DNA from: Promethearchaeota archaeon
GTDB taxonomy: Archaea > Asgardarchaeota > Lokiarchaeia > Sigyniarchaeales > SOKP01
Length of the DNA: 31,318 bases
Assembly (NCBI GenBank): GCA_048938855.1
Contig: JBHLLT010000031.1
Span: 1-31,318, forward strand
Reading direction: 5' to 3'
In this document: positions 1-31,318 of the stretch, piece after piece
Numbering within the stretch: position 1 is the first letter of the stretch
Layout: each line of letters starts with the position of its first letter
Position numbers and translations under genes: made by a program
Notes under the pieces: generated by a model
The model's database searches: none
The model's input: only the letters and a program-made list of their open reading frames with translations
What the model was told of the DNA's origin: nothing

Positions 1-306
1 GCTGGAGAAGATGGTTATATTGATTACAAAGTACTTATTAAATTTATTATCCCTTACCCTGGAGCACCACTACCCATTGTATTGGGTGTCTGGGATAATT
101 ATATCTCTTGTAATATTCATGGTATTGGGTATGGTACCTTAACAGAATATTCGGCTAATTTTGGCTATACACCTGGAGCAGAGGCAATGGTAGAACTTCA
201 CCAAATCTGCCTCTTTAAACCTGATTTCAAAGAGGATCATCCAAAATACGACCCCCTTTATGGTGACTTATGGCCTGTGGAGACTGTTGAAATTTATGAA
301 ATTTAA
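1..306 (+). CDS. Hypothetical protein, 5'-truncated by the window edge
   Basis: Frame of ORF 82..306 is open back to base 1 (AGEDGYIDYKVLIKFIIPYPGAPLPIVLGVWDNY...), so TTG at 82 is probably internal. No family recognised. Confidence 0.7.
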   Translation, partial: AGEDGYIDYKVLIKFIIPYPGAPLPIVLGVWDNYISCNIHGIGYGTLTEYSANFGYTPGAEAMVELHQICLFKPDFKEDHPKYDPLYGDLWPVETVEIYEI

Positions 307-348
307 TGGAGAAAATTAACAATTGAGGGTTGAAATCTCTAAATTAAC

Positions 349-447
349 ATATAGATGAGGAAATTACTGGTTGGATAAATAGCTTCTCGAATGACCACAC
401 ATATTAACCAGTTATTTTCCCGTCTATATACTTTTTTATTTTTTATT
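349..447 (+). terminator. Long imperfect stem-loop followed by an oligo-T tract (terminator or structured 3' element)
   Basis: 349-373 pairs with 405-429 (25 bp, 3 G-U pairs, 2 mismatches, 31-nt loop), followed by CTTTTTTATTTTTTATT. Lies between convergent genes. Confidence 0.5.
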
Positions 448-475
448 ATATAAGATTTTAAAAGGGAACTTTTTT

Positions 476-1369
476 CTATTTAATGACATAAACAAGTTTT
501 TGACCTTTTTGCTCTTCGAGATTGAGCTCTCGTCTAATTGCATTTCGGACTAAATATCCACCAACATGCAAGATGGAATCCTTGAGTATAGAATCTTGAT
601 CCATTGAAGCATTACAAGGATAAGCATGATGAGCTTTACTTATTCTTTCATTCAAAGAGAGATCTCCACTTTTTCCATTTTTAAAATATTTTGATTTTAA
701 TTGCTGGCAGATATAATAAGTACTTCCGCATGGAGCACTCTGAATGACACAGGTATCTTCAATTGATTCACCATCTTTACTTAATAGAAATGAGACAATT
801 GGTTCTCCAATTTTATAATAATCAATAAACTCATCAATAAAATCATGATTTTTTGTCAAATGAAACCCAACTTTGTTATAATCATTTGATTCCTTACTTA
901 AGGAGCAAAAAGGTTTAGGAAAAGCAGCCTGAATGCCATATTTCTCGAACTCCTCTAATACTTGAACTTGAAGTCCAGCAGGTACCCATTTGGGATCCTC
1001 AATTGGGACAATTACAGCTTTTACTTCCCTCTTTTTTAAATAATAAGGAAGACCAGAGAGTAAATCTTGATGGATTCCAACCACCATTAAAAAATCTATT
1101 GGAGGAAGGTTTTTAGGAAGATATAATTCTGGTTCTTCAATGAATTCAGGAACATTTTCTCCTACTTTTTCATAATAATAGATTGAATTAGCAAAGCTCT
1201 TAATATATTCACGACACTTATCACATTTAACATTTTGTTCTAAAATTTCACATGCTTTACAGAATTCTTCATTATTAATGAGATTGCCAACAAATTTCTG
1301 AGTTAACATCTCAGTTTCTGTTCCGATGCCGTATAGTACTCCCAATTTATATGTTTTATCAGTCAACAT
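476..1369 (-). CDS. DUF166 family protein (Cys-rich, probably metal/Fe-S binding)
   Basis: Family-typical motifs PKPFCSL, SAPCGSTYY, HHAYPCNASM and ILHVGGY, plus N-terminal CKAC...CDKC. Confidence 0.75.
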   Translation of the reverse strand: MLTDKTYKLGVLYGIGTETEMLTQKFVGNLINNEEFCKACEILEQNVKCDKCREYIKSFANSIYYYEKVGENVPEFIEEPELYLPKNLPPIDFLMVVGIHQDLLSGLPYYLKKREVKAVIVPIEDPKWVPAGLQVQVLEEFEKYGIQAAFPKPFCSLSKESNDYNKVGFHLTKNHDFIDEFIDYYKIGEPIVSFLLSKDGESIEDTCVIQSAPCGSTYYICQQLKSKYFKNGKSGDLSLNERISKAHHAYPCNASMDQDSILKDSILHVGGYLVRNAIRRELNLEEQKGQKLVYVIK

Positions 1370-1494
1370 AGAAATGAAATAAATAATTGTTTTTATTTGT
1401 ATTTTTAATACTTCATAAAAAATATATTACTTTAGCTGAACATGTTCAATTTTACAGTGTTCTAGTATAAACTCAAATTTGTAAAGTTCGAAGG

Positions 1495-1950
1495 TTAATC
1501 TTCAAAAACTGCTTTAGTACTTCTACTTTCCTCAATTTTGACTTTTATTTTTTTGTTCCCATATGTCTCTTTTAGTTTATTGTAAATATAATTTGCTAAA
1601 AGTTCACTTGTAGTTGCGGGTAATGGTAAAAAGAATACATCTTCTCGGGGGAACACATATCGCTTAGAAGATGTAATAACTTCTACAGACTCTTTTTCCT
1701 CTTTTATTTCTAATTCATCAGATTGTGTCGGTATTAGAACATAATGATCCATAGGTTTAACAATAGCCTTTAAATTTTCTTTTAAATCATTAAAATCTAC
1801 AACAAAATGATTTTTATCAAGATCGTTACTCATTTCTACAGAAACGTAATAATTATGGCCATGCAAACGTGTGCATTGAAGAGGTTCCTTTAAAAAATGA
1901 CTCGCACTAAATTTTACTTCTGAGGATTCTACAATTACTTTGTATCCCAT
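1495..1950 (-). CDS. queD: 6-carboxy-5,6,7,8-tetrahydropterin synthase (QueD/PTPS family)
   Basis: FSASHF, CTRLHGHNY (catalytic Cys and Zn-binding His), VVDF, MDHYVL, TTSELLA; queC nearby. Confidence 0.9.
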   Translation of the reverse strand: MGYKVIVESSEVKFSASHFLKEPLQCTRLHGHNYYVSVEMSNDLDKNHFVVDFNDLKENLKAIVKPMDHYVLIPTQSDELEIKEEKESVEVITSSKRYVFPREDVFFLPLPATTSELLANYIYNKLKETYGNKKIKVKIEESRSTKAVFED

Positions 1951-2083
1951 AATTTGAATACCGCCATCGTAAATTTTTTTGGTTTCACTATTATTGTTTT
2001 GCAGAAGCTCTTTGAACTTTATATATTTTTTGTTTATAAATTTGATTATATTTGTTAGGTAAAAAGAATTTGGTGTTTTTTTT

Positions 2084-2617
2084 TTAATTTTCTTTATTAA
2101 TCAAACCAAATATCTTATTATCTCTCCAGTCTCCATCAATAAACTCATGATCTTTTAGATGCCCCTCTTCAATAAAACCAAGTTTGTTAAACATTGCTAC
2201 TGAACGAGTATTCGTTACACTGACCTCAGCAACTATTTTATATAAATTTAAAACGTTAAACGCATAATCGAGTATCATTTTCGCAGCTTCTGTACCGATA
2301 CCTTTTCCCCAATAATCTATTTCTCCTATAAAGATTCCGATCTCTCCTCTACGATAAGGTGCGATAATTTTGAGTAAACCAACCATTCCTATTGGTTTTT
2401 GATCTTCTTTATGCCAAATTTCAAACCATATATTTTTTTCATCAGGATATTCTGGAAACCATTCTTTTTTTATAACTTCGATAGTTTCGGGAATATAAAC
2501 TGATAAAAACTTTCCTATCCTTGGATCATTTATCCATTTCACATAGATATCAACATGTTCCTTATTTTTTACTAATAAATCTATGTTCATTCCTTTTAAG
2601 AAGATTACATTTCCCAT
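2084..2617 (-). CDS. GNAT family N-acetyltransferase (RimJ/RimL/SpeG-like)
   Basis: EIGIFIGE, YWGKGIGTEA acetyl-CoA loop, NTRSVAMFNKLGFIEEG. Confidence 0.88.
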   Translation of the reverse strand: MGNVIFLKGMNIDLLVKNKEHVDIYVKWINDPRIGKFLSVYIPETIEVIKKEWFPEYPDEKNIWFEIWHKEDQKPIGMVGLLKIIAPYRRGEIGIFIGEIDYWGKGIGTEAAKMILDYAFNVLNLYKIVAEVSVTNTRSVAMFNKLGFIEEGHLKDHEFIDGDWRDNKIFGLINKEN

Positions 2618-2785
2618 TTTCTTTTACCTACTTTTATTTATTCTAAATTTTATTTTGTTTTCTTGAATTACCATTTTATATTTTATTTTTAGAAACAATA
2701 AATATGAAAGAAGCTTTCATAAAAATAGATTATACTAAATCAATAATATACAACAATAACAAATCATTTATATTTTAAAATAGAG

Positions 2786-4396
2786 ATGAGCTTTACTTTT
2801 TACGAAAAACTTGAGAATGCCCATAACATGGAATACAAGAAATTAGCAATTACAGGAGCCAATGGATATCTAGGACAACATTCTATAAAAGTGGCTATTC
2901 AAAAAGGATGGGAGGTTGTTGGAATTGTTCGAAGAGAGGATGCTGCTAAAGAAGTAGAGTCGCTTGGAGCTAAACCTGCAATTATAAAAGAATTCAGTAT
3001 AGAAGCTCTAAAGAAGGCATTAGTTGGTTGTAAAGCAGTTTTACATTTCAGAGGAGTCGTATGTGGTTCTAAAGAGCTTTTTGAGAAAGTCAATATTGAA
3101 GGAATGCATACATTAGTTAAAGCTGCAGAAGATACAAAGGTTTCTCGAATTGTATTCCCCTCAGGACTGGGAGTTGATAGATATGGGAAAGAGGAATGGG
3201 CAAATGACGCCTACTTTTATTCAAAAAATAAAGCTGAATCAATACTAAAACAAGCTAAAGTTCCATATACTATTTTTAGACCTTCCTACATCTTAGGTTC
3301 TAATGATGAATTAATCCCAGAAATGGTAAACCAAATTGGAAAAGGTGTCATATATGTAGCCGGAGATGGTAAAATTCCGATGCAACCTATATATGTTAAA
3401 GATGCCGTTGAAGCTTTTTTAGCTGCTGCTGATGGAAAAGCTGGAAATAACCAAATATTTGATCTCGTGGGTCCAACAATTATAACAATGATGGATTTGA
3501 TTGATTTGGTTGTTAAAAACATGGTTAATTTAGGCTTTAATATTCCACCTCCACGAATTAATTATGTTAGTTATGAAGCTGCCTCAGAAGTACTTGGAAT
3601 TTGTAAAGAAATGGTTGATGTTATGAGATGTAATATTACTTCAGATGGTAATATCGCAGCAGAAGCATTAGATTATAAATTGTCAAACATTAATGATGCT
3701 ATAAAAGAAGCATTATCTGTAAAATTGGGTCTAGACAAAAAACAATGGAGAATGAGTGCTATAGTATTGCTATCTGGGGGAATCGATTCTGCTGTTGCTC
3801 TTCACTGGGCATATCAAAAAGGCTATGATATTATAGCTCTTTCATATAATTATGATCTACGCCCCGAAAATGAGAAAAAAGCAGCTCAAAAATTAGCTGA
3901 AAATTTGCAAATTAAGTTAATTGAAGTCCCATTGCCTTTTATAAAGGAATCAATTGATTTACGTATTGACGGATTTCCTGTTCCAAGTGCAGTTAATACT
4001 CCCGAAGGATTCATTCCCACTCGTAATCTTATTTTTTACTCTATAGCAGGATATTATGCTGAAGTTTTTGATTGTGAAGTTATTATAGGGGGGCATATTG
4101 CTATAGATCCAAAAGATTTTCCTGATGCATCCCCTAATTTTTTCAGATCTCTTGAGAAGCTTATCAATAAAGGAAAACATGTTAAAGATACATCTCGAAA
4201 AAAATTATTATTTCCATTAGCAAAAATGACAAAAATGGATGTCATTAACCTTGGAAAAAAATTAAAAGTTCCCCTAGAATGGACATGGAGTTGCTATAGT
4301 GATGGAGACCAACCTTGTGGAAAGTGTAATTCTTGTCGTAAAAGAAATGAAGCGTTATCAAACTTAAATTATTCCAATCTGAAATTTAATTTATAA
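2786..4396 (+). CDS. queC: Fusion of an N-terminal NAD(P)-binding atypical SDR/epimerase domain (~aa 15-320) and a C-terminal 7-cyano-7-deazaguanine synthase (~aa 323-536); start may be ATG 2828
   Basis: SDR part: TGANGYLG, YFYSK (YxxxK), RPSYILG, QPIYVKDAV. QueC part: VLLSGGIDS, IPTRNLIF, DFPDA, WSCY-x5-PCGKCNSC. One continuous frame. Confidence 0.85.
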   Translation: MSFTFYEKLENAHNMEYKKLAITGANGYLGQHSIKVAIQKGWEVVGIVRREDAAKEVESLGAKPAIIKEFSIEALKKALVGCKAVLHFRGVVCGSKELFEKVNIEGMHTLVKAAEDTKVSRIVFPSGLGVDRYGKEEWANDAYFYSKNKAESILKQAKVPYTIFRPSYILGSNDELIPEMVNQIGKGVIYVAGDGKIPMQPIYVKDAVEAFLAAADGKAGNNQIFDLVGPTIITMMDLIDLVVKNMVNLGFNIPPPRINYVSYEAASEVLGICKEMVDVMRCNITSDGNIAAEALDYKLSNINDAIKEALSVKLGLDKKQWRMSAIVLLSGGIDSAVALHWAYQKGYDIIALSYNYDLRPENEKKAAQKLAENLQIKLIEVPLPFIKESIDLRIDGFPVPSAVNTPEGFIPTRNLIFYSIAGYYAEVFDCEVIIGGHIAIDPKDFPDASPNFFRSLEKLINKGKHVKDTSRKKLLFPLAKMTKMDVINLGKKLKVPLEWTWSCYSDGDQPCGKCNSCRKRNEALSNLNYSNLKFNL

Positions 4397-4508
4397 TAAA
4401 TATAAATTGAATATATTAAATATAATTATATTAAAACTAAATATATTAAAATCTGTAATAATATCATATAAATATAAATATAGAATAGTAGAATACTGAT
4501 CGAAGCAT

Positions 4509-5165
4509 ATGATTGATAGTGACGAATTATCTTCAACTGAAGAATCTCAAATAATTCAAGTTATATGCCCAACTTGCAAATCTAAGAAAGAACTCCGAAT
4601 TCCTACAAAAATTATAAACCAAGCTAAGCATTTAACAACCGTTTCGATCCCATCAGGCCCTGTTTGTAAGCATGGATTTCAAGCTTTTGTTGATAAGAAT
4701 TTTAAGGTCCGAGGATATCAAATAGTTGATTTTGAGTTCTCTCACATGGAATTCTTTGAAAGTACAGAAGTTAATGAAGCAGAACCAGATCATCCTACTA
4801 CTAAGCTTAGTTCAATGCCGTTGTTCCAAGAGATTATCAAGTTATTAAGAGGTTTCGTTGATGATAAGGAAATCCTCGGTTCAGGTATGTTTACTACAGA
4901 TGGACACATATTATATTCTTCACTTCCAAGTAATACTCTATTTTCTATAATGAAAGAATTTGAAGTCAGAACTGAGAAAAAATTAAGCAACTTAAAGAAA
5001 ATGTATTTAGAATTGGAGAATAATCAAAAGATTTGCGCTTTTTATATTGAAATACAAGAAATGAGATTTGCATTAGTCTTGTTTTTCTCTCGTATCGTGA
5101 AACTTGGTATGGGTAATCTTTATTTAAATGATTTAGTAAAGGAGATAAGAAAATTAGAAAAATAA
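4509..5165 (+). CDS. Hypothetical protein: N-terminal Zn-ribbon-like domain plus C-terminal roadblock/LC7-like domain
   Basis: CPTC...VCKH...FVDKNFKVRGY at the N-terminus; ILGSGMFTTDGHILYSSLP followed by helix and beta strands resembles roadblock. Fold is inferred. Confidence 0.55.
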   Translation: MIDSDELSSTEESQIIQVICPTCKSKKELRIPTKIINQAKHLTTVSIPSGPVCKHGFQAFVDKNFKVRGYQIVDFEFSHMEFFESTEVNEAEPDHPTTKLSSMPLFQEIIKLLRGFVDDKEILGSGMFTTDGHILYSSLPSNTLFSIMKEFEVRTEKKLSNLKKMYLELENNQKICAFYIEIQEMRFALVLFFSRIVKLGMGNLYLNDLVKEIRKLEK

Positions 5166-5293
5166 ATCATGATACTAAGGCTTCTTTTCTAGTCTTTTCC
5201 TTATAATTTAGACTCACCCTCTATAAATAGTTATAAATATAGCTGTAATTTTTTGCTTATTAAGAGTCAAAATTAAATGTTCATCTATAGAAA

Positions 5294-6130
5294 ATGGATC
5301 TTCAAAAAGTACAAACCAGAATGATTAGAGATTTAATACCTCAAATCCCCGAACTTAACCAAAAGAATATTCAAGTAACTGAATTACCCAGTAAAAAGAA
5401 TTCTGTTATCAACGTTGTGTTTGAGAAAAAGCCTTCTAAATTACCGAATGAAGTTGTTATTAAAATTTTTCATACTAAAAACATCGTTCATGAAATAAAC
5501 ATCCTAAATAGATTGAAAAATCAAAATTTCCACGTTCCACGTATTTTATTCTTTCAAAAGCCTTACCTAATCCTTGAGAAAGTTAAGGGAATTAACTTGT
5601 GTGATTTTATCAATGAAAAATTGAAAGGAACAGAGAGTCTAGATGAATTGGAAACTAACGTAAAAAATACAATTATTAAAAGTATAGAAAAGCTTGCTGA
5701 ATTTCTTGCTCAATTCCATGAAAAGAATTTTGTTAGAAAAAAATATAAAGTTAAAAAGAAATATGTGCTTTGTAAAGGCGACACTAGACTAAGAGATTTT
5801 ATTTTTGATTCTGAGAATGGAATTTTATACGCAGTTGATTTTGAAGATTCGTATGAGGGAAATCATCTAGATGATTTAGCTTGGATTTGCACATCTCTTC
5901 TCGATACTGATCCAGGTCTATTTGAAATGGAAGAACCGAAACATAAAATGGAGTTAATCAATATATTCCTAAGAAAATATTACCAAAATAACGTTAGATT
6001 TCCTTTTGAATTCAACTACTTAGCTGAAAAAATAATAGAGAATTTAAATATAGTTATTGAAAGAAGAAATCTCCCTTTTGGTACTTTTAATAAAGATAAA
6101 TTTGTAGAAAATATTTCTAAAGAAATTTAA
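5294..6130 (+). CDS. Protein-kinase-like (APH/RIO/Bud32-type) phosphotransferase
   Basis: VVIKIF (beta3 Lys), HEINIL (alphaC Glu), LILEKVKG hinge, KGDTRLRDF catalytic loop, VDFE, DDLA. Confidence 0.75.
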   Translation: MDLQKVQTRMIRDLIPQIPELNQKNIQVTELPSKKNSVINVVFEKKPSKLPNEVVIKIFHTKNIVHEINILNRLKNQNFHVPRILFFQKPYLILEKVKGINLCDFINEKLKGTESLDELETNVKNTIIKSIEKLAEFLAQFHEKNFVRKKYKVKKKYVLCKGDTRLRDFIFDSENGILYAVDFEDSYEGNHLDDLAWICTSLLDTDPGLFEMEEPKHKMELINIFLRKYYQNNVRFPFEFNYLAEKIIENLNIVIERRNLPFGTFNKDKFVENISKEI

Positions 6131-6225
6131 TCCTTTTATCGACTTTCTAAATATCAAAATTTAATAATACTTACACTATTATTTTATAAGATTTTCAAAA
6201 AACTTTTTTTATAGGAGAATTAATT

Positions 6226-6972
6226 ATGAGTCTTACCGATACAAAATCGTCTTTAAAGAAAATACTGTCGATTATAGAAGAACTCAATAGATTAAATTCT
6301 GATTCTGTCCCTAAATTACAAACTCAACCAAATAATCTACTTGAACAAATTGGAAAGCTTGAAGAATCTAAGGCCAATGACTTAAGAACTATTGAAGCTA
6401 ATGATGATGAAATCAATTCATTGAAAAATAAAATTTCTCAAAATCAAAGAGATATTGCATCCTTAGAGGAAAGTAATGCTGAACTAAATAACCAAAGACA
6501 AACTCTTATCGACAAAATCCAAGATGCACAAAATGAATTAAATGAAACTCAAACAAAAATAACAGCACGAAGAGAGGAAGTAGCAACTCGGAGCAGTCGA
6601 TTAAGTGAATTAGAGAACAGAATTTTAGAACTGCAAGATATTCAACAAAAGTTCGATAATAAAATGAAAGAACTTGAAACTCAACTTAAAGAAGAATATG
6701 TTAAAAAAGAGAAATTTAGTAATTCATACGCTATACGAGCTGCTGCCATGAAATCTTTAATTAAAGCAGGGTATATACAATCTGCTCAATTAAAACTTAT
6801 ACAAGCACTACAACCTAATACAACTATTGAATTGAAGGGTATTGCTCAAGGCATGGGACTTAGGGAAGATGTGGCGCGAAGTATATTGTCAAAAATGATT
6901 CAAAAAAATGGACCAATTGAGTATAATGAGGGAGCAGGAACAGTTACCTTAAAAGGGGAGGTTGATTTCTAA
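6226..6972 (+). CDS. Long coiled-coil protein with C-terminal winged-helix-like domain
   Basis: About 140 residues of heptad-rich E/K/Q/L sequence, then IELKGIAQGMGLREDVARSILSKM...IEYNEGAGTVTL (HTH plus wing). GGAG upstream. Confidence 0.65.
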   Translation: MSLTDTKSSLKKILSIIEELNRLNSDSVPKLQTQPNNLLEQIGKLEESKANDLRTIEANDDEINSLKNKISQNQRDIASLEESNAELNNQRQTLIDKIQDAQNELNETQTKITARREEVATRSSRLSELENRILELQDIQQKFDNKMKELETQLKEEYVKKEKFSNSYAIRAAAMKSLIKAGYIQSAQLKLIQALQPNTTIELKGIAQGMGLREDVARSILSKMIQKNGPIEYNEGAGTVTLKGEVDF

Positions 6973-7700
6973 TGAGTTCACACGATATTTTATCCTTAAT
7001 TGAACAATTTGAAACAGCTTATGATACGTACTGGCAAGTACTACAGAAACAAAATGAGGAGGTTCTTTCTCAATTAAGAGAAGCATGGCGTTTTATGCAA
7101 GCAGAACAAAAAGAAGAAGAAAGTATAAAAGAAAAATTAGCTTCTCAAAATTCTGAATTAACTGAATTAAGAACTAAATCCGAAGAATTAGATAGAACCA
7201 TAGATGGATTAAAAGCTAAAAAAGATGAGTTAAATTTGAAGCTTTCTGAATTAACAACTAATTTGGAAACTAGCATTAATGATTTGAAAAAACCAGCCTT
7301 TGAACTTACTCAACTTGAAGAAAAACTTAGCTCTGTAAATGAAAAAATTACTGTTAAAGAAGAAGAGAAGACAAAACTAGATCAAAAAACTGTTGAAAAT
7401 GAAAATAGAGAGTTAGAGTTAAAAAGTACTTACCAGAAAAAGATGGATGAACTGGAGGCAAAAATAGATCAATTACGACAGCAAAACTTCTTTACATCAT
7501 TCTTAATTGAAAACTCTGATGAAGAAATTCATGAAGTTGATATAATCGCTACAATCATGGATAAAGGAGAAGCAAAGCTAGATGATTTAAAGAAACTTCT
7601 TGATGTTCCTCCAATAATGGCAGTTAGAACAATTAAACAGCTTGCAGTTAAAGGAATACTTAATTTGGATGAGTCTAGTGGAAAAGTAACTTTACCTTAA
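6972..7700 (+). CDS. Long coiled-coil protein with C-terminal winged-helix-like domain (paralogue-like partner of the previous gene)
   Basis: TAATG stop/start overlap; coiled coil, then AKLDDLKKLLDVPPIMAVRTIKQLAVKGILNLDESSGKVTL. Confidence 0.65.
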   Translation: MSSHDILSLIEQFETAYDTYWQVLQKQNEEVLSQLREAWRFMQAEQKEEESIKEKLASQNSELTELRTKSEELDRTIDGLKAKKDELNLKLSELTTNLETSINDLKKPAFELTQLEEKLSSVNEKITVKEEEKTKLDQKTVENENRELELKSTYQKKMDELEAKIDQLRQQNFFTSFLIENSDEEIHEVDIIATIMDKGEAKLDDLKKLLDVPPIMAVRTIKQLAVKGILNLDESSGKVTLP

Positions 7701-7701
7701 A

Positions 7702-7735
7702 CTTTTTTTTAATCCTTTTTCTATTTTTATTTTTT
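7702..7735 (+). terminator. Archaeal-type oligo-T terminator
   Basis: Several consecutive T runs immediately after the stop at 7700. Confidence 0.5.
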
Positions 7736-7788
7736 AAATTTAGACCTATTATTTAGTTAAAGACGTCGTATAGACTCGTTTCACTTTT

Positions 7789-7879
7789 TGACCGATGGTC
7801 ATTAAGTGACCAAAGATTTAAATATGATCATATATTTTATTTATTTAATGACCCTTGGTCAATTAATGAACACAAGTCA
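7789..7879. promoter_or_regulatory. Candidate TetR operators TGACC-N3-GGTCA
   Basis: Perfect copies at 7789-7801 and 7849-7861; degenerate copy at 7867-7879 and half-site at 7807-7811; directly upstream of the TetR gene. Confidence 0.75.
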
Positions 7880-7905
7880 ATTAATAAGCATAAGGTAAAA
7901 AAAAA

Positions 7906-8592
7906 ATGAATTCCTCAAAACAAGAAAAATTAACTCCAACAAAAGCAAGAAGAGAAAGAGAGAAGGAACAAAGACGTGAAGACATAATTGAAGCGGCAGA
8001 AAAGTTATTCCTCTCTCAAGGTTTTGAAAATACGACAATGAAACAAATAGCTAATGAAGCGCAATATAGTAAAGGGACATTATACAATTATTATGACTCT
8101 AAAGATGACTTATATATTGCAATTGGAATACACGCATATTCTTTAATAATTAATTATACTAAGCAATTAATCGAGAAAGAAGGACCTGGTATAAAACAAC
8201 TTATGGCAGTGGGATATGCATATTATAAATTTTCTAAAGATTATCCAAATTATGCCTCAATTTTCCACGATATTGGGACAAAGCTTCCTGATATCATATC
8301 CAAGCCAAAAGCTGAGCTTTCGAACACTGAAAAAGAATATCTTGATATGAGTAATAAATATCGGGACCTTTTTGTAAATGTATTAACTGAAACAGTAAAA
8401 AATAAGGCAATTCGTGAAGATAAATCTCCTTTCATGATTGGTTATGTACTTTCGACAATTACAAGAGAATTAATCGAAGATTTAATGAATTCAAAAGATA
8501 GAATAAAGAAAATATTTAATTTGGAACCCGACGATGTTATCAATTTTACCTTTGAATTGATTGCAGATGGACTAAAACCAAGGGAACAATAA
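7906..8592 (+). CDS. TetR/AcrR family transcriptional regulator
   Basis: IIEAAEKLFLSQGFENTTMKQIANEAQYSKGTLYNYYDSKDDL is a classic TetR HTH. Confidence 0.95.
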   Translation: MNSSKQEKLTPTKARREREKEQRREDIIEAAEKLFLSQGFENTTMKQIANEAQYSKGTLYNYYDSKDDLYIAIGIHAYSLIINYTKQLIEKEGPGIKQLMAVGYAYYKFSKDYPNYASIFHDIGTKLPDIISKPKAELSNTEKEYLDMSNKYRDLFVNVLTETVKNKAIREDKSPFMIGYVLSTITRELIEDLMNSKDRIKKIFNLEPDDVINFTFELIADGLKPREQ

Positions 8593-8612
8593 AAAAAGAG
8601 GTCTAAAAGAAA

Positions 8613-9146
8613 ATGGTAAAAATTTTAGTTGTATATTATTCTCTCACGGGAAATACTAAATTTATCGCAGAAACAATAGCAAAATCGATAAATGCTGATA
8701 TTCTAAAATTAAAACCTGTGAAAGAACTCAATGCTGAAGGAGGAATGAAATATTTTTGGGGTGGATATCAAGCTACTATGAAAATGAAACCTAAATTGGA
8801 ACCATTCGATATCAATCCGCTCGATTATGATTTAATATTCATCGGATCACCTGTATGGGCTTGGAGACAGTCTCCTCCAATTAATTCTTTCTTGAAAAAA
8901 TTTGATCTTTCTGGAAAGGAAATAGCAATTTGGATGTGTGCTGCAGGAAATGGAGTAAAATCAATGAAACGATTTAAAGATGCTCTAAAAAATGCTGATA
9001 TCATAGGTGATATTTGTTTTCAAGAACCTTTACAAGCAGAAACTGATGCAGTTAAAGAAAAAGCTGTAGCATGGGCAAGAGAAAATCTTCAAAAAACAAT
9101 AAATTATGAGAAAACGTTGGGTTATGAAACAGAATTAATTAAATAA
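8613..9146 (+). CDS. Flavodoxin family protein
   Basis: YYSLTGNTKFIA FMN phosphate loop, YDLIFIGSPVW. Confidence 0.88.
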   Translation: MVKILVVYYSLTGNTKFIAETIAKSINADILKLKPVKELNAEGGMKYFWGGYQATMKMKPKLEPFDINPLDYDLIFIGSPVWAWRQSPPINSFLKKFDLSGKEIAIWMCAAGNGVKSMKRFKDALKNADIIGDICFQEPLQAETDAVKEKAVAWARENLQKTINYEKTLGYETELIK

Positions 9147-9169
9147 ATTCAAAAGAAAAGTGAATAACT

Positions 9170-9976
9170 ATGACAAATCTTATAAAAAAATATCCTCTAA
9201 TCAGTTATTTTATAATTGCATATATATCTACATGGTTATTAGTAATGCCATTAGTTTTAACCGGTTTAGGTATTTTAAATGTGAACATAATTTGGCATTT
9301 TTTAGGACCATTCGGTCCAACAATTTCTGCAATTATTGTAGTATATATATCAACCAAAAAAGAAGGACTTATAAGATTAAAAAATTCAATTATCAAATGG
9401 AGAATCGGTGTTTTTTGGATTCTATTTTCTGCTCTAATTATGCCAGTTTTCTTAATTTTAACCCTTTTATTGAATTTTGCTTTCACAGGGAATTTTATTA
9501 ATCTAGGATCTTACCTTGTCAATCAAGGAATTACTAACCCCTTGTCATTTATAATTTGGATATGGGTTGGAGCTATTTCTTATGGCGTTTTCGAAGAGAT
9601 TGGATGGAGGGGTTATGCTTTACCTAAGTTACAGGAAAAATATAATCCATTAATATCAACAATAATCCTAGCATTTGGTTGGGCAATTTGGCATGCGCCT
9701 ATGTTTTTTTATAGATTCAGTATAAATATGCTATTTGGATGGCTCTATGGGCTTTTTCTTGGAGCAATATTATTAACCTTCATTTACAACAGCACTGGTG
9801 GGAGCACACTAGCAGCAATTCTATTTCATATATCTAATAATATTTGCTGGTTATTTAACATCGCCGAAATTCAGATTTATTTAACTATAATGCTAAGTAT
9901 CCTTGTATTTATAATTTTGATTGTCTGGAAAAAGAACCTATCTGTAAAACCAATAGATTTAATGGAAAGACAATAA
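9170..9976 (+). CDS. CPBP (CAAX protease/Abi) intramembrane metalloprotease
   Basis: EEIGWRG, WAIWH and HISNN motifs; many transmembrane segments. Confidence 0.92.
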   Translation: MTNLIKKYPLISYFIIAYISTWLLVMPLVLTGLGILNVNIIWHFLGPFGPTISAIIVVYISTKKEGLIRLKNSIIKWRIGVFWILFSALIMPVFLILTLLLNFAFTGNFINLGSYLVNQGITNPLSFIIWIWVGAISYGVFEEIGWRGYALPKLQEKYNPLISTIILAFGWAIWHAPMFFYRFSINMLFGWLYGLFLGAILLTFIYNSTGGSTLAAILFHISNNICWLFNIAEIQIYLTIMLSILVFIILIVWKKNLSVKPIDLMERQ

Positions 9977-10002
9977 AAATCTAAATTTTCTTTTTAAAAA
10001 TT

Positions 10003-10215
10003 TTAATCAATACCAATCATTACGTTTGATGCTTTGATAATAGCATAAACTTTCTTTCCTTCCACCAAACCTAGACGTTCAGTAGAACTTTTTGTAATAA
10101 TGGAAACAATTTCGATTCCATCCGCAATTTCAACGACTATCTCAGAATTAACAGCACCGGGGGTGACTCTTTTTATTTTTCCGTTTAATACATTTCGAGC
10201 GCTAATTTTATTCAT
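10003..10215 (-). CDS. mop: Mop/molbindin (single TOBE domain) molybdate/tungstate-binding protein
   Basis: ISARNVLNGKI, SIITKSSTERLGL, AIIKASNV; 70 aa. Confidence 0.92.
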   Translation of the reverse strand: MNKISARNVLNGKIKRVTPGAVNSEIVVEIADGIEIVSIITKSSTERLGLVEGKKVYAIIKASNVMIGID

Positions 10216-10350
10216 AATATTTATAAGATTTTTTGAAAATTTAATTCTCTGGATAATAAATTATTAATTTTAGGATTATAGAAGAATTTGTTAAAACTAA
10301 TAATAATCAACCGTATTCATAACCTTTTTATTATATTTAAAATTATATTT

Positions 10351-10378
10351 TTCGTTATGTATACTCATACATATCAAT
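10351..10378. promoter_or_regulatory. ModE-type operator in the mop/tupA divergent region
   Basis: TTCGTTATGTA-TACTCA-TACATATCAAT versus the remembered ModE consensus ATCGNTATATA-N6-TATATANCGAT; 47 bp before the tupA ATG. Confidence 0.7.
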
Positions 10379-10425
10379 AATTTTTGAATTAAAACAAACT
10401 CTATAGATAAATTTTAAGATCAAAT

Positions 10426-11460
10426 ATGTCGACAAGAAAATCATTAACAACAATATTAGGAGAACACAAAACAGCTATAATTTTAGCTGTTATAATCATT
10501 GCAGGGGGTTCTGTTGGCACATATTTTACAATTGACTATTTGAATGCTCAAAATCCAGAAAAAATAATATTAGCAACTACTACATCTACATACGATTCAG
10601 GATTGCTAGATTATTTACTTCCAAAATTTACTGAGCAGACAGGAATTCAAATCAAAGTATTATCAGTTGGTACAGGAACAGCCATACAATATGGTAAAGA
10701 TGGGAATGCAGATGTAATTCTTGTTCATTCAAGATCAAGAGAGAATGATTTTGTTAATGCTAGTCTTGGGGTTGGTAATATTCCATATGGTATTTATCGT
10801 GCTTGTATTATGTACAATGATTTCATAATTGTTGGTCATTATTCTAATCCAGCAAATCTATTACCTGGAGATAATATAACAACAGTAATGACAAAATTAA
10901 GAGATGCTATTGATGCTGGTAATATGACATTTTATTCTAGAGGTGATAATTCTGGAACTCACTCGAAAGAAAAAGCATTATGGGCAGAGATAGGTGTTGT
11001 TGCAGCAACAAGGTGGGCAGGTCAACCAGATAAATATACAGAAACAGGACAGGGGATGGCTGCTACTTTATTAATGACTTATGAAGATGATGATCCAGCT
11101 AATGAAGGATACACACTTATAGATAGAGGGACATGGCTCTCATTTAATGATACTTATACTTCTTTAAATATTCTAGCAGAATCTGTTGTTGGTGAGGATT
11201 ATTTACTCAATCCATATGGTGCCATTCCTGTTAATCCAGTTTTATATTCACATGTAAAATTTACTTCTGCGAGTAGATTTATTGGCTTTCTCACATCTCA
11301 GTATGGACAAGATCTAATTAATGCTTATAAAAAAAATAACGCGATCTTGTTTCATGCCGACTTTGGATCTTGTAATATCAGTACTAGTTGTGACACTACT
11401 GATGAGGAAATCGCAATATGGACTCCCTTTCAAGCAGAATTTGCAGGTCTAACTATTTAA
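10426..11460 (+). CDS. tupA: Tungstate ABC transporter substrate-binding protein
   Basis: ATTTSTYDSGLL (TupA TTTS signature), VGTG, DVILVH, MYNDFIIVG, SRGDNSGTH; N-terminal membrane anchor. Confidence 0.92.
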   Translation: MSTRKSLTTILGEHKTAIILAVIIIAGGSVGTYFTIDYLNAQNPEKIILATTTSTYDSGLLDYLLPKFTEQTGIQIKVLSVGTGTAIQYGKDGNADVILVHSRSRENDFVNASLGVGNIPYGIYRACIMYNDFIIVGHYSNPANLLPGDNITTVMTKLRDAIDAGNMTFYSRGDNSGTHSKEKALWAEIGVVAATRWAGQPDKYTETGQGMAATLLMTYEDDDPANEGYTLIDRGTWLSFNDTYTSLNILAESVVGEDYLLNPYGAIPVNPVLYSHVKFTSASRFIGFLTSQYGQDLINAYKKNNAILFHADFGSCNISTSCDTTDEEIAIWTPFQAEFAGLTI

Positions 11461-11529
11461 AAGAATTTAACCATAAATTATAATTTTAATATATTTTTTT
11501 TAAATGAAACAGGCATTAATGATTGAACT

Positions 11530-12225
11530 ATGGCGAATGATATTATACAGGGAATATTAGAAGCCCTAAGATTGATGTTTACGTTTGATCCTGAATTATG
11601 GAGTGTGATTGGTACATCTTTCAGAGTGTCCCTAACATCGACCTTTATAGCGGCGTTGATTGCATTACCAATTGGATCATTTATAGGTTTAAGAAAATTT
11701 AGAGGGAAAAAAGGATTAACAAACTTAATAAATACTTTTATGGGATTTCCCCCTGTAGTAATGGGGCTAATAGTGTATTTGTTACTCTCTCGAAATGGTC
11801 CATTTGGTTCTTTGGGCTTATTATATTCCACAACAGCTATGATCATAGCTCAAATTCTTTTAGCAATCCCAATTATTATGGGTACAGCTAAAGCTGCTAT
11901 TGAAAGTATAGATCCTGCCTTAAAGGAAACCGTCCTCTCTTTAGGGGCAACTGAACGTCAATTATGGTGGGAGTTAATCAAACAGTCAAAAAAGTCTATT
12001 ATCGCAGGATTCCTTGTTGCTTTTGGTCAAGCAATATCGGAGGTGGGTGCTGTTATGATTGTAGGAGGCAATATCCGATGGGAAACTAGGACATTTACAA
12101 CTTCTATTGTACTTCAAACACGTATGGGAGAATTTGGAATGGCAATTGCATTGGGTGTGATTCTTATAGCAACTTCTTTTATTGTAAATTACGGAATGAC
12201 TCGATTGCAATCCAGAGCTGATTAG
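11530..12225 (+). CDS. tupB: Tungstate ABC transporter permease
   Basis: NTFMGFPPVVMGL, LSRNGPFG, AISEVGAVMIVGGNI...TR. Confidence 0.92.
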   Translation: MANDIIQGILEALRLMFTFDPELWSVIGTSFRVSLTSTFIAALIALPIGSFIGLRKFRGKKGLTNLINTFMGFPPVVMGLIVYLLLSRNGPFGSLGLLYSTTAMIIAQILLAIPIIMGTAKAAIESIDPALKETVLSLGATERQLWWELIKQSKKSIIAGFLVAFGQAISEVGAVMIVGGNIRWETRTFTTSIVLQTRMGEFGMAIALGVILIATSFIVNYGMTRLQSRAD

Positions 12226-12226
12226 A

Positions 12227-13318
12227 ATGAAATTAATTGAAGTTAAAAACCTGAGCAAAGGATTTTACAAAGAAGACAAATCAATTATTGAAGTTCTTTC
12301 CCATATCAACTTTTCAGTTAAAAAGGGTGAGTGCTTCATTATAATCGGTCCGAATGGAAGCGGTAAAACTACATTATTAAGATTAATCGGTTTGCTTGAT
12401 TTACCAACAGAAGGGAGAATATTTTATGATAACCAAGATTTAACAAAAATCTCTAGTACTATGAAAGTGAAATATCGAAGAAAATTCTCCTTTGTTAGGC
12501 AAAAGCCAGTAGTTCGAAGTACAACTGTATTTAATAATATTGCTTATGGATTAAAAATACGGGGTATCAAATTTAATGATTATAAGGATTCTATAAATCA
12601 AATGATTGAATATATCGGATTGAAGGGTATGGAAAACAAAAATGCTCATTCACTATCAGGAGGAGAAATGCAACGTGTAGCGATTGCAATGAACTTCATT
12701 ATTGAACCCGAGCTTTATCTATTAGACGAAGTTTCAGCTAACCTCGATTCGATGAATACTAAATTATTAGACGATTTTATTATGAGAATAAAGCAAAATA
12801 AGGAAAAAACTATTATAATGAGTACTCATGATCCCCTCGAAGCGATTAAATATGCTGATCGCATTGCTGTTCTCAATAATGGGCAAATAACTCAAATAGG
12901 AACCCCCAATGAAATATTTATTGCCCCAAAGGATGAGTTTACTGCTTTATTTGTTGGTTATGAAAATATTTTATATGGATTTGCTGAAGTTGATAAAGCA
13001 ACTGGGTTGTCTCAGATTAAAGTTGGTGATTTAATTATAACCACCTCAAGTCAACAGGAAGGTGAAGTAAAAGTTTGTATAAGACCTGAAAGTATTGGAA
13101 TCGTTAAGGAACCTGCAAAAAATACAAGTTATAGAAATACATTCAAAGGTACTATTGAAAATATACGTGAGTTGGGTAACATTTGTCACCTAATTGTTAA
13201 ATGTAAAACTGAGAAATTTTTAATTACAATAACTGAATTATCACGTAAGAATTTGCAGTTAACATTAGACTCTGAAGTATTTATCAATTTTAAAGCCACA
13301 GATGTTAAATTATTATAA
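12227..13318 (+). CDS. tupC: Tungstate ABC transporter ATP-binding protein with C-terminal TOBE domain
   Basis: GPNGSGKT, LSGGEMQR, LLDE, STHD; C-terminal RNTFKGTI...FKATDV. Confidence 0.88.
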   Translation: MKLIEVKNLSKGFYKEDKSIIEVLSHINFSVKKGECFIIIGPNGSGKTTLLRLIGLLDLPTEGRIFYDNQDLTKISSTMKVKYRRKFSFVRQKPVVRSTTVFNNIAYGLKIRGIKFNDYKDSINQMIEYIGLKGMENKNAHSLSGGEMQRVAIAMNFIIEPELYLLDEVSANLDSMNTKLLDDFIMRIKQNKEKTIIMSTHDPLEAIKYADRIAVLNNGQITQIGTPNEIFIAPKDEFTALFVGYENILYGFAEVDKATGLSQIKVGDLIITTSSQQEGEVKVCIRPESIGIVKEPAKNTSYRNTFKGTIENIRELGNICHLIVKCKTEKFLITITELSRKNLQLTLDSEVFINFKATDVKLL

Positions 13319-13406
13319 ATAAATTTTTAAGAAATTTCAATTTACAATAAAATAAGATCGATATGTTTATAAGAACAGAAAGAATTTTTTAAGACTTCAA
13401 GCTAAA

Positions 13407-13844
13407 ATGATTGATATCTCTGAAAAAGACACAATTTATAGAACGGCAACGGCATCTGGAAAGATCAAACTTAAGAAAGAAACAATTGTCAGAATAAAAT
13501 CTAATAATGTAGAAAAAGGAGATGCTCTTACTATTGCAAAAGTTTCAGCTATTAATGCAGTTAAGAAAGTACCAGAATTAATTCCATTCTGTCATTCAAT
13601 TTCAATAACAAATATTAAATTAGATTTTGAAATTGAAGAAGAAGATATAAAAGTTATTTGTAAAGTTAAAAGTATTGCTAAAACTGGAGTCGAGATGGAA
13701 GCTTTAACTGGAGTTAATATTGCACTTTTGAATTTATGGGATATAGTCAAAATGTATGAAAAAGATGAAAAAGGGCAATATCCAAATACACAAATTTTCG
13801 ATATTAAAGTCGACAAGAAAGTAAAAGGTGCAGTGTTTCAGTAG
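13407..13844 (+). CDS. moaC: Cyclic pyranopterin monophosphate synthase
   Basis: MIDISEK, RTATASG, LIPFCH, TGVEMEAL, LWDIVK. Confidence 0.95.
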   Translation: MIDISEKDTIYRTATASGKIKLKKETIVRIKSNNVEKGDALTIAKVSAINAVKKVPELIPFCHSISITNIKLDFEIEEEDIKVICKVKSIAKTGVEMEALTGVNIALLNLWDIVKMYEKDEKGQYPNTQIFDIKVDKKVKGAVFQ

Positions 13845-13845
13845 A

Positions 13846-14766
13846 ATGAAGGACAAAAGCAATAGGGAAATTAAACACATCAGATTTTCTATTACTTCCA
13901 AATGTAATTATAATTGTATTTATTGTGACCAAGAAGGATTTATCCCTAAGACTTCTGAACTAACAGTAGATGAGATAACTAAATTATGTAGAATCCTAGC
14001 AGAAATTTTAAACGTCACTAGGATCAAATTAACGGGAGGTGAACCGCTATGCCGCGAAGAAATCGTACAAATTATAAAAAACATTTCTAATTTGAATCTA
14101 TATAAAGACATCTCCATGACAACAAATGGTTTCCTATTATATGAAAAAGCAGAAGAATTATATAAAGCTGGATTAAATCGAATAAATGTTTCTCTAGGAT
14201 CTCTCAATTCAGAAACATACAGAAATATTTATGGGTCAGATTCTCTGGAAGTTGTTTTAAAGGGGTTAAATCGGGCAAAGGAAGTTGGATTTAATCCAAT
14301 TAAATTAAATTTTGTCATAATGAGAGGGATAAATGATAATGAATTAGATAATATGATTGCATTCTGTGGAGAAAATGGATACATCCTACAATTAATTGAA
14401 CTACATGAAGCTTCAGAAGCGGTGGGGGGGAATGGTGAATTTTATAAAAAGCATTATGTAGATATAAAACCTATTATAGAAAATCTTGAATCGAAAGCTG
14501 AACAAACCATAATAAGGGGCTCCATGCAAAACCGAAAAGTCTTTGTATTACCTAATTCTGCTGTTGTTGAAACAATTACACCTAGTCATGAGTTTTGTAT
14601 GGGATGTACAAAACTTAGAGTCGGGTGCGATGGAAATTTATTTGGATGCTTGTATCGTTCAGATCTAGGAAAAAATATTAAGGACGCGATAAGAAACCAT
14701 CATTCATTATCAAAATATGAACAAATTGTGAAACAGGTTGTTGATTCTCGAGAGCCTTATTATTAA
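13846..14766 (+). CDS. moaA: GTP 3',8-cyclase (radical SAM)
   Basis: CNYNCIYC, LTGGEPL, MTTNG, C-terminal FCMGC-x13-C second cluster, archaeal-type REPYY end. ATG 13846, just after the moaC stop, is preferred to GTG 13828. Confidence 0.93.
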   Translation: MKDKSNREIKHIRFSITSKCNYNCIYCDQEGFIPKTSELTVDEITKLCRILAEILNVTRIKLTGGEPLCREEIVQIIKNISNLNLYKDISMTTNGFLLYEKAEELYKAGLNRINVSLGSLNSETYRNIYGSDSLEVVLKGLNRAKEVGFNPIKLNFVIMRGINDNELDNMIAFCGENGYILQLIELHEASEAVGGNGEFYKKHYVDIKPIIENLESKAEQTIIRGSMQNRKVFVLPNSAVVETITPSHEFCMGCTKLRVGCDGNLFGCLYRSDLGKNIKDAIRNHHSLSKYEQIVKQVVDSREPYY

Positions 14767-14787
14767 ATAATTTAAAAATATGATTAT

Positions 14788-15066
14788 ATGATTGTAGAAG
14801 TACTCTATTTTGCTGAGTTTAAAGATATTACCTCTAAAGAAAAAGAAAAAATGGAAATAAAGGACACTTTAGAGGATTTATTGAATTTATTATATGAGAG
14901 ATATAATTCTTTTCAAAAATTAATATGGGATGAAAATACTCAAAGAATACATAATTTAATTTCAATCATAATTAACAATCAAGCAATTTATGAAAAAGAT
15001 CCATCAAAAATAAATTTAAAGGATGGAGATACGATTGCCTTTTTATTGCCCGTTTCAGGAGGATAA
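14788..15066 (+). CDS. moaD: MoaD/SAMP ubiquitin-like sulfur carrier
   Basis: VLYFA start; LKDGDTIAFLLPVSGG C-terminal diglycine. Confidence 0.92.
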   Translation: MIVEVLYFAEFKDITSKEKEKMEIKDTLEDLLNLLYERYNSFQKLIWDENTQRIHNLISIIINNQAIYEKDPSKINLKDGDTIAFLLPVSGG

Positions 15067-15070
15067 AAAT

Positions 15071-15517
15071 ATGCCTTTAATTGAAAAAAATGTAGAATCT
15101 GGTATTTATAATAAAGGGGAGATTGATCTTGAAAAAATAATTAAATCACTAAAAGCGGATCCAAATATTACTAAGGCAGGTTCTATACACACATTCACTG
15201 GGATCGTCAGAGATAATTCTCTTAATGGTAAACCGGTCATCAGCATGAAAATTGACGCATATGATGAATTAGCAAATAAGAGTATTACTAAAATTTGTGA
15301 GACACTAAAGCAAAACGATGGGATAATTGAAGTTAAAATTATCCACTTAAAGGGGGATTTTGGACTTTCCGAAGATTTAGTTTATGTTGTAGTAGCATCA
15401 GCGCATAGAAAAGAAGGTTTTGAAGCGATTAGTAATGCAGTTGAAATGTATAAAAAAGAAATTGCTGTGTGGAAGCGAGAAGATTTTACTGATGGTACAT
15501 CTGAATGGATCCATTAA
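15071..15517 (+). CDS. moaE: Molybdopterin synthase catalytic subunit
   Basis: GSIHTFTGIVR, IIHLKG, ASAHRKEGF, KKEIAVWKRE...W. ATG 15071 after the moaD stop is preferred to 15023. Confidence 0.92.
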   Translation: MPLIEKNVESGIYNKGEIDLEKIIKSLKADPNITKAGSIHTFTGIVRDNSLNGKPVISMKIDAYDELANKSITKICETLKQNDGIIEVKIIHLKGDFGLSEDLVYVVVASAHRKEGFEAISNAVEMYKKEIAVWKREDFTDGTSEWIH

Positions 15518-15576
15518 AAATCCTAAAGAAGAATGATTAAGATTATATGAATAATAAGTATTACTGAACAAAGTGA

Positions 15577-16809
15577 TTGTTCATGAAATTTCTTAAAACT
15601 ATTAGCGTAAAAGAGTTTAGACAAGTACTTAATTCTATACAAAGGATAGAAACGGGAGAAGAATTAATCAGTTTAAATGATTCCTTTAACAGAACAATTT
15701 CAAAAGATATAATTAGTAGAATTAATGTCCCACATTTTAGAAAATCACGAATGGATGGATATGCCGTCATGGCAGAAGATACTTTTGGCGCGGAAGAAGA
15801 TAACATAATTGAACTTGAATTAGTTGAGATAATTCAAGCGGGAGATATACCCCAAAAAAAGTTAAGTCAAGGCCAATGTTCTTATTTAGCAACAGGAGGA
15901 GCTATCCCTGAGAATTCCAATGCAGTATTAATGGTAGAATTTACAGAAAAAAGAGAAAATAAAGTTTTAATTTCCAATGCTGTCTCGCCTGGAACTCATG
16001 TTATTGCAGTTGGGCATGATGTAAAAAAAGGAGATGTTATAGTTAAGAAGAATTCATTAATTAATTTAGCGACCATAGGTATTCTTGCTTCGTGTGGAAT
16101 TAAAAAGGTTCCAGTATATATTAAACCAAAAGTAAGCCTAATAAGCACAGGAAATGAATTAGTTACCCAAGATGTAAAAGAACTAGATATTGGTAAGATT
16201 TATGATGTAAATTCCTTTGTTTTGACAAGAGCTATTGAAAATACAGGTGTTCAACTAAGCTATTTAGGGATTGTGAGAGATAACTATGAAGATTTAAAGA
16301 ATAATATTGATAAAGCATTAAATGATAGCGACATTGTCATTTTATCAGGAGGTACGTCAAAAGGAGAAGGGGATTTAGGCCCTAAAGTTTTAGAAGAATA
16401 TAAAAATATTGAAATTTTTGTTCATGGAGTAAAAATAAAGCCAGGAAAACCAATTATTTTCGTAAAAATGGAAAAAAAAATACTATTTATTTTACCTGGT
16501 TATCCTACTTCTGCGTTAAGTTGTTTTTATGTATTTATTGACAATTTTTTAAGAAGAATGTCTGGTTTTCCTTTACGAGATAAATTTGCCAAAGAATTAG
16601 TTACGGGTGAAAGAATTTATAGTACAATCGGTAGGCATGAATTTAAAGCTGTTAAGATTCAAGAACAAGACGGAATAAGCAAAATTTTTCCTATTAAAAC
16701 TGGTTCGGAAGCAATAAGTACGATATTTCAAAGTGATGGTTATATAGAAATAGATGAACTAGAATCCGTAATAGAAAAAGGAGAATTAAGAAAAGTATTC
16801 TTCTTCTAA
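15577..16809 (+). CDS. moeA: Molybdopterin metal (Mo/W) insertase, paralogue 1 (start TTG 15577 or ATG 15583)
   Basis: PHFRKSRMDGYAV, ATGGAIP, ISTGNEL, SGGTSKG, IKPGKP, LPGYPTS. Confidence 0.93.
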   Translation: MFMKFLKTISVKEFRQVLNSIQRIETGEELISLNDSFNRTISKDIISRINVPHFRKSRMDGYAVMAEDTFGAEEDNIIELELVEIIQAGDIPQKKLSQGQCSYLATGGAIPENSNAVLMVEFTEKRENKVLISNAVSPGTHVIAVGHDVKKGDVIVKKNSLINLATIGILASCGIKKVPVYIKPKVSLISTGNELVTQDVKELDIGKIYDVNSFVLTRAIENTGVQLSYLGIVRDNYEDLKNNIDKALNDSDIVILSGGTSKGEGDLGPKVLEEYKNIEIFVHGVKIKPGKPIIFVKMEKKILFILPGYPTSALSCFYVFIDNFLRRMSGFPLRDKFAKELVTGERIYSTIGRHEFKAVKIQEQDGISKIFPIKTGSEAISTIFQSDGYIEIDELESVIEKGELRKVFFF

Positions 16810-16834
16810 TAAAAATTAAATAATATAAGGAAGA

Positions 16835-17404
16835 GTGATAAAAATAAAAGAAACCCACAAAGTCCCTGATGAACATAAAAAGAAGGCTCCTCAAGAAATA
16901 AATCTAGCTTTAATAATTGTTAGTACTAGTCGATATAATGAAAAAAATACTGGAAAAAGAACTTCAGATAAAACAATTCCTAAAGTTGAGCAATTATTAA
17001 AGGATGAGCAAAAGATAAAATTAGAATTTAATAGTATCATTCCAGACTCAGAAGATGAAATAAAACGAGTAACATTACAATTATTAAAAAATCCTAAAAT
17101 TGATGCAATAATTTTCAGTGGTGGTACAGGTCTATCACCGAAAGATATCACGTATGAAACATTGGAACCAAGGTTGGGAAAAAAATTTGATGGATTTGGA
17201 GAATTATTTAGATCTCTTTCCTACAATGAAATAGGTTCCTCTGCTATGCTCTCTAGAGCTACAGCTGGTATTCTAGAAGGCAAAAAGAAAAATGTAGCAG
17301 TTTTTTTACTTCCAGGATCTCCGAATGCAGTCCGGTTGGCCCTTCAATATATTCTTATACCTGAACTGGGTCATATTTTATATTTAATCAATAAGGAAGA
17401 GTGA
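16835..17404 (+). CDS. moaB: MoaB/MogA family molybdopterin adenylyltransferase
   Basis: IIVSTS, SDKT, IIPD, SGGTGLSPKDIT, GFGELFR, AMLSRA, LPGSPNAV. Confidence 0.92.
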   Translation: MIKIKETHKVPDEHKKKAPQEINLALIIVSTSRYNEKNTGKRTSDKTIPKVEQLLKDEQKIKLEFNSIIPDSEDEIKRVTLQLLKNPKIDAIIFSGGTGLSPKDITYETLEPRLGKKFDGFGELFRSLSYNEIGSSAMLSRATAGILEGKKKNVAVFLLPGSPNAVRLALQYILIPELGHILYLINKEE

Positions 17405-18657
17405 AATTAATGGAAAAATTGCATAAAATTGGATTTTCAAAACTAACATCTTTAAAAGCGGCTATAGATATGCTATTTTCCAAAATTAAGATAAATTCTT
17501 CTGAAGAAGTGGAAATAAACAATGTTTTAAATAGAATTTTAGCCATGGATGTTATTAGTAAAATTGATATCCCTCCTTTTGATCGTTCAGCTATGGATGG
17601 CTATGCTATTAAAGCAGAAGACTCATTTGGGGCATCTCCTAAAAATCCAAAAAAAATTAAATTGATTGGTAAAATCGAAATTGGTGAAACTGCAAAACTT
17701 AAAATTAATAAAAATGAAGCAATAAGAATTTCTACTGGTGCTCCGATACCAGAGGGTTCAGATACTGTAATAAAAATTGAAGATACTGAAATCAAAAACG
17801 ATATAATTAGCCTTTATGCATCTCTAGTGCCAAGAAAAAACGTATCAAGAAAAGGGGAAGATTTTAGAAGTGGAATAAAAGTTTTACCTAAGGGTATAGA
17901 ACTAAAAGCAGAACATATAGCTCTTTTAACTTCACTAGGATACGATAAAGTATCAGTAAATATAAAACCAGAAATAAGCATTTTTTCTTCTGGAGATGAA
18001 TTAATTGAACCTGGAGAATCACTGAAACCTGGAAAAATTTATAACTCAAACACTCCAATGATTTCAGCTTTAGTAAAATTATATGGTGGTATAGTACTTA
18101 GAGGCGAATCAGTACGAGATGATAAAGAATCGATCAGAATCCGATTAATTGAATCATCAAAAGACTCTCAAGTAATAATCTTTACTGGGGGTACATCTGT
18201 CGGTACTAAAGACTATCTACCTGAGATTATGAATGAATCAGGGATGATTTTAACTCATGGTGTTGCTCAAAGGCCGGGAGCACCGGTTTTAATTGGTTAT
18301 TTGAGTGATACATTAGTATTCTGTCTTCCTGGTACTCCGGTTGCTGCTTATGTTTCTTTTTTAAAAATTGTAGGACCAGCTATAAGAAAAATGTTAGGGT
18401 GTAAAGTTTTAGATCCAAGGATTAAAATTAACGCAAAACTTAGTAAAGACGTTCCTGTTCCAAGTTTAGGATTTGTTCACTATCTAAGAGTCAGTCTAGA
18501 GAGATCTAGAGAGGGTATTATAGCTAATCCAGTAAAATTAAGAGGATCTGGGGTTATAAGCTCATTAACTTTTTCAGATGGGATTGTTGAGATATTACCA
18601 CATCAAGAAGGTTTGAAAAAAGGTGATGAAGTAATAGTAAAACTCATGCCAAAATAG
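17401..18657 (+). CDS. moeA: Molybdopterin metal (Mo/W) insertase, paralogue 2
   Basis: PPFDRSAMDGYA, ISTGAPIP, SSGDEL, YNSN, TGGTSVG, RPGAP, LPGTP; GTGA overlap with moaB. Confidence 0.93.
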   Translation: MKLMEKLHKIGFSKLTSLKAAIDMLFSKIKINSSEEVEINNVLNRILAMDVISKIDIPPFDRSAMDGYAIKAEDSFGASPKNPKKIKLIGKIEIGETAKLKINKNEAIRISTGAPIPEGSDTVIKIEDTEIKNDIISLYASLVPRKNVSRKGEDFRSGIKVLPKGIELKAEHIALLTSLGYDKVSVNIKPEISIFSSGDELIEPGESLKPGKIYNSNTPMISALVKLYGGIVLRGESVRDDKESIRIRLIESSKDSQVIIFTGGTSVGTKDYLPEIMNESGMILTHGVAQRPGAPVLIGYLSDTLVFCLPGTPVAAYVSFLKIVGPAIRKMLGCKVLDPRIKINAKLSKDVPVPSLGFVHYLRVSLERSREGIIANPVKLRGSGVISSLTFSDGIVEILPHQEGLKKGDEVIVKLMPK

Positions 18658-18707
18658 TTAGAATCTTAAATTCTTAATTTCTAAAATAAAAAATTATTTA
18701 TTATTTA

Positions 18708-18721
18708 TTAGTTATAACTAA
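18708..18721. promoter_or_regulatory. Candidate DtxR-family metal-repressor operator
   Basis: Perfect palindrome TTAGTTATAACTAA (TTAG-N6-CTAA) about 60 bp upstream of an iron permease. Confidence 0.55.
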
Positions 18722-18780
18722 AAGACTTATTTTTTTTTATTACATTTTAACTATAGATTAATTAATTTGAGTATTATACT

Positions 18781-19701
18781 ATGGCTATATATATAGATTT
18801 AATTACTCCAATATTTTTAGCCTTCCGAGAAGGTTTGGAAGCAACATTAGTCGTCGTTATCATTTTAATGTATTTAAGAAAAACAAATCAACGTGTTTAT
18901 AATAGATATGTTTATATTGGGGCAATATTGGCAATCTTTACAAGTATACTTTTTGCTATTATTTTCTCTTTACTCTTTGGAGGTTTTACAGGGACTTTAG
19001 AACAGCTATTTGAGGGGATTACATTTGTAATCTCTGGTATATTGATTGTCACTTTAGTCTTATGGGTAAGTAAGGAAGGGCCCAAGATGAGAGTAAACCT
19101 GGCAGAAAAAGTTGAACAGTCAATTCAAAGAGAAAAAGTTTTTTCAATTTCTATATTAACATTTGTAATAATAATCAGAGAAGGCATTGAATTAGTTCTT
19201 TTATTATCTGGAACTGCATCTATAGGTTCTATCAATCAACTTACAATAATCCTAGGATCTATGATGGGATTGGGAATTTCAGGGATTTTTGGACTCTTGA
19301 CATATTATGGTATAAGAACAATTGATATATCCAAATTCTTTAAAGCGACTAACATAATTCTAATTTTCTTTGCTGCTGGTTTAATTACTTATGGTGTACA
19401 TGAGTTCATTGAAGCAGGGGTTATTAATCCTATCATAGGAGAAGTTTGGAACATTAAACAAATTTTGCCAGAATCGTTTCCTGATGGCAATCCAGCAACT
19501 CCCGAATGGCTTGAAATAATAGGTTCATTATTAAAAGCGTTATTTGGTTATAATGCAAATCCTTCACTTTTAGAAGTTATAATATATCCCAGTCTTTTAA
19601 TTTTAATTGGTTTAGTATCTCTAAAGTTATGGAAACGAACGAATTCAGCTGTTTTGATGAATTTAGAGAAACAAAAGAAAATTAAAATTATGTTAGACTA
19701 A
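18781..19701 (+). CDS. FTR1/EfeU family iron permease
   Basis: Two RExxE motifs (FREGLEA, IREGIEL), GVHEFIE, LKALFGY; about 7 TM helices. Confidence 0.93.
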   Translation: MAIYIDLITPIFLAFREGLEATLVVVIILMYLRKTNQRVYNRYVYIGAILAIFTSILFAIIFSLLFGGFTGTLEQLFEGITFVISGILIVTLVLWVSKEGPKMRVNLAEKVEQSIQREKVFSISILTFVIIIREGIELVLLLSGTASIGSINQLTIILGSMMGLGISGIFGLLTYYGIRTIDISKFFKATNIILIFFAAGLITYGVHEFIEAGVINPIIGEVWNIKQILPESFPDGNPATPEWLEIIGSLLKALFGYNANPSLLEVIIYPSLLILIGLVSLKLWKRTNSAVLMNLEKQKKIKIMLD

Positions 19702-19811
19702 TTATTTTATTTTTTCGCAAATCTTAATTTAAATTTAACTTTTTTAAAAAAATCTCGCACTTACAGCTTTATAATGGAAAATTATTTTAGAAATGGTTAA
19801 TTCTGATAAGT

Positions 19812-20693
19812 ATGGTTGATGTTACCACTATTGTGGAAGAAATACAAGGAAAATATAAAATAATTGGTAGAACGGAAGAGTTAAGAAAGATCGTTTTAGC
19901 TCATGCAGTTGGTAAGAATATTTTATTGGAGGGAAACGTTGGAGTAGGTAAAACAACATTAGCTAGAGCTATTGCTGATTATTATAGTTCTGAAGATTCA
20001 AATTTCTATAGAGTAGACTGTAGTGAAGAACTACTTCCTCATAATCTTGTAGGATACTTTGAGCCCCCTTTAGTAATTGCAAAAGGTTATATTGAAGAAT
20101 CATATAAATATGGGCCGTTAGCATTAGCAATGATGAATGGTGGGTGTTTATTTATAAATGAAATAAATCGGATGCCAGAAAGTACTCAAAATTCATTATT
20201 AACATCTTTGGATGAAGGTATTCTTGAAATTCCAAAATTAAAAACAATAAAAGCTCACAAAAATTTCTTTGTTGTAGCAACTCAAAATCCAGCCGCTCAT
20301 GTAGGAGTAACAGTGTTAGGTGAAGCATTAAAAGATAGATTTATTTGGATTAATTTGGATTATCAAAGTCCAGAAGAAGAAATTTTAATAATAAAACAAG
20401 AAGCTCAATTGAACAGTGGAAATGCTAATAAAATAGCAACTATCTCTCAAAATATCACTCAAATAACAAGAGATAGTACGTCCATTCGCAGAGGTAGTTC
20501 TGTCAGAGGAGCCATAGACTTAGCTACCCTATTAAATCAGTATGATAATGACAATAGTAGTAAGAATTGGGTTGAAGCTGCTGTGATGGCATTGTATAAT
20601 AAAATTGAACTTGAAGACGGATTGACACAATCCAAAAAAGAAGTCATTACTAACATTGTTTTGACCGTTTTAAACAATTCGGATTTTCAATAG
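19812..20693 (+). CDS. MoxR-family AAA+ ATPase
   Basis: Walker A GNVGVGKT, Walker B variant LFINEINR, ATQNP, EALKDRF, SVRG sensor II. Confidence 0.92.
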   Translation: MVDVTTIVEEIQGKYKIIGRTEELRKIVLAHAVGKNILLEGNVGVGKTTLARAIADYYSSEDSNFYRVDCSEELLPHNLVGYFEPPLVIAKGYIEESYKYGPLALAMMNGGCLFINEINRMPESTQNSLLTSLDEGILEIPKLKTIKAHKNFFVVATQNPAAHVGVTVLGEALKDRFIWINLDYQSPEEEILIIKQEAQLNSGNANKIATISQNITQITRDSTSIRRGSSVRGAIDLATLLNQYDNDNSSKNWVEAAVMALYNKIELEDGLTQSKKEVITNIVLTVLNNSDFQ

Positions 20694-21802
20694 TCAATGA
20701 TTTCTCTGAGGATGATTCTGAGGAGATTGAGAAAAGGCTGCATGTTAGACTTACTGATAGTCGCCCAGATAAGGAAATATTAGAGTATGAAATTATTAGG
20801 AAGAAACGGAAAAAACCTGATTATTATAAACATTTAGCAAATACCTTGGACTATAAACAAATAAAAGAATTAGCATATTTGGCAATACAGTACAAAAACA
20901 TTGAAGCTCTAATGGGATTACTTAAATCTAATGTATATGCTGCAACTGATGCATTAGATACTGAAGAAGGAATTAAATTCTTTTCAGAAAAAGCTACCGA
21001 AGCAGGTGATTTTATGCCAGAGGTTTATTTCTTTATTCGGCGTCCAATTTCTGAAAAATACAAATCAATTTTTAGGCGTTTAGCACGCCAAAGTATTTTA
21101 AAATTATCTTTAAAAATAACAAGCAAAGGAATAAGAGGACAATTTAAAAAAACTGTTCCTTATTACAAAATAAGTACGCCCGAATTCAGCATTGATGAAA
21201 CTATTCAGCATAATCCTTTAAAAATATTTGAGAAGAATATAAATTATAAAGATATATATGGAATTGAAAGAAAGAGACAAAAAAGGAAAATAGTTTTAAT
21301 ATTAGATACTAGTGGAAGTATGTATGGACGTCTATTATTAAATGCCGCTCTTACAACATCAGTTTTGGCTTATAATATGGAGAAAGAAGACTATGCTATT
21401 ATATTATTTAATTCTAATGTGATGGTTATGAAAAAAATTAATCAGAAAAAACCTATAGCTACGATTATAGATGATATACTGGATTCTGAAGCATCAGGAT
21501 TTACCAATATATCTCTCGGTTTGGAAAAGGGCTTAAAAGAATTAAATAAAATGAAGGATAATAGAAAAAATCGGTTTGGCATTTTAATTACTGATGGGAA
21601 TTACAATCGAGGAGAAGACCCAATTACTTTAGCAAAAACTTTTCCAAAACTTCATGTTATAGGAATGCCTGCTGAAAATGATGCGGATCAAGGCATAGAG
21701 ACGTGTCGAGAAATTGCCAATGCAGGAAGTGGAAAATTCTATGCTGTAAATGATTACAAAGAAATTCCACGAGCCTTAATAGAACTTCTCTCTCAAACAT
21801 GA
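20690..21802 (+). CDS. VWA (MIDAS) domain protein; 5' end uncertain (frame open from 20654; possible ATA start at 20690, TTG at 20846, or entry by -1 frameshift from the AAA gene)
   Basis: LILDTSGSM, GFTNIS and LITDG MIDAS residues. The frame upstream of 20846 continues as protein-like IVNDFSEDDSEEIEKRLHVRLTDSRPDKEILEYEIIRKKRKKPDYYKHLANT. Confidence 0.85.
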   Translation: MVNDFSEDDSEEIEKRLHVRLTDSRPDKEILEYEIIRKKRKKPDYYKHLANTLDYKQIKELAYLAIQYKNIEALMGLLKSNVYAATDALDTEEGIKFFSEKATEAGDFMPEVYFFIRRPISEKYKSIFRRLARQSILKLSLKITSKGIRGQFKKTVPYYKISTPEFSIDETIQHNPLKIFEKNINYKDIYGIERKRQKRKIVLILDTSGSMYGRLLLNAALTTSVLAYNMEKEDYAIILFNSNVMVMKKINQKKPIATIIDDILDSEASGFTNISLGLEKGLKELNKMKDNRKNRFGILITDGNYNRGEDPITLAKTFPKLHVIGMPAENDADQGIETCREIANAGSGKFYAVNDYKEIPRALIELLSQT

Positions 21803-21922
21803 GAATTTTTTAAATTCTTATTGAAGAATAAGATATAAAAAAATTTTTAGTTATTTCTATCCTATTTATTAATAATGATTTAATTATGATGAGTGGTATC
21901 ATTATTATAGTCCACTGAAATT

Positions 21923-21967
21923 ATTCAAAATTCAAAGGATTCAAAATTCAAAGGATATAAAATTCAG
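21923..21967. repeat. Tandem 16-bp repeat (two perfect copies plus one degenerate)
   Basis: ATTCAAAATTCAAAGG at 21923-21938 and 21939-21954, then ATATAAAATTCAG. Confidence 0.85.
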
Positions 21968-21987
21968 TATAAAAATGTGAGATCACA

Positions 21988-22572
21988 TTGACTTTCGAAG
22001 AAGCAGAAAAACCCACTTATGTTTTTAAGATATGTCTAGTCGGATCTGGGGCTGTAGGAAAGACATGTATAGCTCGAAGGTTATGCTTTAATACCTTTGA
22101 TGCGAACACACAGTTAACCATTGGAATAGATTTTTATACATATGAGATCCCAATAGTAGTAAAAGGCGAAAAAACTTTTTTAAGACATACAATTTGGGAC
22201 TTTGGGGGGCAAGAACAATTCAAAAGATTATTTAATTATTATATAGATGGAGCTAATGGTATTTTTTTAGTATTTGATTTATCCAAAATAGAGACATTAG
22301 TAAAACTAGATTGGTGGATGGAACAGTTGAAAGAGCATGACTTATTAAATCGACCAAAAATCTTGATTGGTACAAAACTTGATCTTATTAGTAATACTAA
22401 TAAAAAGTATAAAATTGATGATTTAGTTATTGAACAATTTCTTAGCAGACATAATGAGAAAGATTTTGTAAAGACATCTTCAAAAGAAAATATAAATATA
22501 CTTCTTAGTTTTAAGGAAATGACTAGGAAAATCCTTGAAGCGCATAAATTAGATTACGATGATTTCATTTAA
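21988..22572 (+). CDS. Small GTPase, Rab-like
   Basis: G1 GSGAVGKT, G2 LTIGIDF, G3 WDFGGQEQF, G4 GTKLD, G5 TSSK; no C-terminal Cys prenylation motif. Confidence 0.93.
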   Translation: MTFEEAEKPTYVFKICLVGSGAVGKTCIARRLCFNTFDANTQLTIGIDFYTYEIPIVVKGEKTFLRHTIWDFGGQEQFKRLFNYYIDGANGIFLVFDLSKIETLVKLDWWMEQLKEHDLLNRPKILIGTKLDLISNTNKKYKIDDLVIEQFLSRHNEKDFVKTSSKENINILLSFKEMTRKILEAHKLDYDDFI

Positions 22573-23114
22573 TCTTTAATTAGGAATTCTTGAGGAATCT
22601 GTTGCCCATATCCTGCTTCTTTGAATTTCTGACCGTTTTCGGCATATAAATTAGTACTCCATTCATTTAAATTCTTATTAGGATACTTCTTCTTTCTAAT
22701 TGCTGGTATTCCCGCATATAAACTAAAATTCTCTGCCTTATCTCGTAATACAGAACCCCCTGCTAAGACTGAACCAGTTCCGAGTTTGGCACCCATCAAG
22801 ACAGTTGCATTTATCCCAACCATAGAAAAATCTTCGATTAAACAAGGACCATGACACATACATGAATGACCTAACCTCACATTGCTTCCAATTCTACAAA
22901 CTTCATTAGGTCTCGAATGTACTACGACATTTTCTTGAATACTTGTTCTTTCACCTATAATAATTTTTCCCCAATCTCCTCTCAGCACAGCTCCAAACCA
23001 TATATTTGTATACGCTCCTATCTCTACATCTCCAATTATTACAACATCGGGAGCAACATAGGCGGAAGGATGAATCTTAGGAATAGTTCCATTATAAGGG
23101 CTTTTAATAATCAT
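22569..23114 (-). CDS. Gamma carbonic anhydrase family (YrdA/CaiE/PaaY-like) hexapeptide-repeat protein
   Basis: IIGDVEIG, IWFGAVLRGD, IQEN, VVH...GH...HG metal ligands. Confidence 0.92.
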   Translation of the reverse strand: MIIKSPYNGTIPKIHPSAYVAPDVVIIGDVEIGAYTNIWFGAVLRGDWGKIIIGERTSIQENVVVHSRPNEVCRIGSNVRLGHSCMCHGPCLIEDFSMVGINATVLMGAKLGTGSVLAGGSVLRDKAENFSLYAGIPAIRKKKYPNKNLNEWSTNLYAENGQKFKEAGYGQQIPQEFLIKD

Positions 23115-23396
23115 TCAATCTCACATTAAAATAAGGATATTTAAAATATATTATGTATCGTAGATAAAGCTTATCTTAATAATATTCAATCTCCTATAAG
23201 TCCTATGAAATTCCCGAAAAACTTATTTAGAAAAATATGTATATCCTTATATCACGTAAAAATAAAAATATTGCTACTATATATAAAACATTATTAATTA
23301 ATAGTTTATAGCTTACTTCCTTTATTAGGGATAACCTGTTAACATATTCTTATACATAATAATGGTGTATTTCAACTGCAAAAAATACCTGATTTC

Positions 23397-23987
23397 TTGT
23401 CTGAATTAAAAACTGCCCACCGGTTAATACGAATGACTGTTGTGGGAGATGGAGCTGTAGGAAAGACTACTTTAGTACAAGCTCTATTAAAAAAAACTAA
23501 AGAAAGTAACCATAATCATTCAAATGGTATATTTTTAGAGGAAAAAAAAATAAATCGTACTCCTTTTATGGAAATTGAATCTTGGAATTATAAAGACTTG
23601 GTTTTTCAATGCTATGATTTAGCTGGACAAAGAACTCCAGGTATGCATCCATTAGATGTTTTAAGACATCAAGTCCTCAAGTATATTGACATTTTTATTT
23701 TCGTATTTTCATTAGATCGGTACGAGTCGTTTGAAAACCTTAATAATTGGCTTCGAATAATGAATAATGAATATAATATTAAAGATTACAATCCTGGTCT
23801 TATTTTAGTGGGTAACAAAGTTGATTTAGAAAGAAATGTTTCACGAGAGTTGGTACAAACTTTAGTAGGAGAAGATAGATTTTTCCATACTTATGTAGAA
23901 ACGAGTTCCATTTATGGAATCGGTATAGAAGAAATATTAGATAAAATCGTTAATATTGGTCTAAAACGCTTGAATTTATACGATTAG
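23397..23987 (+). CDS. Small GTPase (Ras superfamily, atypical switch regions)
   Basis: GDGAVGKT, RTPF, YDLAGQ, GNKVD, ETSS. Confidence 0.9.
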   Translation: MSELKTAHRLIRMTVVGDGAVGKTTLVQALLKKTKESNHNHSNGIFLEEKKINRTPFMEIESWNYKDLVFQCYDLAGQRTPGMHPLDVLRHQVLKYIDIFIFVFSLDRYESFENLNNWLRIMNNEYNIKDYNPGLILVGNKVDLERNVSRELVQTLVGEDRFFHTYVETSSIYGIGIEEILDKIVNIGLKRLNLYD

Positions 23988-24046
23988 GAAGTTTCTATTT
24001 ACTTTAATTTGTTCTCATCTTAGAGAAAAGTAGATGAGGGGAAGGA

Positions 24047-26272
24047 ATGACCACAATTAATTGTAAAATATGTAATGAAATAATACAGTTTGATCCTAAT
24101 AATTCTGAGACCTACTTACACAAAACTGAATCAGGAAATCCTATGATTGGAAAAATGTTTACAATCAGATTAGGTCATTTTACTGAGGCAGGATCTTCTC
24201 ATATAAACGTTATTGTTATTGACGAAAATGGAGAATATCGAGCTCATAAGGATTACTATGAAGAAAAACTCAGTATAAAGGGAACACCAGATGCTTGGAA
24301 TAAACTTCATCGTTATATTCCTTTAGAACTTAGAATGTATTTGCCTTTAGCAAGTGAGGAAGATAAAATTATTTTAGCTACAACACCAGAACCATTAAAT
24401 AAAACACCACAAGAATGGTATGATTGTTTAATTGATTTATGGCAAAATAATTCTGATAACCAATTAATCACTTTTCTAGCCGTAAAATGGGGTTTTATAA
24501 TTGGAAAAGGTAAAGAACTTATAAAATATACATATAAACCCACTTCTTGGAGCTATCCTATATATTTACGATTACAGGCAAGGTTTTCACCCTCATCAGA
24601 ACTAATTCAAATTGCTAAAAGAATTGATTTCACATCTGCCCCATTAATCATTCAATTAGAGGAAGCAATAGCAAAATCTGAAGTTTTTCTTAGGTTGAGT
24701 GCTTATGAACTTTTAGAGGAATTGTATAATCGTTGCCAAAAAAAGTGGGGAAATCAGACTTCTATAGAAATCAAAACAGGCTTAATGTTTTTACAAGGTT
24801 ATTATGGATTTAGATTATATTTTCTAGGAAAAATAAACGAGGCATTAGAAATTATAGAACCTGTCTTTAATTTTGGACAGATTTTAGGAAACCGGGAAAT
24901 AACAATGGTTGTAGGAAACTTCTATGCTGCTGTCAATCAATCTAGTGGAGATTTAGAAAAAGCTTTAAAAATTTTTGAAATTGTATTAAGGGTTAGTGAG
25001 GAGATGGGAGATGAAAGAACTAACGCCGTTATTTCATCGAATATGTCAGTTATTGAATCTAAACAAGGATTATATGATAAAGCTCTAAAACGTCAAAGAG
25101 CAATATTGGAACTACCAATAGTGCAAGAAGAATTTTTTATAAGAAGTTCTTTAATGAGTATCATAGCTGAAACTCTTTTTATTTCTGAAAAATATGATGA
25201 ATCACAAGAATTATGCAAACAGGTTCTTGCAGAAGAAAATATTCCTACATATTATAAACTCGACCTTCTTTCTACTCTTAAAAGAATTGCAGGCAAAACA
25301 GATTCTCTTGAACTGATTGATTTTGTTAGAAATAATATGCCTGATGATCCAGAATTTTTAGAATCACCTGTAGGTGATATATTTAGGCATGATCTGGAGG
25401 CTATAGAAGCAGAATTAAAGAGCAAATGGTCAATTTTAATTGAACACCTGAATGAAGAAAGAGATATTATGTTTAAGAATCAATCAGTTGAGGATGCTAG
25501 TGATATTGAAATTAGACTTGCTGAGGGATATTTTAAGTATTTTCAAGAAACAAAAAATCTTGCGCACTTAAATCATGCATATAACCATTTAGATTTAGCC
25601 AAAACTATTGCTATTGAAAATCAAAGTTATTTGGATCTTTGCAGACTTGTTATACTAAAAGGATTATTAGCAGCGGAAAGCAAATTATCAGAACAAGCAA
25701 AAATATTTTTTGAAGAAGCCTTAAGAACCGCTCGAGATTTTAATTTATCAGGTTTAGAAAATGAAATAAATATAAATCTAGAACAATTAAGTAGTGGGAC
25801 AATTGAAAAATCAGCCGATTCGGTCTTGCGAAGGATGTTTCAAAGATTAACCTTCCGAAAGTCTGAAGAAAAAAAAACTACAAAGAAAAGTACAATTTAT
25901 TCTATGTTTATAGGCACACAAGATTCTGCTTGGGAAGTAATTTTGCAAAATGAAAAGAGCGGTTCGCCTCAAGATACCGAATATCTTATTGGAATTCATG
26001 ATTTATGGGCTAATGTAAAGAAAAAGATGTTACAACAACAAATTAATTATTTCACAGTAAGGCGAGGCGCAGTATTAATAGAAAATTCAACTCATTTTCA
26101 ATTAATCGCTTTATGTGATCAATTGGATTATTTAACTAGGTTAACAATTCAAAATCTCCTACCAGAATTGGAAGAATTCTCTTTTAGACACATTCCAGAA
26201 GAGTTAGAAGATAAGGTCATAAAAATACTTAGTAAAGACATTGGTAAATTTTCTAAAGTGGAAATTTCTTAG
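24047..26272 (+). CDS. Multidomain protein: N-terminal Zn-ribbon-like domain, central TPR-like solenoid, C-terminal longin-like domain
   Basis: CKIC...H...HINVIVIDENGEYR; TPR-like units (LGKINEALEI, SGDLEKALKIF, QGLYDKAL, EQAKIFFEEAL); last ~115 aa show a longin-like strand/helix pattern (inferred). Confidence 0.65.
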   Translation: MTTINCKICNEIIQFDPNNSETYLHKTESGNPMIGKMFTIRLGHFTEAGSSHINVIVIDENGEYRAHKDYYEEKLSIKGTPDAWNKLHRYIPLELRMYLPLASEEDKIILATTPEPLNKTPQEWYDCLIDLWQNNSDNQLITFLAVKWGFIIGKGKELIKYTYKPTSWSYPIYLRLQARFSPSSELIQIAKRIDFTSAPLIIQLEEAIAKSEVFLRLSAYELLEELYNRCQKKWGNQTSIEIKTGLMFLQGYYGFRLYFLGKINEALEIIEPVFNFGQILGNREITMVVGNFYAAVNQSSGDLEKALKIFEIVLRVSEEMGDERTNAVISSNMSVIESKQGLYDKALKRQRAILELPIVQEEFFIRSSLMSIIAETLFISEKYDESQELCKQVLAEENIPTYYKLDLLSTLKRIAGKTDSLELIDFVRNNMPDDPEFLESPVGDIFRHDLEAIEAELKSKWSILIEHLNEERDIMFKNQSVEDASDIEIRLAEGYFKYFQETKNLAHLNHAYNHLDLAKTIAIENQSYLDLCRLVILKGLLAAESKLSEQAKIFFEEALRTARDFNLSGLENEININLEQLSSGTIEKSADSVLRRMFQRLTFRKSEEKKTTKKSTIYSMFIGTQDSAWEVILQNEKSGSPQDTEYLIGIHDLWANVKKKMLQQQINYFTVRRGAVLIENSTHFQLIALCDQLDYLTRLTIQNLLPELEEFSFRHIPEELEDKVIKILSKDIGKFSKVEIS

Positions 26273-26323
26273 AAATTTTTATTATTATTCTTAACACTAT
26301 TTTATAGATTTCTCAAAAAGAAT

Positions 26324-26752
26324 TTAAAATATATCCATAGGTATTGCTTTTTCAATTTTACTATCTATTTCATCAGTTGGTTTTTTGATACATCCTATTT
26401 TAATCATAGCATCGACTCCCGTTGGGCTTAAAATCTTTGTAATATCATTACAAATTTTTGAAGGCCCATTTTTTGTTGAGCCTGTGGCAAAAGCAATGAG
26501 TTTTTTTCCTATTAGGTTAAAGTTTGTAATTTTTAACAAAAATTCTCGGAATTCTTTCGCTATATTATAATAATGTGTAGGTGAACCTAAACCTATAATA
26601 TTAAAATCTTTAATTGAATCGACGTTCTTAAAATCTATATCTTGATACATCTCAACAGTTATATTCAGAGATTTTAGCCTTTTTACAATTTTTTCAGCTA
26701 ATAATTTAGTATTTCCAGAACGCGTATGATATATTATAACGGCTTTTGACAT
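26324..26752 (-). CDS. Flavodoxin family protein
   Basis: IYHTRSGNTKLLA, IGLGSPTHY, AFATG. Confidence 0.85.
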   Translation of the reverse strand: MSKAVIIYHTRSGNTKLLAEKIVKRLKSLNITVEMYQDIDFKNVDSIKDFNIIGLGSPTHYYNIAKEFREFLLKITNFNLIGKKLIAFATGSTKNGPSKICNDITKILSPTGVDAMIKIGCIKKPTDEIDSKIEKAIPMDIF

Positions 26753-26960
26753 AATGAACTCTCCTCTTTGGAATTGTGTAAGAATTCTGTTTTTCTTCTT
26801 TAAAAAAAATTTCCTATTTTAATTTTATTAACTGTGATTTTCAGAAAAATCTAAATACCTCAATATTAATCAAATGAGAAAAGGTGTTAACTTTTGAAAA
26901 ATAACTGAAATGTTTTTTTTACAATTTTCTTTTGATGAATTAAAACAAATAATTTATCTC

Positions 26961-27914
26961 ATGGATATATTTACTCATGCAGTTGTTGGAGCTTTATTGT
27001 ATATACTCTTTTTAAGAGATGTAACTTTTGATTATCTTCCTATAGCTATTTTTTTTGCAGTTTTACCAGATTTAGATATTTTTTTAATTCCATTAAGAAG
27101 AATATTTAAATCAAAATATCTTGATCATCGTGGAGGTTCTCACTCATATGTTATGGGTATAATGGTATCTGCGTTTTTAAGTATTTTTTACTCAATTTTT
27201 AGATCTAAATCATTTTTTATAACATGGATAATAGGAACAGTGTTTTATGGACTGCATGTATCCATGGATCTACTTACGACTACAAAAATACCGTACTTAT
27301 ATCCGCTTTCTAAAAAGGAACATTGCTTTTATGTTGAAAAGGCAGGTAGTTTTTTCACCATGGTAAACTCCATATTTTTAATCCTTCTTTTAGTACTATT
27401 GTTTAATTTTTCTGCTGATTTAGCCCTAATTCGATTTGTCCTTAATCTTTATACTGCCTTTTTTATTATATATTACTTTTATCGAATTGTGTCGAAAGTT
27501 TGGTTCTCTTCAAACCTCAAAGATAATCAAAAATACTTTCCCAGTATTTCACCATTCTCCTTTGTTATTTATAATCAAAACATAACTGAAAATAATATAT
27601 TATTAAAATTAGAGAAAAAAAATCATTTTTTAAAGCCTAAGGAGATAAGCAATATCGATTTTACTCTGAACCACGAGGAAATGATTCTTTTCGAAAAAAG
27701 TATGGAATTGTTAAAGAAAAATTACTATTACGCAAAATGGACTTTATTTCCAATAATTATTAGGAATAATGACGTTTTTTGTGTGAGGTTTTACTTCTTA
27801 GAAACGATGAGGCGCAAAAGTGCTTTTTATATTCAGTATCATTTTGGTATGTTAACTCACCAATTAATTAGCTATAAGCGTGGTTCTGGCCCTATTCAAT
27901 CCCAATATGGCTAA
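26961..27914 (+). CDS. Membrane-bound metal-dependent hydrolase (YdjM-like)
   Basis: MDIFTH (family-typical start, so ATG 26961 is preferred to 26910), LPDLD, HRGGSHS, LHVSMDLLT, LYPLS. Confidence 0.88.
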   Translation: MDIFTHAVVGALLYILFLRDVTFDYLPIAIFFAVLPDLDIFLIPLRRIFKSKYLDHRGGSHSYVMGIMVSAFLSIFYSIFRSKSFFITWIIGTVFYGLHVSMDLLTTTKIPYLYPLSKKEHCFYVEKAGSFFTMVNSIFLILLLVLLFNFSADLALIRFVLNLYTAFFIIYYFYRIVSKVWFSSNLKDNQKYFPSISPFSFVIYNQNITENNILLKLEKKNHFLKPKEISNIDFTLNHEEMILFEKSMELLKKNYYYAKWTLFPIIIRNNDVFCVRFYFLETMRRKSAFYIQYHFGMLTHQLISYKRGSGPIQSQYG

Positions 27915-27918
27915 ATCC

Positions 27919-28290
27919 TTAATCTCCTGTTGGTTTAACAGTGCTTTTTTCTACTAATAAGACTGCCGTTCGAGAGGGAGCTCTCGTTCGATGCATCACA
28001 CCCATCGGAACTGTAAAGCCTTGATTCGGTTTGAGAAAGATAGTTTCTTCATTTAAATCAATTAAAAGGACACCCTCGAGAACAAAAAAAAACTCATCTT
28101 CGTTATCATGTTTATGCCAATGAAATTGTCCTTCGATGACTGCTAGCCGAATAACAGAATCATTAACCTCACAAAGAGACAAATTTTGCCATTTTTTTGT
28201 ACAGCTAGCTATTAATGTTGAAGTATCAATAACTTCCAATGGTTTAAATTTAATATCAGGATCAATCGAATATTTATTATAATCACTCAT
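27919..28290 (-). CDS. Cupin domain protein
   Basis: GQFHWHKHDNEDEFFFVLEG and VPMGVMHRT cupin motifs 1 and 2. Confidence 0.92.
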   Translation of the reverse strand: MSDYNKYSIDPDIKFKPLEVIDTSTLIASCTKKWQNLSLCEVNDSVIRLAVIEGQFHWHKHDNEDEFFFVLEGVLLIDLNEETIFLKPNQGFTVPMGVMHRTRAPSRTAVLLVEKSTVKPTGD

Positions 28291-28339
28291 CTTTAATCTC
28301 CCTATAAAAGTAAGATAAAACTCATACTATATATTGCTT

Positions 28340-29431
28340 TTATGTTATTTCAAGACATTGAGCCAAACATCTTTTCACACAAGCATTACAATTAATACAC
28401 TTTTCAGGATTTATTAAGTCAACTTTCTTATCTCTTTCATTAAATAGATACAAATTTCTAGGGCATACTTCAATACATATTTTACATCCAATACATTTGT
28501 CTCTCTCGAGAGTAATTTGTCCATAAGGTTGTAATTTATATTCACCAAACAAAAACTTCATTTTTTTTTCCCCTTTCTTCCACTTTTTAGCGCCTAATTC
28601 ACTCTTATAAATTGGAGTTAATCCATGAAAATCTTCTGCCATAATTAATGAAATTAAAAGAGAAGATACTATATTCCAAATTAAATAGAAAATGTTAAAC
28701 ACAATAAATAGATTGAATAGAACAATGATGATAAGAACAACCCCTTCATAAATCCATACTTTTGATTTTCCCGTTTTAGTATGAAAACTAGGCAAAATTA
28801 GCATAGTGCCATAAATAATAGTAACTAAAATTAAAAGAGTATCTAAATAAAGGATAAGAGTTAAAATTGGCAAAAATATAGAAGAAATCCAATAGACTGC
28901 TGAAAGAAGAATTGTTAAAATAAAAAAATATAACGTCCCCATTTCTATTCTTTTAGTGATTGGAAATCTTATCATTCTCTGGGCTTTAGATTTAATATAT
29001 CCCTGTTCTATAAAGGAAGGGATATCTTTAGCATAAACGGGCCCAAATTTTACATCCCATCCGACTTTTTTTTTAATAATAATGGGATCTATTCCAGAAG
29101 CACTTAATTGAGGTAAGATTAAAGTTTTATGAGATACCAGATCATCTATTCCACTAGTTTTTACAATCGATAAAACAGAATCAGTGTGAAAATCGTCTCC
29201 ACACGCTCCACACCACACATTGATTCCTTTGGAAGGGGCAATTAACAAATAACAATCAAGGTTATTAATTGCCTTTAACACCCGCTTCACAGTTAAAATG
29301 AAATTACATGTTAGAAAAACTGGGCTTTCCCGTGTAGGATTTCCGACTTTTACTAATGTGGGTTCTACAGGAAAACCAGTCCATCTAAGGAAGTAACTTA
29401 AAAATAATTTAAAAGATTTTTTTACACTCAT
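28340..29431 (-). CDS. Fused HgcAB-like protein: corrinoid-binding (CdhD/HgcA-type) domain, TM helices and 2[4Fe-4S] ferredoxin
   Basis: GNPTRESPVFLTCNFILT, KGINVWCGACG cap helix, LILPQLSASG, VKFGPVYAKDIP; about 4-5 TM helices; CIGCKICIEVCP and CINCNACVKRC. Confidence 0.88.
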   Translation of the reverse strand: MSVKKSFKLFLSYFLRWTGFPVEPTLVKVGNPTRESPVFLTCNFILTVKRVLKAINNLDCYLLIAPSKGINVWCGACGDDFHTDSVLSIVKTSGIDDLVSHKTLILPQLSASGIDPIIIKKKVGWDVKFGPVYAKDIPSFIEQGYIKSKAQRMIRFPITKRIEMGTLYFFILTILLSAVYWISSIFLPILTLILYLDTLLILVTIIYGTMLILPSFHTKTGKSKVWIYEGVVLIIIVLFNLFIVFNIFYLIWNIVSSLLISLIMAEDFHGLTPIYKSELGAKKWKKGEKKMKFLFGEYKLQPYGQITLERDKCIGCKICIEVCPRNLYLFNERDKKVDLINPEKCINCNACVKRCLAQCLEIT

Positions 29432-29460
29432 GGTCCAATCATCTAACTTAATTTGTAATA

Positions 29461-30120
29461 TTAGATCATTTTTTTCAATCGAAATAACTTTAATGTATCC
29501 AATAAATAATACTTTTCTTCAATTAAAGAGAAATTATGATCTTCAAGTCTTTGTTCAATATTTTTTAAATAATTAGTAGTTAATTGTGATTTAAAATATG
29601 TAATAATTACTAAGGGAATTTTGATAAAAAAATATACCACTTTCTTCCAAAATTTCTTAGGTTTTACCTCATCAATTAAAATAAATTCTCCATCGTCAGT
29701 TAATATTCTATTAATTTGGTCCAAGCAATAATTTTGTTCATTTTGATAAAATTCACTAAACGATAAAATAGCCGTTATTTTATTAAAAGATTTATCAGAA
29801 AATTTCTCATCTAATTCAATAACTGGCATTTTAATAATTTCAATATTCTCAGTTAATCCTTGCTGTTTAATATTATGACTTGCTACTTCAAGCATTTTTT
29901 CTGAATTATCAATACCCGTAACTCTTGCTCCTTTTTGTGCACATAAAATTGCTAAAGTTCCAGTTCCCATACCAATATCTAAAATCTTCTCATCCTTTTT
30001 CACTAAATTATCAGCAATATGATTTTTTATTTTTGATAACCTCCCTAATGTTAAAATCTCAATTCCTTTATCATATTTTTCTGCTTTTTTTTCTAACGCT
30101 TTCATATAAACATATGACAT
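29461..30120 (-). CDS. Class I SAM-dependent methyltransferase, probably corrinoid protein-associated (CpaM-like)
   Basis: ILDIGMGTG, VTGIDNSEKML. The N-terminal SYVYMKALE...YDKGI..L.LG and position next to an HgcAB-like gene match my recollection of the CpaM family. Confidence 0.8.
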   Translation of the reverse strand: MSYVYMKALEKKAEKYDKGIEILTLGRLSKIKNHIADNLVKKDEKILDIGMGTGTLAILCAQKGARVTGIDNSEKMLEVASHNIKQQGLTENIEIIKMPVIELDEKFSDKSFNKITAILSFSEFYQNEQNYCLDQINRILTDDGEFILIDEVKPKKFWKKVVYFFIKIPLVIITYFKSQLTTNYLKNIEQRLEDHNFSLIEEKYYLLDTLKLFRLKKMI

Positions 30121-30458
30121 GTGTGTGAAAGAGCCTCGATTTAATTTTTATAATGATTTCAAGAGAATTTTATATATCTATAATTATTAAAAATTTGTGT
30201 TTAAAATAATATAAATTTTTTTAAATAATCCAAAATTATATTATGTTGAAAAATAAATAATCGAAATTCAATTTGGGATGTGGAAAAATATCTTTGCTGG
30301 CTTAGAAGAATTGTTTTTGACTATATCAAAAGACAAGAAAATTCCGAACTATTTCATTCCACTTATAACAAATTTATCTTTATAATAAAGAGAAAAGCAG
30401 TAAAATTTTATTCTTTTTTCTATAGATATTAAAAATTTATACAGTCCTTCTGCTAATA

Positions 30459-30767
30459 AAATTTAAGGAAATAAAGGAATCTTCTGCGTCTAAGCTAATT
30501 AAAAGAGCAGAAGCTCTAGTCCCGGATTTAAGCAATCACATTTTAGCCCTTGACATTGCCACACCAATTACAATGTACCGATATACACTAAACCATCAAA
30601 GAGCGGCAGTAGGATGGTATTATACATAAATTAAATCATGGAAGTAAAAGGTTCCCTTTACAAGAGGACTATTTCTAGCGAGACACTGGACTGGTCCTTC
30701 AGGCATTCCAACAGTAATACAATCTGGCAAAAACGCAGTAGAATTAATATTAACACATGAAAATTAA
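30459..30767 (+). pseudogene. Decayed C-terminal fragment of a phytoene desaturase/CrtI-like FAD oxidoreductase
   Basis: One frame reads KFKEIKESSASKLIKRAEALVPDLSNHILALDIATPITMYRYTLNHQRAAVGWYYT*IKSWK*KVPFTRGLFLARHWTGPSGIPTVIQSGKNAVELILTHEN*; in-frame TAA at 30627 and 30645; no N-terminal part. Confidence 0.8.
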
Positions 30768-30779
30768 ATATCGTATTTC

Positions 30780-31318
30780 TTAATTATTAATAGCTTTACT
30801 TAACTGCTTAATACTATTGTTAATATACTTCTCAATTTCTTCTTCAGTATGAGGTGGCGTTAAACAGTGCAATTGAAAATGGATTTTCTTATCTATAGTA
30901 AATACAGGAACAAAAATTGCCTCATAAGTTGGTGAAACTCCTCCATATAGCATTTTAATTGTGAATCCTTTAGATGCGATGAATTCATTGAATTTATCTA
31001 GTGAGCCAAGATTGGTAATCCATATGCGATTACTATGTTCTGTTTCTAACGACATCACCTCAGCGAATAACTCAAATGGAACTGCTCTCGTAATTAGCTT
31101 AAAAGTTTTAAATACTTCATCACTATGTAACCCCTTTACTAATTTCTCTTGATATTCACGAGCAATGTCCCAAAAGGAGGATTTGTTTTTATATTTTACC
31201 TTAACCTCTATTCTTCCTGCATATACTCCTACTGATTCTCCAACGGGATACGCTAATTTCTTTCTTAAATCAACCGGATTATAAATAGCTGGAAAATCTG
31301 GGAGAAACATGGTGCATA
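30780..31318 (-). CDS. C-terminal part of a CoA-dependent acyltransferase (condensation/PapA5/alcohol acetyltransferase-like), truncated by the window edge
   Basis: PVDLRKKL, FWDIAREY and IWITNLGSL are typical of this fold; frame open to the window end; catalytic HxxxD not visible. Confidence 0.65.
   Translation of the reverse strand, partial: CTMFLPDFPAIYNPVDLRKKLAYPVGESVGVYAGRIEVKVKYKNKSSFWDIAREYQEKLVKGLHSDEVFKTFKLITRAVPFELFAEVMSLETEHSNRIWITNLGSLDKFNEFIASKGFTIKMLYGGVSPTYEAIFVPVFTIDKKIHFQLHCLTPPHTEEEIEKYINNSIKQLSKAINN

Follow-up and report, generated by a model that had tools for sequence, protein, structure and literature searches.

Frameshifting in the E. coli dnaX gene yields two forms of one AAA+ protein, tau and gamma, which act in one ring complex; the longer form bears extra binding domains and the shift produces the shorter form. 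Frameshifted chlD genes (fs-chlD) of Mg/Co chelatases occur in bacteria and archaea (Antonov et al. 2013, PMC3711429; Kuznetsov et al. 2022, PMC9227772; Atkins et al. 2016, PMC5009743). The NorQ/NorD, CbbQ/CbbO and RavA/ViaA pairs each combine a MoxR-class AAA+ ATPase with a VWA/MIDAS partner from the adjacent gene (PMC9976466, PMC13036017). Cellular programmed frameshifting in archaea is barely documented: a -1 shift was shown experimentally for fucA1 of Saccharolobus solfataricus, which a 2021 review gave as the sole demonstrated archaeal cellular case, methanogen chelatase genes being suggested (PMC8211752). Searches of the literature, with incomplete coverage, on frameshifting in MoxR/VWA or Asgard systems turned up no report of the present case.

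The locus described here lies in a 31,318-nt stretch of Promethearchaeota DNA (the window), and its ATPase and start-less VWA reading frames are probably one gene, recoded by programmed -1 frameshifting to give two products. Its features are:

19812..20693, + strand: MoxR/GvpN-like AAA+ ATPase ORF, zero frame; 293-aa short product, with TAG stop at 20691-93
20654..20693, + strand: overlap of the ATPase and VWA frames, 40 nt in the window
20669..20675, + strand: heptamer T_TTA_AAC of the original prediction, in phase and usable in the window's genome, non-conserved
20681..20687, + strand: proposed conserved shift site G_GAU_UUU with its U-run, followed by the sense codon CAA and then the stop
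20687..21802, + strand: -1 frame as it would be read after the shift, from TCA 20687-89; 371 aa plus stop
20688..20733, + strand: highly conserved nucleotides 3' of the slip site, synonymous sites included
21290..21769, + strand: VWA (MIDAS) domain, with intact DxSxS motif (DTSGS) and a Pfam VWA match

Inspection of the window's sequence bore out the original description of the VWA frame, which lies at -1 relative to the ATPase gene, is open from 20654 and reaches its first ATG, GTG or TTG codon at TTG 20846. The frame is closed upstream by TAA 20651-53 and ends at TGA 21800-02; in most close relatives it is open over only the last 16 nt of the overlap. The apparent gap between the genes had been called coding-like, as is confirmed by pairwise differences of 0.094, 0.059 and 0.316 at the first, second and third codon positions of the -1 frame, and comparison of orthologues showed both frames to be under purifying selection. 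The neighbourhood is not conserved: genes for MoeA, an FTR1-like permease, a small GTPase and an LbH protein are common to close relatives only, and thus give no functional hint.

The ATPase ORF matched Pfam AAA_5 (74.8 bits) and AAA_3 (68.9 bits), each above its cut-off. Its Walker A motif is GNVGVGKT and its Walker B a variant of the form hhhNE; across 121 orthologues GxxGxGKT, DRF and SxRG are invariant or nearly so. The domain, Walker A, arginine finger and sensor motifs of the MoxR class are thus all found, except that the class Walker B, hhhhDE, is replaced by Asn-Glu in 121/121 orthologues. A midasin-like ancestry was considered and rejected, since the PDB match behind it (E 1e-37) is an artefact, a sum over several repeated midasin AAA modules; the best single module scored 38.6 bits, against 57.7 bits for the bacterial MoxR 2r44.

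The -1-frame product comprises an acidic disordered linker, a helical domain and a VWA domain, in that order. Its AlphaFold model (pLDDT 82.7) shows disorder over residues 1-22, helices over 28-144 and then a VWA fold. The Pfam VWA match scored 48.8 bits (cut-off 23.8), and D207, S209 and S211 of this part, the residues of the DxSxS metal site, are invariant in 42 orthologues. The top Foldseek matches were BatB and the VWA domain of NorD, while sequence and profile searches of this half against the PDB returned generic VWA matches only.

Of 301 genomes drawn from across the phylum, 182 had the gene, and 125 distinct orthologous junctions from many of its families were compared, although the sampled genomes are related and the junction counts overstate independence. 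The -1 phase was conserved in 122 of the 125, with a downstream frame that overlaps by 10-82 nt and lacks a start. In 108 of them the first ATG, GTG or TTG lies more than 30 nt beyond the stop, at varying positions, and no start codon is conserved. The start-less -1 overlap and the coding character of the gap go beyond chance; the T_TTA_AAC heptamer does not, nor does the proposed downstream stem, which shows no compensatory change.

The two frames might instead be ordinary genes, the VWA protein having its own start at the junction, either a non-canonical codon (ATA 20690 or an adjoining ATC or GTC) or one reached by termination-reinitiation. A -1 overlap is the commonest geometry of ordinary coupled genes (the 4-nt ATGA type), and the codon overlapping the stop is ATA in 75 of 122 junctions and TTG in five (as TTGA). 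The ATA start, originally offered as an equally simple explanation, did not survive comparison: the same position holds TTA in 18 junctions, CTA in 12, GTA in 11 and CTG in one, 42 in all. The TTG overlapping TGA was also rejected as a start, since other members of that family have CTA or TTA there, all three being synonymous Leu codons. No SD-like sequence was found 5' of the junction in the window's family. Further, the zero-frame residue encoded between UUU and the stop changes (Q, H, R, P or L), whereas the -1-frame codon just ahead of the stop-overlapping one stays Ser (TCN), indicating that the -1 frame is read before the stop.

One family does have a genuine ATG start just past the stop. 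In its three loci (L075, L076 and L089) the VWA gene is in the +1 frame and an ATG is conserved 10-13 nt beyond the stop, so that a separate VWA protein can suffice. A +1 shift on UUU_UUU_CGG at these loci was considered and dropped on account of this in-frame ATG. Elsewhere, naturally fused homologues were found, as the original prediction had proposed to look for: in-frame AAA-VWA proteins of 600-716 aa, 45-52% identical to the ATPase. Longer homologues numbered 98, and alignment at the junction showed the fusions to be colinear across it (DF/F.., DY/S.., the slash marking the junction), in the same way as the frameshift reading. Separate starts are an unlikely account of the locus. Some of the in-frame fused relatives retain a T6-T7 run that is followed after 1-4 codons by a -1 stop, which by analogy could allow a dnaX-like short form.

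As for the proposed -1 shift, what is conserved over the 125 distinct junctions is a U-run placed 0-2 codons ahead of the ATPase stop. In 122 of them a T-run of at least four is found no more than 15 nt from the stop, and the remaining three have A_AAT_TTC or A_AAC_CCT. In 121 of the 122 -1 junctions the open -1 window contains a zero-frame UUU or UUC for which the codon in the -1 frame is UUU too; the commonest contexts are GGAU_UUU (81), AGAU_UUU (18) and AAAU_UUU (8). Orthologues have in common a shift window made up of the final 10-16 nt ahead of the stop, and of 10-13 nt in several loci. Where -1-frame stops lie 10-16 nt 5' of the ATPase stop, the U-run is the sole shift site left. G_GAU_UUU is not a canonical X_XXY_YYZ heptamer, and re-pairing of the P-site tRNA-Asp would be imperfect. 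In other lineages, 28 junctions carry an in-phase canonical heptamer at this position (such as T_TTT_TTC, T_TTT_TTA, A_AAT_TTT and G_GGT_TTT).

The slip site had originally been placed at T_TTA_AAC, and a shift there in the window's genome, alone or together with the U-run, has to be weighed. This heptamer is canonical and in zero-frame phase (TTA 20670, AAC 20673), and the -1 frame is open around it in the window. As a conserved signal, however, it fails: it was found in only 2 of the 39 junctions at genus level, and in 33 of the 39 a -1 stop follows directly, so that a shift there would merely truncate the product. It is around the U-run that the conserved nucleotides, the rare codons and the spacing are centred, and a shift at the heptamer is very unlikely. 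The junction peptide first proposed, ...TVLKQFGFSIV, was accordingly replaced: since the conserved shift window holds only G_GAU_UUU, the predicted junction is ...LNNSDF/SIVNDFSEDD, and the predicted tryptic junction peptide from the window's sequence is EVITNIVLTVLNNSDFSIVNDFSEDDSEEIEK.

Slippage of RNA polymerase, adding a base on the T-run so that a share of the mRNAs would carry the fusion in frame, would suit a homopolymeric element that reaches T6-T8 in some lineages, and poly-A runs in chlD have been noted to correlate with efficiency (PMC3711429). Against it, the conserved hairpins 6-11 nt downstream suit ribosomal stimulation. The run is limited to four T in 90 of the 125 junctions, far shorter, to our knowledge, than known slippage tracts, and this explanation is extremely improbable. 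A broken gene or an assembly error, for which the frame break itself is the only argument, can be dismissed as practically impossible, as the same arrangement recurs in 122 distinct junctions, taken from many different genomes and families, both frames are under purifying selection, and contigs from four studies have no indel at the junction.

Comparison of sequences established how the frames are related, that no start is conserved, that the U-run is, that the gap is coding and that fusions elsewhere are colinear; that the shift is ribosomal, and how efficient it is, we infer. A search for RNA runs containing the locus returned none. The core of the original prediction, a frameshift giving an ATPase and an AAA-acidic linker-VWA fusion, is strongly supported by the -1 relation of the frames, by the U-run and the missing conserved start, by the fused homologues and by the downstream structures of other lineages; the slip site it named is not the conserved signal. 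In the proposed mechanism most ribosomes would stop at TAG 20691 and release the 293-aa MoxR-like AAA+ ATPase. A share of them would move back by a single base at the U-run of G_GAU_UUU (20681-87), where one codon remains ahead of the stop, with the tRNA-Phe on UUU 20685-87 re-pairing with UUU 20684-86. Reading would then continue in the -1 frame through the acidic linker, helical domain and VWA/MIDAS domain, to give a fusion of 292 + 371 = 663 aa.

Candidate stimulators in the window's family would be the stop codon close by and the nucleotides conserved downstream. Among genus-level junctions, nucleotide conservation is 96-99% from -15 to +14 nt. Of the 52 Ser codons that precede GAU, 38 are TCG (background 0.054), and rare codons are fixed after the stop (ATC in 69/81 and TTC in 70/81; backgrounds 0.17 and 0.24). 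The 40 nt 3' of the U-run have a median fold of -8.4 kcal/mol in the window's own family and -9.4 in others, compared with -2.6 and -3.4, respectively, after other T-runs of the same loci. The stem proposed originally can indeed form, TTTTCAAT (20684-91) pairing with ATTGAGAA (20726-33), and was the only one chosen by RNAalifold on 44 sequences of the family. Covariation was absent among these 44 relatives, the stem folds at just -7 kcal/mol, and it takes in the conserved slip site itself.

At a programmed -1 site, a stimulatory RNA structure backed by covariation is expected 5-9 nt downstream. More distant junctions show a different structure. In 20 of 44 of them (45%) a hairpin element starts 6-11 nt after the U-run, its stem adjoined by GA on the 5' side and by NNN-GA (in most cases GAU-GA) on the 3' side, a pattern present in 4% of control windows. 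The stems covary, their pairs differing between lineages (GC, AT, TA, CG). A kink-turn consists of a canonical stem, a 3-nt bulge, tandem sheared G.A pairs and a non-canonical stem, and L7Ae binds kink-turns and box C/D RNA. In the junction hairpins GAUGA doubles as an Asp-Asp/Glu codon pair and the non-canonical stem is weak. The window's family is without the kink-turn-like hairpin of the distant junctions; a possible weak element of GA (20699-700), 6-bp stem (20701-06 with 20720-25), AUU (20726-28) and GA (20729-30) can be drawn. The window has CAAUGA and its relatives CGAUGA, so that a C/D-box-like kink-turn reading is weaker here. Hand-built kink-turn pairings for the window's family were all rejected, as they have mismatches or unvarying columns. 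An Rfam search gave nothing significant, the best relevant match being a CD-box snoRNA at 20684-20733 (E 2.4, 16.7 bits against a gathering threshold of 70).

The short and long forms may share one AAA+ ring, the shift rate setting the number of VWA arms per ring, as proposed for ChlI/ChlD. A fuller version, in which the rate is a stoichiometry device fixing the VWA arms per AAA+ hexamer, re-encoded in at least three ways in Asgard archaea and stimulated in many lineages by a kink-turn that L7Ae could recognise, is speculative and rather doubtful. The first encoding would have the short form in frame and the long form via the -1 shift; the second, the long form in frame, with the kept U-run and nearby -1 stop possibly giving the short form; the third, two separate genes. 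If the kink-turn were read by ribosomal protein L7Ae, the product ratio would be tied to the state of the translation apparatus. We know of no report of a kink-turn acting as a frameshift stimulator.

If the frameshift is real, this would be the broadest archaeal example, with a signal kept in most families of the phylum closest to eukaryotes, and hundreds of "orphan" VWA genes whose starts are now wrong or lacking would have their annotation corrected. It would also offer a clean system for how one AAA+ ring acquires a set number of adaptor arms, and extend the chlD logic to MoxR-type chaperones, suggesting a general solution and not a chelatase oddity.

Among the known systems, fs-chlD resembles this locus in the -1 shift proposed at the end of an AAA+ module ORF, in the AAA-only and AAA-linker-VWA subunits proposed from one gene, in its in-frame fused homologues and in its usual annotation as two adjacent genes. 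The differences are in the ATPase, which is MoxR/GvpN-like (AAA_5/AAA_3) here and ChlI/BchI in fs-chlD; in the shift site, a U-run adjoining the stop here and the poly-A sequence A_AAA_AAR in fs-chlD (PMC5009743, PMC3711429); and in the spread, Promethearchaeota here and methanogens or proteobacteria there. The BchD-ChlD and cobaltochelatase family models stayed far below their cut-offs (TIGR02031, 23 bits against 499.55; TIGR02442, 25.9 and 29.5 bits against 779.45), and no chelatase large-subunit context was seen among the window's immediate neighbours. The original appeal to chlD logic thus holds as an analogous two-product design, but in a different protein family and with a different slip site.

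The MoxR-VWA pairs share the domain combination, NorD being among the top structural matches of the VWA part, but their partners are separate proteins with their own starts, whereas a fused reading is proposed here, and their Walker B has DE in place of the NE of all 121 orthologues. The fucA1 case is alike in its -1 shift within a short ORF overlap of an archaeon; it uses A_AAA_AAT, is limited to a few strains and restores one enzyme, while the signal here is phylum-wide and would give two useful products. In comparison with dnaX the outcome of the shift is reversed, the longer form being the predicted product of frameshifting here and the shorter form the product in dnaX.

Two overlapping reading frames were recognized in the window, where G+C content is ~30%, together with the site at which a shift from one to the other would occur:

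19812-20693, forward strand: AAA+ ATPase ORF, 293 aa (Pfam AAA_5 74.8 bits, AAA_3 68.9 bits)
20654-21802, forward strand: VWA frame, -1 to the ATPase, open from 20654 to the TGA at 21800-21802, VWA domain with intact DxSxS site
20681-20687, forward strand: putative shift site G_GAU_UUU, on the conserved U-run

The -1 frame is closed upstream of the overlap by a TAA at 20651-20653, and its earliest ATG, GTG or TTG is the TTG at 20846, just as the original prediction had read it. The close relatives of the locus are found in sediment genomes of Promethearchaeota (Asgard). The gene neighbourhood is not conserved. GvpN was the closest NCBIfam model to the ATPase, and the 121 orthologues examined share its Walker A, sensor 1, sensor 2 and Arg finger. 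Its Walker B (N116-E117, 20157-20162) is hhhNE and not hhhDE; the Asn is invariant (Asn-Glu in 121/121), which may alter Mg/ATP handling. The predicted structure of the VWA half (pLDDT 82.7) has an acidic disordered start followed by a helical domain and the VWA fold, with BatB and the NorD VWA domain as best structural matches. Kinship with midasin was rejected, since the strong PDB match merely adds up its repeated modules. Most genomes of the genus also carry one or two paralogous VWA matches of 24-26% identity (e.g. G000:C45:80473-81474, a contig interval in one of them), which sit within open frames of ~830-880 aa.

Orthologues came from relatives, from 301 genomes drawn evenly over the phylum, from selected distant families and from named assemblies. 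Matches at E <= 1e-30 were found in 182 of the 301 evenly drawn genomes, and 125 distinct junctions remained once duplicates were dropped. The VWA frame was -1 to the ATPase in 122 of the 125, with an overlap of 10-82 nt. The first canonical VWA-frame start precedes the end of the stop in 11/125 junctions and comes up to 30 nt after it in 6, 31-100 nt after it in 46 and more than 100 nt after it in 62, and its position shifts even inside the genus. Amino-acid conservation begins at the junction and continues onward. In the 48 codons that immediately follow the stop, codon positions 1/2/3 differ by 0.094/0.059/0.316 among 40 genus-level sequences, a signature of translated sequence. No indels were found at the junction in contigs from four studies that cover it, supporting the sequence as assembled, and no RNA runs containing the locus were found. 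In two sediment/metagenome runs, the junction alone (20671-20740) has a summed contig depth of 230-530, up from ~9-21, attributable to many short contigs of other strains collapsing there because of its extreme nucleotide conservation.

Comparison of the junctions speaks against a separate start for the VWA protein, such as the ATA at 20690 offered as a simple alternative. The codon overlapping the stop is ATA in 75 junctions, TTA in 18, CTA in 12, GTA in 11, TTG in 5 and CTG in 1, and a single family has TTG, CTA and TTA there, all synonymous for Leu. The preceding -1 codon is constantly Ser (TCA/TCG/TCC/TCT), while the zero frame there encodes Gln, His, Arg, Pro or Leu, indicating selection on the -1 reading already upstream of the stop. 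A separate start does apply to one family (loci L075, L076 and L089), where the VWA gene is read in +1 and a conserved ATG sits 10-13 nt past the stop; this is a true exception, with an ordinary two-gene arrangement. The ATPase of these loci nonetheless ends ...KFFR.. on a T6 run.

Comparison of the junctions makes a conserved programmed -1 frameshift at the U-run the best explanation, and a probable one. On this evidence the general idea of the original prediction is right; the slip site, the stem and the junction peptide that it gave are not. The proposed heptamer T_TTA_AAC (20669-20675) is present and in phase in the window, but occurs in just 2 of 39 genus-level junctions, and a -1 stop lies directly past its position in 33 of the 39. 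In these 33 the -1 frame is open only 16 nt ahead of the ATPase stop; several loci have an opening of 13 nt and one has 10 nt, and a U-run is always present in it. A T-run of at least 4 stands no more than 15 nt from the stop in 122/125 junctions, the other three having A_AAT_TTC or A_AAC_CCT. All but one of the 122 -1 junctions (121) have a zero-frame UUU or UUC with a -1 codon that is likewise UUU, and the U-run contexts include GGAU_UUU (81), AGAU_UUU (18), AAAU_UUU (8) and GGGU_UUU (3). Textbook heptamers (U_UUU_UUC, U_UUU_UUA, A_AAU_UUU; 28 in all) occupy the same place in other families, and 0-2 codons separate the U-run from the stop. A slip at G_GAU_UUU would produce the junction ...NNSDF|SIVNDFSEDD..., in place of the peptide expected from T_TTA_AAC, and a product of 663 aa (292 + 371). 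Once the ribosome has slipped, the G ahead of GAU could leave tRNA-Asp with two of its three base pairs.

Signals at the RNA level were also found. In the window's family, identity from -15 to +14 nt of the junction is 96-99%, including synonymous sites. Rare codons have become fixed in this stretch: TCG accounts for 38/52 Ser codons before GAU (background 0.054), ATC for 69/81 (background 0.17) and TTC for 70/81 (background 0.24). The 40 nt past the U-run had the more stable fold, at a median of -8.4 kcal/mol vs -2.6 after other T-runs of the same loci in this family, and -9.4 vs -3.4 in other families, in a comparison of related sequences that overstates independence. The predicted stem TTTTCAAT/ATTGAGAA is possible and was returned by RNAalifold on the window's family (-7 kcal/mol), but it includes the slip site and showed no compensatory changes in that alignment. 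A weak, non-significant match to the snoZ119 CD-box snoRNA model (20684-20733; 16.7 bits, E 2.4) covers exactly this stem, together with the AAUGA ... CUGA boxes that its arms enclose. In 20/44 junctions of other lineages, a 5-10 bp hairpin starts 6-11 nt (mode 8) past the U-run, its stems varying from lineage to lineage (GC, AT, TA, CG at identical positions), with GA directly 5' and NNN-GA directly 3' (GAU-GA in 17); in control windows its frequency is 4%. This candidate kink-turn is a good lead rather than a finding. GAUGA doubles as an Asp-Asp/Glu codon pair; the window has CAAUGA where relatives carry CGAUGA. In the family of loci L051-L054, L084 and L088, with U_UUU_UUC plus stop, a G-rich tract (e.g. 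GAGGGGGGGG or GAGGGAGGAG) located 3-6 nt past the stop replaces the GA-flanked hairpin, and might act as a stimulator of another type.

Naturally fused homologues, which the original prediction had proposed to look for, were recovered in a search for longer ATPase homologues. Most of the 98 proteins found have 600-716 aa and AAA_5 + VWA, with 45-52% identity across nearly the whole ATPase; their hosts are Njordarchaeales, Bathyarchaeia, Nitrososphaerales and one Promethearchaeota genome. They are colinear with the conceptual frameshift products through the junction (…DF|F…, …DY|S…), indicating that the fused architecture is a normal, functional form of the protein. Among fused genes read at the DNA level, the junctions of L090, L092, L093 and L095 still have a T6-T7 run with a -1 stop 1-4 codons on, and those of L091 and L094 have no T-run. 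The four cases with a run, in AT-rich DNA, hint without proving that some fused genes could yield a short ATPase by the same slip, in a dnaX-like manner. On three separate Njordarchaeales-type contigs (L090, L092, L095), the fused gene directly follows CDC48, and genes for RNA polymerase subunit L and EAP30 (ESCRT-II-like) come after it.

In a 2021 review of recoding in archaea, fucA1 is the only case given as shown, and the methanogen chelatase is given as suggested (PMC8211752), and our literature search found no publication on this ATPase/VWA frameshift. The closest precedent is the frameshifted chlD, a chelatase gene proposed to give AAA-only and AAA-linker-VWA products, a likeness already drawn in the original prediction. 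The window's gene differs in falling far below the chelatase family models and in its putative slip on a U-run; it would work like the frameshifted chlD but is not a member of that group.

Follow-up and report, generated by a model that had tools for sequence, protein, structure and literature searches.

The closest described systems are those of the HgcA family. Canonical HgcA and HgcB, for instance those of Pseudodesulfovibrio mercurii ND132 and of the methanogen loci L049 and L050, comprise a CFeSP-like corrinoid domain that carries an N-V-W-C cap helix including the Cys that ligates Co, a transmembrane (TM) bundle containing a motif of the FTGxTPFTS type, and a ferredoxin partner with two clusters, and SAM is the established methyl donor there. 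Purified canonical HgcAB takes the methyl group for Co(I) from SAM and needs no separate methyltransferase for this (PMC11588087), so that methylation of cobalamin by SAM is established chemistry within the family; the first-pass annotation of the DNA analysed here had likewise named SAM as the reported donor. Fused versions of the two genes are also known. Those organisms with fused hgcAB that were tested in culture made no methylmercury (PMC5893877, PMC10083202), among them M. methylutens and P. furiosus (PMC5893877). Asgard members of the fused HgcAB-like clade were noted earlier (PMC10083202).

The CFeSP large subunit (AcsC/CdhE), with MeTr as its methyltransferase, has a corrinoid fold homologous to that of the protein described here and follows the logic proposed below, in which a methyltransferase loads a corrinoid protein. 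In methionine synthase, the activation domain together with flavodoxin carries out a SAM-dependent reductive methylation of cob(II)alamin, which is a repair reaction. NCBIfam curates an HgcAB-like fusion (NF043039), known as ‘fused HgcAB’ from Podar 2015, Gilmour 2018 and Lin 2023, and its partner, the methyltransferase CpaM (NF043040).

The locus described here originates from a Promethearchaeota MAG (Lokiarchaeia-type Asgard). It lies in a stretch of 31,318 nucleotides, referred to as the window.

Gene layout and domain architecture

The features of the locus are collected in Table 1. The first-pass annotation had described three co-oriented genes with gaps of 29 and 49 bp, and the ORF coordinates on the minus strand agree with this. 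All three ORFs gave strong family matches and are not chance ORFs. An Rfam scan of positions 26000–31318 (E ≤ 0.1) returned no match, cobalamin riboswitches included. Scanning for sigma-70 promoters, with a model that is unsuited to an archaeon, gave fewer sites than were found in shuffled sequences; the same scan detected no terminator-like site in the intergenic gaps of the three genes. The possibility that a flavodoxin gene located downstream (26324–26752) supplies a dedicated electron donor was rejected, since L037 was the only other locus with such a gene in the vicinity of the pair, at a distance of ~5.8 kb.

Table 1. Coordinates of the genes, spacers and protein segments of the locus within the window.
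Feature	Position	Strand	Description
cpaM	29461..30120	minus	219 aa, class I SAM-dependent methyltransferase, ‘corrinoid protein-associated methyltransferase’
cpaM/HgcAB-like spacer	29432..29460	minus	29 nt, read directly from the sequence
HgcAB-like fusion gene	28340..29431	minus	363 aa: corrinoid domain, four TM helices, 2[4Fe-4S] ferredoxin
CFeSP-type corrinoid domain	28997..29383	minus	~aa 17–145; PF03599 CdhD on residues 22–139, E 7e-16
Cap-helix segment	29189..29221	minus	NVWCGACGDDF, aa 71–81; presumed cobalt-ligating Cys74, second Cys77
Four TM helices	28634..28960	minus	aa 158–266; followed by a conserved D..G.TP...S motif
HgcB-like 2[4Fe-4S] ferredoxin domain	28343..28519	minus	aa 305–363; Fer4 families
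HgcAB-like/cupin gap	28291–28339		49 nt
Cupin gene	27919..28290	minus	123 aa; Cupin_2, 46.7 bits; adjacent, outside the module

CpaM of the window reached 256 bits against NF043040 (cut-off 180), aligning with model positions 1–215 of 216, and was also matched by the Pfam families Methyltransf_31, Methyltransf_25 and Methyltransf_11. Motif I (LDIGMGTG; family pattern L.iG.GtG) and V.giD are intact, as are the remaining motifs conserved in the family, and the protein has an intact SAM-binding class I fold. A search of PDB sequences with CpaM at 1e-8 gave no match; the methyltransferase domain of a natural triple fusion (see below) folds as a class I methyltransferase according to AF2 and Foldseek. 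ArsM models scored the window CpaM far below their cut-offs, and the alignment showed no conserved Cys column in CpaM of type A or B. CpaM therefore has no ArsM-type metalloid site, and ArsM-like metalloid binding was rejected. In the literature library searched, no publication couples ‘CpaM’ with corrinoid.

The middle protein, which the first-pass annotation had read as an HgcA-type corrinoid domain joined to TM helices and a 2[4Fe-4S] ferredoxin, obtained 363.3 bits against NF043039 (cut-off 285; model positions 3–349 of 350), and Pfam, motifs, AF2 and Foldseek agree on this architecture. The top Foldseek match of its AF2 model (pLDDT 89.4, pTM 0.84) was the deposited HgcAB model 9a0b_A (also 9a0b_B), followed by CFeSP large-subunit corrinoid domains with an RMSD of 2.2–2.5 Å over ~128 residues; the PDB entries 2h9a, 4c1n and 4djd align with residues 20–144. 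The cap helix reads GINVWCGACGDDF. Its residues N71, W73 and C74 (NVWC, residues 71–74) are invariant among 59 family members, and the pLDDT of this segment is only 55. The second cap-helix Cys (WCGACG) is common to many, not all, Asgard members. In the AF2 model the TM helices span residues 158–186, 192–215, 221–244 and 247–266, backed by hydropathy and conservation, and the D..G.TP...S motif that follows matches the FTGxTPFTS stretch in two methanogen HgcA. The two CxxCxxCxxxC motifs of the ferredoxin domain are CIGCKICIEVC from residue 313 and CINCNACVKRC from residue 345; seven of the cluster Cys are invariant, while C316 and C359 are kept in at least 90% of the family members. The C-terminus (...CVKRCLAQCLEIT) ends four residues past the extra Cys C359, without a vicinal Cys pair. 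The pair thus retains the full corrinoid, TM and Fe-S architecture as well as intact motifs for SAM binding, and the HgcAB-like protein is predicted to bind cobalamin.

Both window proteins score above the curated NF043039/NF043040 cut-offs, and the pair has the same architecture, order of genes and close spacing as the curated pairing, without any essential difference. It is an ordinary member of this pairing and adds nothing new to the family. The first-pass annotation had called the system uncharacterised; this holds for its biochemistry but not for its cataloguing, NCBIfam already listing both partners. The window protein has in common with canonical HgcA and HgcB the corrinoid domain and cap helix, the TM bundle with its motif and the two-cluster ferredoxin, but it is fused, has four TM helices instead of the canonical five, and is accompanied by a SAM methyltransferase that is missing from L049 and L050. 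The likeness to CFeSP is confined to the C-terminal corrinoid domain, which alone aligns with model NF003195 (acetyl-CoA decarbonylase/synthase gamma; 80.7 bits, cut-off 306). Unlike CFeSP, the window protein possesses neither a TIM barrel nor an N-terminal Fe-S domain and is membrane-anchored, and it is paired with a SAM enzyme of the Rossmann fold whereas MeTr is a pterin-binding TIM barrel. Methionine synthase with flavodoxin is similar in that SAM and a low-potential electron carrier act on a protein-bound corrinoid. However, its SAM-binding fold is unrelated, and the reaction serves repair in MetH, whereas it is proposed below as the main loading step of the window pair.

A paralogous arrangement, consisting of a CpaM-like–HgcA fusion and a separate HgcB, is present in the window's own genome (G000:C34; compare locus L103 of MK-D1). 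This type uses the same methyltransferase and corrinoid/TM families and shares several genomes with the window pair. It differs by the fusion of the methyltransferase to HgcA, by its separate HgcB, which keeps a GCGC(L/I)W motif and carries a CC tail at the C-terminus, by the cap helix NVWCAARG and by its surroundings, since it adjoins ArsR and in MK-D1 also the ACR3 arsenite exporter, whereas the window pair is without a metal regulator.

An obligate, co-evolving gene pair

A CpaM homologue with 45–86% identity is located directly upstream and on the same strand in 32 out of 32 related Asgard loci, including that of the cultured Promethearchaeum syntrophicum MK-D1. Of 301 Asgard genomes sampled, 139 gave HgcA-like matches and likewise 139 gave CpaM-like matches, with almost identical tallies per family. 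HgcAB-like places above the cut-off numbered 61 in these genomes; at 58 of them CpaM lay next to the gene or was fused to it, one was cut by a contig end, and two copies (G160:C333 and G205:C89) had no adjoining methyltransferase. The first-pass annotation had suggested the co-occurrence of the three genes as a check, and for the methyltransferase and corrinoid genes these counts bear it out. In the relatives the two genes are separated by 8–120 nt, share 4 nt (L102) or are joined into one. Outside the Asgard archaea the pair was encountered in one Methanosarcinales genome, the genes overlapping by 4 nt; CpaM also occurs in bacteria (Chloroflexota).

Natural fusions retrieved comprised 13 single-chain CpaM–HgcA–TM–HgcB proteins (589–655 aa) and 13 CpaM-like–HgcA proteins, and one triple fusion clears both NCBIfam cut-offs (CpaM and HgcAB-like). 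Among the best 150 out of 1.84 billion representatives, all 19 CpaM relatives longer than 360 aa carry an HgcA/HgcAB-like domain; HgcA-like is the sole fusion partner seen for CpaM. The AF2 model of a natural triple fusion (pLDDT 92.7, pTM 0.90) points to one compact assembly. A single in-frame TGA within frames of ~690 aa was considered as a selenocysteine codon and rejected, as it represents the regular stop codon that separates MT-hgcA from an hgcB in the same frame. Methyltransferase and corrinoid-domain trees mirror one another, with a split of C2 from A+B3 (support 99) and identical subclades. The two genes thus constitute an obligate, co-evolving and often fused unit, and synteny, co-phylogeny and natural fusions argue strongly that CpaM and the HgcAB-like protein work together.

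The three-gene methyl-transfer system of the first-pass annotation stands with respect to this methyltransferase/corrinoid unit but not with respect to the cupin. The latter is co-oriented, begins 49 nt downstream and has its own GGAG ribosome-binding site. However, a cupin is beside the pair in none of the 32 related Asgard loci. Orthologues (63–79% identity) in the same-genus genomes G177, G246 and G291 are on contigs other than those of the pair, and others are present in genomes without the type-A pair (G150, G192, G225). The cupin is a chance neighbour and not a component of the module; that it should be the functional partner in a three-gene system is extremely improbable.

Mercury methylation

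The window protein might be taken for a divergent HgcAB and a genuine mercury methylase, given its homology to both HgcA and HgcB and because the Cys of the cap helix is retained along with the TM bundle and the motifs for both Fe-S clusters. Against the canonical models, however, it remains below the cut-off in both cases, with 158 bits for HgcA (NF040863, cut-off 275) and 46.9 bits for HgcB (NF040864, cut-off 99). The cap helix NVWCGACGDD departs from the canonical N(V/I)WCA(A/G)GK, which the methanogen controls present as NVWCAAGK, so that GACGDD stands in place of A(A/G)GK. The C-terminal Cys pair is missing as well; canonical HgcB needs C73, C94 and C95 (PMC11588087). Together with the negative results from cultured carriers of fused hgcAB cited above, this makes a mercury methylase very improbable. 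The first-pass annotation had advised a search with the HgcA model, had stated that the fused homologues tested were not shown to make methylmercury, in agreement with PMC5893877, and had advised against counting the locus as a mercury methylator; that advice is upheld by both missed cut-offs, the absent A(A/G)GK and the absent Cys pair.

A putative methyl relay and its alternatives

We consider it fairly probable that cpaM and the HgcAB-like gene encode a two-protein, membrane-bound, cobalamin-dependent methyl relay from which the cupin is excluded. The fused ferredoxin domain would reduce the corrinoid to Co(I). CpaM would bind SAM and hand its methyl moiety over to Co(I), yielding a Cys-ligated methyl-Co(III) as in HgcA, and the methyl group would then pass to an acceptor at the membrane face, probably not Hg(II). 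We only infer the direction of methyl flow, the action of CpaM on cobalt and the nature of the acceptor.

Since cobalamin methylation by canonical HgcAB proceeds without a separate methyltransferase, a dedicated loader is no chemical necessity and CpaM could act otherwise. By analogy with the SAM-binding activation domain of MetH and flavodoxin, CpaM might be a repair module that, with the fused ferredoxin, rescues Co(II) by reductive methylation, the methyl group for turnover coming from another donor or from SAM bound to the corrinoid protein. This reading is favoured by the SAM-dependent methylation of cobalt by canonical HgcAB alone (PMC11588087); moreover, the SAM enzyme is constantly accompanied by a low-potential ferredoxin domain, in keeping with such a reductive activation. 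On the other hand, each HgcA-type turnover ends at Co(III) and a reduction is needed anyway, so that the ferredoxin is accounted for without a repair role. Repair factors are, moreover, rarely fused 1:1 in cis over so many lineages, and no other methyl-donor enzyme is conserved beside the pair. We regard repair as an unlikely function of CpaM.

Both proteins might also act serially on a shared substrate, either a membrane component or a small molecule (for example a lipid, a cofactor or a natural product), with CpaM performing an ordinary SN2 methylation and the corrinoid protein, itself using SAM, a second and harder one. In Foldseek the methyltransferase domain of the triple fusion resembles small-molecule and lipid enzymes (PE N-methyltransferase, Coq5, RebM, TleD), and the best sequence families after CpaM itself are UbiE/MenG; the structural matches are, however, generic for class I methyltransferases. 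Similarly, the pair of the relatives is often near other methyltransferases (PEMT/ICMT-like in 10 + 5 loci, class I in 8 loci), but such neighbours are limited to one Asgard family and absent from the window. The strict 1:1 coupling and the fixed N-to-C order of the fusions favour a direct hand-over rather than two independent steps, and we judge serial action improbable to much the same degree as repair.

The corrinoid-domain tree of the HgcA family was rooted on CFeSP. Because its backbone is unresolved, with long branches meeting, the tree does not settle whether the locus represents the ancestral function of the Hgc family, as the first-pass annotation had suggested it may. Extending the methyl relay to the whole family is tentative, and we would hold it possible rather than likely: CpaM plus HgcAB-like may represent the general Hgc form, in which the electrophilic methyl group of SAM would travel via Cys-ligated cobalamin and, in the form of a carbanion or radical, reach an electrophilic acceptor (a non-Hg metal(loid) or a membrane-bound organic compound). 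HgcAB without CpaM would then be derived and Hg methylation a side reaction, and the sister type in ArsR/ACR3 operons, with its HgcB Cys tail, would be a cobalamin-based metalloid methylase.

Fused HgcAB-like genes inflate metagenomic tallies of mercury methylators, and the present finding supports their exclusion from Hg-methylator inventories. For the family itself, the obligatory, co-evolving and often fused methyltransferase offers a concrete biochemical handle on the function of ‘fused HgcAB’, a question that dates from 2015.

The locus and its two proteins

ORF calls, Pfam/NCBIfam matches and the structure model bear out the three co-oriented genes, the gaps and the domain make-up described in the first-pass annotation. 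Spacers read from the window sequence are 29 nt between genes 1 and 2 and 49 nt between genes 2 and 3. The window (G+C about 30%) belongs to a 3.95 Mb genome in 93 contigs, and the nearest public relatives are MAGs of Promethearchaeota (Lokiarchaeia-type Asgard). Elsewhere it carries molybdenum-cofactor, FTR1, MoxR/VWA and TPR protein genes as well as Ras-like GTPases, which are typical of Asgard archaea. An unusually long intergenic stretch of about 660 nt, highly AT-rich and with several TATA-like runs, lies 5' of cpaM; no notable ORF and no Rfam match were found in it. The ORF at the window edge has a weak, sub-threshold PapA_C match (24.1 bits, cut-off 30; acyltransferase/condensation-like C-terminus).

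Features of the window and of related loci (L, retrieved locus; G, sampled genome, G000 being that of the window; C, contig)
Feature	Location	Strand	Remark
Gene 1, cpaM	window 30120..29461	minus	219 aa ORF
Gene 2, HgcAB-like	window 29431..28340	minus	363 aa ORF
Gene 2 cap helix, WCGACG	window 29189-29221
Gene 3, cupin	window 28290..27919	minus	123 aa ORF
Molybdenum-cofactor biosynthesis cluster	window 13828-18657		MoaA-like radical SAM, two MoeA, MogA-like
FTR1 iron permease + MoxR-type AAA/VWA pair	window 18781-21802		after molybdenum-cofactor cluster
Two Ras/Roc/Arf-like small GTPase genes	window 21988-22572, 23397-23987
TPR protein	window 24047-26272		741 aa, after GTPase genes
Region 5' of cpaM	window 30121-30779		intergenic
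Window-edge ORF	window 30780-31316
Natural CpaM-HgcA-TM-HgcB chains	L072:1983-3773, L073:1980-3908, L074:1988-3919, L082-L091		other Asgard families
Orphan HgcAB-like genes	L104:943-2103 (G160:C333), L105:1634-2815 (G205:C89)		cap NVWCGATGG, above family cut-off
Example neighbour loci among relatives L017-L047	L021:7178-7711, L025:9492-10400, L040:8653-9339
Second Hgc-like system	L010:928-3563 + L005:1835-2797		= G000:C34, about 271.0-274.7 kb
MK-D1 CpaM-like-HgcA fusion + hgcB	L103:1902-5563

By domain search the gene 1 protein is a class I SAM methyltransferase, the gene 2 protein joins a CFeSP/CdhD-type corrinoid domain to Fer4 domains, and gene 3 encodes a small Cupin_2 protein. The first scores 256 bits (cut-off 180) on NCBIfam NF043040, 'corrinoid protein-associated methyltransferase CpaM', and the second 363 bits (cut-off 285) on NF043039, 'HgcAB-like fusion protein', a label that public records already give to such proteins. 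A 'CpaM family' cluster of 408 mostly bacterial members exists in the ESM Atlas. The window pair is an ordinary member of a catalogued module. A literature search returned no paper pairing CpaM with a corrinoid, and hence the chemistry is unpublished.

The gene 2 protein is 59% identical to its counterpart in cultured Promethearchaeum syntrophicum MK-D1; its best PDB sequence matches are CFeSP large subunits. The AlphaFold2 model (59-member alignment; pLDDT 89.4, pTM 0.84) has four TM helices; with an even number, the ferredoxin and corrinoid domains would share one side of the membrane. Foldseek with this model returned the deposited HgcAB model 9a0b_A at the top, followed by CFeSP large-subunit corrinoid domains. 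The cap helix reads GINVWCGACGDDF, and CxxCxxCxxxC occurs twice, from residues 313 and 345. Every sequence of the alignment has N71, W73, C74 and seven cluster cysteines, and C316, C359 and C60 are kept in at least 90% of the 59 members. The C-terminus has one extra Cys followed by four residues and lacks a vicinal Cys pair. The cap-helix segment is of low confidence (pLDDT 55) and non-helical in the apo model. A second Cys lies three residues past the presumed cobalt-ligating one (WCGACG), as in many members of the adjacent and triple-fused forms; others lack it (e.g. WCASAGG, WCSATGG).

CpaM as partner of the corrinoid protein

The methyltransferase is the partner of the HgcAB-like corrinoid protein, as the first-pass annotation had proposed; synteny, natural fusions and mirrored trees all support the unit. 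A search with the corrinoid protein gave 32 Asgard loci, and every one has a CpaM homologue (45–86% identity) directly upstream on the same strand. Across 301 Asgard genomes sampled evenly over the phylum, HgcA-like (E ≤ 1e-40) and CpaM-like (E ≤ 1e-25) matches each occurred in 139, with near-identical tallies per family. CpaM was adjacent or in the same ORF at 58 of 61 HgcAB-like places above cut-off, including one split across two contig ends; one further place begins at a contig end, and two, in G160 and G205, truly lack an upstream methyltransferase. G160 carries another, CpaM-linked copy besides its orphan. The pair is also present in a Methanosarcinales genome (4-nt overlap; 276 and 464 bits). 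At two canonical methanogen hgcA-hgcB loci no methyltransferase gene adjoins hgcAB, and the genomes concerned hold no CpaM above cut-off.

Thirteen single-chain CpaM-HgcA-TM-HgcB proteins (589–655 aa) were retrieved, one of them above both NCBIfam cut-offs (260.6 and 384.8 bits), together with 13 CpaM-like-HgcA fusions (547–584 aa), behind each of which hgcB is a gene of its own. Relatives of the window CpaM are few (54 representatives at E ≤ 1e-30 among 1.84 billion representative proteins searched). Among the best 150 CpaM matches, all 19 longer than 360 aa have an HgcA/HgcAB-like domain after the methyltransferase, so this is the sole fusion partner seen. The AlphaFold2 model of one triple fusion (pLDDT 92.7, pTM 0.90) points to a single compact assembly.

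In a quick IQ-TREE phylogeny of the corrinoid domain, adjacent and triple-fused forms make up one clade (support 96), within which the triple fusions form a clade of their own (96); the Methanosarcinales protein is nested among Asgard proteins (100). The CpaM-like-HgcA fusions fall into three clades, and neither their placement relative to canonical HgcA nor the backbone is resolved. The methyltransferase tree likewise splits the CpaM-like-HgcA fusions from the adjacent plus triple-fused forms (99) and shows the same subclades.

The cupin and other neighbours

The cupin, previously taken as a third component, was rejected. By tblastn it was found in none of the 32 related loci, whose downstream genes differ. 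Orthologues (63–79% identity) occur in 17 of 25 same-genus genomes, lying on contigs other than the pair's in G177, G246 and G291, and also in genomes whose sole Hgc-like type is the other one (G150, G192, G225).

In one Asgard family several genes recur near the pair: F420H2_quin_red-like (13 loci, mostly directly downstream), PEMT/ICMT-like membrane methyltransferases (10 + 5), PNPOx-like (9), another class I methyltransferase (8), ZIP and TrmB. They could be an accessory set or simply reflect synteny within the lineage. None is universal or present in the window, whose one recurrent neighbour is YdjM, found beside the pair in 4 loci.

Methyl transfer and a sister type

In purified canonical HgcAB the methyl group of SAM goes to Co(I), yielding methyl-Co(III) with a Cys ligand, and the HgcB clusters provide for reduction (PMC11588087). 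By analogy, the best reading is that the window pair runs such a relay, CpaM contributing the SAM site. Beyond the architecture and linkage of the pair we infer every step: the ferredoxin domain would reduce the corrinoid, CpaM would methylate Co(I), and the methyl group would pass to an acceptor at the membrane. No cysteine is conserved in CpaM, a finding that speaks against an ArsM-like metalloid site and would leave the corrinoid or another non-metal-bound substrate. Since canonical HgcAB works without a separate methyltransferase, the chemistry does not call for a dedicated loader, and CpaM might instead be a MetH-like repair factor; we regard this as unlikely. It also seems improbable that the two proteins methylate one small molecule or lipid in series.

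Mercury is an unlikely acceptor for the proposed relay, because the gene 2 protein lacks both the HgcB Cys tail and the canonical cap helix, and because organisms with fused hgcAB produced no MeHg in culture (PMC5893877, PMC10083202). The protein also falls far under the mercury-methylation cut-offs (HgcA 158 bits, cut-off 275; HgcB 46.9, cut-off 99), so that the earlier verdict of no mercury methylator stands.

Contig C34 of the window's genome holds another Hgc-like system of a different type. It comprises a divergent ArsR (N-terminal CGCDDC), a CpaM-like-HgcA fusion of 548 aa whose cap is NVWCAARGNDF, an HgcB-like ferredoxin of 120 aa that has GCGCLW and ends in a CC tail (...SCCG), and an EamA transporter. 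It is below the HgcA and HgcB cut-offs, yet retains those HgcB cysteines on which Hg methylation depends. On the MK-D1 chromosome, which also carries a window-type pair (L041), such a fusion and hgcB come immediately after an ACR3 arsenite efflux gene (295 bits, cut-off 282.8), opposite ArsR. These ACR3/ArsR neighbours suggest a link of the fusion type to arsenic or another metalloid. The CpaM-like-HgcA type with its Cys-tailed HgcB is a more interesting candidate metal(loid) methylase than the type found in the window.
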